From positions 7,119 to 71,118 of the forward strand of contig CADAFS010000003.1 in the NCBI GenBank assembly GCA_902787305.1: DNA of 64,000 nucleotides, read 5' to 3'. Both the position numbers and the translations under genes were made by a program. Below the pieces are notes generated by a model, which saw only the letters and a list, made by a program, of their open reading frames with translations, was not told the DNA's origin and made no database searches. This DNA comes from an uncultured Pseudomonadota bacterium (GTDB taxonomy: Bacteria > Pseudomonadota > Alphaproteobacteria > Rs-D84). Positions 1-64,000 of the stretch are shown in pieces. Positions within the stretch are counted from its first letter, which is position 1, and each line of letters starts with the position of its first letter.

Positions 1-915
1 CAAGATATGCGGGAAATGATTTTGGCCGAAGACGAAGATGGTCGCCGTGCGGCATTGGCAAAACTGTTGCCGTATCAAAAGGCAGACTTTATCGAATTGT
101 TCAAGATTATGGACGGCCTGCCTGTCACTATCCGACTGATTGACCCGCCATTACATGAATTCTTGCCACATACCGATGCGGATATTGCGGAACTTGCCGC
201 GCACATTGGTAAACCGGTGGAATTCGTAAAGGGGCGTGCGGACGCGTTGCATGAACAAAACCCAATGCTTGGGCATCGTGGGTGCCGCCTTGCGATTACA
301 TATCCGGAGATTTGCGAAATGCAAACACGCGCGATATTGTCGGCGGCATTGGAATGCAAACGCGCGGGCGTTTCGGTGCATCCAGAAATCGAAGTGCCAC
401 TCGTGGGTTCGAAAAAAGAAGTTGATATCGTTAAATCTGTAATTGATGCAACGGCAAAATCGCTGTTTGCGGAAACGGGCGAAAGTGTCGAATACACGGT
501 TGGTTCAATGATTGAATTGCCGCGCGCGGCGGTTTTGGCGAACGAAATCGCGGAAAGTTGCGAATTCTTTGAATTTGGCACAAACGATTTGACGCAAACG
601 ACACTTGGGATGTCGCGTGACGACACGGGCAAGATTTTGGATGAATACCGTGCGCGCGGAATCTATGTAGCCGACCCATTTGCATCGGTTGACCAATTGG
701 GTGTTGGGCTTTTAATAAAGGATGCGGTGCAAAAGGCACGCGCGACCAAGGGTGACAAAATCCACCTTGGCGTGTGCGGCGAACACGGTGGTGACCCGGA
801 ATCGATTGAATTCTTCCACAAATGCGGATTCAATTCTGTTTCGTGCAGCCCGTTCCGTGTGCCAATTGCACGCTTAGCCGCGGCCCAGGCGGCGGTTAAA
901 TTCCCACGGAAATAA
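1..915 (+). CDS. ppdK: Pyruvate,phosphate dikinase, C-terminal part (5' end outside window)
   Basis: Frame open from base 1. LIDPPLHEFLPH, GHRGCRL and CGEHGGDPESIEF motifs of the PEP-utilising TIM-barrel domain of PPDK. Confidence 0.9.
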   Translation, partial: QDMREMILAEDEDGRRAALAKLLPYQKADFIELFKIMDGLPVTIRLIDPPLHEFLPHTDADIAELAAHIGKPVEFVKGRADALHEQNPMLGHRGCRLAITYPEICEMQTRAILSAALECKRAGVSVHPEIEVPLVGSKKEVDIVKSVIDATAKSLFAETGESVEYTVGSMIELPRAAVLANEIAESCEFFEFGTNDLTQTTLGMSRDDTGKILDEYRARGIYVADPFASVDQLGVGLLIKDAVQKARATKGDKIHLGVCGEHGGDPESIEFFHKCGFNSVSCSPFRVPIARLAAAQAAVKFPRK

Positions 916-922
916 TACAAAA

Positions 923-949
923 GTGTTAGTGTAAGTGGTTAGTGTAAGT
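923..949 (+). repeat. GTWAGT hexa/heptamer array
   Basis: GTGTTAGTGTAAGTGGTTAGTGTAAGT. Stop codons at 927, 932, 940 and 945 cover all three frames. Confidence 0.8.
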
Positions 950-976
950 AAACCCGCCCCAAAAGGGGCGGGTTTT
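950..976. terminator. Bidirectional intrinsic terminator between ppdK and the 854-aa gene
   Basis: AAACCCGCCCC-AAAA-GGGGCGGGTTTT. Confidence 0.85.
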
Positions 977-1013
977 ATCTAAATACCCCGGGGCTTGTCC
1001 TTGGGGTGTTTTA

Positions 1014-3578
1014 TTATCTTTCTGCTTGTGTACAAGACACTGAACTACCAACTGCAATACATTTATTACAGACCCTATTATAAACATATCCAGAGTCACA
1101 TACACAGCTTTTTCCGTCTGATGTGACATTTCCCGACCCGTGTTCCGACGGGCATTGTTGGCAATCGTATGGACGGTTTTCTGTGGTTGGAACGTAACCT
1201 GTATTACATTGACAATGACCATCTAAAATGTTGCCACTTAAATCTGATTTTTCTGTTGAGTTTGTTGGGCATATTTTACAACTTGTCCAACTCTGTGCCC
1301 AGAAAGTATTACCGTTGCACTTACAATGGCCGTAAAATTCGGGATTTGCCGAAGTATCCTCTGATGCACCTTCGGGACATGCCTGTTGTGTGCATGTACC
1401 ATTGGACGAATACAATCCACCATCCGGGCATACCGGCAAACAGGCACCATTAAACACAGTATAATCACTTTGGCACTGACACATCTTGTTAACCCAACCA
1501 TGCACTTTATTGTTTGGAGAAATTGCGTGTGTGCCACGGACATACGTTGAATTATCCGGACAGAGTAACGATTGATAGAATATCTCTGAAATGTTTTCTA
1601 TGCACGTGTTATCGTTGGGACAACCGGAACTGGTGCTGTCCGCCGAAAACACCGCGTATCCACATGTAAGGGCGACATTACGGCATGCGCCGCGCATAAT
1701 GTTATATACACTGGATGCCGCCGCCGTCGCCGACCAAGAATTTATCTGTGAAACCTGGTTATTATAACATGTCGCAATATCGTTTAGGCATGTTGACGCA
1801 TAATCCGCCACAATTTGATGCTGGGCGGCACTTATATTCACCATCGCACGTTGGACATAGTTCACAACAATATCGTTATATGATTTATATGCGCCACGGT
1901 CATCATATGTATATGCGCGACATTTATCCAAAACCGGTCGGCAAAGCCCCTCGGCGGTCGCGTCCGCCCTTGTTCCGATTTTGCTTAGCAGGTATTTTAT
2001 CACGCAACGCCCGTCATTTGCGTTATTTCCCGAACAGGTTGGGTCATCCAACGATGTCATACTGTTTGCCTGTTGCAATTTTGTGCTGTTGATTTCGGCA
2101 TTGCTGTAATTTGCCATAAATTTTTGGATATTGTTTATATTTTGCCCCAAAACAACATTGCCATTTTCATCGATATACTTCTTGGTCGGGTCGATACATT
2201 TGAAATAGTTATCGCCACACACCATATCGTCCTTCATGCAATTTTCAAGTGCGCCAATACAACCAATCGCGTCATAGGTATTTTGATTTTGCAACACCGC
2301 AAGTCGCGCCTTTTGCAGCATACGCGTTGCACTGCGCACATTGGACACCAATGTTTCGTTCATCTTGGTTAAACCTTGTTCGTACGCGATGCAATCTTTA
2401 TCAATTGCCAAATCATAGTTGCCGGTAATTTGGTCACCTGTTGCGCCAACATCGCGACATTGTTTTATCACGGTTTCACAGCGACGTTTTGCGGCCTTGT
2501 ACAATTCGCCCCCGCGCAGGTTTGAAAAACCATTATTTGCCCCAGACAGGAAATCCAAACTAAACATATCAGACAAATCTTCGGATGAAAAATCTAAATC
2601 TATGTCAAGCAATCCATATGAATCAACCGCATACGACGAAGAACTTGTTGTTTTTGGGTCTTTTATCATTTGTTCGATTCTTGACAGCAACATGCGATTT
2701 TCCGTTGTATCGGTGATATCGGTCATGGCCTCTTCGGCCTCGGTTGCGGACATAATCGCGGTAATTTCATCGGCGGAAAGCCCCACATAGCGGATATTTT
2801 GCGCAATTTCGTTTAATTTGGTATTTGCATCTTTGACGGCTTCTTCGACCGCGACATATTTGGCAAGGTTCGCTGAACACGAACACCGCTTTTGATTCGC
2901 ATCAATCACCGCACAGAATTGGTCCATACAATCATTATATTGGTCTTGGCAAGATTTATTCAATGCCGCCTTTTGTTCCAATTGTTCTTTGGCCTGGGCG
3001 ATTGATGCGGGGTCCAGTTTTTCTTCTTTGCGGGTTTGAACTGTCGCGATACGCGGGCTAAGGTTGCCAATTTCCGATGATATATTTGACCCGGTCTGGG
3101 CGCCGGATTCCAATATCGCGCGACCACCAACCTCTGCGGTGGATGGACGCAGTGTAAGTCCCATACGCCGCACCGCCGGATTCGCGTTTATACTTGCGGC
3201 CTCGGTGCGCTGTGACCGACCAACATTGTGGACGGCGGCGTCCAGATTGTTGCGCGCTGAATCTTTATTCGTTTGCGAACGGGTCACGGAAACCACGCGA
3301 CCCGCCGAACGCGTCGTCGTTTGGACTTCGCGTGTTGTATCTGTTGGAATTGTGCGAACGATATTGCGTGTGATTGCACCACGGTCGGGACTTTCATTTG
3401 TTGTCCGCGTTGCAGAAACCGCGCGAACCGGCGCAACCGACCTTTCTTCGGTCGCGGTCGCGTTGTCGCCACCCATTGTCGCATTTGTTCCGGGTATAAT
3501 ACGCGACGGCACCGCCGCCACGCAAACCGTGGTCGGCGCATACAGCGCAATTAAAAATCCAAGTGTAAAAACCCTCAT
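1014..3578 (-). CDS. Secreted cysteine-rich protein (854 aa), function unknown: signal peptide, Arg/Thr/Ser-rich linker, Cys-rich core, C-terminal CxC...CxxC (EGF/furin-like) repeats
   Basis: Long uninterrupted ORF. N-terminal MRVFTLGFLIALYAPTTVCVAA signal-like segment. Paralogous to 16316..18373 (shared CMDxxC...RCxC motif). Confidence 0.75.
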   Translation of the reverse strand: MRVFTLGFLIALYAPTTVCVAAVPSRIIPGTNATMGGDNATATEERSVAPVRAVSATRTTNESPDRGAITRNIVRTIPTDTTREVQTTTRSAGRVVSVTRSQTNKDSARNNLDAAVHNVGRSQRTEAASINANPAVRRMGLTLRPSTAEVGGRAILESGAQTGSNISSEIGNLSPRIATVQTRKEEKLDPASIAQAKEQLEQKAALNKSCQDQYNDCMDQFCAVIDANQKRCSCSANLAKYVAVEEAVKDANTKLNEIAQNIRYVGLSADEITAIMSATEAEEAMTDITDTTENRMLLSRIEQMIKDPKTTSSSSYAVDSYGLLDIDLDFSSEDLSDMFSLDFLSGANNGFSNLRGGELYKAAKRRCETVIKQCRDVGATGDQITGNYDLAIDKDCIAYEQGLTKMNETLVSNVRSATRMLQKARLAVLQNQNTYDAIGCIGALENCMKDDMVCGDNYFKCIDPTKKYIDENGNVVLGQNINNIQKFMANYSNAEINSTKLQQANSMTSLDDPTCSGNNANDGRCVIKYLLSKIGTRADATAEGLCRPVLDKCRAYTYDDRGAYKSYNDIVVNYVQRAMVNISAAQHQIVADYASTCLNDIATCYNNQVSQINSWSATAAASSVYNIMRGACRNVALTCGYAVFSADSTSSGCPNDNTCIENISEIFYQSLLCPDNSTYVRGTHAISPNNKVHGWVNKMCQCQSDYTVFNGACLPVCPDGGLYSSNGTCTQQACPEGASEDTSANPEFYGHCKCNGNTFWAQSWTSCKICPTNSTEKSDLSGNILDGHCQCNTGYVPTTENRPYDCQQCPSEHGSGNVTSDGKSCVCDSGYVYNRVCNKCIAVGSSVSCTQAER

Positions 3579-3589
3579 ACTTACCTGTA

Positions 3590-3598
3590 ATTATATCA
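3590..3598 (-). promoter_or_regulatory. Extended -10 (TGATATAAT) upstream of the 854-aa Cys-rich gene
   Basis: Complement reads AAATTTATGATATAAT. No good -35. Very short leader if the ATG at 3578 is used. Confidence 0.4.
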
Positions 3599-3626
3599 TA
3601 AATTTATGGTGGAAAAAAGATAAAAA

Positions 3627-3657
3627 GTGGGGGTGGTGGTTGATGTAAGTGGGTAGT
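3627..3657 (+). repeat. Degenerate GTWAGT array
   Basis: GTGGGGGTGGTGGTTGATGTAAGTGGGTAGT. Confidence 0.5.
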
Positions 3658-3698
3658 ATATTCTGAAATGAATTTGTAATTGTAAAATTGTTCCAAAT

Positions 3699-3717
3699 AC
3701 CACTAACCACTTACACT
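3699..3717 (-). repeat. GTWAGT array (complement orientation) overlapping the murG stop
   Basis: ACCACTAACCACTTACACT on the + strand. Confidence 0.65.
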
Positions 3718-4762
3718 ATTTACAAACCGTATCTGCAATCATTTCAACGGCGGTGTTTTTCACCAATGATTTCTTTGCCATTTTTTCAAGGCGTGCTTCG
3801 TTTTCAAACAATTCGGACAATGTCGCCGACAACCATTTTTCGGTAAATTTCTTTTGTTCTATGGCAAAACCGCCACCCAATTTTTCATAGTTTGCCGCGT
3901 TTGCCGCCTGGTCTGGATTGATGGCCAATGGCACCAATATCGCCGGCCGACCAATGGTCATAAGTTCGACGACGGTGCTAGCCCCGCTGCGCCCGATGAC
4001 AAGATCCGAATCCGCAATCGCGCCCGCCATATCACGGATAAACGACAACACATTTGCGTGAATTTTGTTGTCGGCATAGAATTTTTGCAAACGCGCAACA
4101 TTTTCCGGTCGCGTTTGATGCGTGACGAAAATCTTTTTGTTGCCCATCGCCGCAACCGCACGCGGCACAACATCGTCCAAGATTTGCGCGCCCAATGACC
4201 CGCCCGTTACCAACAGGTGTGATTTCTTTGGCAACGGTGCACCCGCGCGTTCGATAAAATCACGCCGCACCGGCAGTCCCGTATAAACCACGCGCACATT
4301 TTTATTCTTTGGAATTCCGGAAACATCATGGAAACTGGTCATCAATGTTTTAACCCAACGCATGGTAAAACGATTTGCGCGCCCGATTGCGCCGTTCTGT
4401 TCGTGCAGGTATGTTGGAATTTTCCACACATGCGCCGCGAAAACCGCCGGCACAGATGCATAGCCGCCAAACGCAACAACCCGCGCGGGCCGCGTAAATG
4501 CGAATCGCAAAACCAATGCGATGGCCGAAACGCCAATTTTAAACAACGCCCACATTTGATGTATGCGACTTTTTGCGCCAACGCCCGCCGCCCAAATGTG
4601 AACGCGTTTTGCACCGCGCGGTGCGCCGTCCGCAACCATTTTACGAACGCGCCCATCACAGGAAATAATTATTTTATGTCCGCGTGCGGCAATTTCGTCC
4701 GCCACCGCAAGTGCCGGAAAAACATGTCCGCCCGTGCCGCCCGTTGCAATCCAGATTTTCAT
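3716..4762 (-). CDS. murG: UDP-GlcNAc:lipid I N-acetylglucosaminyltransferase MurG
   Basis: N-terminal ATGGTGGHVFPALAV motif, 348 aa, directly downstream of ftsW. Confidence 0.93.
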   Translation of the reverse strand: MKIWIATGGTGGHVFPALAVADEIAARGHKIIISCDGRVRKMVADGAPRGAKRVHIWAAGVGAKSRIHQMWALFKIGVSAIALVLRFAFTRPARVVAFGGYASVPAVFAAHVWKIPTYLHEQNGAIGRANRFTMRWVKTLMTSFHDVSGIPKNKNVRVVYTGLPVRRDFIERAGAPLPKKSHLLVTGGSLGAQILDDVVPRAVAAMGNKKIFVTHQTRPENVARLQKFYADNKIHANVLSFIRDMAGAIADSDLVIGRSGASTVVELMTIGRPAILVPLAINPDQAANAANYEKLGGGFAIEQKKFTEKWLSATLSELFENEARLEKMAKKSLVKNTAVEMIADTVCK

Positions 4763-4786
4763 TTTGACCCCCTTTTTGGTAAAAAA

Positions 4787-5950
4787 TTATCCGCGCCATT
4801 TATCTTCGCGCACAATGGCAAGTACCATTCCAAACAGCAGGCAAAATCCGACCAACGAACTGCCCCCGTACGATATAAATGGCAAAGTCATACCCTTTGG
4901 CGCAAACAGTCCCAATGTCGATACCAAATTTATACAACACTGAATCCCAAACAGCGCCGCCGTGCCACCAACCGCATAGAACACGAACCTATCGCGCGCG
5001 TTCATTGCATCCGTCACCAACAATTTCAATACATATATCAAAAGGCATAACATAATAACCGCCAATATCGCGCCCAAATCTTCGACAATCGCGGCATAGA
5101 TAAAATCAGTATGCGCATCGGGCAGGCCTTCTTTGACGAACGCGTTGTCGCCACTGCCAAAAAAACCACCGTGACGAATTGATTGAACAGACCGACTAAC
5201 CTGATAATTATTGCCGCTTCCGGTAAGCAAAGTGTTTATACGATCACGCACATGGGTCATCGTGTAATATGCTATTGTTAAAACTCCACCGCCCGCGGCA
5301 ACCATCCCACCAAACGCCACCCATGGCAAACCCGCAATCAAAAGCATACATATCAACACCCCAAGATAAAGCATTGTGCTACCGACATCGGGGTGTCGAA
5401 AAATAACAACCAATGCCGGAATAAAAAGTGCGATATATACCCACCAATTTGGCATCTGCCATTTCCATGCATCGCGTGCAACAAAAAGTTTTTCGCCAAA
5501 TCGCCGATGCATTTCCGCCAAGAACCAAGCAGTCAACATAATAAATCCGGGTTTCATAATATCTGCGGGCAAAACATTAAACGGGCCAATTGCAACAAAT
5601 CTTGCTGACCCATTGATTTCTTGGGGTGCAACAATTGTTATGGCAAGTAAAATAAAACCAATGACGACATCAAAAATTGATAGCTTTAATATATTTTTTT
5701 TGCTTAACAAACTTGCACCGAACAAAGCGACCAACCCCATTCCATAAAACGGCAATCCCTTTACCAGAAACTTATACCACGGCCATCCTTTTTGATACGC
5801 AACAACACTGCCGGCGGAAACGGAAAAGAACATTCCAATCAGCATCAACAGCAAAACCATATACAGCAATCGTCTGTCGATTTCGAAAAACCAACTGGTA
5901 AGTTTGCTTTCTTCCGTCCGTTTAAACATACGCAATTTTCCTTTATGCAA
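4787..5950 (-). CDS. ftsW: SEDS-family peptidoglycan polymerase FtsW
   Basis: Polytopic membrane ORF with FtsW/RodA-type C-terminal motifs (GMTLPFISYGGSS), located between mraY and murG. Start could be the internal Met at 5929. Confidence 0.88.
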   Translation of the reverse strand: MHKGKLRMFKRTEESKLTSWFFEIDRRLLYMVLLLMLIGMFFSVSAGSVVAYQKGWPWYKFLVKGLPFYGMGLVALFGASLLSKKNILKLSIFDVVIGFILLAITIVAPQEINGSARFVAIGPFNVLPADIMKPGFIMLTAWFLAEMHRRFGEKLFVARDAWKWQMPNWWVYIALFIPALVVIFRHPDVGSTMLYLGVLICMLLIAGLPWVAFGGMVAAGGGVLTIAYYTMTHVRDRINTLLTGSGNNYQVSRSVQSIRHGGFFGSGDNAFVKEGLPDAHTDFIYAAIVEDLGAILAVIMLCLLIYVLKLLVTDAMNARDRFVFYAVGGTAALFGIQCCINLVSTLGLFAPKGMTLPFISYGGSSLVGFCLLFGMVLAIVREDKWRG

Positions 5951-7031
5951 ATTTCAACAACATCAACGCAAGTCCCGAAAACAAAATCGACAATACAAAA
6001 AACCTATCCACGATTTTCGTTTCTGGCCACCCCAATTCTTCAAAATGATGGTGCAACGGCGCGCGCAGGAAAATCCGCCGCCCTGTGCCGGTTGCATGTC
6101 TTGTGATTTTGAAAAACATCGTTTGCAAAAATGACGACAATAAAATCAACACCATCATCGCCGCCGCAATACCCATGATGACTTCGGATTTTAACAACAT
6201 CGCGACCGTTCCCATAAAACCGCCAAGTGCAAGTGACCCAACATCACCCATAAATATCGCCGCCGGCCGCGCATTAAACCACAAAAACCCAAGGACCGCG
6301 CCGAACACCGCCCCAAGGACCGGGTACAGACCACTGGTCGCCGGCATAAACAAAACCGTGTCCATAAACCCGATACGCGTTGCACCATAAAGTGCAACAA
6401 CCAACACAATCAACACCGGAATATAAAGTTTAACCAACATTCCATCCAACCCGTCCGTGATATTTGTCGCATTCGCACCACCGCATATAACAAAATACGC
6501 AAACACATAGTAAAATATCCCAAGTGGAAAGATTATCCCAAACGGCAATGCCAACGAATTATCCGGAATATACGACGGCATAGTCAGGTTGATAAGATAC
6601 GCAAGCACCACAACGCAAACGCCTTCGACAATCAGCCGCAGCGCGGGCGAAAGCCCATTTGATGCCTTTTTTGATTGGCTTGTCACCTTTTTATAGTCAT
6701 CGATAAACCCGATAATTGAAAACATAACAAGCGACAGCAACGCAATCCATCCCGTCATACTATCGACGGGCATAAACAGAATTGCACCAACCAATGTCGC
6801 AATCACAACCAGCATTCCGCCCATCGTCGGCGTTCCCGCCTTTTGCCGATGCGATTCTGGGACATTCTCACTAATCGGTTGACCTTTTTTCTGCCACGCG
6901 TGCATTGCGCGAATAAACGGCCGTCCAAACAGCATCATAATAATAAACGCCGTGCCAAACGCCGCGCCAAACTGCGTCCAGCCGCCAAAGAACAATCCAA
7001 ACCCGTGTGATAACAAATAATCCGTAAGCAT
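5943..7031 (-). CDS. mraY: Phospho-N-acetylmuramoyl-pentapeptide transferase MraY
   Basis: MraY motifs (NATNITDGLDG, MGDVGSLALGG, HHHFE). Start chosen at MLTDY because AAGGAG lies 5 nt upstream; the ORF track extends to 7064. Confidence 0.92.
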   Translation of the reverse strand: MLTDYLLSHGFGLFFGGWTQFGAAFGTAFIIMMLFGRPFIRAMHAWQKKGQPISENVPESHRQKAGTPTMGGMLVVIATLVGAILFMPVDSMTGWIALLSLVMFSIIGFIDDYKKVTSQSKKASNGLSPALRLIVEGVCVVVLAYLINLTMPSYIPDNSLALPFGIIFPLGIFYYVFAYFVICGGANATNITDGLDGMLVKLYIPVLIVLVVALYGATRIGFMDTVLFMPATSGLYPVLGAVFGAVLGFLWFNARPAAIFMGDVGSLALGGFMGTVAMLLKSEVIMGIAAAMMVLILLSSFLQTMFFKITRHATGTGRRIFLRAPLHHHFEELGWPETKIVDRFFVLSILFSGLALMLLKFA

Positions 7032-7108
7032 AATTTCTCCTTTTTTATGCCTATATTTTATCACAATAGTTTGAATAGTGAAATGTTATTTAGAAATTTT
7101 TTTTGGCT

Positions 7109-9184
7109 TTAGAAAATTCCACCGACAACCGCATCCGTTTGTTCGGCGGTTTTTGCCTTTGCGGGGTTTGGATATTGTCCGGGCTTAAACGCTTCGGTAA
7201 TAATGGTTCCCGACGGGTCTTCGGCGGCAGAAACACCGGTCGCACGATTTACCCGCACAAAGTTTAATCCATCCGGCACGGCAAACGGCTGATTCTTTTC
7301 ATTTGCAAGTGCCACGGTCATAAAGTCCGCAAATGCACGCGCGGCCATATGACTGCCCGCGCCTTTGCCAAGCGGTTTCGGATTGTCATACCCCAAATAT
7401 ACACCCGCAATAAGGTTTTTTGTGAATCCGACAAACCAAACATCTTTGACATCGTTGGTCGTTCCAGTTTTTCCGGCAATTGTATGCCCGGCAACGGCGG
7501 CCTGGCGTCCCGTTCCGCGTTCAACCGCACCTTGCAAAATCGACACCAATTGATATAAACTTTGCGGGTCTGACAAAGGTTCGGAATCCGCCACTTCGGG
7601 TTCGGGTTCCATACCATCAACCCATTCGATAATTTCGGTTTTGTTGCCGCCGATAACATTGCCATACCGGTCTTCGATATAGTCCACCATTTTCGGCTGA
7701 ATCCTGTGGCCACCGTTCACAAACGCGGAATACCCCAACACTAAATTTTCAAGTGTCGTTTCGCCCGACCCCAGTGCCATCGACAGGTTCAAATTATTCA
7801 TATCTTCGGGATATACACCGAATCGTTTTGCAACCTCTACGGCATTTTCAACACCAATCTTATCAACCATGCGAACACTTGGGACATTACGCGAAGTTTC
7901 CAATGCCAAACGCAACGGCACATCGCCCAGGAATTTTTTGTCGTAATTTTCCGGCTTCCATTGCATATTGTTTTCGCGCCATCCAACAATCGGTGTATCA
8001 GAAATCAAACCTTCGGGCGAAAAGTCGCGTTCCAATGCCGCCAAATATACGAACGGCTTTATCGTACTGCCAATCTGGCGCATCGCCTGGGTCGCACGAT
8101 TAAACGAACTCTGCGCAAACGAACGTCCGCCCGCCATGGCAAGGATTCGCCCAGTATGCGGATTCATCACGATAATCGCGCCCTGTAATTTTTCGGTACG
8201 TCCTTCGTTATACGCGTCCAACGCCTTGTTCAGCGCGGCGGACGCGGCGCGTTGATATTCCGGAATAATTGTTGTTTTTATATATAACCCTTGATTATAA
8301 AGTGTTTCGCGACCAAGTTGATTCAGCAATTGCCGGCGCACATCTTCGGCAAAGTATTGAAATTCGTCTTCCATTTGTGCGGTAAAACCACTGTTGATGT
8401 TCAACGGTTCCGCGGCGGCGGCATCGGCCTGTTCGCGTGTGATATATTTTTCCGCGGCCATGCGGCGCAACACATAGTTCCGGCGTTCTTCGGCGCGCGC
8501 GCGGTCATTCGGGGCCTTTGGCAATGACGCAAGGAAAGCGCACTCTGACAAAGTTAAATCTTTTACGGGTTTGTTAAAATACATCAGCGCGGCCGACCCA
8601 ACACCATACGCGCGCGCACCCAAAAATATCTGATTCAGGTAAAGCGTCATAATATGCTTTTTCGAAAACGCGCGTTCAAGACGCAACGCCAAAATCGCCT
8701 CTTTAATCTTGCGCGAAATCGTGCGGTCGGACGACAGAAAGAAATTCTTTGCAACCTGTTGCGTGATGGTTGACGCGCCGGTAAAAGTTGTATTAAACCC
8801 AAGCGTGCGCATAAAATTATTTATCGATGCGCGCAAAATTCCCTGAACATCAATGCCCGGATGTGTCCAGAAATTTTGATCTTCGGCCGCGACAAACGCG
8901 TTCACCAATTGCGGCGGCATATCTTCAAAGTCAATGAATACGCGGCGTTCTTCGGCATATTCAATCAGCAACGAACCGTCCGCGGCATAAAGTCGTGTCG
9001 CAACCGGCGGCGCGTATGTGGCCAATTTTCGATAGTCCGGCAAATTCCCACCATATATCAAAAACAGCGTGGCCACCGCGGCAATTCCCGCGACCACGCA
9101 CCAAAAAATCACATGCAGAAAGAAACGAAAAACTTTTTTTAATTTCATGAGTTTAATTGTAAAATAAAAAAAATTCATTTGCAA
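7109..9184 (-). CDS. mrcA: Class A penicillin-binding protein (PBP1A-type transglycosylase/transpeptidase)
   Basis: Glycosyltransferase-51 motifs (AAEDQNFWTHPGID, ASTITQQ), transpeptidase STIKP and KTGTT motifs. Start may be the Met at 9148. Confidence 0.88.
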   Translation of the reverse strand: MQMNFFYFTIKLMKLKKVFRFFLHVIFWCVVAGIAAVATLFLIYGGNLPDYRKLATYAPPVATRLYAADGSLLIEYAEERRVFIDFEDMPPQLVNAFVAAEDQNFWTHPGIDVQGILRASINNFMRTLGFNTTFTGASTITQQVAKNFFLSSDRTISRKIKEAILALRLERAFSKKHIMTLYLNQIFLGARAYGVGSAALMYFNKPVKDLTLSECAFLASLPKAPNDRARAEERRNYVLRRMAAEKYITREQADAAAAEPLNINSGFTAQMEDEFQYFAEDVRRQLLNQLGRETLYNQGLYIKTTIIPEYQRAASAALNKALDAYNEGRTEKLQGAIIVMNPHTGRILAMAGGRSFAQSSFNRATQAMRQIGSTIKPFVYLAALERDFSPEGLISDTPIVGWRENNMQWKPENYDKKFLGDVPLRLALETSRNVPSVRMVDKIGVENAVEVAKRFGVYPEDMNNLNLSMALGSGETTLENLVLGYSAFVNGGHRIQPKMVDYIEDRYGNVIGGNKTEIIEWVDGMEPEPEVADSEPLSDPQSLYQLVSILQGAVERGTGRQAAVAGHTIAGKTGTTNDVKDVWFVGFTKNLIAGVYLGYDNPKPLGKGAGSHMAARAFADFMTVALANEKNQPFAVPDGLNFVRVNRATGVSAAEDPSGTIITEAFKPGQYPNPAKAKTAEQTDAVVGGIF

Positions 9185-9242
9185 GTGCGATATGAAATTG
9201 CTACGCTAAATCCGAAAGGATTTTTAATCAGGGAGAATTCCA

Positions 9243-10184
9243 ATGAGAAAAATAATTATTGCAATTTGCGGAATAATCTTGACCAGCGGTGCACGCGCGA
9301 CGGTAGAAAATGTATCGGATGCGATTAAAAGTGTGTGGCATAAGGACTCTGCTGGGTACAAAACGCAGATAACAATCAATAACGGCCTTTATGACATAAT
9401 CAAAACAAGTAAAACACCCGATTGGGAATTTAATTATGTTGATATCACAGCGGCAACAAAAATATACAAAAATGGTGCGAAGTTTTGTCATATGTCTTTG
9501 CAACATAATTATGGCAACTGGAGAGTATTTATAGCGCCAGAATCTTGTCAGACTATTTGTAAAGAAGGGTACTACGGGGAAGATTGCGAATCTACAACAC
9601 CAATTAATGTTGATTGTGAAATTGATTTGACAAACAAATTTGATAAGAATCCATGGCAAGAAACAACCATAGATGTTGTTAACAGTGGCGATAAAGATTC
9701 TTCGAAAGGCGATTATTATGTTGTGGTTTTACAAGTTGATAATGTTGATTCAAATTCCGTGACGGTTAAACCTGTATCCTATATAGGGAGCAAAGAGGCG
9801 CGCCAAAGAACAGATATAAATAAGATTATTGTATGGGATGAAGCCGTCTTACTGTGCGCACCAGGATATGAATTAGAGAATAACATATGCGTTAGAAAAA
9901 ATTGTATTGTCAATTCGACCCCTCCTTCGCCCGAATCAGAATGTCCCACAACTCGTAAACAAGGCATGAACGCCAACGGAGATTGTGAACAATGTGACGA
10001 TGGCAAAATGTTTGATAAGAAAAAAAAGAAATGTGCGAAGGAAAAACCGATAAACGCACACCAATTAGTACATGGTATCCAAAGACTGTTTGATTGTTGG
10101 CGGGAAGTTGGTCCTGCCGCATATAAAGAATGTGTCACATGTCCCGGTGGTTGGGAAAAAGACCAAAAACATTGTTACATATAA
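9243..10184 (+). CDS. Secreted Cys-rich protein with EGF-like motif (313 aa), function unknown
   Basis: Signal-like N-terminus MRKIIIAICGIILTSGARA. CQTICKEGYYGEDC and several CxxC pairs. A+T-rich relative to neighbours. Confidence 0.65.
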   Translation: MRKIIIAICGIILTSGARATVENVSDAIKSVWHKDSAGYKTQITINNGLYDIIKTSKTPDWEFNYVDITAATKIYKNGAKFCHMSLQHNYGNWRVFIAPESCQTICKEGYYGEDCESTTPINVDCEIDLTNKFDKNPWQETTIDVVNSGDKDSSKGDYYVVVLQVDNVDSNSVTVKPVSYIGSKEARQRTDINKIIVWDEAVLLCAPGYELENNICVRKNCIVNSTPPSPESECPTTRKQGMNANGDCEQCDDGKMFDKKKKKCAKEKPINAHQLVHGIQRLFDCWREVGPAAYKECVTCPGGWEKDQKHCYI

Positions 10185-10635
10185 TAGCGTTATTCCTACA
10201 AAAATTCCCGTCATACCGCCGTATCAGGCCCCGCGCAAAACTTTGATTTGCGTGGGTGATTTCAGGCGGTATTTTGTCGTCACCGTTGAACCCACCAGAT
10301 ACCGCGCTTCCACGATATAGTGTTGATTGCGATTGTAATCGCCATGCCGGCGTATACCGACACGGACAGCAAAACCGTCACATCAAAATCGATATCAACA
10401 ACACTTTCGGATACCAGTATCGATAACAATTTGCCAACGGTCGGTACAGTAAATATGAACACTGTTGTGACGTATACCGGCACGCCTGTGACGGTTTATT
10501 ATCCACTGGCGACACCTGTGGAAGAAGATTGGCCGGACACGACATATAACACAAGTGTTTATATCCCACAAAATCAATCGTCACAGAATAATTGATGGCG
10601 TGACGGGAAAAACACCGGTGCGAAAGCGCCTGTTC

Positions 10636-10718
10636 CACTTACACCAAGCCAGGGCAAAGCCCTGGCGCAGTCTCGGCACCGCACCCAGCGGTGACGGATA
10701 ATCACTTACACTAACACT
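10636..10718 (+). repeat. Double-hairpin REP-like element, copy A, with flanking CACTAAC/CACTTAC units
   Basis: CACCAAGCCAGGGCAAAGCCCTGGCGCAGTCTCGG + CACCGC-N-GCGGTG hairpin + GACGGATAA. Confidence 0.8.
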
Positions 10719-10765
10719 TGAATTTTTATAAACATTTGCTATCCTTGACGCAAAGGAAAGACGTT

Positions 10766-12292
10766 ATGGATACCAGTTATACAGTTCTTGCGCGAAAATA
10801 CCGCAGTCAAGATTTTGAATCTCTTATCGGCCAAGATGTTTTGGTTAAAACACTAACGACCGCGATTAAAACGGGGCGCATTGCGCACGCCTATATTTTT
10901 ACCGGGATTCGCGGAACGGGAAAAACCAGTACCGCGCGTATTTTGGCCAAGGCGTTAAATTGTTTATCGTCCGACGGGCCGACGGCAACGCCGTGTGGAA
11001 CATGCGAAAATTGTCGTGCAATCGCCGCGGGGCAACATATTGATGTTTTGGAAATCGACGCGGCGTCGCACACCGGCGTTGATAATATGCGCGAAATTTT
11101 AGATGCCGCGCAGTATCGTCCAACAAATGGTCGGTACAAGGTTTATATCATCGACGAAGTTCATATGTTGTCGTCCAGTGCGTTTAACGCGTTGCTTAAA
11201 ACACTAGAAGAACCGCCGGCACATGTTATTTTCATCCTTGCCACCACCGAAATTCGCAAGGTCCCCGTCACGATTCTTTCGCGGTGCCAACGGTTTGATT
11301 TGGTGCGGGTTCCGGTTGATACACTTAAAAAACATTTCGCATGGATTGCGGAACAAGAACATGTCGAACTTAGTGACGCGGCAAATGAATTACTTGCGCG
11401 GGCGGCGGATGGTTCGGTGCGCGACGGGCTTTCGTTGCTTGACCAGGCGATTGCCCAAACCGGCGGAAACGTTGATGAAAAATCAGTAATGGATATGTTA
11501 AAGCGCGCGGACCGCGGCGTTGTTGTCGATTTTATGCAAACGATTTTATCCGGAAATGTTTCGGCGGCACTTGCCAAAACGGATGAAATTTATACCAATG
11601 GCGCGGATTTAACAATGCTGATGACCGATATGATGGAATGGGTTCATTGGGCAACGCGTATGCATCCCGTCCTGCGCGCCGGCGATAGCAATCATGTTCC
11701 ATACACCGCCGACCAACGCGAACGCATAAATGAAATAAACAAGCATGTATCGTTGAACACACTTTCCCGTATTTGGCAGGTTTTGGTTGCATCTGTTCCC
11801 GAAATGGCGGCGGCAACAAATCAGAAACAGTGTTTTGATATGTTGGTAATTCGTTTAATGCATATTGCGGATATGCCATCGTTGCCGGATATTTTGAAAA
11901 ACGAAAGGGTGGAAACCCCGCGTCCCGCGCCGGTCGTTTCAACGCCAAAGAAATTGGAAATTCGTTCGGCATCTGAATTGGCGGACGCACTGGAAAATGC
12001 GCGTGAAATGTTGCTTTATTCATACTTTACGAAAAATATAGAGGTTTCCGATTTTTCCGGCACGCATATATCGTATTTTGACCGTGCGAACGATGCGGAT
12101 TTTCAACCGAAATTGGTGCGATGGCTAAATGACAAGACGGGCGAAAATTGGGTTATTGAACGGATTGAAAAATCGGAACAAAATCAAACTGTGGGGGAAC
12201 AAGAATTGGCGGCGGCGGAATCTGACCCGATGGTTGCGGATGCGATGTCGCTGTTTGATGGGGCGGAAATTGTCGGTGTGTCAAAACAGTAA
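10766..12292 (+). CDS. dnaX: DNA polymerase III subunit gamma/tau
   Basis: Walker A GIRGTGKTS, Zn module CGTCENC, DEVHML, SRCQRF. ATG at 10766 is preceded by AAAGGAAAG; the track start 10718 is TTG. Confidence 0.9.
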   Translation: MDTSYTVLARKYRSQDFESLIGQDVLVKTLTTAIKTGRIAHAYIFTGIRGTGKTSTARILAKALNCLSSDGPTATPCGTCENCRAIAAGQHIDVLEIDAASHTGVDNMREILDAAQYRPTNGRYKVYIIDEVHMLSSSAFNALLKTLEEPPAHVIFILATTEIRKVPVTILSRCQRFDLVRVPVDTLKKHFAWIAEQEHVELSDAANELLARAADGSVRDGLSLLDQAIAQTGGNVDEKSVMDMLKRADRGVVVDFMQTILSGNVSAALAKTDEIYTNGADLTMLMTDMMEWVHWATRMHPVLRAGDSNHVPYTADQRERINEINKHVSLNTLSRIWQVLVASVPEMAAATNQKQCFDMLVIRLMHIADMPSLPDILKNERVETPRPAPVVSTPKKLEIRSASELADALENAREMLLYSYFTKNIEVSDFSGTHISYFDRANDADFQPKLVRWLNDKTGENWVIERIEKSEQNQTVGEQELAAAESDPMVADAMSLFDGAEIVGVSKQ

Positions 12293-12310
12293 AAAAATCG
12301 GAGGGGAAAA

Positions 12311-12766
12311 ATGAAAAACGAATCGGGGCGTTCACTTATTGAAATTATTGGTGTGTTGGCGGTGACCGCGGTTATGACGGCGGGTGCGGTTGCGATTTAT
12401 AATTCTGTGCGCCGGAACCAACAAAATACTATCGCCGCCGCAACATTGCGTGAAGTGGCCAAAGATATAAATATGCTTATGGGTATGCGCAGTGATTATA
12501 CCGGGATATCGGTTGACTATTTGGTAAAGGCCGGTGCGCTACAAAAACCGGATGCACCGATTGGCAAATCATGGGATATTGGTGTTGGAATCGATCGAAC
12601 AACATTTGTGATAAACCTTTATGGCCTATCGCGCAGCGAATGCGAATTCTTTGGCGCGACGATACCGACATGGGCAACGGAATTTTACATAAACGGATAT
12701 CGTGCCGAAGAAATTGTAAATTGTTTTTCGGGAAATGAAAATAATTTATCATTCACAGGAATGTAA
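12311..12766 (+). CDS. Type IV pilin-like / pseudopilin-like protein (prepilin-type N-terminus)
   Basis: MKNESG|RSLIEIIGVLAVTAVMTAGAVAI: Gly then xSLIE with Glu at +5 and a hydrophobic helix. Arg at +1 is atypical. Confidence 0.55.
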   Translation: MKNESGRSLIEIIGVLAVTAVMTAGAVAIYNSVRRNQQNTIAAATLREVAKDINMLMGMRSDYTGISVDYLVKAGALQKPDAPIGKSWDIGVGIDRTTFVINLYGLSRSECEFFGATIPTWATEFYINGYRAEEIVNCFSGNENNLSFTGM

Positions 12767-12767
12767 T

Positions 12768-13445
12768 ATGCAAAAGTTTTGCACCGCAATTTTGTCGTTC
12801 GTTTTGATTGCGGGATGTGCCGCGTATAAAAGCCCCGACCGCGCATCGTGGGGCAATTATTTGCGTGGCGCAAGTTTTACCGATATGACCGAAAGTGCGC
12901 GCACCGCCAAGAAACCTATTTACCAAGGTGCGGGCGGAAAAACGGTGGCAGAAGTTGTCGCACAATCGGCGGAAATGGAATATGGCGATAAAACACAAAA
13001 CGAATCGGCGATGTGTATTGGTTATATGTCGGAATTGGAAACCGCGCTTTATGACGCGTTGCGTCGCCCGGGATTATCGGTTCAACGTGCCGGTACGGAT
13101 GTCCTTGTTATCTTGGTTCGTGACGCAATTATGGAATTAAATGCGCCGGAAATATCGGCAGACGGTGATGATAATTTATCAACGATTGCGCGGATTTTGC
13201 GAAAATACGATGCAACATTTATTGAAATTGCGGGCTATACCGATTCGATGCGCGACCCAAATGCGGCGCGTGCGTTTTCATTGGATATGGCGGAACGCGT
13301 CGGTGTTTTTCTCTCCCGGCACGGAATAAAAACATCGCGTATGTTTATTGTCGGACGCGGTGCGGCGCGCCCAATTGCGGCCCAAGATGAATGGGGGCGG
13401 CTTGCCAATCGTCGCGTGGAATTAAGAATATCTCCCGTTCGATAA
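12768..13445 (+). CDS. OmpA-family lipoprotein
   Basis: Lipobox LIAGC after MQKFCTAILSFV. C-terminal OmpA-like domain (IAGYTDS...NRRVELRI). Start moved to the Met at 12768. Confidence 0.75.
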   Translation: MQKFCTAILSFVLIAGCAAYKSPDRASWGNYLRGASFTDMTESARTAKKPIYQGAGGKTVAEVVAQSAEMEYGDKTQNESAMCIGYMSELETALYDALRRPGLSVQRAGTDVLVILVRDAIMELNAPEISADGDDNLSTIARILRKYDATFIEIAGYTDSMRDPNAARAFSLDMAERVGVFLSRHGIKTSRMFIVGRGAARPIAAQDEWGRLANRRVELRISPVR

Positions 13446-13524
13446 AAAACAAAAAAATTTGTCTTTTATTTTTTATTTTTTGTTGTTATAGTCACACCGT
13501 CAACAAAACAAAAAGGAAGGAAAA

Positions 13525-14193
13525 ATGGTAAAAACAAATACCCAGGCCGGGGCATCGGCAACGAAAAAATATGTTAAATTCGGTATCGTGGCGGTTGTTG
13601 TAATCGCGGTTGCGGTTATTGGATTGTTCGCGGTAAAATCTTTTTCAGGTAAAACGGTTAGTGCGGAATCCGCAATTGATGGCATATCGAGTGAGGCCGT
13701 ATCCGGTGGTGACCTGCGTATGGCGGTGATTCGTATGGATGCAATTCAATCGGATGCCAAGGCGTTGCAAGACCTGCGTAAACAACGCGAATCGTATGAA
13801 GAAAAATTGCGTAGTGAACTTGAAAAAGAACAAAAAGAATTAGAAAAAGAAAAAGAAGAAATTGAAAAATCCCAAGACGTCCTTTCCCAGGAAGCATTAC
13901 AACGTCGCGTTGTTGAATACCAAGGCAAGGTCACAAAATTGCAACGTGATTTGACAGAACGCGCACAATCGGTTGATGCCGCGTTCCAAAAGGCGTTGGT
14001 TGAAATCCAAGAAAAACACCTTGACCCGATTATCGAAGCGATAATTGCGAAAAAGAATTTGTCTTTGGTAATTGATGGTCGTTTTGCGCGGACGGGTGCA
14101 AATGTTGAAAACCTTGATATCACGGCGGATGTTATCAATGCATTGGATAAAAAGGTTTCAACCGTTAAAATGGACACACCGAAAGGATTCTAG
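13525..14193 (+). CDS. skp: OmpH/Skp-like periplasmic chaperone
   Basis: N-terminal anchor plus long Lys/Glu-rich coiled region typical of OmpH, located upstream of lpxD-fabZ. The stop TAG is the first unit of a GTWAGT array. Confidence 0.75.
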   Translation: MVKTNTQAGASATKKYVKFGIVAVVVIAVAVIGLFAVKSFSGKTVSAESAIDGISSEAVSGGDLRMAVIRMDAIQSDAKALQDLRKQRESYEEKLRSELEKEQKELEKEKEEIEKSQDVLSQEALQRRVVEYQGKVTKLQRDLTERAQSVDAAFQKALVEIQEKHLDPIIEAIIAKKNLSLVIDGRFARTGANVENLDITADVINALDKKVSTVKMDTPKGF

Positions 14194-14221
14194 TGGTTAG
14201 TGCAAGTAGTTAGTGTTAGTG
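14191..14221 (+). repeat. GTWAGT array starting at the skp stop codon
   Basis: TAGTGGTTAGTGCAAGTAGTTAGTGTTAGTG. Confidence 0.8.
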
Positions 14222-14245
14222 AACCGGCGATATCATCGCCGGTTT
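14222..14245 (+). terminator. Hairpin after skp
   Basis: AACCGGCGAT-ATC-ATCGCCGGTT followed by a T-rich tract. Confidence 0.65.
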
Positions 14246-14255
14246 ATATTTTTCA

Positions 14256-14284
14256 TTGCAAGTTAGTTTTTGTTTTACTATAAT
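14256..14284 (+). promoter_or_regulatory. Sigma70-type promoter of cassette copy 1 (TTGCAA-17 nt-TATAAT)
   Basis: Hexamers read directly. Same promoter in copy 3 and a near-identical one in copy 2. Confidence 0.7.
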
Positions 14285-14290
14285 CACACT

Positions 14291-14469
14291 TGCGATGGCG
14301 GGTTGCCGTTGCTGGGTCCTAGAAAACCCACCGAAGTAAAAAAAACTCCACCAGGTTGGAGGGTTGCGAATATATTGAATAAGCAACACTGTTTACTTCG
14401 CAGTTTTCTAGCCTCCAACCGTTTGTATTTTTGCAAATGGTTTTTTTATTTCATCAAAAAGGAAAAACA
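14291..14469 (+). promoter_or_regulatory. Structured 5' leader RNA of cassette copy 1 (candidate cis-regulatory RNA)
   Basis: Three stems with compensatory changes relative to copy 3. Ends in the terminator at 14417..14447 before the SD. Confidence 0.6.
14417..14447 (+). terminator. Intrinsic terminator inside the cassette leader (copy 1)
   Basis: AACCGTTTG...CAAATGGTT stem followed by T7, 22 nt before the ORF start. Confidence 0.7.
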
Positions 14470-14697
14470 ATGTTTGAAACAGTTATTACGGATAACCCAT
14501 TACCACAAACGGTGATAAAGGCGCTTTATCGTTATTATGAACAGCCACAAAATTCTATGACGGTTGGTGAAATGTATTTGTTGTTAAAACTGGTTCTATC
14601 GAAAATGGAAGATGAATTTGAAAAAATGGGATTCGATATAGAAAAAGAATTAGCCGATATACAAATACCCACCACCCCCACTAACACTAATCACTAA
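14470..14697 (+). CDS. Small conserved protein, cassette copy 1 (75 aa), unknown function
   Basis: Three paralogs in the window. 12 synonymous vs 3 non-synonymous differences against copy 3 over 61 codons (hand count). SD AAGGA upstream. The C-terminal TNTNH is encoded by the flanking array. Confidence 0.7.
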   Translation: MFETVITDNPLPQTVIKALYRYYEQPQNSMTVGEMYLLLKLVLSKMEDEFEKMGFDIEKELADIQIPTTPTNTNH

Positions 14698-14715
14698 CAC
14701 TTACACTAACCACTT
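14678..14715 (-). repeat. GTWAGT array (complement orientation) closing cassette copy 1
   Basis: CCACTAACACTAATCACTAACACTTACACTAACCACTT. Confidence 0.8.
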
Positions 14716-14763
14716 ATATCTAATTTCCCTTTTCTTTTTTAATTTTTTTATTATAATGCGGGC

Positions 14764-15807
14764 ATGTTGAAAAAAATTAAATCTTTGATTGGGCCACGCG
14801 CGACCAAGATAACGGCCGGCGAATTGGCAAAAATGTTTGATTTGGAACTGCGCGGGAATCCCGGTGTCGTCATATCGGGCGTTGCACCAATTGCGGATGC
14901 GCGCGCGGGTCAGATTGCGTTTTATTCGACCGAACAAAACAGCAACGCTTTCAAAATTTTACCCATATCCGTGTTGGAAAATACGCGCGCAAGTGTGATT
15001 TTATTACAACCGGAAATGGCATCACACGCGCCACATGGCGCGACACTTTTGGTATGCGCTCATCCGCGCGGCGAAATCGTAAAGATTTTGGGGGTGGTGT
15101 ATCGCGAACCGCCGCGGCGCGGTGTGTCGTCTGATGCGGTTATTGAACGCGGCGTGTTTTTTCGCAATCGGCGCAGTGTTTATGTCGGACAATTTGCGAC
15201 AATTGAACGCGGCACGGTGATTGAATCGGATGTGAAAATTTATCCAAATGTTTATATCGGGCGCAATGTGACAATCGGGCGTGGCACGGTTATCCATTCG
15301 GGTGCGCATATTGAAAACGCGACAATCGGTGCGGATTGCGTAATCCATAACGGCGCATCAATTGGCAAGGACGGGTTCGGATATACCCGCCAAGACGGTC
15401 ACAATGTCTTTATCCCGCATGTTGGTCGCGTGGTTATCGGCGACCGCGTCTCAATCGGTGCGAATTCTTGTGTCGACCGTGGCGCCCTTACTGATACAAT
15501 GATCGGTGACGGAACAAAAATAGATAATCTTTGCCAAATTGCACATGGCGTTGTAATTGGGCGTGAATGCTTTTTGGCGGGCGGCGTTGGAATCGCCGGC
15601 GGTGTGAAAGTTGGCGACCGTGTGTTGCTTGCGGGGCATGTCGGTATCGCAAACGGGGTCAAGATTGGCAATGATGCCGAAGTTGGCGCGAACAGTGGCG
15701 TTTTCCGCGATATTCCCGACGGCGGGCGTCATATGGGTTATCCGGCGATGCCGGGAACGGAATTCTTGCGCCACTATGCGTGGGTAAAAAAACATTTGAA
15801 CGATTAA
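14764..15807 (+). CDS. lpxD: UDP-3-O-acylglucosamine N-acyltransferase
   Basis: 347 aa, hexapeptide-repeat left-handed beta-helix region, N-terminal LpxD domain, upstream of fabZ. Confidence 0.92.
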
Positions 15808-15824
15808 AATCAAAAGGAAACAAA

Positions 15825-16265
15825 ATGGTTGATGCAACGGGTATAGAACGCGTAATTCCGCACCGCGGACATATGCGCCTGATCGATGAAATTCGCGAAT
15901 TTACGGATAAAACCGCGACGGGTATAAAGTATGTTCGTGACGATGAATTTTGGTGCGCGGGACATTTTCCGGCGAAATCAATCATGCCCGGCGTTTTGAT
16001 AGTAGAGGCATTGGCGCAAACCGCATGCTTTACAATTTTGAACGCAATCGGTAATAACGGCGGGCGTGCACTTGGGTATTTTGTCACAATTGAAAACGCA
16101 AAGTTCACACACATGGTTGTGCCTGGTGACATATTGGAATTAAAGATAGAAGAAGTCGGCGCGAAAATGAAACTGCATAAATTCGTTGGAAACGCGTTTG
16201 TAAATGGCAAACGTGTGGCAACCGCGACCTTTTCCGCCATGCTGGACAACGACCCGGTGTTTTAG
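15825..16265 (+). CDS. fabZ: 3-hydroxyacyl-ACP dehydratase FabZ
   Basis: IPHRGHMRLID, FPAKSIMPGVLIVEALAQ hot-dog motifs. Start moved to the Met at 15825. Confidence 0.92.
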   Translation: MVDATGIERVIPHRGHMRLIDEIREFTDKTATGIKYVRDDEFWCAGHFPAKSIMPGVLIVEALAQTACFTILNAIGNNGGRALGYFVTIENAKFTHMVVPGDILELKIEEVGAKMKLHKFVGNAFVNGKRVATATFSAMLDNDPVF

Positions 16266-16274
16266 CGAATGATA

Positions 16275-16297
16275 AAACGGCGCCACCGCGCCGTTTT
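16275..16297. terminator. Bidirectional terminator between fabZ and the 685-aa gene
   Basis: AAAACGGCGC-CAC-CGCGCCGTTTT. Confidence 0.8.
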
Positions 16298-16315
16298 AAT
16301 AGAAGTCAGAAACTT

Positions 16316-18373
16316 TTAATTTCCATTTGATTCTGGTTTAGTCCAACTACGGATACACCCATCACCCGGACACCCAAGGGCATCACGCAGACACTGTTCG
16401 CGAAAATCTGCGGAATTTCCACTACCATTTGGCATTGGCGGGTTGCTGTGATTTGACGAGGCACCATTTAATATCTCGTTCAACGTCACAATATTACGAC
16501 AAGTGTTTAATGTATAATCACTTGCGTTCCATGTACAAGAACCATCCGGTTTGTCAATAATCGCACGAAATTGTGCATACGACGGATTGCAAATCATATC
16601 TTGATAGCAATGCGGAACATTTGCAATCTGTGCGCAATATGTTTTAATACGCGCATCTGGCCAATTTTCATTTGACTGCGCCTGGGTTTCATAACAATCC
16701 CAAAGTTCACTTATACATTCGTTAAAGTTCGTCCCCGCGGCCGTTGCCTTGGACAAGACCTCGTCGCGTTCGTTATTGTAAAACTCTAACCGTTTTTGTT
16801 GCAACGCCTGTTGTGCGGCAACCTTTTGATATGCAATTTTTTGTGCGGTCGCCTTTAACTGTTCACCGTACAAATCGCAATCCGCGTTCGCATCCAGCAA
16901 GTATTTTTGCATCACACTGCGCCGCGCATCCGCAACCGGCCCGCGCAGGTTTTCATATGGGTCGTTCGACGTGCTGTATCCAAAGCAAGACGCATTCGCG
17001 GCGGTGCCGATATTGCTGCGTTCGTTTAATTTTACATCGCCCGACGAAGAAATCGTCACTTTGCTGTTGTAATTAAACGGACAAGACGATGTTGCACCGT
17101 TCGCGCAACGGCCACCCGACGGCGGTGTGCCACAACCCTCATATATTCCGTTAAAGCACGAATCAAGAACGCGTGCACAAACATTATTATGTGCATAGCG
17201 GAACAAATCGTATCCCCATGTTTCCGCAAGTGTATCGCGTGTTTCTTCATTGATTATTGACGCGGTCGAACCGCCGATTCCATTCAAAATTGTTGTCACA
17301 TTTTCCATTGCTTGGAACACAGAATCCGTGTTATCAGCCAGAATCGTATCGGTGTTCGCCTTTACTTCATCCGCCCACGCCGAAAGCGATGCCAAAATAT
17401 CAGACCCCGCCCCATCCAAATTGGCGACATCAAATCCGTAAACACTTTCGTTCGTGCAATATGCCGGTGCAACCGAATAAGAACATGCCCCTGATGTGAA
17501 AAGCCCATGTTCCGCACACCAATCGCCAAACTTATTGGAATTTGTTCCGTTGTCACTTGCTTCCCGCCATGAAACGCAATTCATAACCCTTTCTGCATCG
17601 GTCAGTTCGAATGCCGCACTAACTTCTTTGCCCTTGTTTGCAATCAGCAATGCCAACTGTCCGGAAATTTTAATCAATTCTTCATTCGCGGAATTCAGTG
17701 CGTTTTCCGCCTCTGCAAATGCCTTGACCCGGCCGGCGCATGCGCAACGGCGTTGTGCCTCGTTCCGGGCGGTGCAAATTTCGTCCATGCACGTATAGTA
17801 CGATTCCAAACAGTTGCTATACGCGTCCGCGGAAATAAGCCCCGTCGAAGAATCGACGATATTGCTGTAATTCCCGGTGTAAAGTTTGCTGTTTAAATAT
17901 GTGTAATATGTCCCGTTAACGGTTTTTGTTCCACGAATTGCATCGCCCTGTAAAGACACGCGTGCGGGATTTGTCGTTGCGGTGCGTGCGCGAACGGTGC
18001 GTGTCGGCGCGGTCGCACGCGAAGAACGGCGCGCCAATTCACGCGAAACGACACCGCGTGCGGTCGCACCACGTGCAATATCGGTTGTTGGGCGTTGCAC
18101 AACATTGCGTGTTGTGGTCGTTGTGACCGCCCCGGTTGTTGGCCGCGGCGCGGTTGCGCGAACATTACGGCCCGTGCTGTTACGCGGACTTTGCCGCCCC
18201 AGTGTTAAACCATCGTTCGCGGTTTCGTCATTCCCAAGCATCGGTCCAATCGGGTCGGCCAAAACAACCCGCATCGATAAAAATGTTGAACAAACCAAAA
18301 ATGCACCCATCAACAAAAACATAGTGCCCAATGCATTTTTGCCAAATTTTTGCAAAGAATTTTTTTTCATCAA
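16316..18373 (-). CDS. Secreted cysteine-rich protein (685 aa), paralog of 1014..3578
   Basis: Signal/anchor-like N-terminus, Arg/Thr-rich linker, NCLESYYTCMDEICTARNEAQRRCACA motif matching SCQDQYNDCMDQFCAVIDANQKRCSCS of the 854-aa protein. Confidence 0.75.
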   Translation of the reverse strand: MMKKNSLQKFGKNALGTMFLLMGAFLVCSTFLSMRVVLADPIGPMLGNDETANDGLTLGRQSPRNSTGRNVRATAPRPTTGAVTTTTTRNVVQRPTTDIARGATARGVVSRELARRSSRATAPTRTVRARTATTNPARVSLQGDAIRGTKTVNGTYYTYLNSKLYTGNYSNIVDSSTGLISADAYSNCLESYYTCMDEICTARNEAQRRCACAGRVKAFAEAENALNSANEELIKISGQLALLIANKGKEVSAAFELTDAERVMNCVSWREASDNGTNSNKFGDWCAEHGLFTSGACSYSVAPAYCTNESVYGFDVANLDGAGSDILASLSAWADEVKANTDTILADNTDSVFQAMENVTTILNGIGGSTASIINEETRDTLAETWGYDLFRYAHNNVCARVLDSCFNGIYEGCGTPPSGGRCANGATSSCPFNYNSKVTISSSGDVKLNERSNIGTAANASCFGYSTSNDPYENLRGPVADARRSVMQKYLLDANADCDLYGEQLKATAQKIAYQKVAAQQALQQKRLEFYNNERDEVLSKATAAGTNFNECISELWDCYETQAQSNENWPDARIKTYCAQIANVPHCYQDMICNPSYAQFRAIIDKPDGSCTWNASDYTLNTCRNIVTLNEILNGASSNHSNPPMPNGSGNSADFREQCLRDALGCPGDGCIRSWTKPESNGN

Positions 18374-18448
18374 ACTCTCCTAAATGTCCCGGAATTTCAA
18401 CCTTTTCACCGCATAGTTCGATTGCGAACCATACTACTATCATATGTC

Positions 18449-18476
18449 ATTATATCAGATTTATAAATTTTTGTAA
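18449..18476 (-). promoter_or_regulatory. Putative promoter of the 685-aa Cys-rich gene (TTACAA-16-TATAAT, extended TGA)
   Basis: Complement reads TTACAAAAATTTATAAATCTGATATAAT. The AAATTTAT..TGATATAAT core is shared with 3590..3598. Confidence 0.5.
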
Positions 18477-18477
18477 A

Positions 18478-18502
18478 CAATAAAACCCGCCACGCGGCGG
18501 GT
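18478..18502 (-). terminator. Terminator of the small acidic protein gene
   Basis: ACCCGCC-GCGT-GGCGGGT followed by TTTTATT on the complement. Confidence 0.7.
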
Positions 18503-18541
18503 AACAATTTATTTATCGTACATAACGTTGTGTGAAACCAA

Positions 18542-18763
18542 TTATTCTTCCACAGGTGCTTCTTCTACGGCTGGTTCTTCAACAGCTTCTTCAACGACCG
18601 CAACTTCTTCGACGGCAATAGGTGCCATCGGTTCTTCTTCGGTCACCGTTTCCGTCACAACCGTTTCATCCACGGGTTCTGTTGCATCAGCAATCAGTTC
18701 CGCGCGTGCGCCACAAACAGACAAAACACCCACCAGTGCCCCAAGTACAAATATCTTTTTCAT
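18542..18763 (-). CDS. Small acidic secreted protein (73 aa)
   Basis: MKKIFVLGALVGVLSVCGARA signal-like segment followed by a Glu/Val/Pro-rich tail. AAGGAG upstream of the Met at 18763 and an intrinsic terminator downstream. Confidence 0.5.
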   Translation of the reverse strand: MKKIFVLGALVGVLSVCGARAELIADATEPVDETVVTETVTEEEPMAPIAVEEVAVVEEAVEEPAVEEAPVEE

Positions 18764-18888
18764 TTTTTTCTCCTTTTTAATGCGTGTCGTATAATAGATA
18801 TTTTTGTGCAACAAAGTCAACAGGTTTTATTTGGTCAGTGGTATTTTTAACTTCAATCTACACCTGTCCAAACTTTTCGACAAAATGC

Positions 18889-18916
18889 TTGACTTTTGGT
18901 GTTAAAAATGTATTAT
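18889..18916 (+). promoter_or_regulatory. Putative rplU-rpmA promoter (TTGACT-16-TATTAT)
   Basis: Hexamers read directly, 45 nt upstream of the rplU start. Confidence 0.55.
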
Positions 18917-18960
18917 TTGCATAAACTTTTAGACAAAAGTTAAAATAAAAGGAAAATAAT

Positions 18961-19260
18961 ATGAGTGACTTTGCAATCTTTCAAACCGGCGGAAAGCAAT
19001 ATCGCGTAAAGGTCGGTGATGTTATCAAGGTTGAAAAATTGGATGCGACCGGCGATGTCACATTTGACCATGTTCTGATGTTGGGCGAAACCGTTGGGAC
19101 GCCAACAATTGATGGGGCACGGGTCGTGGCAACCGTTGTCGAACAAAAGCGCGCGGCCAAGGTTTTGGTGTTCAAGAAAAAACGTCGTCAAAACTATCGT
19201 CGCACACGCGGTCATCGCCAATTTATAACCGTGTTGAAAATCAAAGAAATCAAGGGTTAA
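18961..19260 (+). CDS. rplU: 50S ribosomal protein L21
   Basis: [20 protein letters not shown]..., 99 aa, followed by rpmA. Confidence 0.95.
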
Positions 19261-19278
19261 AGTTAAAGGAGTTTAATT

Positions 19279-19545
19279 ATGGCACATAAGAAAGGCGTCG
19301 GGAGCAGTCAAAACGGACGCGATTCAGCGGGACAGAGATTAGGTATCAAAAAATCCGGTGGCGCGCATGTGATTCCGGGCAATATCATTATTCGCCAACG
19401 CGGAACCGCCGTTCATCCGGGCGAAAATGTTGGTATGGGCAAAGACCACACCATATTTGCCAAGGTTGCCGGCAAGGTTTCGTTCAAACGCGGTTTCCGT
19501 GACCGCAAGACCGTATCGGTTATTCCCGACGAAAGCGCAAAATAA
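19279..19545 (+). CDS. rpmA: 50S ribosomal protein L27
   Basis: [16 protein letters not shown]...IIRQRGT motif, 88 aa. Confidence 0.95.
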
Positions 19546-19546
19546 T

Positions 19547-19574
19547 AAAAAAACCGCCGTTCGGCGGTTTTTTT
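19547..19574 (+). terminator. Terminator of rplU-rpmA
   Basis: AAACCGCC-GTTC-GGCGGTTT followed by a T-run. Confidence 0.85.
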
Positions 19575-19603
19575 ATTGCAAACGATTATTTTTATCTTAA
19601 TTC

Positions 19604-19631
19604 TTGACACTTGGTTTTTTTGTGTTATATT
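19604..19631 (+). promoter_or_regulatory. Putative promoter (TTGACA-16-TATATT, TG at -15/-14)
   Basis: Hexamers read directly, upstream of 19661..19972. Confidence 0.55.
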
Positions 19632-19660
19632 TTGATTGTAATTAAACAAAAGGATTAAAA

Positions 19661-19972
19661 ATGAAAAAATTAGTTTTTGCTTTGATTGCGATGGCGACTG
19701 TGCCGGCAATGGCGGATTATTATCGTGTTCGTACAAATAATTGCGACCCGGCGGCGATGCATGCAACATTGGAACGTGCGGCACGCGAACATCGTGCGGT
19801 TATTACCGAAGTGAACTGTGAATATGCGCGCGTTGAACCCGTGGTGGTTGCTGGGGGCGCGCCGGTATATGTGCCAACATATGTGGCGCCAGCCATTGAT
19901 TACAGCAATATCCCGGTTGTTGATTGTGCGCCACACCCGACACGTGCCGAATATTGTGGTGGGTGTTATTAA
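19661..19972 (+). CDS. Small secreted Cys-containing hypothetical protein (103 aa)
   Basis: MKKLVFALIAMATVPAMA signal-like N-terminus. Own promoter (TTGACA-16-TATATT) and terminator. Confidence 0.5.
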   Translation: MKKLVFALIAMATVPAMADYYRVRTNNCDPAAMHATLERAAREHRAVITEVNCEYARVEPVVVAGGAPVYVPTYVAPAIDYSNIPVVDCAPHPTRAEYCGGCY

Positions 19973-19990
19973 AGAAAATAATCTTAGGTA

Positions 19991-20014
19991 AAAACCCGTA
20001 TTTTTACGGGTTTT
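19991..20014 (+). terminator. Terminator after 19661..19972
   Basis: AAAACCCGTA-TTTTT-ACGGGTTTT. Confidence 0.75.
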
Positions 20015-20074
20015 GTTTTGTTTGACACTTGCAAATGTAAAAAAGAATGCTATCATTGCCTTGGTCTAAAAGTT

Positions 20075-20743
20075 ATGCAGATTTACAATAAAAAAGTTCT
20101 TTATGTTATCGCCGGTGCAAATGGATCGGGTAAAACCACCCTTGCCCAGGAAATCGCCAATGAAAATCCGGATATAGAATTCCTTAATCCCGATAATATT
20201 CAACGAGAAAATAAAGTTGATGCCAAAAAGGCTGCGCGCATGGTTTTGTCAAAGATGAAGCAATTATTTTTTACGCACGATTCGTTTATTTACGAAACAA
20301 CACTTGCGGGAAAAAATAATTTTGTAAAACAAGCGCATGATAACGGATATAAGATAATATTTGTCTATGTATTGCTATCATCGGTTGAACAAAATATTGC
20401 ACGGGTTAAACAACGGGTTGCAATGGGCGGGCACGATGTTCCGGAAAAAGATATTCGGCGCCGTTATTATCGAAGTTTGTTTAATATTGATTCTGTCCAG
20501 GCACAATCTGACCAATGGGAAATTTATTACAACGGCGAAGATAAATATGAACTTATTGCACGTGGCATTGGTAATCAAATAAATGTTATCAATAATCCGC
20601 GTTATAAAAACTTTATTAAACACCGTGGTGAAATTTTATCCGAACATTTATTGGAGCTTGGGCGATGTGCTGCAACCAAGGCGCGCCTTGCCGCAGAAGA
20701 AGCGGGTGTGCCAATCGCTGATATAAAAAATATCATTCGTTAA
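20075..20743 (+). CDS. Zeta-toxin-like P-loop kinase (COG4185-type)
   Basis: Walker A GANGSGKTT and FIYETTLAG motif. A+T-rich. Start moved to MQIYNKK. Confidence 0.65.
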   Translation: MQIYNKKVLYVIAGANGSGKTTLAQEIANENPDIEFLNPDNIQRENKVDAKKAARMVLSKMKQLFFTHDSFIYETTLAGKNNFVKQAHDNGYKIIFVYVLLSSVEQNIARVKQRVAMGGHDVPEKDIRRRYYRSLFNIDSVQAQSDQWEIYYNGEDKYELIARGIGNQINVINNPRYKNFIKHRGEILSEHLLELGRCAATKARLAAEEAGVPIADIKNIIR

Positions 20744-20858
20744 ATCAATTATATGAATTTTCATTTACTAATATTTACTACTTATACTGATACCAATTAA
20801 AAAACACTTGCACCCAATTTACAATTTATTCTATGATGAAACAAGGAAGGAAAGGAAC

Positions 20859-22214
20859 ATGAAACGAACTCTGGTTTCTGGATTGGGATTTTTGTTGGTT
20901 TTGCCGGCCTTTGCGGGTGCACGGTTGCCGGCGGTGAACACATCGGGGGCGGCGGTTTCGGCACGCGAACAATACGGTTTGACAACGGTATCAACGCGCG
21001 GTGCGCGTCCGGTGTCGGTTGTTGCGTCGCGGGTTGCGGATTCGGCACATCCGGTGACGGATAAAAAACGTGTTGTCGCACGCACGGCCACCACACAAAA
21101 TTTCGCAAATGATGTAAATACGCGCAGTGCGGTTATGGCGGATTATTTGCTTCCGAATCGGCCGAGTTCTGATTTGTGGGCAAAAAATGACACGCCGTTG
21201 CGTATGCCGCATGCGAATGAATTTTCGGTCCTAACATCAAATGATGTTTTGCCAGAGGAAGAAATTGCGCCGGCGCCGGTTCCCGTGGTTGCGCGCAACA
21301 ATAACCGCGATGACGAAATTTCTGAATTGGCCGTCCGGACCAGTGCGCTGGATGCACAGATTACGCGTTTAATGGATATGCAACGTCGCGCCGAAGAATC
21401 GGTCGCGATGCGTCCGGTTGCGGATTTACCATCGGTTGAAACAAACATTTATTCTTCCGGGCCGGTCGCAATAAATCCAACGCGTGAAATTGCGGCCACA
21501 CCGGAAAGGGTGCCAACACGAACACTGGCCAGTGTTGCGGAACCTGTGGGCGATGGTGTAAAACTTTCGCGTCTTGTGGTGCCACGTGACGAAGATGGTG
21601 ACGATGTAATCACCCGTGTCGCACGCAAAAACGCGTCACCTAAAATCGAAGAAGTCCGAAACGATATGAAAAATATGACACCGTCGGAATTGCGTCGTGC
21701 GTTCAGGAAAACATTTTTGTCGGAAAATAAACACCTTTCTACATATCCGATTGATGACCGTTTTGACGCGGCAAGTGATATTGACACATCCATCGAAGGT
21801 TTTACATCCACGCGTGATTTGTCCGAAGAATCCGACAGAATTCGTCCGTTGGAAATCAAGATAAAATTCAAAAATACCGATTCGGCATTGTCGCGTGAAA
21901 ATTACAATTTACTTTCGGAATACGCCGGCATAGTGGTCAGCAATCCAAAGCGCGCAATTCAAATCGCAATTCCGGCGGTTGCAACCGAAACAACCGATGC
22001 GCGGAAACTTGCGGCGCGGCGTTTGGCGATTGTGGAACAGGTCTTGCGCGATACGGGCGTTTCGGAAAATCGCATTGTTCCGATTTTATCAAGCCGTGAC
22101 GAAGAAGGTTTTGTCCTGCGTGTGATTTCAAATGAACAATATGAAACACTTACCAAGCAAACGCGCAACAAATACGGGACCAGTTCGAAAAAATATAAAA
22201 GTTTAAGTTGGTAA
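20859..22214 (+). CDS. Secreted protein with Arg/Thr-rich N-terminal module and degenerate OmpA/MotB-like C-terminus
   Basis: MKRTLVSGLGFLLVLPAFAGA signal. KKRVVARTATTQNF motif shared with the Cys-rich proteins. C-terminal RKLAARRLAIVEQVLRDTGVSENRI resembles OmpA_C. Confidence 0.6.
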   Translation: MKRTLVSGLGFLLVLPAFAGARLPAVNTSGAAVSAREQYGLTTVSTRGARPVSVVASRVADSAHPVTDKKRVVARTATTQNFANDVNTRSAVMADYLLPNRPSSDLWAKNDTPLRMPHANEFSVLTSNDVLPEEEIAPAPVPVVARNNNRDDEISELAVRTSALDAQITRLMDMQRRAEESVAMRPVADLPSVETNIYSSGPVAINPTREIAATPERVPTRTLASVAEPVGDGVKLSRLVVPRDEDGDDVITRVARKNASPKIEEVRNDMKNMTPSELRRAFRKTFLSENKHLSTYPIDDRFDAASDIDTSIEGFTSTRDLSEESDRIRPLEIKIKFKNTDSALSRENYNLLSEYAGIVVSNPKRAIQIAIPAVATETTDARKLAARRLAIVEQVLRDTGVSENRIVPILSSRDEEGFVLRVISNEQYETLTKQTRNKYGTSSKKYKSLSW

Positions 22215-22960
22215 TGGTGTCTGTGTTCGGGTCTTTTTGTCGCAAATGTTTTAATTCAATCATTGATTTTTTGTTTCCGCCCGCGTGTCCGATATGTTCG
22301 GCGCGGGTGAAAAAGCACGGTGAATTATGTGATGATTGTTTTGGGTATTTTGATTGGATTGACGGGCCGCATTGTGCGTACTGTGGTTATCCATTTCCGG
22401 ACGAATACGAATCGAACAAGAAATCTTTGTGCCCGGTGTGCGCCGCGGGCAAGAACGAATTGGAATATGTTCGTGCCGCGTGTGTGTATGATGATATGTC
22501 GCGGTCTGTTATGTTGCCGTTCAAACATGGTGGTCGTATAAAGTTTGCACGATTTATGTCGCATGCGATGATATGGGCGTTGCGCGATGTCGATATTAAA
22601 CCGGATTTGATTATGCCGGTGCCACTTGCGAATCGGCGCCTGTTTCAACGCGGATATAACCAGGCAACTCTACTTTCGCGGGAAATCGCGCGTGCATATG
22701 GTGCGCCGATTGACTTTAACAGCGTGCATCGTAAATATCGTCCGAATATGGGACACAAAACGCACGCACAGCGCGCACAACATATTCGCGGCGTATTCAA
22801 TGTTAAAAACCGCGATGCGTTGCGCGGGAAAAAGATTTTATTGGTCGATGATGTTATGACATCGGGTGCAACATTTAATGAACTTTCGCGTGTATTGCGG
22901 CGTGCGGGTGCGGCGGGGGTATATGGCGTCGTCTTTTGCCGTGTTGTCCGCGCGGAATAA
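22214..22960 (+). CDS. comF: ComF-family phosphoribosyltransferase-like protein
   Basis: N-terminal Cys4 (CPICS...CDDC), PRTase motif ILLVDDVMTSGAT. Confidence 0.8.
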   Translation: MVSVFGSFCRKCFNSIIDFLFPPACPICSARVKKHGELCDDCFGYFDWIDGPHCAYCGYPFPDEYESNKKSLCPVCAAGKNELEYVRAACVYDDMSRSVMLPFKHGGRIKFARFMSHAMIWALRDVDIKPDLIMPVPLANRRLFQRGYNQATLLSREIARAYGAPIDFNSVHRKYRPNMGHKTHAQRAQHIRGVFNVKNRDALRGKKILLVDDVMTSGATFNELSRVLRRAGAAGVYGVVFCRVVRAE

Positions 22961-22970
22961 ATATAGATAC

Positions 22971-22998
22971 TTGAAATTCGTTTTCGATTTGGTAAAAT
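22971..22998 (+). promoter_or_regulatory. Putative valS promoter (TTGAAA-16-TAAAAT)
   Basis: Hexamers read directly. Confidence 0.5.
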
Positions 22999-23028
22999 TC
23001 GATAAAATTAACCACAAAGGGTAAAGAT

Positions 23029-25428
23029 ATGAAAATAGATTTGGGTAAAAACATTGCACCACGCGATATAGAGGCGCGTATTCAAAAGTTTTGGGATGAA
23101 AACGATTTTTGGGCAAATGATGTAAATTCAAAACAAACACCTTTTTGTGTTATGATGCCACCACCGAATGTCACCGGAAATTTGCATATGGGGCATGCGC
23201 TGGATAATGTGATGACCGATATTATTTGTCGGTATAAACGTATGTGCGGGTTTGATGTTTTGTGGCAACCGGGAACCGACCATGCGTCTATTGCAACACA
23301 ACTTTTGGTGGAACGCGATTTATCAAAGCGTGGAATAAACCCGCATGCGTTGTCTTTGAAAGAAAAATTGAATTATGCATGGAAATGGAAGGATGAAAAG
23401 GGTGGTCAGATATTAAACCAACTGCACGTTTTGGGTGTGACACCGGTATGGAAACGTGAAAGGTTTACAATGGATGATGGGCTTTCGCGCGCGGTCACGA
23501 AACTGTTTGTGAAAATGTATAACGAAGGTTTGATATATCGCGAAAAACGCTTGGTAAATTGGTGCCCGCGCCAACAAACATCTGTATCGGATTTGGAGGT
23601 TGAAACCCGCGAAGAACATGGCAAGTTTTATTATTTTAATTATCCGCTTGCGGATGGTGGCTTTGTTGAAATCGCAACGACGCGCCCGGAAACATTATTC
23701 GGCGACGCGGCGATTGCGATTCACCCCGAAAATGAAAAGTTAAAACATCTTATTGGCAAAAGGGCGATAATACCACTTACTGATATTGAAATTCCGATTG
23801 TGGCGGACGTTCATGCGGACCCGGAAAAGGGAACCGGCGCGGTGAAAATTACACCGGCACATGACTTTGATGACTGGGAGGTTGGCCTGCGTCATAACCT
23901 AACACCGGTTTGCATTTTAACGCCTGATGCAAAATTGATAGATGCCGCGCCCGTGCCGGAAAAATATCGTGGTATGGATCGGTATGTGGCACGCAAAGCG
24001 GTGATAGAGGATATAGAGGCCGCCGGTCTTATAACAAAAATCGAAGATAAAATTATTCCAACGCCGTATTCACAACGTGGTGGTGTGCCGGTTGAGCCAA
24101 TGCTTACGACCCAGTGGTTTGTGGATGCCGAAAAATTGGCGGCACCGGTTATTGCGGCGGTTGAATCGGGCAAAGTGCAATTTTTGCCGGAACACCGTTA
24201 TAACTTGTTTATGTCGTGGATGAAGAATATTCGTCCGTGGACAATTTCACGGCAACTTTGGTGGGGGCATCATATACCGGCGTGGTACGATGCGGAGGGT
24301 CAAGTATATGTCGCCGAAACCGAAGAAGAGGCAATTAAACAATCAGGTGGCAAAACACTGACCCGTGACCCGGATGTCCTTGATACATGGTTTTCATCGG
24401 GGCTTTGGCCGTTTTCGACACTTGGGTGGCCGGATGATACGCCGGAATTAAAACGTTATTATCCGACGGATTTGCTTTATACTGCGGCGGATATTATATT
24501 TTTCTGGGTTGCGCGTATGATGATGCTTGGAATTTATGTTATGGGCGATATCCCAATTAAAACACTAAATTTCCACGGACTGGTCCGCGACGCCAAGGGG
24601 CAAAAGATGTCAAAGACCAAGGGCAATGGTGTTGACCCGTTGGACACGGTGGAAAAATTTGGTGCGGACGCGTTGCGTTATTTCGTGTCAACCGCACCGA
24701 TTGGAACCGATATCCGGTATAGTGATGAAGAGGTTAAACGTGGTTCAAAATTACTAACCAAACTTTGGAATGTTGCGCGGTTTGTTTTGGGGAATTTGGA
24801 AAGTTTTGAACCGACGGGTGATGCGCCGGCGGTTGCAACGCGCCCGATTGAGGACCGTTGGATTTTGTCCGAATTAAATAAAACGATTGCCGAAGTGCGC
24901 AAAAACCTTGATAAATACGACAGTTTCAATGCACGCAGTGCGATTGATACATTCTTTTACGATATATTCTGTGACCAATATGTTGAATTTATCAAGGACC
25001 GTTTCTGGTCGCCGGAAAAATATGGTGCGGAATCGGTTCTATCGGCCCAGTGGACATTGTGGACGGTATTGCGTAGCATAATTGGTATGTATGCGCCTTT
25101 TATTCCGTTCCTGACCGAAGAATTGTGGCAAAAGATATACATGCCATACGAAGGTGGCAAAACACTCCATTTGACCGAATATCCAATGGTAAACGCGGAA
25201 TATGATACCGATGTGTCCGATATGCAATATGCAATCGATACGATAAAGGCTGTTCGTGGTTTGCGGACGGAACGCAAGATTGGAAACGGTGCAAAACTTG
25301 AAACATTGACCGTGCCACAAAACGTGCCGACCGCGCTTTACGGACTTATAAAATCTGGTGCGCGTGCAAATAACATTGTTGCGGGTGATGCGGTTGACTT
25401 TGTCGTGGCGGATGCGGGGGCACGGTAA
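23029..25428 (+). CDS. valS: Valyl-tRNA synthetase (short form, no C-terminal coiled coil)
   Basis: PPPNVTGNLHMGHAL (HIGH) and KMSKTKGN (KMSKS) motifs, 799 aa. Confidence 0.93.
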   Translation: MKIDLGKNIAPRDIEARIQKFWDENDFWANDVNSKQTPFCVMMPPPNVTGNLHMGHALDNVMTDIICRYKRMCGFDVLWQPGTDHASIATQLLVERDLSKRGINPHALSLKEKLNYAWKWKDEKGGQILNQLHVLGVTPVWKRERFTMDDGLSRAVTKLFVKMYNEGLIYREKRLVNWCPRQQTSVSDLEVETREEHGKFYYFNYPLADGGFVEIATTRPETLFGDAAIAIHPENEKLKHLIGKRAIIPLTDIEIPIVADVHADPEKGTGAVKITPAHDFDDWEVGLRHNLTPVCILTPDAKLIDAAPVPEKYRGMDRYVARKAVIEDIEAAGLITKIEDKIIPTPYSQRGGVPVEPMLTTQWFVDAEKLAAPVIAAVESGKVQFLPEHRYNLFMSWMKNIRPWTISRQLWWGHHIPAWYDAEGQVYVAETEEEAIKQSGGKTLTRDPDVLDTWFSSGLWPFSTLGWPDDTPELKRYYPTDLLYTAADIIFFWVARMMMLGIYVMGDIPIKTLNFHGLVRDAKGQKMSKTKGNGVDPLDTVEKFGADALRYFVSTAPIGTDIRYSDEEVKRGSKLLTKLWNVARFVLGNLESFEPTGDAPAVATRPIEDRWILSELNKTIAEVRKNLDKYDSFNARSAIDTFFYDIFCDQYVEFIKDRFWSPEKYGAESVLSAQWTLWTVLRSIIGMYAPFIPFLTEELWQKIYMPYEGGKTLHLTEYPMVNAEYDTDVSDMQYAIDTIKAVRGLRTERKIGNGAKLETLTVPQNVPTALYGLIKSGARANNIVAGDAVDFVVADAGAR

Positions 25429-25429
25429 A

Positions 25430-26164
25430 ATGTCAAAACTAATTGTAAAACGCGAATTACAGACATATCAATGCGACCGCTATGGCAATATGCGACCTGG
25501 AATTTTGATGAATGAATTACAGGGTATGGGTGATTCAAACGCCGAAAAGATGGGATATGGTCACACATTTATTCACGAAACAAATGTCGCGTGGGTTGTC
25601 ACGCATTACTTGGTTGATATTATCAAAATGCCACAAAACAGTGAAATGTTAACTTATGCTACATGGCCGGCAAAACATGATAATTTGCGCGCTATTCGTG
25701 ATTTTGAAATTCGTGGCGAAAGTGGCGAATTGTATGTCCGTGCGACATCACAATGGGTTTTGTTTGATTTAAAAAATCGTCGTATGGTTCGCATAGACGA
25801 TTGGATTAAAGAAGATACTTGGCCGACCGATGTTGTTCGTGCATATGACCGAAAATTTGAACGTTTTCCGAATTTTGAAGCGACCAAGACACATGTGTTA
25901 AAATGTCGTTTTGATGATATCGATGAAAATCAGCATATAAATAACGCGGTCTATGCGGTTTGGGCAACGGAAAGTGTTGGATACGAATACCGCAACACAC
26001 ATAAACTGCGCGGCATAGAATTAAACTATAAACGCGAAATAAGTCCCACAACCCCAGAGGTTTATATTGATGTCGCGTTCGATGGGCTTACCACGCGCCA
26101 TCGCATTCGAACGGCCGATACCCCCGAAAACGCCCAGGTTATATGTTATTGGGAAGAATTATAA
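25430..26164 (+). CDS. Acyl-ACP thioesterase family protein
   Basis: Double hot-dog thioesterase-like sequence (NMRPGILMNELQ..., ATWPAKHDNLRAIRDFEI...). The ATG lies 1 nt after the valS stop. Confidence 0.75.
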   Translation: MSKLIVKRELQTYQCDRYGNMRPGILMNELQGMGDSNAEKMGYGHTFIHETNVAWVVTHYLVDIIKMPQNSEMLTYATWPAKHDNLRAIRDFEIRGESGELYVRATSQWVLFDLKNRRMVRIDDWIKEDTWPTDVVRAYDRKFERFPNFEATKTHVLKCRFDDIDENQHINNAVYAVWATESVGYEYRNTHKLRGIELNYKREISPTTPEVYIDVAFDGLTTRHRIRTADTPENAQVICYWEEL

Positions 26165-26335
26165 AAAAATCACATAGTTTTTTGGCTGATTTTCGTGTTG
26201 AAAAGCATAATTTTATTATAAAAATAAAAAATTTTATACCCAAACCATGCAATTTGATTTTATTACATAAGAATTTTATCTTGGGGAAAGGTGGTCGATT
26301 TTTTGATAATATAAAGTAAACCAAAGGGGGAAAAT

Positions 26336-26809
26336 ATGAAACGGTTGATTCAATTTTGTGTTGCGATGTTAATTTCTTTTTTGCCGGGGATTTTCGGTGT
26401 GTTCTTTACACCGCACGGTGATTCAGATATATGGTATATGGCACTTAACAAATCGAACCTTACCCCGCCGGGTGTGGTGTTTGGTGCCGCGTGGACGATT
26501 TTATACGCGCTGCTTGGGTTTGCGTTGTATTTGGTTATTAAAAGCGCGCGTGGAAAGTCGGAAAAAATGATGGCATACGTTTTGTTTGCGGCGCAAATGT
26601 TATTGAATGCGGGTTGGTCATATTTGTTCTTTGGGTTGCATATGACGGGATTGGCATTGGTGGTGTTGTTGGGCCTGTTCATTATTTCGATATGGATGGC
26701 GCGCGTGTTTAATGGTATTGATAGAAAAGCGATGTTATTGGTCATACCGTATTTGTTATGGATGATGTTTGCTTTCTATCTGAACGCGTATATTACATTG
26801 ATGAATTAA
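26336..26809 (+). CDS. tspO: TspO/MBR family tryptophan-rich sensory protein
   Basis: Five TM segments with WY..L.KS.LTPPG..FG.AWT.LY and NAGWSYLFFG motifs. Confidence 0.85.
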   Translation: MKRLIQFCVAMLISFLPGIFGVFFTPHGDSDIWYMALNKSNLTPPGVVFGAAWTILYALLGFALYLVIKSARGKSEKMMAYVLFAAQMLLNAGWSYLFFGLHMTGLALVVLLGLFIISIWMARVFNGIDRKAMLLVIPYLLWMMFAFYLNAYITLMN

Positions 26810-27132
26810 ATCTTAAGGATTTTGAATTCAGGATCGCCAACATTAAGGTAGTGCAGCCCCAGTTCTTCGACGTAATCGGGGCTGTAACTTTTAAGTAATT
26901 TTATGTGATGGTTGATGGTTTGAAGTTTTTTTTGCTCCGTCGCCAATTCCGCGTGTTCTGTGTCAAGACGCCATATGTTCGTCACGAATCGACCAACATT
27001 GACTTCGCCGAAAAAGATTCGGATGAACGCAAGCAATGCGAACGCCGCAAAGAATACGCCGAATTTGCCACGGACACCGCCACGCCACGCGCGACCGATA
27101 AAGCCAAATAAATTTTTGATTTTGTCTTTCAT
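26806..27132 (-). CDS. ftsB: Septum formation initiator FtsB/DivIC-like protein
   Basis: Single TM, coiled coil, then DYVEELGLHYLNVGDPEFKI C-terminal motif. Confidence 0.6.
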   Translation of the reverse strand: MKDKIKNLFGFIGRAWRGGVRGKFGVFFAAFALLAFIRIFFGEVNVGRFVTNIWRLDTEHAELATEQKKLQTINHHIKLLKSYSPDYVEELGLHYLNVGDPEFKILKI

Positions 27133-27151
27133 CCGTGGCATTATATCACAA

Positions 27152-28075
27152 ATGATAACCAATAATCAAATTTTTGCTGCACCGATGGCGGGAATTTCTG
27201 ATTACCCGTTTCGGCGAATGATACGCGAATTTGCACCGGGTGTTCCCGTTGTGACGGAAATGATATCTTGTCATTCTTTGGTTGAACAGCATAAAAATTG
27301 TCCGCGGAATTTTGATAACTATGGCACAGAGGGTAATGTTGGAACCCAAATTTTTGGTGCCGTGCCGGATTTGATGGCGGATGCCGCGCGAATTTTAGAA
27401 GATGCGGGCGCGACATGGATTGATATAAACATGGGTTGCCCCGTGCCAAAGGTTGCAACGCGTGCGAATGCGGGGGCCTTTTTAATGCGCGACCATGGGT
27501 TGGCGGGGCGAATTATTTCGGCGGTGGTGCGTGCGGTTAAAATTCCGGTGTCGGTTAAGACGCGACTTGGGTGGGATAACGAAAATATGGATTGGGTCGA
27601 TTTGGTGCATGTGGCGGCGGACGCGGGCGCGAAGTTTTTGACACTACATGGGCGGACGCGGGCCCAGGGATACACCGGCATGGCGGTGCATCCGAAAATT
27701 AAAGATATGCCGATTCCGATTATTGCAAATGGGGACATTGTGGATATGGCGGGCGTACAAAGCGCGATTGATAACGGATATGCCGGCGCGATGATAGGGC
27801 GTGCGATGATGGGCCGGCCATGGGTTTTTGGTGAAATTTTGGGGACGGGGCAAAAACCCGAAAACATCGGGGAATTGGTGATGCGGCACCTTGATTTAGT
27901 ATTGGAATACTATGGTGCGCGCGCCGGTGTGCCAATGTTTAGAAAACACCTTGCGTGGTATTCGGCCGGTATGCCGAATTCAAGTGATTTTCGGGTAAAA
28001 ATCAATCAGATAACCGACGAAAATGAAATGAAACAAGAAATTTTGCAATTTTGGGGTTGCGTTGTGAAAAGATAG
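27152..28075 (+). CDS. dus: tRNA-dihydrouridine synthase (NifR3/DusB-like)
   Basis: APMAGISDYPFR, DINMGCP, HGRTR motifs. Start moved to MITNNQ. Confidence 0.88.
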   Translation: MITNNQIFAAPMAGISDYPFRRMIREFAPGVPVVTEMISCHSLVEQHKNCPRNFDNYGTEGNVGTQIFGAVPDLMADAARILEDAGATWIDINMGCPVPKVATRANAGAFLMRDHGLAGRIISAVVRAVKIPVSVKTRLGWDNENMDWVDLVHVAADAGAKFLTLHGRTRAQGYTGMAVHPKIKDMPIPIIANGDIVDMAGVQSAIDNGYAGAMIGRAMMGRPWVFGEILGTGQKPENIGELVMRHLDLVLEYYGARAGVPMFRKHLAWYSAGMPNSSDFRVKINQITDENEMKQEILQFWGCVVKR

Positions 28076-28114
28076 GTCTATGATAGGTATAACGATAACA
28101 AAAAGGTTTGCGCC

Positions 28115-29020
28115 ATGGCAGAAGATTTTACAGATTTACAAATGAACCCAGAAATGACGGCGGGTGAAATGTTGCGAACGGCACGGACAACCGGGCGGCG
28201 TAAACGTGAAATTCAAACGATTTCAAAACAACTTTGCATACGCGAAGAGTTTTTGCAGGCATTAGAGGACGGCGATTATACCGTTTTGCCAGAGGTGGTT
28301 TATATCCTTGGGTTTGCACGGAATTATGCAATGGAACTGGGGTTGGACCCCGATTTGATTGTGGCCAAGATTAAAAAGGAATTGGGAATAATGAAATTGG
28401 CCGAAGCGATGGTTGCGCAAAAGACGGAACAGCCAAAGGCCGTAAATGTTGAAAAAATAGAAAAAATTGAAAAAGTAGAGAAAGTCGAAAGAGCCGAAAA
28501 GAAAGGTGTTGTCGGTGAAAAAAAATCTAAAACTTGGTCTTATGTGAAAAAACATTGGGTTTGGTTTGCCGGTGGTGTGTTGGTGTTGGTTGGTGTGTTG
28601 GTTGCATTGGTTTTGATTTTGCCGTCCGCCGATGAAGGGGTTGCACCGGTTCGCCAAATTGTTCAGGTTTCTGCGCCCCAGCAGGTTATTGTGACGGAAC
28701 CAAAATATACATTAGATGTGCGTGAAAAGTTTGGGAGCGAAAACGCGGATAGTGCGGATATCGTGATTCAGGCGGTCAAAGAATCTTGGGTAAAAATTGA
28801 AGATGCGCGTGGCAAAACCGTGTTTAGTCGCGTACTGGTCCCGGGTGATATTTACTATGTGCCGGCGGGGAACAAGCACAAGGGAACTTTTGGCAATGCG
28901 GGCGCGATAGAGGTTTGGGTCAATAAAGAACTGGTTGGTAAAATCGGTGATGATAATGTTCGTAAAACCGGTGTTACATTGGATGTGGAAAAATTGGCCA
29001 AGAAAAAATCGGATAAATAG
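28115..29020 (+). CDS. rodZ: RodZ-like cytoskeleton-associated protein (HTH, TM, C-terminal DUF4115-like domain)
   Basis: N-terminal XRE-type HTH (GEMLRTAR...[16 protein letters not shown]), central TM, conserved C-terminal beta domain. Confidence 0.7.
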
Positions 29021-29069
29021 TTTTTCGTTGGTTATTGAAAACAAATAAAAAAGTTCTATATTTAGTGCC

Positions 29070-31913
29070 ATGAGTGGCGTTATAAAAATTCGCGGTGCAC
29101 GCGAAAATAATCTTAAAAATATCGATTTAGACATACCAAAGAATAAATTGGTGGTCGTGACCGGTGTATCCGGGTCGGGAAAATCGTCACTTGCGTTTAA
29201 TACAATTTATGCCGAAGGTCAGCGGCGGTATGTCGAATCACTGTCCAGTTATGCACGGCAATTTTTAGATATGCAAAAAAAACCGGATGTTGATTTAATC
29301 GAAGGGTTGGCACCGGCAATATCGATAGAGCAGAAAACCACATCGAAAAATCCGCGTTCGACCGTTGGAACGGTGACGGAAATATATGATTACCTGCGAC
29401 TTTTATGGGCACGAATCGGTGTGCCGTATTCGCCGGTGACGGGGCTTCCCATAAAATCGCAAACGATTGCAGAAATGGTTGATATGACAATGGATATCCC
29501 CGCCGGAACGCGCGCGTTTATTATGGCACCATTGGTTCGGTCGCGCAAAGGTGAATATAAAAAAGAAATCGCGTTTTTGGTAAAGCAAGGGTACCAACGT
29601 GTAATTATTGACGGGGAACTTTATGATTTGACGGCGGTGCCGCCACTTGATAAAAATAAAAAACACGACATTTTTGTTATCGTTGATCGTATCCAAATGC
29701 CGGCGGCGGATGCGACGGATTCTGAACGTGAAGAATTTCGTTCGCGGATTTATTCTTCGTTCGAAGGGTCGTTGCGCCTGGTGCCGGGGTCGGTGATTTT
29801 GCGGCGGTTGGATACGAACGAAGATGTTCTTTATTCACAAAATTATGCGTGTCCCGTTAGTGGTTTTGCCGTACCGAAAATTGAACCACGGTTGTTTTCT
29901 TTTAATGCGCCGATTGGTGCGTGCAGTGCGTGCGATGGTTTGGGGGTGCAGTTAAATATGTCGCCTGATTTGGTTATTCCTGACCCATCAAAGTCGATTT
30001 TGGACGGGGCGATTGCGCCGTGGTCGCGGGGTGGAATGTTGTCACAATTTGAACACTTGATAAATGCGTTGCACCGACAATATAAAATTCCACTTGGAAA
30101 ACCGTGGCATATGCTTAGTGCGGAACACAAAAACATTATTTTATACGGTACGGGTGATACACCGATAAAGATAAATTGGAACGGGTTCGTTTATGAAAAA
30201 CCGTTCGAAGGTGTGATACCAAATATTGAGCGGCGGTGGCGCGAATCTGAATCCGATGCGATGCGGGCGGAATTGGCAAAATACCAATCGGAAAAAACGT
30301 GTCCGGTGTGTCATGGAAAGCGATTAAATGTCCAGGCACTTTGCATAAAAATAAATGGCGCGGATATTATTGATGTTTGTGATATGTCGATTGATGATTC
30401 TTATGTGTGGTTTATGGATTTGCCGAATCATCTAAGCAAACAAGAAAACGATATCGCAAAAATGGTTCTGCGCGAAATAACAAGTCGTTTGTTTTTCCTT
30501 AAAAATGTTGGACTTGGGTATTTAACAATGTCGCGGATGGCGGGAACACTTTCCGGGGGCGAAGCGCAACGTATTCGTCTTGCGTCACAGATTGGCAGTG
30601 GCCTGTCGGGTGTTCTGTATGTTTTGGACGAACCGTCAATTGGGTTGCATCAAAGTGATAATGACAAATTGCTTGAAACACTAAAAATGCTGCGCGATAA
30701 AGACAACAGTGTGATTGTCGTTGAACATGACGAAGACGCAATGCGGGCGGCGGATTACCTTATTGATATCGGTCGTGGCGCGGGTGTGAACGGTGGAAAT
30801 GTTATTGCCGCCGGCACACCAGGGCAGGTTATAAAGAATAAAAATTCCCTTACGGGTCAGTATTTATCGGGGGCAAAAAAAATTCCGGTTCCGAAAAAAC
30901 GGCGTGCCGGCAATGGACAAAAAATTACCATATATGGTGCGCGGGAAAATAATTTGAAAAATATCGATGTTGAATTTCCGCTTGGAAAATTTATTGCGCT
31001 AACCGGTGTTTCGGGTTCGGGAAAGTCAACATTGTTGTTGAATACGTTGTATCCGGCATTGATGCGCGCGCTGTACGGGTCAAAAATTGAATCCGGGGCG
31101 CATGATATCATTCGCGGTATGGAAAATATAGACAAGGTTGTGGATATTGATCAATCGCCCATCGGACGCAGCCCGCGCAGCAACCCCGCAACATATACCG
31201 GTGTGTTTTCAAATATCCGTGATTTCTTTGCCGAATTGCCAGAGGCCAAGGCGCGTGGATACGGCCCAGGGCGGTTTTCGTTTAATGTAAAAGGTGGCCG
31301 GTGCGAGGCATGTCAGGGTGATGGTCAGATAAAAATTGAAATGAATTTCTTGGCCGACGTGTACGTCGAATGCGATAAATGCCACGGCACGCGATATAAC
31401 GAAGAAACATTGGCGGTTAAATACAAGGGCAAATCAATTGCAGACGTGTTGGATATGACCGTGGACGAAGCGTATCGGTTCTTTATCAATCATCCACAGA
31501 TTAGTCGCAAGTTGGAATTGTTAAAACGCGTTGGTTTGGATTATATAAAATTGGGACAAAGTTCACTTGACCTTTCGGGGGGCGAAGCCCAGCGTATAAA
31601 ACTATCCAAAGAATTATCGGCGCGTGGCACGGGCCAGACGCTTTATATCTTGGACGAACCGACGACGGGACTGCATTTTGAAGATATTAAACAGTTGCTT
31701 GGCGTTCTGCATGAATTTGTAGAGCAAGGCAACACCGTAATTGTTATTGAACATAATTTGGAAGTTATCAAAACAGCGGATTGGATTATCGACCTGGGGC
31801 CGGTGGGGGGCGCGGGTGGGGGGCGCGTGATCGCAACGGGGACGCCCGAAGATGTGGCGCGTAATCCGGAATCACTTACAGGAAAATATTTGGCAAAGTA
31901 TCTGGACAAATAG
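29070..31913 (+). CDS. uvrA: Excinuclease ABC subunit A
   Basis: Two ABC modules ([12 protein letters not shown] / [10 protein letters not shown]), Zn modules, 947 aa. Confidence 0.96.
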
Positions 31914-31953
31914 GGTTTTGTAAAATAAAATCTAGTAAAAAAAGGAGAACAAA

Positions 31954-32436
31954 ATGTTTGGATTCGGCAAAAAGAAAAAAGAAGAAAATGTAAATTTGGA
32001 AGAACCGCACGTGCCAAAGGGCATGAAGGAAACCGCCGAACGTATGATGGCGGGCGTGTTCGATATGAACGATATGTTGGCGCAATTGAAACAGATTAAG
32101 AAAATGAGTAATTTTAGTGGATTGCTTAAAATGGTGCCTGGTATGTCAAATGCGGTGTCGGCAATCAAAGAAAAAATTAAGGACGGCAGTGTTGATTCGC
32201 AAATTAAGATATTAGAGGCGATGACCGCCGCCGAACGTGCGGAACCGGAAAAAATCTTTGCCAATGCCAAGGCGCGCATTGCGGAAACGGCGGGCGTGAC
32301 GGTACGTGATGTGGAACACATTATTAAACAATACACAAAAATGAAACAGCAAATGTCGATGATTCAGCGCATGGGCGGTATGGAGGCCGTTATGGAACGT
32401 ATGAAACAGGGTGGTGGCGAACCAGGCGCAAAGTAA
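31954..32436 (+). CDS. Stand-alone SRP54 (Ffh) M-domain-like protein (160 aa, no NG domain)
   Basis: Aligns by eye to the E. coli Ffh M domain: FDMNDMLAQLKQIKKMSNFSGLLKMVPGM ~ FDLNDFLEQLRQMKNMGGMASLMGKLPGM, and MTAAERAEPEKI...RIAETAGVTVRDVEHIIKQY ~ MTMKERAKPEII...RIAAGSGMQVQDVNRLLKQF. Confidence 0.7.
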   Translation: MFGFGKKKKEENVNLEEPHVPKGMKETAERMMAGVFDMNDMLAQLKQIKKMSNFSGLLKMVPGMSNAVSAIKEKIKDGSVDSQIKILEAMTAAERAEPEKIFANAKARIAETAGVTVRDVEHIIKQYTKMKQQMSMIQRMGGMEAVMERMKQGGGEPGAK

Positions 32437-32470
32437 AAATAGTCGTAATATAAAAAAAAGGGCAATCGTA

Positions 32471-32839
32471 ATGTGCATTTTTGGATACAATATTGCATAT
32501 CAAATTCCAGGAATAGACGACCTTACCCCAATAAATGTAGGAGACGTTTTTCCCGTTCAAGAGGACGAACGCGACATACGTGGTTGGTCTTTTACAGCGG
32601 AATATTCCGGCGACCTTACACAGCATTTAACCAAAAAACTAACACTGCACAAAAAACATCTTGGTGAAAAATCTTGTAATATTATTTTGCATTCCTTGTT
32701 ACGAAACGGAAATACAAAAGTCATATATTATTACAGTAGACGAAACGCCATCGACCCAACGGACGCATACCACCGGGCCTCTATGGCCAATAGTATACTA
32801 TTTTGTGCCGCAAGGGAAAATAAAAAACGTGTTGCATAA
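32471..32839 (+). CDS. Hypothetical protein (A+T-rich islet)
   Basis: ORF only, no recognisable motif. Confidence 0.35.
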   Translation: MCIFGYNIAYQIPGIDDLTPINVGDVFPVQEDERDIRGWSFTAEYSGDLTQHLTKKLTLHKKHLGEKSCNIILHSLLRNGNTKVIYYYSRRNAIDPTDAYHRASMANSILFCAARENKKRVA

Positions 32840-32866
32840 TGAAAATAACAACCAGGTAGATATAAA

Positions 32867-33124
32867 ATGGTAATAAATTCAGTTCAACCCATTTTTCATG
32901 ATTGGTGTAATCCTAAAATATTTTATGTGGTGATCAACGTGCGCGTCAGCGGAAGTATGATGCCCGTAAATCCAACTTCAGATTTTCCTTGCGCCTTTGG
33001 TGGAGGTATTGCAGAACATAAATATGTGAGCGGGGAATATAACTATATAGTGAAGTATCGTTTTTGGAATAAGATGTTTGCAAAATGGTTTTATAATAGA
33101 ATGAACAGAAAGTGTCGTCGTTAG
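32867..33124 (+). CDS. Hypothetical protein (A+T-rich islet)
   Basis: ORF only, no recognisable motif. Confidence 0.3.
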   Translation: MVINSVQPIFHDWCNPKIFYVVINVRVSGSMMPVNPTSDFPCAFGGGIAEHKYVSGEYNYIVKYRFWNKMFAKWFYNRMNRKCRR

Positions 33125-33125
33125 T

Positions 33126-33794
33126 GTGAAAAAAATGAAAATAACAAATAATAAAATTGCGAAACATAAATCAAGCGTGGCGTGGTTAACGCGCCAGGCC
33201 GCCGACCCCTATGTTGCACGGGCGCGGCGTGATGGTTATCGTGCGCGGGCGGCATATAAACTTATCGAAATAAATGAAAAATATAAATTTTTGAAAAACG
33301 GGCAAACGGTTGTGGATTTGGGTGCGGCGCCGGGGTCATGGTCGCAATTTATTGCGCGGACTTTTCCAAAGACAAAAATCTTTGCGATGGATTTGTTGGA
33401 AATAACACCAATCAATAATGTTGAATTTTATCAGGGCGATTTTACAACGGATGCGGCGTTGGATTGGTTGACGGAAAAACTAAAATTGGATGATAATGCA
33501 AACGGTGTCGTTGATGTTGTTGTTTCGGATATGGCACCGAATACCGTTGGACATCAAAAGACCGATCACTTGCGTCAAATGGTGTTGTTGGAATATGCGT
33601 TCGATTTTGCGTGCCGTGCGTTGCGGCCCGGTGGGACATTTGTTGCAAAATCTTTTACGGGTGGAACAACAAATGAGTTATTGAAACAAATAAAACAGAA
33701 ATTCGAATCGGTGCATCATGTGAAGCCGGCGGCGTCGCGCAAGGATTCTGTTGAAATGTTTATTGTTGGACTTGGGTTCAAAAATAATGTATAA
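33126..33794 (+). CDS. rlmE: 23S rRNA (uridine2552-2'-O)-methyltransferase RlmE/FtsJ
   Basis: DPYVARARRDGYRARAAYKL, VVDLGAAPGSWSQ, VVSDMAPN motifs. Start is GTG at 33126 or ATG at 33135. Confidence 0.9.
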   Translation: MKKMKITNNKIAKHKSSVAWLTRQAADPYVARARRDGYRARAAYKLIEINEKYKFLKNGQTVVDLGAAPGSWSQFIARTFPKTKIFAMDLLEITPINNVEFYQGDFTTDAALDWLTEKLKLDDNANGVVDVVVSDMAPNTVGHQKTDHLRQMVLLEYAFDFACRALRPGGTFVAKSFTGGTTNELLKQIKQKFESVHHVKPAASRKDSVEMFIVGLGFKNNV

Positions 33795-33820
33795 TGTGTT
33801 TATAAAACAAAGGAGAGAAA

Positions 33821-34348
33821 ATGCCAGTTGCAAAAAAGAAAACATCAGCAAAGAAAACAACAACAGCGAGAAAATCCGTGAAACGTGCGCCGGCGCGGCG
33901 TGCGGTCGTGCGTGAAGTTCCGGTTCAAACACCGCGGCGTCGCATGGTCGGGCCGCTTTCGGCGATTGCAAGTTTTTGGCGTCGATATTTTGATTTTGTT
34001 GGGCGTTCAACGCGTGCGGAATTTTGGTTTGGATATTTGTTTGCGTACATTGTGAATTTCTGTTTTGCGTATTTTATCGGCGGAACGGTGTCGTTGGTGG
34101 TTAGTGCGATTTTATTCATCCCGGTGCTGGCGCTTTCGGTTCGCCGCTTCCGTGATGCGGGAATTTCGGTGTGGCTTTATCTTGTGCCGGTGTTGTTGGT
34201 TTATTTGATACCGGTGATTCGCGGTTCGGCATGGTATACGATGATATCTTTTGGTTATGTGTCGTCGGGTATGGCATTGTACGCGTTGTTCTTTATCATC
34301 GATACGATATTCAATCTCGTGGTTGCATGTTTGCCAAGTAAGAAATAA
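33821..34348 (+). CDS. DUF805-family inner membrane protein with basic N-terminal extension
   Basis: GRSTRAEFWFGYLF...LALSVRRFRDAG motif typical of DUF805 (YhaH-like). Confidence 0.75.
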   Translation: MPVAKKKTSAKKTTTARKSVKRAPARRAVVREVPVQTPRRRMVGPLSAIASFWRRYFDFVGRSTRAEFWFGYLFAYIVNFCFAYFIGGTVSLVVSAILFIPVLALSVRRFRDAGISVWLYLVPVLLVYLIPVIRGSAWYTMISFGYVSSGMALYALFFIIDTIFNLVVACLPSKK

Positions 34349-34437
34349 GTGTTATCCGTCTTTGTCCATCACCGCAAAGCGGTGCCGTGACTACATCGAA
34401 ACTGCGCCAGGGCTTTGCCCTGGCTTGGTGTTAGTGC
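34349..34437 (-). repeat. Double-hairpin REP-like element, copy B
   Basis: Reverse orientation of the consensus: TTATCCGTC...CACCGCAAAGCGGTG...GCGCCAGGGCTTTGCCCTGGCTTGGTG. Confidence 0.8.
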
Positions 34438-34473
34438 AGGTGTGTCCAATCGCGGTGCGGTGTGCCGCGATAG

Positions 34474-34500
34474 ACTAATCACTAACCACTCTTACACTAA
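34474..34500 (-). repeat. GTWAGT array (complement orientation) encoding the queH C-terminus
   Basis: ACTAATCACTAACCACTCTTACACTAA. Confidence 0.75.
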
Positions 34501-35011
34501 ATTCGCAACCGCAATAATTTTGACGATAGAAATCTGATTCGCGGTTGATTTGCTGTCGCAATTTTTCATCCCATTTAATCGGTAAATATGCGATTTCGCC
34601 CAATGTGGATTCGGCCGCCGTATCAACCTGGGCTTGGTCTTTGTGGCGCGACACACCAAACACAGACGCCACCGCATCATATCCGTTTTCGTGTGCAAAC
34701 TTTTTCGCGTATTCAAAACGATACGCAAAGCAAACACTGCACCGCGCGCCGCGTTCGGGCTCGGTCTCTAAGCCGCGCACCGCCGCGCGCCAAGCGTCAT
34801 GGTCATATTCACAGATTTTATATTTTACCCCCATGCGCTCACAGTATTTAACTTGCTCGTTCATACGCCGTGTATATTCAGATTCCGGCCAAATGTTTGG
34901 ATTAAAAAACAGAACAATAAAATCATCCACGCCCGCAATTTCACCGGATGCCAATTGCTTTATCGCGCCCGCGCTGCACGGCGCACAACAAGACATAAGA
35001 ACAAGTTTCAT
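34475..35011 (-). CDS. queH: Epoxyqueuosine reductase QueH (DUF208)
   Basis: CCAPCS, CSVCF and YCGCEFS cysteine motifs. The last 7 codons (SVRVVSD) and the stop are encoded by a GTWAGT array. Confidence 0.85.
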   Translation of the reverse strand: MKLVLMSCCAPCSAGAIKQLASGEIAGVDDFIVLFFNPNIWPESEYTRRMNEQVKYCERMGVKYKICEYDHDAWRAAVRGLETEPERGARCSVCFAYRFEYAKKFAHENGYDAVASVFGVSRHKDQAQVDTAAESTLGEIAYLPIKWDEKLRQQINRESDFYRQNYCGCEFSVRVVSD

Positions 35012-35017
35012 TTGTTT

Positions 35018-35488
35018 TTATCGTGCGTTTTCTGTTTTCTTATTGAACAATTCAACCAGACCGACCGGCGGTTTATTCATTTTAACTGGCCAAATTTGAT
35101 TCAGTGTTTCTCTTTCTACAAATACATCATCGTCTAAATAATGCCAACGAACAAAACAATGCCCGGGAACACCGTCCAACATAACTGGTTTTTTTTCTGT
35201 TTTTTTCAAATCAAAATTAAATGTATTTTTATATTGGTCTTTCAAAAAGGCATCAATATCGTTCGGATAAATCAATTTATCGCCAACCAAAATTTTATAT
35301 TCATCTGTCACCTTTTTATCAATAACGCCTTCTATTACAATTTTATATGGTATATTCATATGTAAAGGATATCTGCGCGTATATTCCGCCAAATCTTCAA
35401 TTGAAGAAATTTGTTTATATGGACCATTATGACACTGGGTGCATGGCCCCGTGTGACGCAAATAAAATTCAACATTTTCATTATTCAT
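35018..35488 (-). CDS. Hypothetical protein (156 aa)
   Basis: ORF with AAGGA SD before the Met at 35488. A+T-rich, no recognised family. Confidence 0.5.
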   Translation of the reverse strand: MNNENVEFYLRHTGPCTQCHNGPYKQISSIEDLAEYTRRYPLHMNIPYKIVIEGVIDKKVTDEYKILVGDKLIYPNDIDAFLKDQYKNTFNFDLKKTEKKPVMLDGVPGHCFVRWHYLDDDVFVERETLNQIWPVKMNKPPVGLVELFNKKTENAR

Positions 35489-35516
35489 TTTTGTATCCTT
35501 TTTTAGTGCACCTCTC

Positions 35517-35537
35517 TCACTAACCACTAATCACTAT
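35517..35537 (-). repeat. Short GTWAGT array (complement orientation) containing the metG stop
   Basis: TCACTAACCACTAATCACTAT. Confidence 0.6.
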
Positions 35538-37146
35538 CTAACTCAATCCGGCTAAACAAATTTTCCGGTACGGTGAATTTTTCGCCGTTCGCAATTCTGT
35601 GTTCATATTGCGCCGGCCAAGACAAATCATGTTTGGTTTCGAATATATTTTGAATCCGCCCCGCCGCGTCCGGAATAATTGGTGCCGACACACGTGCAAA
35701 CAAATCAATCAATTGGAAGCATTCGTTTAACACCGCCGCCGCGCCCGCCATATCACCGTTCTTAACCAATGTCCATGGTTCTTTCGCGGTCATATATTCG
35801 TTCGCAATTCCATAAATATCGCGCAACGCAACAATAGATTTGCGAAATTCGCATGCGTCCAGTGCCGCGGTTAGTTCGGAAATTTTTTCGTTCACTTTGC
35901 CAACCAATTCCGCATCCGCCGCGCCCGCCGCCGGCACAGTATCACCAAAATTCTTGTTTGATAATTTGCACACACGCGACACAAAGTTGCCAAGCAAACC
36001 GTTCAAATCTTTATTCACAATTTCCGCAAACCGCGTCATTGTAAAGTCCGTATCGTCACTTTCAGGTGCGGACGCCAACAACGCATACCGCCAACAGTCC
36101 GATGGAGCAATGGAAAGTGCCGCATCAAGGAAAATTCCGTTGCCCGTGGACTTTGAAATTTTTGCACCATTAAAGTTCATAAAATTCAGTGCCTTTAATA
36201 CATCGACCGTTTTCCAATTATCATTGACGGCGATTTCTTGGGCCGGGAAAAATACGGCATGAAAGGACACGTTATCTTTGCCCATAAATTGCGTATAGTG
36301 GCATTCGGGATTTTTCCACCACGACGCCCAATCAGGATTCGCAATTTGTGAAATCGAAACATAACCCCACGGCGCATCAAACCATACATAGAAAACTTTA
36401 TTTTCATACCCTGGCTTATTTACCGGAATCCCCCATTTCAAATCGCGCGTAATTGGTGTGTCGTGCAACCCTTCGTCCAACCATTTGTTTGCAATTGCTG
36501 TTGCGGTTTTGGGCCAACCGATACGCGAATTTACCCATGCGCGCAGTTTATCTTGCACCGCACTCAACTTAAAATAAAGGTGTTTTGTTTCGCGCATTTC
36601 AACGGGCGAATCCGGGTCAATCGCGCTATGTGGGTTTATCAAATCCGCCGGGTCCAACGATGCGCCACACTTTTCACATTCGTTTCCATATGCGTGTTCA
36701 TATCCGCAACGTGGACAAGTGCCAATTACATATCGGTCGGCCAAGAATTTTTTTTCGTTCACCGAATATGGTTGCATTGATACTTTTTCTTCTATCATGC
36801 CCTGTTCTTCCAACCGATTGAACAATTCGTGAATCAATTTTTCTTGGGCATCCGTGTGCGTACGACCATAGTTATCAAAGGATAAATTAAAATCTTTTAC
36901 AACCTGTAAGTGTTTTGCGCGATATTTTTCAACATAATCTTCAACCGACATATTTTCGCGCGCCGCGCCAATTTCACTTGTGGTGCCGTGTTCGTCCGAC
37001 CCACCAATATAAAGGACATCACGGCCACACGCGCGACAAAAACGCGCATACACATCAGACGGCAGCAAGCACCCAATCAAATGCCCAATATGCAGGTTAT
37101 TATTCACATATGGTAATGCCGAAGTAATAAGATATTTTTTGCCCAT
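35527..37146 (-). CDS. metG: Methionyl-tRNA synthetase
   Basis: LPYVNNNLHIGH (HIGH), KISKSTGN (KMSKS), Zn knuckle CPRCG...CEKCG. Start at 37146 (SD AAGGA); a terminator hairpin occupies the upstream extension of the ORF. Confidence 0.93.
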   Translation of the reverse strand: MGKKYLITSALPYVNNNLHIGHLIGCLLPSDVYARFCRACGRDVLYIGGSDEHGTTSEIGAARENMSVEDYVEKYRAKHLQVVKDFNLSFDNYGRTHTDAQEKLIHELFNRLEEQGMIEEKVSMQPYSVNEKKFLADRYVIGTCPRCGYEHAYGNECEKCGASLDPADLINPHSAIDPDSPVEMRETKHLYFKLSAVQDKLRAWVNSRIGWPKTATAIANKWLDEGLHDTPITRDLKWGIPVNKPGYENKVFYVWFDAPWGYVSISQIANPDWASWWKNPECHYTQFMGKDNVSFHAVFFPAQEIAVNDNWKTVDVLKALNFMNFNGAKISKSTGNGIFLDAALSIAPSDCWRYALLASAPESDDTDFTMTRFAEIVNKDLNGLLGNFVSRVCKLSNKNFGDTVPAAGAADAELVGKVNEKISELTAALDACEFRKSIVALRDIYGIANEYMTAKEPWTLVKNGDMAGAAAVLNECFQLIDLFARVSAPIIPDAAGRIQNIFETKHDLSWPAQYEHRIANGEKFTVPENLFSRIELDSD

Positions 37147-37162
37147 TGTTATTTTCCTTTTT

Positions 37163-37189
37163 ATAAAAAATGACGCCAAACGGGGCGTC
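37163..37189 (-). terminator. Terminator-like hairpin between tRNA-Val and the metG start codon
   Basis: GACGCC-CCGTTT-GGCGTC followed by ATTTTTT on the complement, ending about 17 nt before the metG ATG. Confidence 0.6.
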
Positions 37190-37261
37190 CATCCGAATCC
37201 CGTTTATGTTTTTTCTAAAATTATATTTGCATTCGTTTCATTTTGTTTATCTGGAATCTTG

Positions 37262-37329
37262 TCCGCCTTCGCCAAGGCTACGGCGAGACACTGAATTTTC
37301 AGCCCTTGCTACGCTTCGGTGAAAATTCG
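37262..37329 (-). repeat. Partial/variant REP-like element abutting the 3' end of tRNA-Val
   Basis: TCCGCCTTCGCCAAGGCTACGGCGAGAC matches the E/D-type arm. Hairpin 1 is replaced by GAATTTTC-N20-GAAAATTC. Confidence 0.5.
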
Positions 37330-37406
37330 TGGTGGGTGGTATTGGACTCGAACCAACGACCTTTACGATGTCAACGTAACGCTCTAACCAACTGAGCTAA
37401 CCACCC
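37330..37406 (-). tRNA. tRNA-Val (anticodon GAC), CCA encoded
   Basis: Hand-folded cloverleaf: acceptor GGGTGGT/ACCACCC, D arm GCTC-AGTTGGTTA-GAGC, anticodon arm TTACG-TTGACAT-CGTAA, T arm GTTGG-TTCGAGT-CCAAT, A73-CCA. Confidence 0.9.
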
Positions 37407-37449
37407 AAACAGAACGCATTATAACAAAGAAAATCCCGATTGCAAGAAT

Positions 37450-37677
37450 TTAGTGTTCGGTTTCGTTTTGCGGAAAACCGTCAACCGTTCCCATCAATTC
37501 GCGTTCGATATCGATTCCCATCTTCTCCAATTCGTCTTCCATTTTCGACAGAATCAATTTCAACAACAAATACATTTCGCCGATTGTCATAGGATTTTGC
37601 GGCTGTTCATAGTAACGATACAGTGTTTTTATAACCGTTTGCGGTATTGGATTATTTGTGATTACCCGGCTAAACAT
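37450..37677 (-). CDS. Small conserved protein, cassette copy 2 (75 aa)
   Basis: MFSRVITNNPIPQTVIKTLYRYYEQPQNPMTIGEMYLLLKLILSKMEDELEKMGIDIEREL, paralog of 14470..14697 and 58089..58298. Confidence 0.65.
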   Translation of the reverse strand: MFSRVITNNPIPQTVIKTLYRYYEQPQNPMTIGEMYLLLKLILSKMEDELEKMGIDIERELMGTVDGFPQNETEH

Positions 37678-37730
37678 TATTTTCACCTTTGTTAAAAAAC
37701 ATTTGCGAACTCCAACCGGTTCCATTGCAA
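37678..37730 (-). promoter_or_regulatory. Truncated leader of cassette copy 2
   Basis: Retains GCAATGG, GGTTGGAGTTCGC and CAAATGTTTTTT segments; the central ~130 nt are absent. Confidence 0.4.
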
Positions 37731-37735
37731 ACATC

Positions 37736-37764
37736 ATTATACTAAAACGCCCAAAATATTACAA
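37736..37764 (-). promoter_or_regulatory. Promoter of cassette copy 2 (TTGTAA-17-TATAAT)
   Basis: Hexamers read on the complement. The upstream TTTTTCATTG context is shared with the other copies. Confidence 0.6.
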
Positions 37765-37811
37765 TGAAAAACCAAAAAATACCATAGGAAAGAAGTCCGT
37801 ATATCCGCACC

Positions 37812-37841
37812 AAAAAATAAAAACGGGCGCCCCCGCGCCCG
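37812..37841 (-). terminator. Terminator downstream of mreB and REP copy C
   Basis: CGGGCGC-GGGG-GCGCCCG followed by TTTTTATTTTTT on the complement. Confidence 0.75.
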
Positions 37842-37877
37842 CACCCGTCGCGGCACGCCGCGCCGCGGTCGTGACGG

Positions 37878-39488
<1,611 letters not shown>

Positions 39489-39505
<17 letters not shown>

Positions 39506-39725
39506 AATTCCGGCCTATGTGGGGCTGGGGTTAATCTGGGTTTACCAACATTTTATATCGCCGGCGTTTGGGGGACGCGCGGTTTGTCGATTTACCCCGA
39601 CATGCAGTGAATATACCAAAACGGCGATTTTACGATATGGACTTATTCGTGGCACATATATGGGAATACGCCGAATTTTGCGCTGTCGCCCGGGCGGGGA
39701 CTTTGGTTTTGACCCCGTGCCTTGA
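39489..39725 (+). CDS. yidD: Membrane protein insertion efficiency factor YidD
   Basis: YQHFISP...[10 protein letters not shown]...[14 protein letters not shown]. Confidence 0.88.
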
Positions 39726-39790
39726 CAATTGGGGGATTAAAGATTAAAATTCGGATAACATACCAAGAATTTATACAAAAGGATAAAGAA

Positions 39791-40231
39791 ATGTCATTTC
39801 GTTCAACCGTAGAATCCATGTCAAAGATTATGGACGATATGGGAATCACTGAACTTGATTTGGAACGCCAGTTTTTGTTTGGCGTGTATCGTAAACATAT
39901 TCATCTTTCAAAGCAATCGGGTATCACAATGCCGACATTGCCGGTGTCCGAAAACGCAAAACATACAAACAGTGAACCGGCCAATGCGACCACATCGGGC
40001 TATGCCCTAAAATCGCCAATGGTTGGTGTTGCGTACCTTGCCCCGGAACCGGGCGCAAAGCCGTTTACCAAGGTCGGTGCATCGATAAAGGCCGGCGATA
40101 CCGTGATTTTGGTAGAGGCGATGAAGACCTTTAACCCGATAAAGTCCGACAAAGACGGTGTCGTCAAAGAAATTTTGGTGACAGACGGCCAGGCGGTAGA
40201 ATTTGACCAACCATTGATAATTATTGAATAA
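39791..40231 (+). CDS. accB: Biotin carboxyl carrier protein of acetyl-CoA carboxylase
   Basis: Biotinyl-lysine motif VEAMKTFN, upstream of accC. Start moved to the Met at 39791. Confidence 0.88.
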   Translation: MSFRSTVESMSKIMDDMGITELDLERQFLFGVYRKHIHLSKQSGITMPTLPVSENAKHTNSEPANATTSGYALKSPMVGVAYLAPEPGAKPFTKVGASIKAGDTVILVEAMKTFNPIKSDKDGVVKEILVTDGQAVEFDQPLIIIE

Positions 40232-40239
40232 GAAAAACT

Positions 40240-41598
40240 ATGCCAAAGATAAAGAAAGTTTTAATTGCCAATCGTGGCGAAATTGCGTTGCGAATAATTC
40301 GCGCGTGCCGCGATATGGGTATTCGAACGGTTGCGGTGTATTCTACCGTGGACCGCGATGCAATGCATGTGCAATTGGCGGACGAATCCGTGTGCATTGG
40401 CCCCGGACCGTCCAAAGAATCATACCTTAATGAATCTGCGATATTGACGGCGGCACTGCTGACCAACGCGGACGCAATTCATCCCGGTTACGGGTTTTTG
40501 TCTGAACGCGCGGACTTTGTGCAAAAGGTTGAACAGCATGGCCTGATATGGATTGGGCCGGACGCGGCGATGATAAATAAAATGGGCGACAAAGTGAACG
40601 CAAAAAAGACCGCGATTGAATGCGGATTGCCGGTTGTGCCGGGGTCTGATGGCGCGGTCGACACGGTCGAAGACGCACTAAAATGGGCAAAAAAAATCGG
40701 ATATCCGGTTATGTTAAAGGCGGCGGCCGGTGGTGGTGGTCGTGGAATGCGCCCCGTTATGTCTGCGGACGAAATGGGCGAAGCGTTTGAAATTACCAAG
40801 AACGAGGCACGCAGTGGTTTCGGCGATGATACACTTTATATAGAAAAACTTTTGTTGCACCCGCGGCATATTGAATTTCAGGTTTTGGGCGATAAACACG
40901 GCAATGTTGTTATCTTTGGCGAACGCGATTGTTCGTTGCAACGCAAAAATCAAAAACTTATGGAGGAATGCCCCGCCGCCGCACTTACACAAAAACAGCG
41001 CGACGATATGATTGAAATTTGCAAAACGGCGGCAAAGAAAATGGGCTATACCAACGCCGGCACATTTGAATTTATGTACGAAGATGGCAAGTTTTATTTT
41101 CTTGAAATGAACACGCGGCTTCAGGTTGAACATCCCGTAACCGAAATGGTGTATGGTGTTGACTTGGTGCGCGAACAAATTCGCGTTGCGGCGGGTGAAA
41201 AGTTGGGCTATACCCAGGCAAATGTTATCCCGCATGGCCACGCGATTGAATTCAGAATCAATGCCGAAGATCCAACGGACTTTGTCCCCTGCCCCGGCAA
41301 AATTACGCTTTATGCACCGTCTGGCGGGCTTGGCGTGCGGGTGGACAGCGCGGTTTACACTGGATACACAATTCCACCGACATACGATTCAATGATTGCA
41401 AAGTTGATTGTTCATGCGCAAACGCGGTCTGCGTGTATTATGCGTGCGGAACGCGCACTGGACGAATTTGTTATCGAAGGTGTGAAAACAACAATCCCGC
41501 TGCAAAAGAAATTGCTAAACAACCGCGACGTCCGGACACTAAATTTTGATAATCATTGGTTGGAAGCATATTTGAAAAAAGAAAATAAAAAGAAGTGA
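40240..41598 (+). CDS. accC: Biotin carboxylase
   Basis: KVLIANRGEIALRIIRA, ATP-grasp motifs, 452 aa. Confidence 0.95.
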   Translation: MPKIKKVLIANRGEIALRIIRACRDMGIRTVAVYSTVDRDAMHVQLADESVCIGPGPSKESYLNESAILTAALLTNADAIHPGYGFLSERADFVQKVEQHGLIWIGPDAAMINKMGDKVNAKKTAIECGLPVVPGSDGAVDTVEDALKWAKKIGYPVMLKAAAGGGGRGMRPVMSADEMGEAFEITKNEARSGFGDDTLYIEKLLLHPRHIEFQVLGDKHGNVVIFGERDCSLQRKNQKLMEECPAAALTQKQRDDMIEICKTAAKKMGYTNAGTFEFMYEDGKFYFLEMNTRLQVEHPVTEMVYGVDLVREQIRVAAGEKLGYTQANVIPHGHAIEFRINAEDPTDFVPCPGKITLYAPSGGLGVRVDSAVYTGYTIPPTYDSMIAKLIVHAQTRSACIMRAERALDEFVIEGVKTTIPLQKKLLNNRDVRTLNFDNHWLEAYLKKENKKK

Positions 41599-41660
41599 TC
41601 CGTCTCCGCTTCGCTACGCCGAGACTGCGCCAGGGCTTTGCCCTGGCTTGGTGTAAGTGT
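41596..41660 (-). repeat. Double-hairpin REP-like element, copy D (short)
   Basis: GATCCGTCTCCGCTTCGCTACGCCGAGACTGCGCCAGGGCTTTGCCCTGGCTTGGTGTAAGTG. Begins at the accC stop codon. Confidence 0.75.
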
Positions 41661-41703
41661 GTCGCCGGCGGTTTTTCTAAATAACGAATCGTCTCAAAAA
41701 AAC

Positions 41704-41732
41704 TTGCAAATCGTCTTAAAAAATGATACGAT
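41704..41732 (+). promoter_or_regulatory. Putative fic promoter (TTGCAA-17-TACGAT) overlapped by AATCGTCT repeats
   Basis: Hexamers read directly. 10-mers at 41687, 41709 and (inverted) 41746. Confidence 0.45.
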
Positions 41733-41755
41733 TCTAGCACAAAAGTGAGACGATT

Positions 41756-42775
41756 ATGGAGAAACGCCAAAATCTTATACTGGAATTTATAAAAAAGCAC
41801 CCAAATACCAACAGTGGAGCAATTGTTGAATTTATATCACAACAAATGCCGGGAAAAAGTTCCCGACCGACCGTGTTACGTGATATTGATGCGCTGATTG
41901 CCGATGGTAAAGTCGTAAAATTTGGTTCCGCGCGTGCAACAACATATGCCGTGGTTATTGATATAGAAAATTATTTTGCCATTGATCCGGACAAACGGGT
42001 ATTAAAAACAGAGTATTTCAACTTTGATATTTGGGGCGAAATGCACGATTTGTTCACCGCAAAAGAATTATCCGAATTGGACAAAATTAACGATACATAC
42101 AGGAAAAATAAATCGGAATTATCCGCCACCGCATTAAAGAAAGAAATTGAACGCCTTACCATAGAATTTGCATGGAAATCATCTAAAATTGAAGGTAATA
42201 CCTATACTTTACTTGATACAGAACGTTTGATACGGGACAAAGAAGAAGCGACGGGAAAAAAGAAAGACGAAGCAATAATGATTTTGAATCACAAAGTTGC
42301 ATTGGACTTTATTTTTGCCAATCCCGATTTGTTTCAACATATTACCATTGCAAAAATAGAACATATCCACAAATTGCTGACCGATGGTTTAGAAATTAGC
42401 GGTGGCGTTCGTCAAAGACGGGTTGGTATAACCGGCACAAATTACAGACCAATCGATAACAGACAACAAATTATGGAAGCGTTGGAACGTCTGGTAAAAC
42501 TGATAAACGAATTGAAACATCCGCTGGAAAAAGCATTGGCGGCGGTTTTAATGATTTCATATATTCAACCGTTCGAAGATGGCAACAAACGTACTGCACG
42601 AACAATAGGTAATGCATTATTGTTGGCGTTTGACTATTGCCCATTGTCGTATCGCAGTGCCGATGAAATAGAATACAAGAAAGGTATGATATTATTCTAT
42701 GAACAGAATGATTTCGCATATTTCAAAAAAATATTCATCGACCAGTTCAAACAAGGAATTGAAAAGTACTTTTGA
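41756..42775 (+). CDS. Fic-family protein with N-terminal wHTH; Fic motif reads QPFEDGNKRTAR (His replaced by Gln)
   Basis: Fic core motif and inhibitory-type SSKIEG motif. Gln codon CAA at 42566..42568. Confidence 0.8.
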   Translation: MEKRQNLILEFIKKHPNTNSGAIVEFISQQMPGKSSRPTVLRDIDALIADGKVVKFGSARATTYAVVIDIENYFAIDPDKRVLKTEYFNFDIWGEMHDLFTAKELSELDKINDTYRKNKSELSATALKKEIERLTIEFAWKSSKIEGNTYTLLDTERLIRDKEEATGKKKDEAIMILNHKVALDFIFANPDLFQHITIAKIEHIHKLLTDGLEISGGVRQRRVGITGTNYRPIDNRQQIMEALERLVKLINELKHPLEKALAAVLMISYIQPFEDGNKRTARTIGNALLLAFDYCPLSYRSADEIEYKKGMILFYEQNDFAYFKKIFIDQFKQGIEKYF

Positions 42776-42862
42776 AAAAGAATTTACTAGACAAAAAGAT
42801 GCAGGTTTTTTGATAATAGTTATGTATCAAGATATTATTAGCACAAACAATGGGGATATAAA

Positions 42863-43267
42863 ATGAAATGGTGTTCAGACGTTGAAAAATTTAAAAGTTT
42901 AATAATGGATGTTGAAATTGCCTATGAAATACGTATGCATAGAGCTAACTGGGATAAAAAATACTATAAAACACCAGAAGAATGCCTAAATTTATTACAG
43001 GAGGCAGAAACATTAATAACAACTGATGAGAAGCATAAGCTTTCGTTCAAAGCAATTTTTCTATTAAGAAAATTTTATGAGTTAAAAGGACAGGTATTAA
43101 TTTTGTTGAAACAGCCCTACGAAGCTTATTCTGCACTAAAAGATGCTTTATACGTCTCTAGAAAAGATGTTTTAGAAAATAGACTTAGTGTATTATTTTA
43201 TACAATACTCGGTGGCTTGATTGGTTGGTATTGTGTTATATTACCAATGTTAAACAAAATATTTTAA
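42863..43267 (+). CDS. Hypothetical tail-anchored protein (134 aa)
   Basis: ORF in a strongly A+T-rich stretch with a C-terminal hydrophobic helix. Confidence 0.4.
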   Translation: MKWCSDVEKFKSLIMDVEIAYEIRMHRANWDKKYYKTPEECLNLLQEAETLITTDEKHKLSFKAIFLLRKFYELKGQVLILLKQPYEAYSALKDALYVSRKDVLENRLSVLFYTILGGLIGWYCVILPMLNKIF

Positions 43268-43365
43268 AAGCTACATATTTGGTTATACAAAAAATCGAAT
43301 GCCCTTAAAACACATGAACTAACTTAGATATTAAAAAAACAATAAAAACGCCTGTATTTGCGGGT

Positions 43366-43440
43366 GGTACTAGCCACTAACACCAAGCCGGGGCAAAGCC
43401 CTGGCGCAGTCTCGCCGTAGCCGCAGGCGAAGGCGGATTA
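43366..43440 (+). repeat. Double-hairpin REP-like element, copy E
   Basis: CACCAAGCCGGGGCAAAGCCCTGGCGCAGTCTCGCCGTAGCCGCAGGCGAAGGCGGATTA. The last 3 nt are the sspB stop (complement). Confidence 0.75.
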
Positions 43441-43902
43441 TTTCTTTCTCTTCCTAAACTCGTCCAATGACACAACGCGGCCGTCGTCGGGTATTGTGTC
43501 GCCTGTGCCGTCTAATGGTAATTCAATATCGTTATCCGGCGCGTTGCGTTCGGGGCCTTTGTGGAAAGATAACATAAAATCAACCGATGGATCTTTGAAT
43601 TCAACCAATGCCGAAAACGGAACGCGAATAAAGAACGGCCGCCCATCAAATGTCAGTTGCACGCCAAATTCTTTGTCCGATACATGCAAATTATTATACG
43701 AATACTGCAACACAATCGTCATAATGTCTGGATACCGTATACGCAGGAAATCCGGCAACACAACCCCCGCATCATGCGTGCGAAATGTTATAAAAAAATG
43801 CATCCCGTCCCCAAGGCCGTTTATCTGTGCATGAATCAATGCTTCGCGCACAACGGATTTTAACGCGTTATCTAACAATGATTGATAATCAATTCGTGCC
43901 AT
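43438..43902 (-). CDS. sspB: SspB-like ClpXP adaptor (alphaproteobacterial type)
   Basis: Eye alignment with Caulobacter SspB-alpha (HFFITF..., MTIVLQ..., DPSVDFMLSF). Confidence 0.75.
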   Translation of the reverse strand: MARIDYQSLLDNALKSVVREALIHAQINGLGDGMHFFITFRTHDAGVVLPDFLRIRYPDIMTIVLQYSYNNLHVSDKEFGVQLTFDGRPFFIRVPFSALVEFKDPSVDFMLSFHKGPERNAPDNDIELPLDGTGDTIPDDGRVVSLDEFRKRKK

Positions 43903-44988
43903 TTATTCTTCCCCTTGTCCATCGATTATAGGACTTACTTTATCCCTTGTGCAAGTGACAAATGTTGCGTCCGAAATATCGGTAAAATTATTCGCATCTA
44001 TGCCGGTTGCCCAAACCTGGGCCGATGCATCGCGCAGTTCGTCAAATAATTTTTTGCGCGCGTTTTTATCCAAATGCGCAACCGCTTCGTCAAGCAAGAT
44101 TATCGGATTTGCACCTGTCTTGGTATGAACAAGTTTCGCATGCGCCAATATCATTTTTAATAACAATGTTTTCTGCTGGCCGGTGCTGGTAAGGTTTGCC
44201 GGCAAATTTAATTCGCGGTTGAATACCCCAAAGTCCGATTTGTTTACACCGTCCAAAACCATTTTATCGTTTACCAATTCGCGATTGTTTCTAAGATAAT
44301 CTAAATACTTTCTTTCGGCCGCGCCCGCGCCGGATTCCATAATCATCGATTCAACCAACCCATCAACCGAAACGGCGGCATCGGTTAAAAAGAAATTTAT
44401 TTCGCCGGCGTATTGAATACGTGCGGCGGCAATCGCAACCGCGGTCGCGGCAATTTGCGCGTCCAATGCATCAACCCATTTTGCATTTGCGCCCGCCTTT
44501 AATGCACCCGCCCTTTCGGACAGCAATTTCGCATGTCGCGCCACGCGCCCGCCGTGCGCGGAATCAAAACTTGCGACCAATCTATCAAAAAACGCACGCC
44601 TATCGGACGCGGCATCAATAAAGATTCTATCTTCGCGTGGGGTTATCCAAACAATTCGTGTGTGTGATGCCAAATCGGACAGTGTTGCCGCATCGCCGTC
44701 AATCCGCGCATGCCGGTTTGAATCGCCATTGTTAAAATAGACACAAATTTCCGTATCATCACAAAGTTCCGCAATTACCGAAAAACCACCATCGCCATCG
44801 AAACGTGCAATATCTGTCATTGGTGCGCCGCGCATACCGCGGTCGCCGGACAGCATGGATACGGCCTCTATGATTGCGGTCTTGCCGGTTCCGTTTGCAC
44901 CGGTAATGATAATGTTCCTGTGCCCACCCGTCGCAAAACGGCACGAAGTATGATTTCGAAAATTGGTCAACGCAAGGTTTTTAATCAT
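43903..44988 (-). CDS. recF: DNA replication and repair protein RecF
   Basis: LTNFRNH, GANGTGKTAIIEA Walker A, C-terminal LLDEAVAHLD. Confidence 0.9.
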   Translation of the reverse strand: MIKNLALTNFRNHTSCRFATGGHRNIIITGANGTGKTAIIEAVSMLSGDRGMRGAPMTDIARFDGDGGFSVIAELCDDTEICVYFNNGDSNRHARIDGDAATLSDLASHTRIVWITPREDRIFIDAASDRRAFFDRLVASFDSAHGGRVARHAKLLSERAGALKAGANAKWVDALDAQIAATAVAIAAARIQYAGEINFFLTDAAVSVDGLVESMIMESGAGAAERKYLDYLRNNRELVNDKMVLDGVNKSDFGVFNRELNLPANLTSTGQQKTLLLKMILAHAKLVHTKTGANPIILLDEAVAHLDKNARKKLFDELRDASAQVWATGIDANNFTDISDATFVTCTRDKVSPIIDGQGEE

Positions 44989-45065
44989 ATTTTTATCAAT
45001 AATTTATTGATTCAGATTAAAAACTTTTATGATGTTTTGCAAGTATAAAAAATCCCGGAAAACAA

Positions 45066-45092
45066 AGAAAAAAAGCGACATTGTCGCCCTTT
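45066..45092 (-). terminator. Weak terminator after tRNA-Cys
   Basis: GCGAC-AAT-GTCGC (5 bp) followed by T7 on the complement. Confidence 0.5.
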
Positions 45093-45098
45093 GAAAAT

Positions 45099-45172
45099 TG
45101 GAGGCTTGGGTCGGAATCGAACCGGCATACAAGGATTTGCAGTCCTCTGCATAACCACTCTGCCACCAAGCC
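45099..45172 (-). tRNA. tRNA-Cys (anticodon GCA), CCA encoded
   Basis: Acceptor GGCTTGG/CCAAGCC, anticodon arm GAGGA-CTGCAAA-TCCTT, T loop TTCGATT, U73-CCA. One C-A mismatch in the T stem. Confidence 0.8.
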
Positions 45173-45258
45173 ATGCATAGCCATTTTATCCTAGCAAAAT
45201 AAATTTATTTTTCAACATAAAAAATATATAATGAAAACACCAAAAGGTCAAGTGGGAA

Positions 45259-46584
45259 ATGAATTTTACAAAACTTTCTTTACTGCTGGTTTTTATTCCT
45301 ATGTTCGCGCATGGCGGGAACGATGATTGTGTGTCGCGAAAAACCGTGTCGGACAAAGTATTGGATTTGTCTATGGTTGTTGAACTTGGGCTTTGTCGCA
45401 ATCCGGAAACCATGTCGGCGTATTATGCGATGGAATCGGCGCGGTATAATAAAAACGCAGGGTACGCAAGTTATTTGCCGGCGGTAAATGGAAGTGCCGA
45501 TATAAACAAAAACTATCAAAATCATGATTGGCAAGATTGGCAATATGGCGCATCGATTTCCGCATCGTATTTGATATTTGACTTCGGCAAAAGGTTGGCG
45601 GATTTGAACCAATTGTCGTCCACATGGCGCGCGATGGGTTTTGACTATGACGACCGTGTGCAAAACTATGTATACGGCGTAATTGGTGCATATTACGCGT
45701 TGCTAAACGCGGACGCGGATGTTGAAAGCGCGCGGTCACTTCGCGCCGTTGCCCAGGTTGCACTTGATACAGCAAACAAAAAATATAAGGCCGGTGTTGT
45801 CGCGCGCGCCGATGTATTAAAGGCGGAAACCGCAATGGCAAGTCGCAATCTGGATTTGGAACGTGCAAAAAATAATCGCGCGGTGGCCAAAGGCGTGCTG
45901 CTTACGAAACTTTCTTTTCCGGCGGACGGTGAAATTACAATTGCGGATATGTCGGGCGATTTTGGGCGTGTGCGCGAAAATCGTGGCATTGATGAACTTA
46001 TTGCGATTGCGCGTGAAAAGCGCCCTGACCTGTTGCGTGCGGCGGCAAACAAAGACGCCGCGTGGCATCGCCGTAATTCAATGTTTTTGAAAAATTTACC
46101 AAGTATAAGTGCGACCGGAACACTTTCGTGGCGCGACAACAATCGGGATTATATTTACGACGACAATGCACACACCGGCGGCAGTATTGGTATCCGTGCA
46201 TCCATGCCGATATTCGCCGGGTTTGCAAATATGTATGGCGTAAAAAGTGCAACGGCATCATATGATGCGGCAACGGAAAATCTGCGCACAACGAAAGACA
46301 ATGCAACGCTTGATGTATTCACGGCATATCAAAATTATAAAACCGCCCAAACCGTTTTATCACAAACGGAAACATTACTAAAATCCGCCACGGAATCAGA
46401 ACGCGTGACCGCCGGCATGTATCGGGTTGGACGCGCAACAATGCTTGATTGGCAAACGGCGCAATCGGAACTTGTGTCCGCGCAAAAGCAAAACAACGCG
46501 GCGAAATACGATTTGTTTGTAAAGCGTGCGGCGGTGGCACTTGCCATTGGCGATATAAAATCGGAAATTGAAAAGGAACAATAA
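45259..46584 (+). CDS. TolC-family outer membrane efflux protein
   Basis: Signal peptide, two OEP repeats, first gene of the efflux operon. Confidence 0.8.
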   Translation: MNFTKLSLLLVFIPMFAHGGNDDCVSRKTVSDKVLDLSMVVELGLCRNPETMSAYYAMESARYNKNAGYASYLPAVNGSADINKNYQNHDWQDWQYGASISASYLIFDFGKRLADLNQLSSTWRAMGFDYDDRVQNYVYGVIGAYYALLNADADVESARSLRAVAQVALDTANKKYKAGVVARADVLKAETAMASRNLDLERAKNNRAVAKGVLLTKLSFPADGEITIADMSGDFGRVRENRGIDELIAIAREKRPDLLRAAANKDAAWHRRNSMFLKNLPSISATGTLSWRDNNRDYIYDDNAHTGGSIGIRASMPIFAGFANMYGVKSATASYDAATENLRTTKDNATLDVFTAYQNYKTAQTVLSQTETLLKSATESERVTAGMYRVGRATMLDWQTAQSELVSAQKQNNAAKYDLFVKRAAVALAIGDIKSEIEKEQ

Positions 46585-47768
46585 TGGCGAAAGAAAAAAG
46601 GCGGTCTTTTATTCGTCGATTTTTTGGTTGGATTTGGCGACACAAATGGTGGGCGCTTGCGGTCGTCATAATTTTATTGATTGGCGGCACATGGTGGATT
46701 ATCGCGTCAATTGGTGACAGGGTTGAATATGTGACCGTTGGTGTCACGCGTGGTGATATAAAACATGTTGTGACCGCAACCGGCGAAATAAACCCGGTAA
46801 ATACCGTAAGTGTTGGTTCGCAAGTTTCCGGCACAATTGAAAACATCTATGTCGATTATAATTCGCGCGTGACCAAGGGACAATTATTGCTTGAAATCGA
46901 ACCGTCTGTATTACAGGCGACCGTTGATGAATCGCTTGCCGCATTGGAATCGGCGAAATCGCAATTAAACCTTGCGAAAAATGATTATGAACGAAATAAA
47001 ACACTGTATGATTCCGGATATATTGCGCGCGCGGAAATGGAACAATCGCAAACCAATTATGAACAGGCCGCACAAAGTGTAAAGCGTATGGAATCGCAAT
47101 ATGAACGCGCGGTGACGAACCTTTCGTATGCAACAATAACTTCGCCGGTCGATGGCACGGTTATTTCGCGCAAGGTTGATAAAGGTCAAACAGTTGCCGC
47201 GTCGTTTCAAACCCCCGATCTGTTCGAAATTGCCGAAGATTTATCGAAAATGCAAATCGAAACCGCCGTATCAGAGGCCGATATCGGTGTTATCAAAGAA
47301 GGTCAAAATGTCACCTTTACCGTTGACGCATACCCACGAAAAACATTTAACGGTATTGTGAAACAGGTTCGCCTTTCGCCGACAACAACATCAAATGTCG
47401 TGGTATATACCGTTGTGATTGATGTGGATAATTCTGATTTGAACCTTATGCCCGGTATGACCGCGTTTGTGACGATAATGATAGATTCGGCGGCCGATGT
47501 TTGGAAAACACAAAACGCGGCGTTCCTTGTTCGAAATTTCAAAAATATCATCGTTGATGCGCCGGACAATGTAAGTCCAAACGAATACATTGCGGTCCTG
47601 CGCGATGATAAACCAGTGTTTATTAAATACACCAAGGGTTTAATAACCGCAACCGAAACACAAATTGTGTCCGATGAATTAAAGGCGGATGACCGCATAA
47701 TCGTTGGACGCGTGGGTCAATCAACAAGTTCCGCCGCAACCGCGGCGCGCCGGCGCGGACCGTTCTAA
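46584..47768 (+). CDS. HlyD/MacA-family periplasmic adaptor
   Basis: N-terminal TM, lipoyl/coiled-coil/beta-barrel order, ATITSPVDGTV motif. Start overlaps the upstream stop. Confidence 0.85.
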   Translation: MAKEKRRSFIRRFFGWIWRHKWWALAVVIILLIGGTWWIIASIGDRVEYVTVGVTRGDIKHVVTATGEINPVNTVSVGSQVSGTIENIYVDYNSRVTKGQLLLEIEPSVLQATVDESLAALESAKSQLNLAKNDYERNKTLYDSGYIARAEMEQSQTNYEQAAQSVKRMESQYERAVTNLSYATITSPVDGTVISRKVDKGQTVAASFQTPDLFEIAEDLSKMQIETAVSEADIGVIKEGQNVTFTVDAYPRKTFNGIVKQVRLSPTTTSNVVVYTVVIDVDNSDLNLMPGMTAFVTIMIDSAADVWKTQNAAFLVRNFKNIIVDAPDNVSPNEYIAVLRDDKPVFIKYTKGLITATETQIVSDELKADDRIIVGRVGQSTSSAATAARRRGPF

Positions 47769-47773
47769 GGCAA

Positions 47774-48514
47774 ATGAAAAAGACGCAAAACATAATTTCG
47801 ATGAATAAAATTTGCAAAAGTTTTCCGTTGGAAATCGGTGGTGTGCAACAGGTTTTGTTTGATGTGACATTTGATATTTCCGCCGGTGAATTTGTTGCAA
47901 TTATGGGGCCATCGGGTTCCGGAAAATCAACATGTATGAATATCATCGGTGCGCTGGATACGCCAACATCCGGCGTATACGAATTGTATGGAAAAAATAT
48001 AACGAATATGACCCCCGATGATTTGGCGGTTGTTCGCAACGAATATATCGGGTTTGTTTTTCAAAATTTTAACCTGCTTTCAAAGCGAAATGTTTTGGAC
48101 AATGTTATGTTGCCCCTGATGTATCGTGGTATGTCCCCGGACGAACGAATTCGCCGTTCGCGTGAAATGCTCAGGCGCGTGGGACTTGAAAATTTTGAAA
48201 CATATTTACCAACGCAACTTTCGGGTGGTATGAAGCAACGCGTCGCAATCGCGCGGGCACTTGCGGGCGACCCGAAACTAATTTTGGCGGACGAACCGAC
48301 GGGCGCATTGGATTCAAAAATGGGAAATGAAATCTTAAAGTTTTTCAAAGAACTGAACAATGATTTGGGAATCACAATAATTATGATAACGCACGAATTT
48401 GACACCGCGCAATATGCAAACCGCCTTATCCACATTTATGACGGGCGAATAAATTATGACGGCGCGGTCCCGAAAACCGAAGATGCACTAAACCAAAAAA
48501 CGCACAGGAAATAA
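47774..48514 (+). CDS. ABC transporter ATP-binding protein (MacB/LolD-type)
   Basis: [35 protein letters not shown]. Confidence 0.92.
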   Translation: MKKTQNIISMNKICKSFPLEIGGVQQVLFDVTFDISAGEFVAIMGPSGSGKSTCMNIIGALDTPTSGVYELYGKNITNMTPDDLAVVRNEYIGFVFQNFNLLSKRNVLDNVMLPLMYRGMSPDERIRRSREMLRRVGLENFETYLPTQLSGGMKQRVAIARALAGDPKLILADEPTGALDSKMGNEILKFFKELNNDLGITIIMITHEFDTAQYANRLIHIYDGRINYDGAVPKTEDALNQKTHRK

Positions 48515-48515
48515 T

Positions 48516-49733
48516 ATGACCTTTAACGACATAATAAAAGAATCTTGGCTTTCAATAAGTGCGAATAAAATTCGTTCGTTTCTGACCGTACTTGGCATAA
48601 TCATTGGTGTGCTGGCGGTCGTGATAATGGTTGCGGTCGGCGAAACGGTGCAAACAGAAATCACCGACCAATTTTCATCACTTGGCACAAACACAATCGT
48701 TATCCGTGCAGGCGCGGCGCGCATAGGCGGCGTGCGAACCGGAAACCGCCAAACACTTACCACCGATGACGCCGCAATAATCGCAAAATTGCCCGATGTC
48801 GCGGCAATCACACCCGTTCAGGCATCTGGTGCCCAGGTTGTATATGGAAACAAAAATTGGGCAACATCAATGATTGGTGTCTATCCTGATTACACAACCG
48901 TGCAAAGTGTTGATATCGAATATGGCGCGTTTTTTGATGATGCGGCCGTTCGCAACGCATCAACATACGCGGTGATTGGACCGAAAACGGCGACGGAACT
49001 TGGTATGGATAAAAACCCGGTTGGCGAAGTAATTCGTATTCAAAACGTTCCTTTTGTTATTGTTGGCGTTGCCAAAGAACGTGGCGATACGGCGATGGGT
49101 TCCCAAGACGATATGGTTATGATACCAATTACAACATTAAAAAAACGTTTGCAAGGCAGTCCTTTTCCGAACTCCGTTAGTATGATTGCACTTAAACTTT
49201 TCCAAGATGCGGATAATTCCGTTGTGATTGACCAAGTTTCCGCCCTGCTCCGCGACCGGCACCGATTAAAAGACGGCGATGAAGACGATTTTATGATTAT
49301 GGATATGCGACAAATAATGGAAACGATGACAACGGTGACGGGCTATTTGAAATTGCTGTTGATTGCGATTGCGGCGGTGTCATTGTTGGTTGGTGCAATC
49401 GGAATTATGAATATGATGCTGGTATCTGTTGCGGAACGCACGCGCGAAATCGGAATCCGCAAGGCCATCGGCGCACGCGAACGTCACATAATAACGCAAT
49501 TTTTGGCTGAATCGATAATGATATCGTTCATCGGTTCGATGATTGGTCTTGTCCTTGGGGTTGGACTTGCCCAAGGTGTTGGGCGATTTATCCTTGGGTA
49601 TAATGTTCCATTTAGTTTATGGCCTGTTGCGCTTTCGATAACCGTTGCGGTCGTTGTCGGCCTTGCATCCGGCGTTGTTCCGGCAATAAAGGCCGCAAAA
49701 CTAAACCCAATCGACAGTTTGCGATATGAATAA
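48516..49733 (+). CDS. ABC transporter permease (MacB_PCD plus FtsX domains)
   Basis: N-terminal TM, large periplasmic domain, C-terminal FtsX-type TM bundle (ERTREIGIRKAIGA). Confidence 0.88.
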   Translation: MTFNDIIKESWLSISANKIRSFLTVLGIIIGVLAVVIMVAVGETVQTEITDQFSSLGTNTIVIRAGAARIGGVRTGNRQTLTTDDAAIIAKLPDVAAITPVQASGAQVVYGNKNWATSMIGVYPDYTTVQSVDIEYGAFFDDAAVRNASTYAVIGPKTATELGMDKNPVGEVIRIQNVPFVIVGVAKERGDTAMGSQDDMVMIPITTLKKRLQGSPFPNSVSMIALKLFQDADNSVVIDQVSALLRDRHRLKDGDEDDFMIMDMRQIMETMTTVTGYLKLLLIAIAAVSLLVGAIGIMNMMLVSVAERTREIGIRKAIGARERHIITQFLAESIMISFIGSMIGLVLGVGLAQGVGRFILGYNVPFSLWPVALSITVAVVVGLASGVVPAIKAAKLNPIDSLRYE

Positions 49734-49734
49734 T

Positions 49735-50625
49735 TTATTTAGAAAGTTTTTTATACATGTTTGATAAAAACGGAACATCAACCCTTGCTTCGCCGGCTTT
49801 TTTGACAAGTGCGCTAAGCGCAGAGATGCCTTCGACCGTGCCAACTGGCTTTTCCCCTTTTGCGATTGCAACACCGGCGGAAAAATTGCGACTTGTTGTC
49901 GATGTCGCGGTCAGCAATAAATCGCCAAGTCCACAAAAATCAAGAAATGTTTTTTCTTTCGCACCAAGTTTTAACCCTAAACGCACCACCTCGTTCCATG
50001 CCAATGTCATAGAAAGCGCAGATTCATTTTCCCCCCTGCCCTTTACCTTGATATAGCCGCTTATTACCGACACCGCATTTTTACCAACACCGCAGATTTC
50101 TGTGCCTATCACATCTTTGGTAGAACTTAAAAACAATTCTTTGAAAATACGTCCGCCGACTTCTTGGATTTTCCTGCCCCCCGCAAGTGTTGAGCCAGTT
50201 GGAACACCATGTGCAACTTCGGCGGCGAACTGTGGCCCCGACAAAACGCCAACATTTTTCTTCTTTGGCGCAATAGTTTCGTGCAACACATCGGTCATAA
50301 ATTTTCCAGTATCGGGTTCCGCGCCCTTGGTACAGATAATAATTGGTTGACCGGCATAAAATTCTTTTGCTTTGTTCATTGTATCGCGAAAAAACGCCGC
50401 CGGTGTAACCGCAATCCAAATATTACAAGATTTTGAATACAAATCCCGCATATTTTGTGTTTGTGTTATATTTTTCATCGGCTTTAAACCGAACTGTTCG
50501 TGTTTTCCGTCAAAAGACCACAAAATAACTTTTGCCCCACTGCGCGCTACAAGTTGCGCAAGTGCACTGCCCCACGCACCGGCCCCAATAATACCAACAA
50601 TATCTTTGGCAGAATTTAGATTCAT
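49735..50625 (-). CDS. gpsA: NAD(P)H-dependent glycerol-3-phosphate dehydrogenase
   Basis: IIGAGAWGSALA, GLGDLLLTATSTTSRN motifs. Confidence 0.88.
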   Translation of the reverse strand: MNLNSAKDIVGIIGAGAWGSALAQLVARSGAKVILWSFDGKHEQFGLKPMKNITQTQNMRDLYSKSCNIWIAVTPAAFFRDTMNKAKEFYAGQPIIICTKGAEPDTGKFMTDVLHETIAPKKKNVGVLSGPQFAAEVAHGVPTGSTLAGGRKIQEVGGRIFKELFLSSTKDVIGTEICGVGKNAVSVISGYIKVKGRGENESALSMTLAWNEVVRLGLKLGAKEKTFLDFCGLGDLLLTATSTTSRNFSAGVAIAKGEKPVGTVEGISALSALVKKAGEARVDVPFLSNMYKKLSK

Positions 50626-52232
50626 TTTATCTTCCTTATTTTTTTCTCTATATTCGGCACGATTGTTAAACCATCTTCGGACAGTTCGATTGCGCGATTG
50701 TATGCATCACGCGCCAAATCTTTTTTTCCGGCGACAACATACGCATCGCCCAAATGTTCAAACAATGCCGAACAAGTATCCGCCGCCCCACCAATTTTTT
50801 CAAGTATTTCGAGTGCCGCGCCACTGCCTTCACGTACACCAATAACCACCGCAACCGTATCCCACGCAACCACATCCATCGGGTCGCGCTTTACCATCGC
50901 CATTGCATAGTTATATGCGTTTTCAATTTCACGATTTTGTGCCGCCCAAATTCGCGCCTGAATCATTAAAATTTCCTGGTCGATAATCTGCATTTTTGAA
51001 ACATCGTGAATATCAGATTGCGCGCGTTCCAAATCGCCAAACATCATATACACAAATGCGCGCCGTTTTAGCAAATATGCACGCCCCGAATCAGAAAGTT
51101 TTTCATTATCCAATGTCCGATTTATGGCGCGCAGCGCGGACGATTTATCCCCTGCCCTAATATATTCCGCGACGATTTTATTTAACGCAGGGATAAATAA
51201 TTGGTGCGTGCTTAAAATCTTTTTAATTTCATCAACCGAATTCACGGTTTGCATTTGTGCGAACAAGTAAAACGGGCTGCCCATCGATATAGAATCAAAA
51301 TAACGCGCATAATTCCCGTGTGTATTCACGAAAAACTGCCCGGTGTAGTAGTTTATCATGTCTTGAAAGAATTGCGTTTCTGGACCGATTATTTGCGCAA
51401 AACGCAACATCAACACCGAAATGTCCGAATAAAGCATAACTTGCGTATGTGAAACATTTTGAACGACATTAAATGCCAATTCATTTTTTATGCCTGCAAA
51501 ATTTTCTTTCCAATCCGGAATATCTTCATAATATGACAAAAACATACCGCCCGGCGTTGATGAAAAAGTTTTTCGCAACATTTCGGCATTTTCGTCCATG
51601 CCATGCGCACGATAGAACGACATAACGTAAATATAATCGTTCATATTCATGAACCCCGTTGGTACATTTGCGAACGCGCCGGCGGCCTTTTCAAAATCAC
51701 CCGATTCGGCATAGATTTGCCCACGCACAAACATTTTCCATGCGGGATTTGATTCGGATTTTTCGATAAATTTTAACACTTCGTCCGTATGCCCCGCACC
51801 AACGCCGGACCAAACACGAAAAGGTGTGTATACGGCGGATTTGTTCGTATAGAACCGTTTGTACATATCGGCCCAACGGTCGTTTTTCGCCAAATACGCA
51901 TCGTACATTATTTGTGATGATATTTCTTTTTTATCGGCAAATTTTTCTATGTTCGTTGGGATTTTCCCGGATAAAAATTCAACCAGTGCGCGTGTTTCTT
52001 GGGCGACATCATATTCAACATCGGCGAAATCGGCAAGGAATTCGTTTGCGCTATTGAAATCGTTTGCATAAACCGCATGTTGGGCCGCCAAAAAAGCGCC
52101 GTATTTTGTCGGCTGTAATTCATCCGATTCCACAAAATCGCCGGTTGAAATCATACGCGAAGACGCGACATAGGCCAAAACGCCAACCGCCACGAATAAA
52201 CCAATAAAAAATATAGTTTTTAATTTTGCCAT
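50622..52232 (-). CDS. Membrane-anchored TPR-like repeat protein
   Basis: Start at MAKLKTIFFIGLFVAVGVLAYV (52232). The longer ORF-track extension overlaps rsmG antisense. Helical repeats (LGDAYVVAGKKDLARDAYNRAIEL). Confidence 0.6.
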   Translation of the reverse strand: MAKLKTIFFIGLFVAVGVLAYVASSRMISTGDFVESDELQPTKYGAFLAAQHAVYANDFNSANEFLADFADVEYDVAQETRALVEFLSGKIPTNIEKFADKKEISSQIMYDAYLAKNDRWADMYKRFYTNKSAVYTPFRVWSGVGAGHTDEVLKFIEKSESNPAWKMFVRGQIYAESGDFEKAAGAFANVPTGFMNMNDYIYVMSFYRAHGMDENAEMLRKTFSSTPGGMFLSYYEDIPDWKENFAGIKNELAFNVVQNVSHTQVMLYSDISVLMLRFAQIIGPETQFFQDMINYYTGQFFVNTHGNYARYFDSISMGSPFYLFAQMQTVNSVDEIKKILSTHQLFIPALNKIVAEYIRAGDKSSALRAINRTLDNEKLSDSGRAYLLKRRAFVYMMFGDLERAQSDIHDVSKMQIIDQEILMIQARIWAAQNREIENAYNYAMAMVKRDPMDVVAWDTVAVVIGVREGSGAALEILEKIGGAADTCSALFEHLGDAYVVAGKKDLARDAYNRAIELSEDGLTIVPNIEKKIRKIK

Positions 52233-52258
52233 TTGTAAAATTATGCTACAATAATAAT

Positions 52259-52831
52259 ATGAATAGTAAAGAAAAATTTGCACGTTATGCGGAAATTTTA
52301 CGCGATTGGAATTCGCGTATGAATCTTGTGGCGCGCGGCACCTTGGGTGACCTGGAAAACCGGCACTTTGCCGATTCGGCGCAATTGGCGGATGTTTTAC
52401 CGGCTGACGTAAATGTAATTGATTTTGGTTCAGGTGCGGGGTTCCCGGGCGTGGTTTTGGCGATTTTGGGTTGGAATGTGACCTGTATCGAATCGATTGG
52501 CAAAAAAGTTTCTTTTCTAAATGAATTAAAAACGAAACTTGAACTTGATAATTTAACAATTTATCACGGACGTGTTGAAAACTTTTTCCCGGCTTTTTTG
52601 AACAAAAATGATAAAAAAGCCGGGAATTTTGTTATAACTGCACGTGCTTTTGCACCACTTGTTAAGATTTTAGATTATGTTCGTGGGATAAATTGCCGGC
52701 TTTTTTTACTAAAAGGCCGGGAAATTGAACGCGAAATTGCCGACGCAAAAAAGAAATATCGGTTTGATTACGATTTAATACCGTCCAAGACCGGTGACGG
52801 GTTTATAATAATTGTGCGATTCGGTGGATAA
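52259..52831 (+). CDS. rsmG: 16S rRNA (guanine527-N7)-methyltransferase RsmG (GidB)
   Basis: DFGSGAGFPGVVLAI SAM motif, upstream of parA-parB. Confidence 0.88.
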   Translation: MNSKEKFARYAEILRDWNSRMNLVARGTLGDLENRHFADSAQLADVLPADVNVIDFGSGAGFPGVVLAILGWNVTCIESIGKKVSFLNELKTKLELDNLTIYHGRVENFFPAFLNKNDKKAGNFVITARAFAPLVKILDYVRGINCRLFLLKGREIEREIADAKKKYRFDYDLIPSKTGDGFIIIVRFGG

Positions 52832-52845
52832 TTTCATGTGAAACA
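52830..52845. promoter_or_regulatory. parS-like site (AATTTCATGTGAAACA, 13/16 to TGTTTCACGTGAAACA)
   Basis: Read directly. Lies between the rsmG stop and the parA promoter. Confidence 0.45.
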
Positions 52846-52895
52846 ACAAATATCGTGTTGATTTTATTGTGTTTTTTAATTTAATCTTTTGTTTC

Positions 52896-52924
52896 TTGAC
52901 TGTGTCAAATTTCGCGTATATACT
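52896..52924 (+). promoter_or_regulatory. Putative parAB promoter (TTGACT-17-TATACT)
   Basis: Hexamers read directly. Confidence 0.55.
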
Positions 52925-52951
52925 CTAAAACAATAAAAGGAAGGTATAAAA

Positions 52952-53725
52952 ATGACGGAAATTATCGCGTTTGCAAATCAAAAAGGTGGTGTTGGAAAAA
53001 CAACGACTGCAATAAACCTTGGGGCGTCGCTGGCCGCAATTAAAAAGCGTGTTTTGCTTATAGATTTGGATTCCCAAGGTAATGCCGGGACGGGACTTGG
53101 ATTTGTTCGTTCTTCGCATTCACAAAGTGTTTATGATGTGATTATGGGGCTGTCCAGTGCGGCGGAAAACATACTTTCGACCGCGGTTCCGGGTATGCAT
53201 ATTTTGCCGTCGACCCAGGCACTTGCCGGGGCCGAAGTTGAATTGTTGGATATGGAAAACAAGGAATATCGCCTGCGCGATGCGTTGCGGCCGATAATGG
53301 AACATTATGATTATATCTTGCTGGATTGCCCACCGAATTTGGGTTATATCACGTTAAACGCGTTAACGACCGCAAACCACGTAATTATCCCATTACAATG
53401 CGAATTTTTCGCGTTGGAGGGGGTTTTGCATCTTATAAATACAATCAAAGGCATTCAGCAAAAATGGAACCCGAATTTAGATGTCTTGGGTGTTTTGCTA
53501 ACTATGTACGACCGGCGGTATGGTATGACACGCGATGTCGAAGATAATGTCCGTGAAACGTTTGGTGGTTTGGTGTTCAAAACGGTCGTGCCGCGCAATG
53601 TCCGTGTGGCCGAGGCGCCAAGTCACGGCAAACCGGCGTTGTTTTATGACTTTAATTCCAACGGTGCCCAGGCGTACTTGCGCTTTGCGACCGAAGTTAT
53701 TCAAAAAATAGAAAAGGGGGAATAA
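52952..53725 (+). CDS. parA: Chromosome partitioning ATPase ParA
   Basis: Deviant Walker A NQKGGVGKTTTAINL, 257 aa. Confidence 0.93.
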   Translation: MTEIIAFANQKGGVGKTTTAINLGASLAAIKKRVLLIDLDSQGNAGTGLGFVRSSHSQSVYDVIMGLSSAAENILSTAVPGMHILPSTQALAGAEVELLDMENKEYRLRDALRPIMEHYDYILLDCPPNLGYITLNALTTANHVIIPLQCEFFALEGVLHLINTIKGIQQKWNPNLDVLGVLLTMYDRRYGMTRDVEDNVRETFGGLVFKTVVPRNVRVAEAPSHGKPALFYDFNSNGAQAYLRFATEVIQKIEKGE

Positions 53726-53726
53726 A

Positions 53727-54611
53727 ATGGGAAAATTTGGCCTGGGACGGACACTAACAGATTTACAAAATGAAATGGGCGCGGCGCCCGAAGTATCAAT
53801 TTTAAGCGGCACGGAACGCGTTGTTGTGCGGCAAATTCCAATTGCACAAATCGGCGTGAATCCCGATCAACCACGCAAAACCTTTGCCGCCGAAGATTTG
53901 GCGGATTTGTCCGCATCTATAAAGGAAAAGGGCGTATTACAACCAATTTTGTTGCGTTCGGTAAAAAATCGGCCGTATATGTATGAAATTGTGGCGGGCG
54001 AACGGCGCTATCGTGCAAGTAAAATGGCGGGACTTTCCGAAATTCCGGCGTTGGTAAAGAACTTGGCGGACAATAACGCAATGGAAATCGCGCTGATTGA
54101 AAATGTGCAACGCGAAAACCTGAATCCGATAGAGGAGGCCGCGGCTTACGTAAACCTGATGAATAAATGCGAATACACCATGGCGGATGTGTCGCATTTG
54201 ATTGGAAAATCCGAAAGTTATATACGGAATTTGGTGCGCCTTAACGGATTGCCGGCATCGGTCAAAAAAATGGTAGAGCAGGGCGCGCTTTCCGCATCGC
54301 ACGCGCGCGCAATCACTGTTGCCGAAGACCCGGAAAAGGTCGCCCGCGAAATTATTGAACAAAAATTATCGGTTGCGGATACCGAAAAACGTATGAAAAA
54401 TGTGGCGCGTTCCGGCAAAAACCGCAAATTTACAAACAAAACTATGGATGCAAAAACCGTCAAAGAACTGACGCAAAGAGCAGGGCGCGCATTATCCGCC
54501 ACGGTTAAAATCACCGAACGGCGCGGTGGCGCGGGCGTGATAACAATAAACTTTGACACACGCGCCCAATTAAATGAAATTGTTGACAAAATTGCCGGCC
54601 GAAACGCATAA
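53727..54611 (+). CDS. parB: Chromosome partitioning protein ParB
   Basis: NPDQPRK, GERRYRAS, HTH region. Confidence 0.92.
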   Translation: MGKFGLGRTLTDLQNEMGAAPEVSILSGTERVVVRQIPIAQIGVNPDQPRKTFAAEDLADLSASIKEKGVLQPILLRSVKNRPYMYEIVAGERRYRASKMAGLSEIPALVKNLADNNAMEIALIENVQRENLNPIEEAAAYVNLMNKCEYTMADVSHLIGKSESYIRNLVRLNGLPASVKKMVEQGALSASHARAITVAEDPEKVAREIIEQKLSVADTEKRMKNVARSGKNRKFTNKTMDAKTVKELTQRAGRALSATVKITERRGGAGVITINFDTRAQLNEIVDKIAGRNA

Positions 54612-54658
54612 AAATATCAAAAAAGCCGGTGTGGTTGACAAACTAAAAAGAGGTTGTA

Positions 54659-55132
54659 ATGATAACTATTAGCAATTTAAAAAAAGAACAAGATATAAAC
54701 ACTATTGCCGATTTTTATGCGGATTATTACAGCAATTCGGTACTACAAGAAAAATGGACCAAAGAATCTGCAACCAAATTATTCAAATATTTTTATAATC
54801 AAAATAAAGATTTACTCTTTGTCGCATATGATGATGACAGCCCCGTTGGAATTATAACATCGGTTTTGAAACCTTGGTGGGACGGAAATCATTTAGAAGA
54901 TGGTGAAATTTTTGTGATACCGGAATACCGTAAGAAAGGTGTTGCTAAAAGATTGCTGAAAGCGTTGTTTAAGTGTGCTGTGGATAAATATAATGCAACA
55001 ACATTAGAAGCGCATACATACGAAGATGAAAACGGTTTTCCGTACGCTTGGTATAAAAGATTAGGGTTTGAAACCATAGATGATTGGAAAATTATTAGCG
55101 GTGATATAAAAGAAATTATGAAAAAAATATGA
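54659..55132 (+). CDS. GNAT-family N-acetyltransferase
   Basis: IFVIPEYRKKGVAKRLLKAL acetyl-CoA binding motif. A+T-rich. Confidence 0.7.
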   Translation: MITISNLKKEQDINTIADFYADYYSNSVLQEKWTKESATKLFKYFYNQNKDLLFVAYDDDSPVGIITSVLKPWWDGNHLEDGEIFVIPEYRKKGVAKRLLKALFKCAVDKYNATTLEAHTYEDENGFPYAWYKRLGFETIDDWKIISGDIKEIMKKI

Positions 55133-55144
55133 AAAGGAGCAAAT

Positions 55145-55549
55145 ATGAACGAAACTTTTAAATTTCTAAAAGAAAACACACAGGTGAATTATTTGGCCAC
55201 AATCAATGGGGACAAACCAAGCCTAAGGCCGTTTGGTGATCCATTTTTATATAATGGTAAAATCTATGTGATAACCAACAAGAAAAAAGAAGTTTCTAAA
55301 CAAATTGCCAGAAATAACCATGTTTGCATAGTTGCATATGATAATGAAAATTGGATAAGAATAAATTGTGAACTGGTGGACGACAGTGACAATATAAACG
55401 CCAAAAAGGCGGCGATTTCTGAATACGATTGGGCAGAATCCGCGGGATATACATTGGATAACCCAAACTTTCAAATACTGTATATGCACAATGTGACCGC
55501 CGTTATATATGACGAAGAGGGCCACCCGATCAATTCATATAAATTTTGA
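55145..55549 (+). CDS. Pyridoxamine 5'-phosphate oxidase-like FMN-binding family protein
   Basis: Size and N-terminal pattern (FLKEN...YLATINGDKPSLRPF) typical of the split-barrel family. Confidence 0.6.
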   Translation: MNETFKFLKENTQVNYLATINGDKPSLRPFGDPFLYNGKIYVITNKKKEVSKQIARNNHVCIVAYDNENWIRINCELVDDSDNINAKKAAISEYDWAESAGYTLDNPNFQILYMHNVTAVIYDEEGHPINSYKF

Positions 55550-55555
55550 TACATT

Positions 55556-55580
55556 AAAAAAAACGGGCGCGAACGCGCCC
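55556..55580 (-). terminator. Second terminator downstream of pal
   Basis: CGGGCGCG-TT-CGCGCCCG followed by T7 on the complement. Confidence 0.7.
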
Positions 55581-55610
55581 GCACTAACACTAATCACTTG
55601 CACTAACCAC
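55581..55610 (-). repeat. GTWAGT array (complement orientation) between two terminator hairpins
   Basis: CACTAACACTAATCACTTGCACTAACCACT. Confidence 0.8.
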
Positions 55611-55635
55611 TAAAAAACGCCCAAACGGGCGTTTT
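55611..55635. terminator. Bidirectional terminator between the PNPOx-like gene and pal
   Basis: AAAAAACGCCC-AAAC-GGGCGTTTTT. Confidence 0.8.
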
Positions 55636-55637
55636 TA

Positions 55638-56054
55638 TTATTTAACGGTCGTTGTGGCGTTACGGTTAAACTTCCAAACCTTTTCGCCAGTTCCCTTGAC
55701 CAACGGGCGTTCTTTACCATAAGAAATGGTAGAGATACGTTTCGCACTAACGCCTTCGTTAACAATAACCTGTTTCGCGGCGTTTGCACGACGTGCACCC
55801 AATGCCAAGTTGTATTCCGTTGAACCGCGTTCGTCGCAGTTACCGGCAATTTGAACCTTTACATCATCGTGTGATTTAAGGTATGCCGCTTGACCCAACA
55901 AGTTATCATGCGCCGCATCGGAAATTTCCGAAGAATTAAACGCAAAGAAAACGCGTTGGTTTTCGATTGATTCTGGTTCAACAACGGTTGAACCACCGCA
56001 CGCCGCCAGCAAGCCAGCCGCGCCCGCCAATAAAGCAAAGTTTTTTATTTTCAT
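55638..56054 (-). CDS. pal: Peptidoglycan-associated lipoprotein
   Basis: Lipobox LLAACGG, OmpA_C domain (IAGNCDERGSTEYNLALGARRA). Confidence 0.88.
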   Translation of the reverse strand: MKIKNFALLAGAAGLLAACGGSTVVEPESIENQRVFFAFNSSEISDAAHDNLLGQAAYLKSHDDVKVQIAGNCDERGSTEYNLALGARRANAAKQVIVNEGVSAKRISTISYGKERPLVKGTGEKVWKFNRNATTTVK

Positions 56055-56185
56055 GAAAATACTCCCTTGAGTTTATGTTGCTCATGGTATAGTGTATACT
56101 AAAACGATTATAAAATCAAGCACAATTGAAAAGGATAAACAAAATATGAAAAAAATCAGGGTATGGTGTGGACGAGAGTGAAGTT

Positions 56186-56319
56186 CTCCTCCTGTGGAGG
56201 AGTCCCCGAAGGGGGAGGTGGTCTTTTATAAATATAAGATTTCTGGAATCTGAAAGACCACCCCGGCCTTCGGCCACCCCTCTATCGGGTCCCGCAAAAA
56301 TGTGCAACATTTTTGTGGG
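56186..56319. other. Hairpin-dense GC-rich intergenic region (candidate structured RNA; strand unknown)
   Basis: Five consecutive stems: CTCCTCC/GGAGGAG, TCCCC/GGGGA, GGTGGTCTTT/AAAGACCACC, GGCC/GGCC, CCCGCAAAAATG/CATTTTTGTGGG. Confidence 0.35.
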
Positions 56320-56358
56320 TGATTTCCAGGAGGGGAACTTAAACCAAAAGGAACAAAA

Positions 56359-57090
56359 ATGAATAATGATTTTTTGCGGGATTTAGTGATGGCGGGCGTG
56401 AAATGGGAACTGACCGATGAAACGGTTGGTTTTGTTGTGGAATCTGCGCCGGCGGCGCCGCGTGTGCGCACGATTTCGAACAATGTTGTGCCACCTATAT
56501 CGCCGGTGTCCACGGTATCGGTTGAAACGGCGCGCGCAATGGCGGAAAGACCGACCACAACCGCCGTCCTTTGCCGTATGATTGACGAATTCAATCACCC
56601 CCTGCGCGCGGGCGTGTCAAATGTTGTCGTGCCACATATCGCACCGAATCCGAACGGTATCTTGGTGATTACCGATATCCCGTCCAGTGAAGATGACGCC
56701 ACGGGGCAAATCCTTTCGGGGCCGGCGGGTGAATTGTTCGACAAAATGATTGGCGCGATTGGTATGTCGCGCGAAAGCGTTTCGATTTCGCCGATTCTGT
56801 TTTGGCGCACGCCGGGCGGCCGGACACCGTCGCGGTTGGAAATGGATTTGGCGCGCCCATTCATAGATCGTTTGATTGAACTTACCGAACCAAAAATAAT
56901 TATAACACTTGGGACACTTGCGGCGGCGGAAATTGCGAACATAGATTTAATGCGGAATCACGGCGCGGAAACGGCGGGGCCGGGCGGGGCGCGCGTGTTT
57001 TCGATTTATCATCCAAATTATCTGATACTTAAAACCGCCGCGAAACAAGATGTGTGGACGGTGCTACAAAATGTGCAAAAATTGTGCTAA
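56359..57090 (+). CDS. Uracil-DNA glycosylase superfamily protein (family 4/5-like, non-canonical motif A)
   Basis: ITDIPSSEDDATGQILSGPAGELFDKMI and IYHPNYL motifs. N-terminal extension of about 75 aa. Confidence 0.75.
   Translation: MNNDFLRDLVMAGVKWELTDETVGFVVESAPAAPRVRTISNNVVPPISPVSTVSVETARAMAERPTTTAVLCRMIDEFNHPLRAGVSNVVVPHIAPNPNGILVITDIPSSEDDATGQILSGPAGELFDKMIGAIGMSRESVSISPILFWRTPGGRTPSRLEMDLARPFIDRLIELTEPKIIITLGTLAAAEIANIDLMRNHGAETAGPGGARVFSIYHPNYLILKTAAKQDVWTVLQNVQKLC
57070..57085 (+). repeat. Direct repeat AATGTGCAAAAATTGT (left copy, inside the UDG 3' end)
   Basis: Exact 16-mer repeated at 57330..57345. Confidence 0.9.

Positions 57091-64000: not shown

Follow-up and report, generated by a model that had tools for sequence, protein, structure and literature searches.

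The DNA just past the stop codon of ppdK (positions 923–949; GTGTTAGTGTAAGTGGTTAGTGTAAGT) raises the question of what a short, stop-bearing tandem repeat is doing at the end of a gene, and whether ending reading frames is what it is for. The window considered here, a 64,000-nt stretch that is part of a 75-kb metagenome contig, has ordinary alphaproteobacterial housekeeping content (dnaX with DUF3646, murG, lpxD, mreB, parAB and mutS, among others). An earlier note on its sequence had listed ten such arrays and taken them for all-frame stop modules.

Repeat unit, census and lineage distribution

In each array, a unit of 6 or 7 nt, namely G(G/A)TTAGT, GTAAGT or GCAAGT, is repeated in a short tandem run. 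All ten arrays of the earlier list proved to be in place when checked against the sequence of the 64-kb window, with the caveat that the one at 3627–3657 is degenerate (Table 1). A regular-expression search for at least two tandem units returned 12 arrays in the window, compared with 0.065 on average and never more than 2 in 200 second-order Markov simulations; short arrays at 10699–10715, 37878–37892 and 43369–43383 had been absent from the list.

Beyond the window, one genome per species was scanned with the exact pattern GTGGTTAGTGYAAGTN{1,2}TTAGT, yielding at least 117 stretches, where we estimate about four chance matches. Among the matches listed, 115 of 117 fell in Candidatus Enterousia or in unnamed (alpha)proteobacterial MAGs of gut origin (ruminants and other animals), the exceptions being one Bacillus and one ‘Pseudomonadales’ MAG; that is, among these matches the motif is almost confined to gut MAGs of Candidatus Enterousia (order Rs-D84). 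Genomes of this order measure <1 Mb, and repeats go unmentioned in the paper on this group (PMC12306168). Searches of the literature by literal sequence and by keyword found no published description, and the repeat class appears to be previously undescribed, in line with the earlier note's failure to recognise it.

The window and the 117 loci (0.97 Mb) together hold 242 arrays of 2–12 units (250 before removal of the duplicate loci L001–L004). GGTTAGT is the commonest unit (345 copies), followed by GTAAGT (172), GTTAGT (112), GCAAGT (53), GATTAGT (51) and others; the AGT of the unit is set by the regular expression and nearly always followed by the G of the next unit, and the flanking positions vary. 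The modal length of four units is inflated by a search pattern that demanded three. Most loci were chosen by presence of the array pattern and the source MAGs are fragmentary; the main statistics, rerun on the 116 arrays outside the search pattern, gave the same picture. In some arrays, 13-nt higher-order repeats that reach 12 units suggest slippage.

Relatives with 75–78% Skp identity use the same units as the window. At the skp 3′ end, more distant relatives carry other heptamers: in L137 TAGTCAA/TAGTCTT and in L141 AATGAAC, each with an inverted partner (around a hairpin in L137), and in L140 a GTGGTTC array devoid of stop codons. Judging by these three short contigs at a single locus, heptamer arms may have stood at gene ends before the GGTTAGT unit arose. 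As a more distant relative (L147; Skp 68% identical) keeps only degenerate traces, array abundance is lineage-dependent.

Placement and orientation relative to genes

Genes beyond the window were called with a simple home-made codon-score ORF caller. With 84% of the sequence coding, called genes contain just 8 of the 242 arrays; seven of these are chance-like two-unit matches, and one sits in the last ten codons of a gene. Because each unit brings a TAG or TAA (on the other strand, a TAA) and repeats with a period not divisible by three, arrays cannot sit inside genes, and an ORF that enters an array stops within a few codons.

Of the arrays of at least three units, 59 lie between tandem genes and are co-oriented with them, 33 lie between tandem genes in the opposite orientation, 57 between convergent and 10 between divergent genes. 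Past the stop of a co-oriented upstream gene, the median distance to the start of the GT arm is 28 nt (≤5 nt in 37%), whereas a median of 123 nt separates the far end of the array from the 3′ end of a converging gene. Relative to the preceding gene, arrays had been described as almost always GT-oriented. Such a bias is real, with 44 GT-sense versus 19 AC-sense single arrays in tandem intergenic regions (p = 0.002), but ‘almost always’ overstates what is not a rule; where tandem regions hold paired arrays, the order is GT then AC in 19 cases and AC then GT in none. Both the preference for 3′ ends and the orientation bias, which the earlier note had proposed to count genome-wide, were seen over 0.97 Mb. 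Unpaired single arrays outnumber pairs.

Table 1. Arrays and associated elements in the 64,000-nt window.
Feature	Position	Strand	Remarks
GT-array, 4 units (GTTAGT GTAAGT GGTTAGT GTAAGT)	923–949	+	8 nt past ppdK stop; terminator hairpin 950–976 directly after
Degenerate GT arm of palindromic module, canonical only at 3645–3657	3627–3657	+	Upstream of 854-aa gene
Decayed type B hairpin core between arms	3658–3698		In relatives tctggaataat...attattccaga
GT arm; TAG 3716–3718 is the murG stop	3699–3717	-	L089 orthologue has TAA and no array
REP1 hairpin element in array units: GTTAGTGTAAGTGATTA / core 10645–10698 / GTGTAAGTGG	10635–10715	-	
GT-array; first TAG is the skp stop	14191–14221	+	Followed by terminator hairpin 14222–14245
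Cassette within module: terminator, promoter TTGCAA-17-TATAAT (14256–14284), leader RNA, ORF	14222–14677	+	
Parts of that cassette			Leader RNA's own terminator 14417–14442; 75-aa ORF 14471–14697
Inverted AC arm, 6 units, plus strand G-free	14678–14717	-	Gives cassette ORF tail ...TNTNH and stop
Degenerate units with DUF805 stop (TAA 34346), REP1 core 34355–34427, flanking unit GTGTTAGTG	34338–34436	+	
GT-array; queH stop 34475–34477	34474–34500	-	Plus ~4 C-terminal residues (VVSD)
GT-array; metG stop 35527–35529	35517–35537	-	Where the C-terminal domain is missing
mreB-stop unit (TAG 37972–37974), REP1 core 37893–37965, units GTGTAAGTGATTAGT (37878–37892)	37878–37977	-	
REP2 and terminator	37823–37877		After the mreB REP1/array element
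Half REP1 (second hairpin), then unit GTGTAAGTG	41613–41659	+	After accC
REP1 core 43384–43437 flush with sspB TAA stop, then units GTGTTAGTGGCTAGT	43369–43437	-	
GT-array, 4 units, convergent pair	55581–55610	-	Between terminator-like hairpins 55563–55582 and 55613–55636
GT-array 57986–58012, interrupted by REP1 core 58013–58085; GTGTTAGTG resumes	57986–58094	+	After infC terminator
Second cassette copy, opposite orientation: promoter 58523–58495, leader RNA, 69-aa ORF 58089–58298	58095–58546	-	
GT arm closing second cassette	58547–58591	-	Upstream of xseB

Stop codons and protein C-termini

Direct reading of the array behind ppdK bore out that its TAG/TAA codons at 927, 932, 940 and 945 fall in three frames. 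Extended to the class, the claim that the GT orientation stops all three frames is true of 142 of 180 arrays of at least three units (79%) and not of the rest; on the AC strand, all three frames are stopped in 39%. As the AC orientation carries TAA too, a module stops both strands. Within 20 nt of an array, gene stops are TAG in 47 cases, TAA in 32 and TGA in 7, against 75, 536 and 61 elsewhere, which corresponds to a TAG share of 55% versus 11% (odds ratio 9.6, p = 4e-19). Stop-codon reassignment was rejected, since one and the same orthologous stop can be TGA, TAG or TAA.

Where an array has a co-oriented upstream gene, it supplies that gene's stop codon in about a third of cases (44 of 147). 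No codon is added in 19 of these 44 (typically ‘...aaa TAG tggttagtg’), and up to 29 gain one to six array-encoded codons; about 20 genes end exactly on the first TAG of the array, and in the commonest arrangement, TAG TGG TTA GTG TAA, an in-frame back-up TAA lies four codons after the first TAG. The array-borne stops reported earlier for skp (14191), murG, queH, metG, mreB, the DUF805 gene and the cassette ORF ending in TNTNH are all correctly located.

The related suggestion that arrays had replaced C-termini fared differently from gene to gene when orthologues were compared. Skp, MurG and MreB are unchanged. Skp ends in ...GF in 120 of 120 relatives and in ...PKGF in 119, with or without an array, its stop being an array TAG, a TAA plus array, or a TAA plus plain terminator and no array. 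MurG ends in ...VCK both in the window (array, TAG) and in L089 (TAA and an ordinary terminator, no array), and MreB in ...QTMY in three genomes with three different downstream arrangements; the ppdK products end in K, KC, K and KN. QueH, on the other hand, is altered, ending in ...EFSVRVVSD in the window versus ...EFSIRKV in the array-free L061, so that about four residues (VVSD) are array-derived and not the last seven, as had been thought. In L017, metG continues into a C-terminal tRNA-binding domain of ~115 aa and queH starts 2 nt later, while the window and L061 versions end at the linker, inside an array, with an unrelated ORF next; metG is thus the strong case, having lost a whole C-terminal domain at an array.

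Could the arrays, then, have been selected as all-frame translational stop modules that end and insulate reading frames, as the earlier note had it? Three-frame stopping, the strong enrichment of TAG, the genes that end exactly on the first array TAG with a back-up TAA behind it, and the cassette ORFs (see below) that end in arms as well are what one would expect. However, many arrays lie past a terminator or away from any ORF end, many are AC-oriented, with three frames stopped far less often on that strand, or form the distal arm of a pair, the related GTGGTTC array lacks stops, and array-free orthologues end at the same residue. Moreover, the same pattern is expected of any gene-excluded sequence that is pressed against genes by deletion. 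While the stop statistics themselves stand, we consider it very unlikely that stopping translation is the primary role.

Arm–hairpin–arm modules and terminators

Neighbouring arrays face each other (GT> <GT) in 49 cases, take the reverse arrangement in 3 and are in direct orientation in 29, with gaps clustering at 38–58 nt and 336–548 nt. Arrays are the arms of palindromic intergenic modules at gene 3′ ends, composed of a GT-array, a hairpin core and an inverted AC array; that oppositely oriented pairs bracket the cassette and several terminator hairpins had been observed before and is borne out. The pairs are no mere by-product of convergent genes each with its own array, as 19 of the 34 short pairs lie between tandem genes (convergent 13, divergent 2; background 515 tandem, 134 convergent and 124 divergent). 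Between the arms, we found a G+C-rich hairpin (type A; tgtgcggcgaatgccgcaca), an A+T-rich hairpin (type B; decayed in the window), plain intrinsic terminators, REP-like elements and small cassettes.

Modules are predicted to fold with a median MFE of -41 kcal/mol (z -7), ~90% of the shorter arm pairing with the other arm. The arms of one module are not matched or co-evolving copies, their complementarity being equal to that of random arms: duplex energies are -1.14 versus -1.16 kcal/mol per nt, identities 0.73 versus 0.70, and the unit counts of partner arms are uncorrelated (r = -0.12), so the long stem is not visibly under selection. A canonical terminator adjoins 81 of 179 arrays (just upstream in 43, just downstream in 38), and behind the distal arm a T-run is found in 56% of tandem cases versus 18% in the background. 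The clade has Rho, the match being validated by 62% identity to the query over 418 residues; the AC arms, 15–45 nt in length, are short for a rut site.

The presence of a module varies between close relatives. For instance, macB and gpsA stop 1 nt apart in the window, whereas L057 has a ~100-nt arm–terminator–arm module at this site. Together with murG in L089 and skp in L130 and L134, the macB/gpsA site of the window counts among the module-free orthologous sites, and modules seem dispensable, as sites without one look viable. At murG (window versus L089), the module stands in place of a terminator and is not a simple insertion; neither there nor at ppdK (window versus L050) or skp (window versus L127) was a MITE-type target-site duplication found.

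Variable presence and viable array-free sites would suit a selfish or neutral repeat lacking a host function, i.e. the terminal inverted repeats or microsatellite-like debris of non-autonomous elements, which would survive only just past gene ends, where six-frame stops are harmless. The type A element (~150 nt, with outer inverted repeats TAAATAAAAGTTT... and array arms) exists in at least 11 near-identical copies, the higher-order repeats suggest slippage, and arrays coincide with synteny breakpoints. Yet neither the window nor the 1.05 Mb sampled contained a detectable transposase, RAYT or integrase, no target-site duplication was seen, and the two arms of a module resemble each other no more than random arms do. 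A density of about one array per 5 kb also sits uneasily with a <1 Mb genome that otherwise sheds spare DNA, as does a unit grammar that is uniform over ~40 species-level MAGs. We regard a selfish origin without function as a somewhat unlikely reading.

Members of the type A family hold a constant four units while their composition shifts, each change leading to another ‘legal’ unit. Such constancy would be in keeping with a binding platform, in which AGTG cores every 6–7 nt serve as sites of a lineage-specific multimeric RNA- or DNA-binding protein, the putative DNA binder being a nucleoid or termination factor. UAG or AAG triplets with 3–4-nt spacers recall HutP or TRAP sites, and Csp and KH proteins bind ~7 nt. 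The constant AGT between varying flanks (AGT being set by the regular expression), the modal length of four units (inflated by the three-unit search pattern) and the occurrence of TAGTCAA, AATGAAC and GTGGTTC at the same site in distant relatives, as expected under co-evolution with a binder, point in the same direction. On the other hand, no candidate protein emerged, array size spans 2–12 units, and both orientations and both sides of a terminator are used, no strand being consistently presented. A binding platform appears unlikely.

REP-like insertions and cassettes inside arrays

Within the array unit, two REP-like elements are each joined at a fixed point and in a fixed orientation. REP1 (core TCCGTC...GGCTTG) is invariably preceded by ...TTA and followed by GTGTWAGTG..., in the orientation of the GT strand, and REP2 (CCGTC...GCGACGGG) always follows ...TTAGT. 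The ppdK 3′ ends of the window and L050 are near-identical save for a 30-nt mini-REP located exactly between GGTTA and GTGTAAG, with no duplication, and a REP2 is inserted in the skp array of L127, whose Skp is 100% identical to that of the window. In being fixed, strand-specific and free of duplication, these junctions resemble insertions of the IS200/IS605 or RAYT type. Queries for IS200, IS608 and RAYT gave tblastn matches no better than E = 0.26 in the 1.05 Mb sampled, which covers a few per cent of each genome, and ten array-flanked genes checked for a mobilising enzyme returned only an aldolase, UDG, SPOR or no Pfam match.

Both copies of the window cassette comprise their own promoter, a structured leader RNA and a small ORF. 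In L042, L053 and L105, the cassette between the arms is a 23S-IVS-protein/four-helix-bundle gene (PF05635, E = 2.7e-35; TIGR02436, E = 1e-32), whose ORF end ...SLTTNTNH lies, with its stop, within the AC arm. Rfam at gathering thresholds reported nothing beyond two tRNAs in the whole window, matches in the cassette region being sub-threshold (sRNA-Xcc1, 29 bits versus 53).

Such insertions might indicate that, in this reduced genome, the arrays serve as docking sites for an undescribed system that captures and insulates cassettes. Hairpin elements would enter strand-specifically at TTA^GTG without duplication, and cassettes (IVS-protein genes, promoter/leader-RNA/ORF units and orphan genes) would be exchanged between inverted arms, with a putative HUH-type or other ssDNA recombinase at work; the arms, stopping translation in six frames and terminating transcription, would turn gene ends into ‘safe harbours’. 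We consider this system unlikely.

Relation to known repeat classes

Among described repeats, the nearest to the arrays are the TAACTGA heptamers and heptanucleotide simple-sequence repeats at large, with REP/BIME mosaics, MITEs and the 23S IVS elements behind them. Cyanobacterial STRR heptamers are one known class of heptamer tandem repeats. TAACTGA heptamer direct repeats form another, occurring in intergenic regions of marine Beggiatoaceae, cyanobacteria and some Bacteroidetes; their function is unknown and a protein-binding role has been suggested (MacGregor 2015, PMC4679880). TAACTGA arrays are homogeneous direct repeats, mostly located just upstream of start codons, with only one inverted case reported, and the same paper cites heptanucleotide ‘long simple sequence repeats’ (LSSRs; Mrazek 2007, as cited in PMC4679880). 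What the Enterousia arrays share with LSSR, STRR and TAACTGA repeats are tandem copies of 5–11 nt beyond chance and a strong intergenic bias. TAACTGA repeats, in particular, likewise come as lineage-restricted tandem arrays of a 7-nt unit (2–6, rarely more), hundreds per genome and almost all intergenic, with stop codons in the unit, so that overlap with ORF ends is limited to a few codons. Enterousia arrays, however, mix 6- and 7-nt unit variants rather than repeating a single unit faithfully, host REP-like insertions and cassettes, supply working stops, and lie at 3′ ends, with 49 inverted pairs around hairpins. As they are heterogeneous and placed at 3′ ends, they are not of the TAACTGA type.

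REP/BIME mosaics of enterobacteria and REPIN/RAYT systems are extragenic, located at 3′ ends, built of alternating stem-loop motifs, linked to termination and to mRNA 3′ ends, and variable between strains. The modules resemble them as 3′-end mosaics in alternating orientation that fold into stem-loops, but their tandem unit is a non-palindromic 6/7-mer and not a palindrome of 20–40 nt; the palindromic REP1 and REP2 are guests within the arrays, and no RAYT was found in 1.05 Mb. Because the array unit is not palindromic, the arrays are not REPs. MITEs, such as the Correia elements of Neisseria and the palindromic elements of Rickettsia, are small, multicopy, have inverted ends, can lie against or within gene ends and can alter C-termini. 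The arms are likewise inverted (49 to 3), type A has outer inverted repeats in addition, and modules vary between relatives, but there is no target duplication, arm length is variable and unmatched, and the same arms are common to many unrelated cores; unlike the Rickettsia elements, moreover, arrays cannot be read through. With no duplication and unmatched ends, they are not plain MITEs.

Intervening sequences of 23S rRNA sit in a helix of that rRNA, from which RNase III excises them. They can carry an S23p/four-helix-bundle ORF, for instance in Coxiella (PMC4990558). In the relatives, the PF05635/TIGR02436 genes lie exactly between two stem-capable inverted arms in a similar manner, but between protein-coding genes instead of in rRNA, and the window is free of rRNA. 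The core of integron attC sites is GTTRRRY/RYYYAAC, and DUS/USS form terminator-like inverted pairs after genes. The array units contain GTTAG/CTAAC and closely flank small ORFs, as in attC, and make inverted terminator-like pairs after genes, as do DUS/USS. Since the polarity is reversed (GTTAG...CTAAC in 49 of 52 opposed pairs) and no integrase was found among the window genes, the arrays are not attC sites; the window cassette, in addition, carries its own promoter. From DUS/USS they differ in that arrays of at least two units are absent from coding sequence (the few intragenic matches described above aside). Taken together, the arrays are related to heptamer tandem repeats and to REP/BIME-like mosaics but depart from what defines each of these classes.

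A candidate module at transcript ends

The explanation that we prefer, at a probability of roughly one in two, is that of a lineage-specific mosaic repeat of the form arm–hairpin–arm, which would serve as a 3′-end or insulator module and as a landing pad for hairpins, the donation of stop codons being a by-product of compaction. Arrays are tolerated outside genes only, since they cannot be read through. A compacting genome would delete the spacer between an ORF and the module, and because such deletional pressure brings the array flush with the ORF, its TAG takes over as the stop; in this way, about a third of the abutting genes would have come to use the first TAG of the arm as their working stop. 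Occasionally, a C-terminus would be altered (queH) or truncated (metG), and stop donation would be a consequence of the arrangement rather than its purpose.

From these sequence patterns, we infer a function of the module at the transcript end. There, ribosomes would be released, and a long stem would form from arms and core, in many cases with a T-run behind it. The AC arm, being G-free and C-rich, might provide Rho with a loading site on read-through or antisense RNA. Neighbouring genes and inserted cassettes would be insulated as a result. Speaking against this reading are partner arms that match no better than random ones, the excess of single arrays over pairs, the near-equal numbers of arrays before and after terminators, the viable module-free sites and the shortness of the AC arms. 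The uniformity of the unit would be kept by slippage, gene conversion and module mobility; turnover of this kind, as opposed to conservation in place, is indicated because arrangements differ at orthologous sites while the unit remains unchanged.

Implications

The repeat directly shapes gene ends in this lineage, through TAG stops (arrays account for ~39% of all TAG stops sampled), and some C-termini, and in one case it coincides with the loss of a tRNA-synthetase domain. If the description holds, the class would fill ~150–200 sites per <1 Mb genome, as extrapolated from 13 arrays per 64 kb. For Enterousia/Rs-D84 MAGs, arrays offer an annotation handle on gene ends, terminators and assembly breakpoints, and the system raises testable questions about a termination/insulation module, site-specific REP insertion, array-flanked cassettes and a new leader RNA. 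More generally, a stop-rich repeat and deletional compaction can jointly rewrite stop codons.

Array modules at gene-order breakpoints and gene 3′ ends

Comparison of the window with loci of close relatives (L113 and L050; three-digit L numbers denote other loci compared, mostly array-bearing contigs of related genomes) revealed differences in gene order, with the breakpoint located at an array module. The 854-aa gene has this module on its upstream side, placed after murG in the window and after the L27 terminator in L113 and L050; the orientation of the 685-aa gene relative to L21 is also inverted. Between the convergent macB-like and gpsA genes of the window (49733/49735) lies a 1-base spacer and no terminator. 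In relatives, this site holds an array–terminator–array module (L057) or arrays (L039, L068, L111).

The window metG lacks the C-terminal tRNA-binding domain present in the L017 orthologue, its place being taken by an array and a 169-aa ORF (35018–35527) for which no family match was found. At the skp 3′ end of more distant relatives, the heptamers are TAGTCAA/TAGTCTT, GTGGTTC and AATGAAC (L137, L140, L141), and an inverted partner array is present at two of these three sites.

The window further encodes large orphan ORFs, and several of the genes that arrays flank in relatives are likewise orphans. In many bacteria, the replication origin is close to the gidB(rsmG)–parA–parB cluster; GC skew across the 64-kb window tracks gene orientation, with no clear switch seen.

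Features of the window and of compared loci
Feature	Locus	Position	Strand	Remark
Orphan ORF, 854 aa	Window	1014–3578	−	No Pfam/NCBIfam match
Orphan ORF, 313 aa	Window	9243–10184	+	No Pfam/NCBIfam match
Orphan ORF, 685 aa	Window	16316–18373	−	No Pfam/NCBIfam match
Array module at synteny breakpoint	Window	3627–3717
	L113	4294–4436
	L050	1032–1057
Zeta-toxin/AAA_33-like gene	Window	20075–20743	+	Housekeeping neighbours
Fic-domain gene	Window	41756–42775	+	Housekeeping neighbours
metG region with array and 169-aa ORF	Window	35018–37179	−
gidB(rsmG)–parA–parB cluster	Window	52259–54611	+
Heptamer arrays differing from the window's, skp 3′ end	L137	1181–1312
	L140	1092–1118
	L141	693–784
23S-rRNA-IVS-protein/four-helix-bundle (Avd-like) gene	L042	6786–7189
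	L053	5640–6044
	L105	1718–2122
MITE-like element, ~150 nt	L005, L007, L032, L054, L066, L067, L098, L102, L105, L108
Leader RNA	Window	14290–14445	+	Sequence conservation
	Window	58325–58490	−	Sequence conservation
	L016, L038, L049, L059, L061, L063, L072, L075, L089, L101, L116, L127, L128			One copy each
	L088, L108			Two copies per locus

Genes and elements associated with inverted arms

Upstream of lepA in three loci, inverted arrays bracket 23S-IVS-protein/four-helix-bundle genes exactly, and the AC arm encodes their C-terminal residues (…TTNTNH*). Relatives also carry a MITE-like element, absent from the 64-kb window, that is composed of outer inverted repeats (TAAATAAAAGTTT), two array arms of four units and a hairpin (tgtgcggcgaatgccgcaca); its copies are near-identical, with variation in the middle units of the arms.

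A conserved leader RNA in the window and in loci of relatives

At both window sites and at the loci of relatives listed in the table, a sigma-70-like promoter is followed by a conserved leader RNA, which includes its own intrinsic terminator and precedes an RBS and an ORF. The ORFs vary, comprising small ORFs, HTH-like proteins and signal-peptide proteins. Within the RNA, the loop GAAUAUAUYGAAUAAG is invariant, and the P1 helix (GGUUGGAG/CUCCAACC) shows covariation to GUCAGGAG/CUCCUGAC. A search of Rfam returned no family at threshold, the top match being sRNA-Xcc1 (29.4 bits vs. 53 required). The leader RNA looks like an undescribed candidate riboswitch or attenuator.

Follow-up and report, generated by a model that had tools for sequence, protein, structure and literature searches.

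A covarying leader RNA and candidate transcription attenuator of an orphan small-protein gene in a reduced-genome gut alphaproteobacterium

Introduction

Why would a bacterium with a genome of less than 1 Mb carry the same short cassette three times within 64 kb, each time with a promoter and a gene for a small protein? The question is raised by a 64-kb stretch of DNA (hereafter, the window) from a Candidatus Enterousia-like gut alphaproteobacterium of the order Rs-D84, whose genomes are below 1 Mb. The three copies lie at about 14 kb (forward strand), 37 kb (reverse strand) and 58 kb (reverse strand). A first-pass annotation of the window had described them as a promoter, a structured leader with a terminator and a small open reading frame (ORF) between inverted GTWAGT arrays, and had likened the arrays to terminal inverted repeats and the layout to type III toxin-antitoxin loci. 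In the analysis reported here, the best reading is that the leader belongs to an uncurated sRNA-Xcc1-like RNA class and attenuates transcription.

Results

Anatomy and genomic positions of the copies

All three ORFs lie at exactly the positions previously given for them, and each is preceded by a sigma-70-type promoter with 10 of 12 consensus matches; at 14 kb, this promoter type is conserved at orthologous loci. Promoter and ORF are thus common to all copies, as had been described, but a structured leader of about 160 nt and an 11-bp terminator with a U-run were found only at 14 and 58 kb. The features of the 14-kb copy are as follows.

14191..14221, forward: GTWAGT(G) array that follows the stop codon of skp, a genome-wide repeat outside the cassette
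14256..14284, forward: promoter TTGCAA-17-TATAAT, 10/12 sigma-70 matches
14292..14353, forward: leader 5' domain, with covariation of H1, b:b' and c:c' in 18 leaders
14292-14312, forward: hairpin H1, part of the 5' domain
14319-14327, forward: segment b, CUAGAAAAC, part of the 5' domain
14332-14340, forward: segment c, CGAAGUAAA, part of the 5' domain
14346-14350, forward: segment e, CUCCA, part of the 5' domain
14354..14420, forward: RNA core, supported by covariation and by covariance model R1 (74.7 bits, E 2e-15)
14354-14361 with 14413-14420, forward: P1 of the core, GGUUGGAG with CUCCAACC
14363-14367 with 14383-14387, forward: P2 stem of the core
14368-14382, forward: P2 loop of the core, GAAUAUAUUGAAUAA
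14389-14403, forward: P3 of the core, which holds c' (14392-14400)
14403-14411, forward: segment b' of the core
14417..14449, forward: intrinsic terminator (terminator call), 11-bp stem (14417-14442) and U7
14470..14697, forward: ORF for the 75-aa helical orphan protein, Shine-Dalgarno AGGA at 14460-14463
14679..14717, reverse: inverse array of CACTAAC units, the first of which gives the ORF's final His codon and TAA stop

The 58-kb copy has the following features.

58548..58588, reverse: GTWAGT array upstream of the copy
58495..58523, reverse: promoter TTGCAA-17-TATAAT, 10/12 sigma-70 matches
58325..58488, reverse: full leader RNA (5' domain, core and terminator), 89.9 bits with R1
58347-58419, reverse: core within the full leader
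58325-58350, reverse: terminator (terminator call), 11 bp and U-run
58089..58298, reverse: ORF, 69 aa, supported by selection and identity comparison
57990..58085, no strand: GC-rich REP/MITE-like element (about 58010-58085) and array (57990-58008) downstream of the ORF

At 37 kb, only a remnant of the leader is left.

37736..37764, reverse: promoter TTGTAA-17-TATAAT, 10/12 sigma-70 matches
37678..37732, reverse: remnant leader of 55 nt with an internal deletion, GCAAUGG joined to AACCG
37450..37677, reverse: ORF, 75 aa, supported by selection and identity comparison

Positional orthologues of all three copies were detected in other genomes, in the arrangements skp-X-lpxD, xseB-X-infC and mreB-X-tRNA-Val, and the loci remained syntenic even across species with only 67% protein identity. 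Because these positions are syntenic in related genomes, the copies are best regarded as old paralogs and not as recent insertions, and recent mobility was not supported. Some slots, in addition, differ between related genomes in the presence or absence of a cassette, and the paralogs are mosaic. Downstream of accC, the slot holds an X cassette in some genomes and a Fic/DOC module in others, and an indel of about 450 bp (leader, HTH gene and array) separates locus L025 from L026. Given such slots, and an RNA core of a mobile-element-associated class (see below), the module appears to be portable on a long time scale, though not by way of the arrays.

The remnant leader at 37 kb was not significantly structured (z = 0.18) and contained neither an RNA core nor a called terminator, whereas L015 and L016, which represent the same locus, retain the full leader. 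This copy has lost its RNA by internal deletion; the terminator is gone as well, and expression is probably constitutive.

Conserved structure of the leader

Covariation and fold z-scores (-4.0 at 14 kb, -5.9 at 58 kb) support the earlier proposal that the leader of these two copies is genuinely structured and has a terminator. In a structural alignment of 18 leaders, 98.3% of cells were paired, a percentage inflated by fitting the c:c' register per sequence in alignment A6 (the variety of compensated sequences is not), and both sides had changed in 25 of the 47 pairs. None of 500 shuffles reached the observed pairing, and slid alignments were 33-52% paired. Manual, N-padded alignments were used; MAFFT on raw leaders misaligned the variable 5' region. 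A c:c' cross-pairing matrix was noisy, as other short complementarities interfered, and was replaced by the structural alignment. H1, P1, P2, P3 and the terminator were independently recovered by RNAalifold.

The core is a 72-nt three-way junction closed by P1, in which P2 carries the near-invariant loop GAAUAUAUUGAAUAAG and P3 is a variable hairpin. H1, P2 and P3 covary, and so do two pairings between the 5' domain and the core: b:b' (8-10 bp) and c:c' (6-12 bp) are present in all 18 leaders, the former as at least 10 and the latter as at least 13 different sequences. P1 shows covariation among 19 distinct viral copies, where a single column can have as many as 4 pair types. Its two strands are invariant in the 18 Rs-D84 leaders while adjacent helices vary freely, which is expected of segments with several alternative partners.

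One of these strands is shared with the terminator. In 18/18 leaders, the AACC that ends the P1 3' strand also opens the terminator stem, so that four bases are common to both; compensatory changes occur in this stem at L026b and L031, yet it always starts inside the invariant 3' strand of P1. The fold that contains a long helix between 5' domain and core, together with the full 11-bp terminator, is the minimum-free-energy structure at 58 kb and the centroid at 14 kb. Further downstream, the predicted folds leave the A-rich Shine-Dalgarno region unpaired, the start codon follows the terminator at a short and conserved distance, and a second promoter between terminator and ORF was not found in the 14- and 58-kb copies. 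Tandem Repeats Finder returned nothing within 14290-14450 or 58320-58490, in agreement with the previous description of an RNA without tandem repeats.

The core in viruses and upstream of other genes

More than 20 viral contigs contain the core, which in many cases immediately precedes an antirepressor gene of the AntA, Rha or Bro-N type; the phage genes preceded by the RNA comprise AntA, Rha, Bro-N and CSD. A BLASTN search of phage-type leaders against GenBank phages gave no match, and the literature yielded neither a full-text match for the loop sequence nor an antirepressor-leader RNA of this kind. The leader also precedes an XRE-type HTH gene at L026, a 316-aa ORF without a family match at L032 (probably secreted, judging by eye from its N-terminus) and an ABC exporter at L033, which was called from sequence motifs alone. 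The genes downstream of the RNA have no common function. That unrelated genes follow it suggests that the leader acts as a 5' control element and not as the partner of one protein.

At the gathering score, Rfam yielded only two tRNAs from the window and only one tRNA from 13 viral loci. A search of the leader against this database, which the first-pass annotation had proposed, returned sub-threshold matches to sRNA-Xcc1 (RF02221) only, the sole family that recurred in E-value mode with an end-to-end alignment of the core. The 14-kb core scored 29.4 bits, and the other scores (31.3, 31.3 and 34.1 bits) came from L026b, L036 and L042; with a gathering score of 53, all fall far short. No match was obtained for the 58-kb copy at the gathering threshold or for most viral copies. 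The alignments span model positions 1-87, over which P1, P2 and P3 are supported by covariation.

Both RNAs share a closing helix of about 9 bp, a first hairpin with AAUA...UAA in its loop, another hairpin after it and a joining strand rich in U, and both occur in several copies per genome just upstream of small mobile-element genes, including here the antirepressor genes of viral contigs. The core differs from RF02221 in its loop sequence, its competing 5' domain and its overlapping terminator. The hosts differ as well: sRNA-Xcc1 is known from integron cassettes, prophages and genomic islands of Gammaproteobacteria, and the core from Rs-D84 Alphaproteobacteria and diverse viral contigs. It has been reported that sRNA-Xcc1 is a discrete transcript of about 90 nt and that Xylella transcribes several of the copies in its genome (PMC2996969; PMC12189769), where there are 7 copies (PMC12189769). 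In integron cassettes of Xanthomonas it precedes symE, a toxin gene (bioRxiv 10.1101/2025.06.18.660453), and in APSE phages it precedes an ORF6N gene (bioRxiv 10.1101/2020.03.17.996009).

A small orphan protein under purifying selection

Protein identities among the three copies are 86% and 69%. Between the 14- and 58-kb ORFs, we counted 12.5 synonymous and 3.5 non-synonymous differences (dN/dS 0.05), which matches a previous tally by hand (12 and 3, between copies 1 and 3) provided that the numbering follows position, copy 3 being that at 58 kb. The 14- and 37-kb ORFs differ by 24 synonymous and 15 non-synonymous changes (dN/dS 0.06). With dN/dS of 0.02-0.07 among the ORFs, purifying selection is strong, and the view that the ORF is a real, translated gene was upheld.

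The protein has 69-75 residues, is acidic and all-helical, ends in a nearly invariant His and was modelled as a helical hairpin. It had no significant family match in Pfam, NCBIfam, PHROGs or PADLOC and no match in a PDB sequence-profile search, and two AlphaFold models (pLDDT 62 and 69) had no fold match by Foldseek; as first noted, it belongs to no described family. The family is tiny, with 81 proteins and 14 representative clusters among 1.84 billion. The protein was not found in the viral contigs searched. Small acidic phage proteins encoded downstream of the RNA were considered as possible relatives and proved unrelated on comparison.

Discussion

A candidate attenuator

We consider the full cassette one transcription unit and its leader most likely a cis-acting transcription attenuator, a reading that holds about half of our confidence. 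The unit would run from a strong promoter through the leader of about 160 nt, the intrinsic terminator and the Shine-Dalgarno sequence to the small ORF. Because AACC is common to the P1 3' strand and the terminator stem, the folded core should weaken the terminator, and RNA polymerase would then read into the ORF; such an antitermination effect is putative, the P1/terminator overlap being only 4 nt. The lineage-specific 5' domain would compete with the core. Segment c would pair with the P3 loop, segment b with the strand that joins P3 to P1, and segment e, an upstream copy of CUCCAAC, with the P1 5' strand. The resulting interrupted helix of about 20 bp would dissolve P1 and P3 and free the P1 3' strand, and the full terminator could form (OFF). 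The leader would thus have two mutually exclusive folds, of which OFF is the predicted ground state. A putative factor that recognizes the invariant loop or the junction, whether a protein, a small ligand, RNA polymerase or the ribosome, would tip the balance between this fold and the presumed read-through fold.

This organization resembles terminator-type riboswitches and attenuators: a promoter-proximal covarying domain has a closing helix that shares bases with an intrinsic terminator, two conserved folds are predicted to be mutually exclusive, and the gene starts about 25 nt past the U-run. However, the downstream genes belong to no common pathway, which would be unusual for a metabolite riboswitch, and the core also occurs in phage 5' UTRs without any terminator. 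As the 5' domain and the terminator are both missing from the majority of viral copies, the primary activity of the core may differ from attenuation. In addition, a terminated, stable RNA of about 160 nt would be made and could itself be the functional product.

Alternative explanations

The last possibility can be extended to a stand-alone RNA that acts mainly in trans, like the leader-encoded immunity RNAs c4 of phage P1 and CI of satellite P4, with the ORF expressed only by leakage. The RNA comes with a promoter and a U-tailed terminator of its own, its nearest Rfam family is reported as a discrete transcript, and its viral copies lie upstream of antirepressor genes, the context in which P1 c4 and P4 CI act. 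The likeness to P1/P7 c4 (RF01695) and P4 CI includes a structured RNA within the leader of the very transcript under its control, and internal segments that are complementary on both sides of a central segment: the P1 5' strand is complementary to both one upstream and one downstream segment, and in P4 seqB is complementary to seqA and seqC. The two P1 strands are identical in all copies, whereas b:b' and c:c' are copy-specific, and a stand-alone RNA could pair through these strands with the nascent leaders of all copies. On the other hand, no Rfam match to C4 or isrK was found at the RNA sites, and the P2-loop complement was not found near ORF starts or ribosome-binding sites. An antisense target for the invariant loop was also sought and rejected, since its complement occurs near chance in the window (10 matches vs 5.2 expected, two being the loops' own opposite strands). 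The tight terminator-to-start spacing without a separate ORF promoter also argues against a mainly trans-acting RNA, as does purifying selection, which shows that the ORF is expressed. We regard a mainly trans-acting RNA as rather unlikely and retain cis-acting attenuation as the preferred reading.

Two explanations of mobile origin appear weaker still. An addiction or conflict module (toxin-antitoxin-like or anti-defence), in which the RNA would restrain a harmful or conditionally useful protein, would account for several copies per genome, for the alternation with Fic/DOC downstream of accC, for sRNA-Xcc1 upstream of symE, and for an order of promoter, non-coding RNA, terminator and protein gene like that of ToxIN, CptIN and TenpIN, with the terminator between RNA and protein gene at 14 and 58 kb. 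However, type III RNAs are tandem repeats, whereas the leader is a single complex fold, and type III toxins are endoribonucleases of about 170 aa, whereas the protein is a 70-aa helical hairpin. No ToxN/AbiEii-type endoribonuclease was matched in Pfam, PADLOC or NCBIfam or by fold, and a type III locus, to which the layout had been likened earlier, was not supported. The absence of the protein from viral contigs, the same RNA ahead of unrelated genes such as the exporter and the 316-aa ORF, and syntenic retention in genomes below 1 Mb at a dN/dS of about 0.05 make a conflict module improbable. A non-autonomous mobile element with inverted GTWAGT arrays as terminal inverted repeats and a recombinase elsewhere is less probable again. 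The arrays are real (18 matches of GTWAGT(G) vs 0.3 expected) and flank five of six cassette sides; inverted arrays flank the 14- and 58-kb copies, which, numbered by position, are the copies 1 and 3 for which downstream arrays had been noted. Variable slots, mosaic paralogs and the L025/L026 indel would also suit such an element. The arrays nevertheless do not bracket the cassette in the TIR-like manner first proposed. A further 7-8 intergenic sites have arrays but no cassette (an inverted pair lies at 3645-3714), the unit number of the arrays varies in a microsatellite-like manner between orthologous loci, and the distant L027 and L029 cassettes, inspected by eye over about 330 nt on the upstream and 180 nt on the downstream side, have no evident arrays. 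Nor is a target-site duplication evident, and the synteny of the three copies also stands against such an element. We conclude that the arrays represent a 6/7-nt repeat of intergenic DNA throughout the genome and not cassette ends. Like REP/BIME and MITE-like repeats, the arrays and the GC-rich element are short, intergenic, strain-variable and located beside terminators; unlike in those repeats, either strand of the GTWAGT(G) unit contains a stop codon, and in many cases the unit provides a gene's own stop. Genome-wide intergenic repeats can mimic transposon ends, and caution is needed in repeat-based calls.

Implications

A broader proposal, which we offer tentatively and hold to be somewhat less probable than attenuation itself, is that the 72-nt junction with its conserved loop represents a new, widespread phage early/antirepressor 5' RNA class that binds a conserved host machine (RNA polymerase or ribosome). 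This RNA would have been domesticated by a reduced-genome gut alphaproteobacterium, which added a self-complementary 5' domain and a terminator and so obtained a switch for a lineage-specific small protein in 3-5 copies. The RNA combines strong covariation with scores below every Rfam 15 gathering score, and we found no earlier description of it upstream of phage antirepressor genes. Antirepressors decide between lysogeny and lysis, and the core is placed directly before their genes; conservation of its 16-nt loop across unrelated phages points to a common host target. The core also gives a testable link to the poorly understood sRNA-Xcc1 family, and in the uncultured Candidatus Enterousia the RNA has acquired a competing domain of its own together with a terminator. 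The retention of the orphan protein in several copies despite genome reduction suggests that it has an important function in these organisms.

Small ORF and its expression signals

Three copies of a small ORF were located in the window at the positions proposed by the first-pass annotation, whose observation was largely right:

14470-14697, + strand, small ORF of the 14-kb copy
58089-58298, - strand, small ORF of the 58-kb copy
37450-37677, - strand, small ORF of the 37-kb copy

Judged from its sequence, the ORF is a translated and strongly constrained gene, as had been suggested. The 14-kb and 58-kb ORFs differ by 12.5 synonymous and 3.5 non-synonymous changes (dN/dS 0.05), reproducing a previous hand count of 12 and 3, and the 14-kb and 37-kb ORFs by 24 and 15 (dN/dS 0.06); values among orthologue pairs were 0.00-0.07. 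The protein family is tiny (14 representative clusters among 1.84 billion; 81 proteins), and all members are 62-76 aa long, longer entries being mis-called starts that extend into the leader. The conserved C-terminal His and the stop codon are encoded by CAC-TAA, the first unit of a downstream CACTAAC array. The protein was previously considered unassignable to any family, and it indeed had no match in Pfam, NCBIfam, PHROGs or PADLOC and no sequence match in PDB. AlphaFold models (pLDDT 62 and 69) predicted a helix-loop-helix and a short third helix, with which Foldseek found nothing significant in PDB or among viral proteins. Relatives were detected only in Candidatus Enterousia, which is placed in the order Rs-D84, and in alphaproteobacterial genome bins from rumen and gut; none was found in viral contigs. 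Rs-D84 genomes are mostly smaller than 1 Mb (PMC12306168).

A sigma-70-type promoter with 10 of 12 consensus matches was present upstream of each ORF. In the 14-kb and 58-kb copies, the -10 box lies approximately 185 nt from the ATG, the leader folds much better than shuffled controls (z = -4.0 and -5.9, respectively), and an 11-bp hairpin with a U-run closes it roughly 25 nt upstream of the start codon. The reported order of promoter, structured leader and terminator thus holds for these two copies; the 37-kb copy has the promoter, but only about 55 nt in leader position, where the fold test revealed no significant structure and no terminator was called. An internal deletion fusing GCAATGG to AACCG (window 37678-37735) removed the entire RNA from this copy and, in several genomes, from its orthologues. 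Two more distant genomes retain a full leader at this locus (L015 and L016 1296-1500; L numbers denote loci from related genomes or IMG/VR contigs).

Genomic context and history of the copies

The first-pass annotation described the ORF and its leader as a cassette with TIR-like brackets of inverted GTWAGT arrays and a layout resembling type III toxin-antitoxin loci. Neither a mobile-cassette nor a toxin-antitoxin reading was supported. The three loci have positional orthologues in other genomes, in the order skp-cassette-lpxD for the 14-kb locus (L001, L019, L020), xseB-cassette-infC for the 58-kb locus (L002-L005, L018; protein identity just 67%) and mreB-cassette-tRNA-Val for the 37-kb locus (L011-L016, L022, L023); therefore, the copies are old paralogs rather than recent insertions. 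The arrays are genome-wide intergenic repeats, not cassette ends. The window has 12-13 arrays of GTWAGT(G) units, each unit 6 or 7 nt long; 7-8 of these arrays, including the inverted pair at 3645-3714, have no cassette nearby. Arrays usually begin at or beside a stop codon, adjoin terminator hairpins and occupy intergenic DNA. Every unit contains a stop codon on both strands, TAG on one and TAA on the opposite; three 7-nt units thereby stop every frame in both directions.

Repeats and associated features in the window (further arrays lie beside cassettes)
921-950, 3645-3714, 10703-10715, 34473-34501, 35518-35538, 43368-43381, 55582-55614: GTWAGT(G) arrays away from cassettes
10649-10700, 34350-34435, 37890-37965, 41600-41660, 43380-43450, 58010-58085: six copies of a GC-rich repeat, 80-95 nt
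41620-43414: 1.7-kb segment between inverted GC-rich repeats, with a Fic/DOC-family gene at 41756-42775

The GC-rich repeat includes a hairpin, GCCAGGGC-AAA-GCCCTGGC, a second hairpin and a terminal ...GGATAA. It always lies within or adjoins short-unit arrays, and its presence varies between orthologous loci (L001, L020), which makes it look REP- or MITE-like.

Occupied cassette sites vary from genome to genome. In L008, L024 and L027, a cassette fills the slot downstream of accC; the window has there the Fic/DOC gene and a 134-aa ORF without a family match, flanked by two inverted GC-rich elements. Comparison of L008 and L010 with window 14209-14652 and 58003-58587 revealed mosaic paralogs. 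In L008, the ORF shares 96.5% identity with the 58-kb copy, and the leader more closely resembles the 14-kb one. The 58-kb leader, in turn, is almost the same as the leader of L010, a locus missing from the window. Such mosaic sequences suggest recombination or gene conversion between copies.

A leader RNA with two alternative folds

We compared 18 full leaders, including those of relatives with only 45-50% protein identity in unrelated genomic contexts. All 18 contain a hairpin H1, a small hairpin with segment b as its loop, segment c, an optional variable hairpin and a CUCCAAC copy (e), followed by GGUUGGAG (the P1 5' strand), hairpin P2 (a freely covarying 5-bp stem with loop GAAUAUAUUGAAUAA), hairpin P3, a U-rich strand b', CUCCAACC (the P1 3' strand) and the terminator. 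RNAalifold found 16 compensated pairs and recovered H1, P1, P2, P3 and the terminator. In addition, every leader has a b:b' helix of 8-10 bp (at least 10 different sequences) and a helix of 6-12 bp between c and the P3 loop, c' (at least 13 different sequences). In a manual structural alignment, in which the c:c' register was picked separately for each sequence, 98.3% of cells were paired and both sides had changed in 25 of 47 pairs; none of 500 shuffles reached the observed value, and slid controls were 33-52% paired.

Helix c:c' is incompatible with P3, and in several leaders (L015, L027) it also uses up the P3 3' strand. Together, b:b' and c:c' form an interrupted helix of approximately 20 bp; e:GGUUGGAG and P2 lie inside it, and CUCCAACC stays unpaired. 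Combined with the full terminator, this structure is predicted as the minimum-free-energy fold of the 58-kb copy and as the centroid of the 14-kb copy. In the alternative, a P1/P2/P3 three-way junction, the P1 3' strand includes AACC, which also serves as the opening four bases of the terminator stem. All 18 leaders keep these shared bases, although the terminator otherwise covaries. Amid variable neighbouring helices, GGUUGGAG and CUCCAACC do not vary in any of the Rs-D84 leaders, a pattern expected for segments with several alternative partners. A two-state cis-acting leader that controls termination ahead of the small orphan gene is the best-supported reading; we infer which way it switches, what triggers it and what the protein does.

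The RNA core in other contexts

In the window, a 72-position covariance model of the junction core (R1) detected only two copies, at 14354-14420 and 58347-58419. In approximately 174 kb of related loci it detected one further copy, a second L026 leader before an XRE-type HTH gene; all other signals were weak echoes of these hits on the opposite strand. The close strains L025 and L026 differ by an indel of approximately 450 bp (L026 3200-3700) that spans a promoter with the same leader RNA and the gene for a 75-aa XRE-type HTH protein, plus a terminator and a CACTAAC array.

Loop-based pattern scans of IMG/VR, filtered with R1, yielded more than 20 additional copies. P1, P2 and P3 all covary in these viral copies, with 91% paired and as many as 4-5 pair types per column; none of 500 shuffles reached this. 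Their loop invariance is partly imposed by the search pattern. In most, a same-strand ORF begins 11-60 nt downstream; such ORFs include AntA, Phage_pRha, Bro-N (three loci), a cold-shock-domain protein and several very acidic small proteins. In contigs resembling Rs-D84, the gene after the core is a putative ABC exporter, named from sequence motifs, or a 316-aa ORF whose N-terminus looks like a signal peptide. In a small number of viral copies, such as L042 and L055, a putative -10-like box was seen by eye directly upstream and would place the core at the transcript 5' end. One viral contig (L066 8415-8581, equivalent to L069 310-476) carries two tandem cores, the second with a variant loop GGAUAUGUUGAAGAAG, and then a 55-aa ORF. 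In two IMG/VR contigs (L032 9956-11828 and L033 6257-8349), which may be bacterial islands rather than phages, a full-length leader adjoins two ORFs that resemble, by motif, a phospholipase-D-type nuclease (HKIMHNKYAIFDG) and a DNA methyltransferase (NPPF).

No Rfam family reached its gathering score on the RNA: only two tRNAs passed in the window and one tRNA in 13 viral loci. The sole recurring sub-threshold match was sRNA-Xcc1 (RF02221), whose model aligned over its full length at 29-34 bits, below the threshold of 53. It has been reported that sRNA-Xcc1 precedes symE in Xanthomonas integron cassettes (bioRxiv 10.1101/2025.06.18.660453) and an ORF6N gene in APSE phages (bioRxiv 10.1101/2020.03.17.996009), and that Xylella has seven copies (PMC12189769). 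Since the core shares the architecture and genomic habit of sRNA-Xcc1 but does not fit its sequence model, we treat it as a divergent, uncurated relative or analogue rather than a member. The evidence best supports a leader built on an RNA core that is associated with phages and related to sRNA-Xcc1 in form.

Follow-up and report, generated by a model that had tools for sequence, protein, structure and literature searches.

A leader RNA with two competing, covarying folds ahead of an intrinsic terminator: a probable transcription attenuator of Rs-D84 Alphaproteobacteria

The RNA that precedes two small genes in the window (the whole 64,000-nucleotide stretch of DNA that was analysed) is probably a previously undescribed cis-acting transcription attenuator or riboswitch-like leader, regulated read-through being deduced from the geometry of its helices. 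Two alternative folds, here called T (terminator-permissive) and A (antiterminator), compete for the same nucleotides immediately upstream of an intrinsic terminator, and both covary in further copies. We prefer 'attenuator' to 'riboswitch' as the safer label because the genes that follow, mostly encoding small HTH or secreted proteins, do not form a coherent metabolic set.

The window contains two leader copies, copy 1 at 14291-14469 (+) and copy 3 at 58299-58490 (-), each a promoter-proximal structured RNA of about 155-160 nt. The leader is predicted to have its own promoter, with the 5′ end at hairpin P1; in copy 1 transcription would start near 14291. The elements are as follows.

14256-14284, + strand: promoter of copy 1 as read from the sequence, with -35 box TTGCAA (14256-14261), 17-nt spacer and -10 box TATAAT (14279-14284)
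14292-14312, + strand: P1, the 5′-terminal hairpin GCGAUGGC-GGGUU-GCCGUUGC, whose loop fits the GNGUU pentaloop of the family
14313-14330, + strand: hairpin A (UGGG/CCCA), an element of the antiterminator fold, with the P2 5′ strand as its loop
14319-14327, + strand: P2 5′ strand CUAGAAAAC; C14327 is common to hairpin A and P2
14332-14340, + strand: P3 5′ strand CGAAGUAAA, partner of 14392-14400
14346-14361, + strand: S1:S2 hairpin, composed of S1 CUCCA (14346-14350) and S2 GGUUGGAG (14354-14361), with a putative anti-antiterminator role
14364-14386, + strand: P4, stem UUGC/GCAA with apical loop GAAUAUAUUGAAUAA (14368-14382), present in both folds
14388-14404, + strand: P5, alternative hairpin ACUG/CAGU of the antiterminator fold, whose loop and 3′ arm include the P3 3′ strand (14392-14400)
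14403-14411, + strand: P2 3′ strand GUUUUCUAG
14412-14420, + strand: S3, C plus CUCCAACC, which can pair with S2 plus G14362 to give the 9-bp antiterminator helix
14417-14447, + strand: intrinsic terminator AACCGUUUGUA-UUUU-UGCAAAUGGUU with its U-run at 14441-14447
14460-14463, + strand: Shine-Dalgarno sequence AGGA, preceding a 75-aa ORF (ATG at 14470, stop ending at 14697)
58321-58523, - strand: leader and promoter of copy 3, with -35 box at 58518-58523 and -10 box at 58495-58500
58345-58490, - strand: elements of copy 3, namely P1 (58466-58490), core (58345-58469), S2 (58412-58419) and P4 loop (58391-58405)
58089-58354, - strand: 3′ end of copy 3, namely S3 (58347-58354), terminator with U-run (58321-58350) and ORF (58089-58298)
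37678-37741, - strand: remnant leader of gene copy 2, with -10 box TATAAT (37736-37741) followed by about 55 nt

In both copies the final 2-4 nt of S3 form the base of the terminator stem; a ribosome-binding site comes after the terminator, and the distance from S3 to the start codon is about 56 nt. The two RNAs had folding z-scores of -4.2 and -5.3 (copies 1 and 3). A covariance model built from other genomes scored them 79.8 and 63.3 bits, and gave 8-11 bits on the opposite strand of the same loci. Locus L003 is the orthologue of copy 3 (86.5% nucleotide identity); between the two, P2 and P3 carry compensatory changes. The remnant in front of gene copy 2 (ORF 37450-37677, minus strand) retains only pieces: of the P1 5′ arm, of S2 together with the 5′ arm of P4, and of the terminator 3′ arm; the covariance model did not detect it. 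The genome is repeat-rich, and around the cassettes lie (TTAGTG)n arrays and a REP-like palindrome.

An initial sequence-only reading had aligned the leaders of copies 1 and 3 end to end. The alignment is real, with copy 3 starting at 58490 and not at 58489. P1 lies where it had been placed; the replacement of its G.U pair by A-U in copy 3 is one-sided, and the stem is extended there. P2, proposed as a long-range stem (14319-14327 with 14403-14411), differs between the copies by one compensatory change from A-U to C-G. Three of the four P4 stem pairs are swapped around the same 15-nt loop (14368-14382 and 58391-58405), as had been reported, and the position of the stem is corrected from 14363-14385 to 14364-14386. 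The loop is invariant between the window copies; across the family its invariance is confined to a subfamily. The pairing of GGTTGGAG either with upstream CTCCA or with downstream CTCCAACC (14413-14420) stands, with GGTTGGAG at 14354-14361 instead of 14353-14360, and CTCCAACC does overlap the terminator at 14417-14447. From CTCCAACC to the position before the ATG the copies differ by one T in the T-run (56 vs 57 nt), which bears out the near-identity described for this segment; the first 183 coding nucleotides carry 16 substitutions, where 15 had been counted.

Covariation was very strong in two sets of further copies, of 113 and 94 members. The first set was retrieved with a pattern in which S2 and the loop were fixed, the second with one that fixed S1, S2 and S3, so that the conservation of S1, S2, S3 and the loop is partly by construction. 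Fold T consists of P2, P3, S1:S2 and P4. In the two differently retrieved sets 95.3% and 96.7% of its cells were paired, compared with 69-72% in shuffles and 35-47% when the partners were slid; double changes were seen at 25 of its 29 pairs, and RNAalifold recovered the fold independently. P2 was paired in 98-99% of cells with double changes at all seven pairs. P3 had double changes at every pair and used all four Watson-Crick pair types. The P4 stem also covaried, and changes in S1 were mostly wobble-compatible. The compensatory changes on which a structured RNA had been proposed from two copies thus extend to the 113 and 94 further ones.

Fold A consists of hairpin A, P5 and S2:S3. Its helices were paired in 91.1% and 94.2% of cells against 83.5% and 88.1% in shuffles, in alignments that had been fitted to fold T, and its covariation score was about twice that of shuffles. 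The inner pairs of hairpin A were 96-98% paired, with variation among GC, AU and GU. In P5 an arm pair was UA in 63 and AU in 25 copies of the first set, and AU in 60 and UA in 27 copies of the second. The ninth S2:S3 pair covaried (GC 82, UA 17, UG 6 in the first set; GC 78, UA 11, UG 3 in the second); its equivalent on the S1 side can pair in only 63 of the 113 copies. In the divergent copies L042, L024 and L143, and partly in L021, the segments S1, S2 and S3 change together as a triple, and CUCC is retained in S1 and S3 even where the remaining segment changes. The terminator/antiterminator geometry that the sequence-only reading had put forward is borne out by this triple and by the ninth pair. 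The covariance-model search of further genomic and metagenomic copies, which it had proposed as a check, recovered the family, with covariation in both folds. Two things had been overlooked: the further layer of alternatives in which hairpin A and P5 compete with P2 and P3, and a sub-threshold likeness to sRNA-Xcc1.

The competing helices share nucleotides: C15 and G272 move between partners in P2, hairpin A and P5, and P5 takes in the 3′ strand of P3. Nearest-neighbour energies placed fold T 10-13 kcal/mol below fold A. Two cleanly separated states may be an oversimplification: hairpin A and P2, possibly also S2:S3 alongside P2 and P3, could form together, as pseudoknots.

In the mechanism that we propose, the long-range helices P2 and P3 would close a junction carrying the S1:S2 hairpin and P4 in fold T. 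S3 (CUCCAACC) is left free in this fold, so the adjacent terminator hairpin could form and transcription would end before the gene. In fold A the 5′ half would withdraw into the local hairpin A, P5 would replace P3, and S2 would pair with S3 over 9 bp; this helix would capture basal nucleotides of the short terminator stem and permit RNA polymerase to read through into the gene. Since fold T is the more stable, the switch is probably OFF by default and would probably need a factor for read-through. In the model antitermination does not occur spontaneously, because fold A is the less stable and the local S1:S2 hairpin forms before S3 is made. The factor might be a small molecule, a protein or another RNA.

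The best candidate for the site of factor contact is the P4 apex, which both folds contain and which lies directly beside S2. What is conserved there is GAAUA...RAAUAA around a variable middle or an inserted hairpin, and the inserted hairpins looked base-paired in the copies inspected. When copies were retrieved by patterns that ignored the loop, the exact 15-nt sequence occurred in only 27 of 135 distinct matches (about 120 of the 135 being family members by eye). A search for a partner of the P4 loop within the window found no reverse complement above the chance level, with 10 matches against 5.2 expected, the perfect ones being only the loops themselves. Kissing between the P1 and P4 loops was unsupported, the longest complementary run being 4.21 nt against 4.01 nt in shuffles. 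The P1 loop census of the family gave GGUGUUC, AGAGUUU, CGGGUUG and similar sequences. In a literature search the P4 loop sequence was found in no paper, and no paper paired Rs-D84 with 'riboswitch'.

A hairpin followed by a run of at least four U was found after S3 in 118 of 124 copies (median 7 bp, -8.2 kcal/mol). In 104 of these 118 the stem begins inside S3, at position 4-6, so that S2:S3 and the terminator overlap by only 2-4 nt. A few copies lack the U-run, yet retain the hairpin beside the ribosome-binding site. The absence of the U-run in some members suggests translational variants; riboswitch families with transcriptional as well as translational platforms offer a parallel.

Pattern scans and the covariance model together gave more than 200 leader copies among the matches listed. 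They were found in metagenome-assembled genomes titled Candidatus Enterousia, Alphaproteobacteria or Rickettsiales, and on metagenome contigs. The best explanation is a clade-specific RNA of reduced-genome gut Alphaproteobacteria around Candidatus Enterousia, order Rs-D84. The Candidatus Enterousia group is uncultured, has genomes of about 1 Mb and is common in ruminant, bird, termite and human guts. A TATAAT-like box was present 21-29 nt upstream of the model core in 89 of 110 copies (61 perfect, 46 with five of six positions), which places the -10 box about 85-110 nt upstream of S2. Tandem and partial copies occur, suggesting spread by duplication. A phage origin was considered and rejected: the motif was on only four viral contigs, and PHROGs matches were confined to one generic HTH family.

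A same-strand gene follows more than 90% of the leader copies, and in most of them the ORF starts 52-62 nt past S3. A few copies, namely L021, L026, L040 and L110, have no gene behind them on their strand. Among 115 downstream proteins, 34 were small and HTH-like (two families), about 50 had a signal peptide or were Cys-rich, five were of the 75-aa type of the window and the remainder were miscellaneous. Nearly all copies outside the window stand before unrelated genes, and the description of the RNA as a 'cassette' leader had to be abandoned. Specificity for the 75-aa gene was rejected, tblastn placing that gene only behind window-type copies. The 75-aa protein belongs to a narrow family (51 clusters) and had no Pfam or PHROGs match and no structural neighbour; its AlphaFold2 model has three helices at low confidence (pLDDT 64.6). 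No operon partner could be assigned to the small genes behind the leader: on inspection the ORFs that come next on the strand look spurious, and the genes thus appear to stand alone.

Terminator/antiterminator leaders include riboswitch expression platforms, T-box and PyrR leaders and the trp attenuator. The RNA shares with them four segments with the options 1:2, 2:3 and 3:4, the last an intrinsic terminator upstream of an ORF, and a covarying, sensor-like structured domain further upstream. What is expected of an attenuator with an intrinsic terminator is present, namely a hairpin with U-run upstream of the ORF and a selected antiterminator helix that shares terminator nucleotides. It differs in that S1 and S3 are nearly identical to each other, that the exchange of hairpin A and P5 for P2 and P3 adds a second set of alternatives, which strengthens the switch, that the genes are those of small HTH and secreted proteins and not of one pathway, and that no leader peptide is conserved. 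With respect to metabolite riboswitches, a covarying structured domain of the aptamer kind was found (multi-helix junction, conserved P4 apex), and no set of genes from one metabolic or transport pathway was found among the 115 downstream proteins; these non-pathway genes argue against a classical metabolite riboswitch. Riboswitches of the c-di-GMP-I (GEMM) class occur in many copies per genome and control a mixed set of genes, for regulators and for surface or secreted proteins, instead of a single metabolic pathway. The analogy is limited to gene context; the leader had no Rfam match and gave no sign of a second-messenger ligand.

In agreement with the claim that no described family accounts for the RNA, a search of the window and of 18 related loci found no Rfam 15 family at or above its gathering threshold. 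Even at E values up to 10 there was no match to the T-box model (Stem I specifier, T-box antiterminator bulge). The closest known RNA was sRNA-Xcc1 (RF02221): four of about 12 leader copies tested scored 29-40 bits on the correct strand (29.4 for window copy 1, 37 for L039, 40 for L074 and 35.8 for L063; threshold 53), and window copy 3 had no match. The likeness covers S2-P4-P5-S3 as arranged in fold A, which aligns with positions 1-87 of the 87-position model. Common to both are a 9-bp G-rich outer helix, a first hairpin with an AAUA-rich apex, a second hairpin of 6 bp with a 6-nt loop, a 6-nt linker and the closing strand; the module thus has the sRNA-Xcc1 architecture of a 9-bp outer helix and two hairpins in about 87 nt. 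sRNA-Xcc1 was first found in Xanthomonas campestris; on Northern blots it was a discrete species of about 88 nt, and its 5′ end is at the outer helix. The leader departs from such a transcript, with a promoter about 85-110 nt upstream of S2 and a 5′ domain that covaries with the 3′ module. This extra 5′ domain of about 85-110 nt comprises P1, hairpin A/P2, P3, P3b and S1; its strands compete with the Xcc1-like fold, and the leader also has a separate terminator. Both RNAs are multi-copy (Xcc1 in some genomes) and lie upstream of small accessory genes. sRNA-Xcc1 neighbours symE in integron cassettes, in the same orientation, and an ORF6N protein gene in APSE phages; the leader copies are chromosomal, dispersed, outside integrons and in a different bacterial class. 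A query with the sRNA-Xcc1 consensus found no match in the plasmid collection.

The sRNA-Xcc1 likeness bears on the main rival reading, in which the locus is a free-standing gene for a trans-acting sRNA, a larger relative of sRNA-Xcc1. Such an sRNA would base-pair with target mRNAs through its P4 apex or through S3, which is exposed, C-rich and anti-Shine-Dalgarno-like (CCUCC), and the downstream gene would be expressed by leakage or share the cassette for other reasons. The locus has a promoter of its own and a terminator that looks efficient, and fold T is predicted to be the ground state, so the main product may be an RNA of about 155 nt. The retention of CUCC in S1 and S3 despite changes around it, the recurrent sub-threshold matches on the S2-P4-P5-S3 module and the few copies without a same-strand gene would also suit such an sRNA. 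An independent sRNA gene would not be expected to have an ORF on the same strand 52-62 nt from S3 in more than 90% of its copies, and no second promoter was evident between terminator and ORF in the two window copies. The joint change of S1, S2 and S3 shows constraint by internal pairing and not by an external target, and the covarying alternative helices hairpin A and P5 would be purposeless in a static sRNA. We consider this reading unlikely. A constitutive structured 5′ UTR that stabilizes the mRNA, provides a processing site or serves as a translation module, and that was spread by duplication with a strong promoter before accessory genes, is a still more improbable account. It would fit the conservation of promoter, leader, terminator and ribosome-binding-site spacing as a unit, the one-T difference between the window copies from S3 to the start codon, and the tandem and partial copies. 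It does not account for covariation in two competing helix sets that share nucleotides, and a hairpin with its stem base in S3 and at least four U behind it suits a terminator better than the stabilizing hairpin that this account needs.

A DNA-level element, such as a REP or MITE repeat, an integron attC-like site or a protein operator on the near-palindrome GAATATATTC, was suggested by the repeats and the REP-like palindrome around the cassettes, by the loose likeness of S1 and S2 to the attC core sites RYYYAAC and GTTRRRY, and by the HTH proteins encoded by many downstream genes. G.U pairs far outnumbered A.C combinations (145 vs 20 and 74 vs 9), which indicates that the structure is read on the transcribed strand, and the reverse strand scored far lower with the covariance model. 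Integron attC sites have the order RYYYAAC...GTTRRRY at a distance of 57-141 bp, form cassette arrays and have a recombinogenic structure that is independent of transcription. Here S1 and S2 follow each other in the order of attC but only 2-14 nt apart, the order of S2 and S3 is wrong for attC, and the copies lie scattered, without arrays, and every one has a promoter of its own. An operator of fixed spacing is incompatible with the hairpins inserted in the P4 apex. Strand asymmetry and geometry thus largely refute a repeat or attC site, and we regard a DNA-level element as very improbable. The chance of a trp-type leader-peptide attenuator, in which a ribosome translating over S1 would free S2 for S3, appeared slimmer still. 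The geometry of segments is that of the trp attenuator, one frame is open through the whole copy 1 leader (14270-14515), and ATG, GTG or TTG often stands before GGGG at the core start. The start codon is unconserved (ATG in 21, GTG in 15 and TTG in 13 of 113 copies), 58 of 106 copies have a break in the frame within 15-60 nt upstream of the P4 loop, 65 of 106 have one at the loop or up to 45 nt downstream of it, and stem lengths vary irrespective of reading frame. The antitoxin RNA of a type III toxin-antitoxin system was also rejected. ToxI-like RNAs consist of tandem direct repeats followed by a terminator and a toxin gene; the leader contains no tandem array, and its downstream genes are heterogeneous.

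In the preferred reading, that of an attenuator, the parts of the switch are well delimited: S1, S2, S3, the P4 apex, and the exchange between hairpin A/P5 and P2/P3. Two competing folds of a terminator switch, both backed by covariation, are rarely so clear from sequence alone. Standing before the secreted and surface proteins and the small regulators of the Enterousia group, the leader may be one of the principal controls over the interface of these bacteria with host or partner cells. The leader also offers a functional hypothesis for the mobile sRNA-Xcc1 family. A wider proposal, which we hold tentatively and consider doubtful, is that the leader represents a new class of small-molecule or second-messenger riboswitch and the main regulon-wide device of Rs-D84, its 3′ module being an ancient relative of sRNA-Xcc1. 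If this were true, the secreted and surface proteins and small HTH regulators of Rs-D84 gut symbionts would be switched on or off by the leader, and the mobile, widespread sRNA-Xcc1 RNAs would be cis-regulators rather than, or besides, trans-acting sRNAs.

The leader under study precedes copies 1 and 3 of a 75-aa gene, and a remnant of it is found at gene copy 2.

Leader loci in the window
14256-14284 (+): copy 1 promoter, sigma-70-type as judged from sequence (TTGCAA, 17-nt spacer, TATAAT)
14291-14469 (+): copy 1 leader, inferred transcription start to ATG
14470 (+): ATG of the copy 1 75-aa ORF, flanked by skp/ompH (13525-14193) and lpxD (14764-15807)
58299-58490 (-): copy 3 leader
58089-58298 (-): copy 3 ORF
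37450-37677 (-): gene copy 2 ORF
37678-37741 (-): gene copy 2 leader remnant, ~55 nt

Every leader feature listed in the sequence-only reading was found in copies 1 and 3, two of them displaced by one nucleotide: switch segment S2 occupies 14354-14361 and helix P4 14364-14386. From switch segment S3 to the ATG the two copies are nearly identical, as claimed, differing by a single T (56 vs 57 nt); the substitutions over 183 nt of coding sequence are present, and number 16, not 15. Folding z-scores against shuffles were -4.2 and -5.3 for the two window leaders. Three pieces survive in the copy 2 remnant, in this order: the 5′ arm of P1, S2 together with the 5′ arm of P4, and the 3′ arm of the terminator. 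It resembles a deletion remnant, and the switch was presumably lost from this leader.

A covariance model, R1 (129 positions, 29 pairs), was built on 44 copies from other genomes. R1 recovered copies 1 and 3 with 79.8 and 63.3 bits (opposite strand at both loci 8-11 bits), and with filters off found nothing else in the window. Two alignments were made with R1: A3, 113 copies among genome loci, and A5, 94 copies in metagenome loci obtained with a separate anchor (CTCCAAC..GGTTGGAG..CTCCAACC); the two sets may share organisms. The terminator-permissive fold T comprises P2, P3, S1:S2 and P4, plus an optional hairpin, P3b, and was recovered by RNAalifold unaided. Double changes at 25 of the 29 pairs in both A3 and A5 bear out the compensatory base changes noticed earlier, and all four Watson-Crick pair types occur in P2 and P3. 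G.U pairs outnumber A.C pairs (145 vs 20 and 74 vs 9), therefore the structure is read on the transcribed strand. Copy 3 and its ortholog L003 (86.5% identity) differ by compensatory changes in P2 and P3.

Pairing statistics (the model-made alignments are biased toward fold T, and retrieval patterns held some segments fixed; shuffling ignores phylogeny, a weakness shared neither by the control with slid partners nor by the comparison of copy 3 with its ortholog)
Fold T, cells paired: A3 95.3%, A5 96.7%
Fold T, shuffled: A3 69.1%, A5 72.1%
Fold T, partners slid: A3 36-47%, A5 35-46%
Fold T, covariation score (shuffled): A3 0.647 (0.172), A5 0.622 (0.151)
Fold A, cells paired: A3 91.1%, A5 94.2%
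Fold A, shuffled: A3 83.5%, A5 88.1%
Fold A, partners slid: A3 33-64%, A5 29-64%
Fold A, covariation score (shuffled): A3 0.226 (0.110), A5 0.181 (0.078)

Three further conserved helices, seen by eye and then counted, form the antiterminator fold A: hairpin A, P5 and the 9-bp S2:S3 helix. Because the alignments were fitted to fold T, these counts are not biased toward fold A helices. The loop of hairpin A is the 5′ strand of P2, and the 3′ strand of P3 falls within the loop and 3′ arm of P5. Individual nucleotides belong to more than one of the rival helices: the partner of C15 is G272 in P2 but G6 in hairpin A, and at the P5 base G272 is paired with C237. Pair exchanges were seen in a P5 arm (A3: UA 63, AU 25; A5: AU 60, UA 27), in hairpin A (GC 69, GU 24, AU 11) and at the ninth S2:S3 pair (A3: GC 82, UA 17, UG 6; A5: GC 78, UA 11, UG 3). 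The S2-flanking base of this ninth pair can pair with the base 5′ of S1 in only 63 of 113 copies, which we regard as chance level. The three switch segments are altered jointly in copies detectable by the model alone.

Switch segments of divergent copies
L042: S1 CTCCTGACC, S2 GGTCAGGAGG, S3 CCTCCTGACC
L024: S1 CTTCTGCC, S2 GGCAGGAGG, S3 CCTCCTGCC
L143: S1 CTCCTGAT, S2 GGTCAGGAG, S3 CCTCCTGACC
L021: S1 degenerate, S2 GGATTGGAG, S3 CTCCAATCC

Of 124 copies, 118 have a hairpin followed by at least four U 3′ of S3. Its stem is short (median 7 bp, -8.2 kcal/mol), and in 104 of the 118 it starts at S3 position 4-6; because the stem begins inside S3, the S2:S3 helix takes away the basal CC/ACC:GGU pairs beside the U-run. 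The U-run is missing in six copies, two of which (L023 and L135) retain a hairpin beside the ribosome-binding site. The segments S1, S2, S3 and terminator, in this order along the RNA, can pair 1:2, 2:3 or 3:4, and selection acts on both 1:2 and 2:3, in keeping with the terminator/antiterminator geometry first proposed. A second pair of alternative helices is present, and would reinforce either state.

Fold T would permit the terminator hairpin and keep the gene OFF, and fold A would block the terminator and turn the gene ON. OFF would be the default state: by nearest-neighbour energies fold T with the terminator is preferred over enforced S2:S3, with a median gap of 13.3 kcal/mol when the full-length RNA is considered and 10.6 kcal/mol when the RNA is cut off at S3. 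Some factor would then tip the balance. Hairpin A and P2 could possibly coexist as an H-type pseudoknot, in which a first loop of 1-2 nt spanning a 7-bp helix would be sterically acceptable, and S2:S3 might stack on P2 with S1 displaced; describing the RNA by two states thus simplifies it.

P4 is present in both folds and adjoins S2. Its 15-nt loop, described earlier as invariant, is so by construction in the loop-anchored set, and occurs in 27 of 135 distinct matches in the S1/S2/S3-anchored set, about 120 of which are family members by eye. L178 (1290-1650) and L234 were rejected as false positives of the latter pattern, being unrelated tandem arrays of ~30-nt units with CTCCAACCC...GGGTTGGAG. 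The conserved parts of the apex are 5′-GAAUA and RAAUAA-3′, separated by 2-5 variable nt or by an inserted hairpin of up to ~25 nt, which appears base-paired in the copies inspected. Many family members have this extra hairpin, between GAAUAAU and AAAAUAAG, among them the metagenome loci L146, L148, L152, L155, L160, L176, L193 and L217. Such copies define a subfamily and show that the P4 'loop' is really two conserved strands. We infer that the apex is the best candidate for an effector recognition site.

In 89 of 110 copies the core is preceded at a distance of 21-29 nt by a TATAAT-like -10 box (61 of the 110 boxes perfect, 46 with 5/6 matches), therefore the RNA starts at P1. With its own promoter and terminator, and its likeness to sRNA-Xcc1, the locus might be taken for the gene of a terminated trans-acting sRNA. 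We consider this unlikely, since the competing helices covary, the terminator-ORF spacer of both window copies has no evident second promoter, and ORF spacing is near-constant: a same-strand ORF follows more than 90% of the copies, with 52-62 nt from S3 to the start codon in most. That the leader is a constitutive UTR module is very improbable, as this leaves the competing helices unexplained. DNA-level elements were largely ruled out by strand asymmetry and geometry, and a leader peptide was discarded because no ORF is conserved.

No Rfam 15 family reached threshold in the window and 18 related loci, which agrees with the novelty claimed at first. The S2-P4-P5-S3 module aligned along the entire sRNA-Xcc1 model in four copies (29.4, 37, 40 and 35.8 bits), none of which reached the gathering score of 53 bits; window copy 3 had no match. 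sRNA-Xcc1, an ~88-nt RNA mapped in Xanthomonas, has seven copies in one Xylella strain, five of them in a single genomic island, and lies upstream of symE, in the same orientation, in integron cassettes; in APSE phages it precedes an ORF6N gene. Beyond what sRNA-Xcc1 has, the new leader carries a competitor domain on its 5′ side and a terminator of its own. It was not assigned to that family, and sRNA-Xcc1 is regarded as its closest known relative or analogue. The literature search returned no paper with the P4 loop sequence and none connecting Rs-D84 to riboswitches.

In the window, short degenerate TTAGTG / CACTAA hexamer or heptamer arrays occupy intergenic positions (921-949, 14191-14221, 14679-14717, 35518-35536, 55582-55613, 57990-58008 and 58555-58588) and border the leader+ORF cassettes in inverted orientation. 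TTAGTGNTTAGTG had 20 matches at up to two mismatches, vs 2.7 expected. The TTAGTG motif also occurs in related genomes, e.g. in L127 between terminator and ribosome-binding site. At least six copies of a REP-like palindrome (CACTTACACCAAGCCAGGGCAAAGCCCTGGCGCAGTCTCGGC...), in both orientations, were found at 10630-10712, 34338-34441, 37878-37990, 41613-41664, 43369-43451 and 57996-58099, often beside the arrays and cassettes, and it is found in L001 too. A perfect TATAAT (14752-14757; region 14752-14766) stands only 6 nt ahead of the lpxD ATG (14764), so the lpxD mRNA is probably leaderless; this layout is repeated at the orthologous locus L001.

Leader copies are often adjoined by tRNA genes (window 37333-37406; L085 3175-3364; L066 1424-1494; L051 2408-2478; L036 144-216); such sites may be hot spots for insertion or duplication. 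Two or three leaders stand in tandem in L061 (2804-3103), L090 (2360-3000), L122 (390-860) and L201 (2327-2653), and L066 has a partial second S2-P4-S3-like module past the terminator (~1725-1800). On a putative phage contig (L137, IMG/VR, 58.7 kb) a divergent copy at 5450-5720, ahead of a 392-aa ORF, retains hairpin A, P2, P3, P4 and P5 (ACCG/CGGU), with CCUCCAGC as S3 and no U-run. Two orphan leaders from different genomes (L021 and L110, no same-strand ORF) have a closely similar motif, CCGTCTTCTCATCTCCAATCAAAGAAACGG, ~60-110 nt past the terminator; in L110 it is bordered by GGGGCT/AGCCCC, which would lengthen it into a long hairpin. The motif may be a further conserved element, or else a terminator that works in both directions.

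The 75-aa protein family is narrow: its 51 clusters come from gut MAGs, with identities of 67% or higher throughout, and the loci of its most distant members retain the leader, with compensatory changes. The leader had been tied to this gene; that link did not hold, as only window-type loci carry it downstream. Of 115 downstream proteins, 5 are of the window type. Another 34 are small and HTH-like and fall into two families, of which one matches HTH_31/XRE; about 50 have a signal peptide, are rich in Cys or resemble lipoproteins, and the remainder are miscellaneous. A scan for GGTTGGAG-N(4-9)-GAATATATNGAATAA, with each species represented by a single genome, gave at least 120 matching stretches. 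Among the matches listed, all titles inspected were uncultured Candidatus Enterousia, Alphaproteobacteria, 'Rickettsiales' or unclassified proteobacterial MAGs, with ruminants, chicken and humans among the hosts; some isolate names suggest termite-gut MAGs. Genomes carry multiple copies, and one Enterousia MAG has five or more; Enterousia belongs to the order Rs-D84, whose reduced genomes are mostly below 1 Mb. The observation is genuine, and better supported than the sequence-only reading could reveal: the leader is a widespread RNA family rather than the leader of the 75-aa gene specifically, and appears to be a new family of a known mechanistic kind, the terminator/antiterminator leaders.
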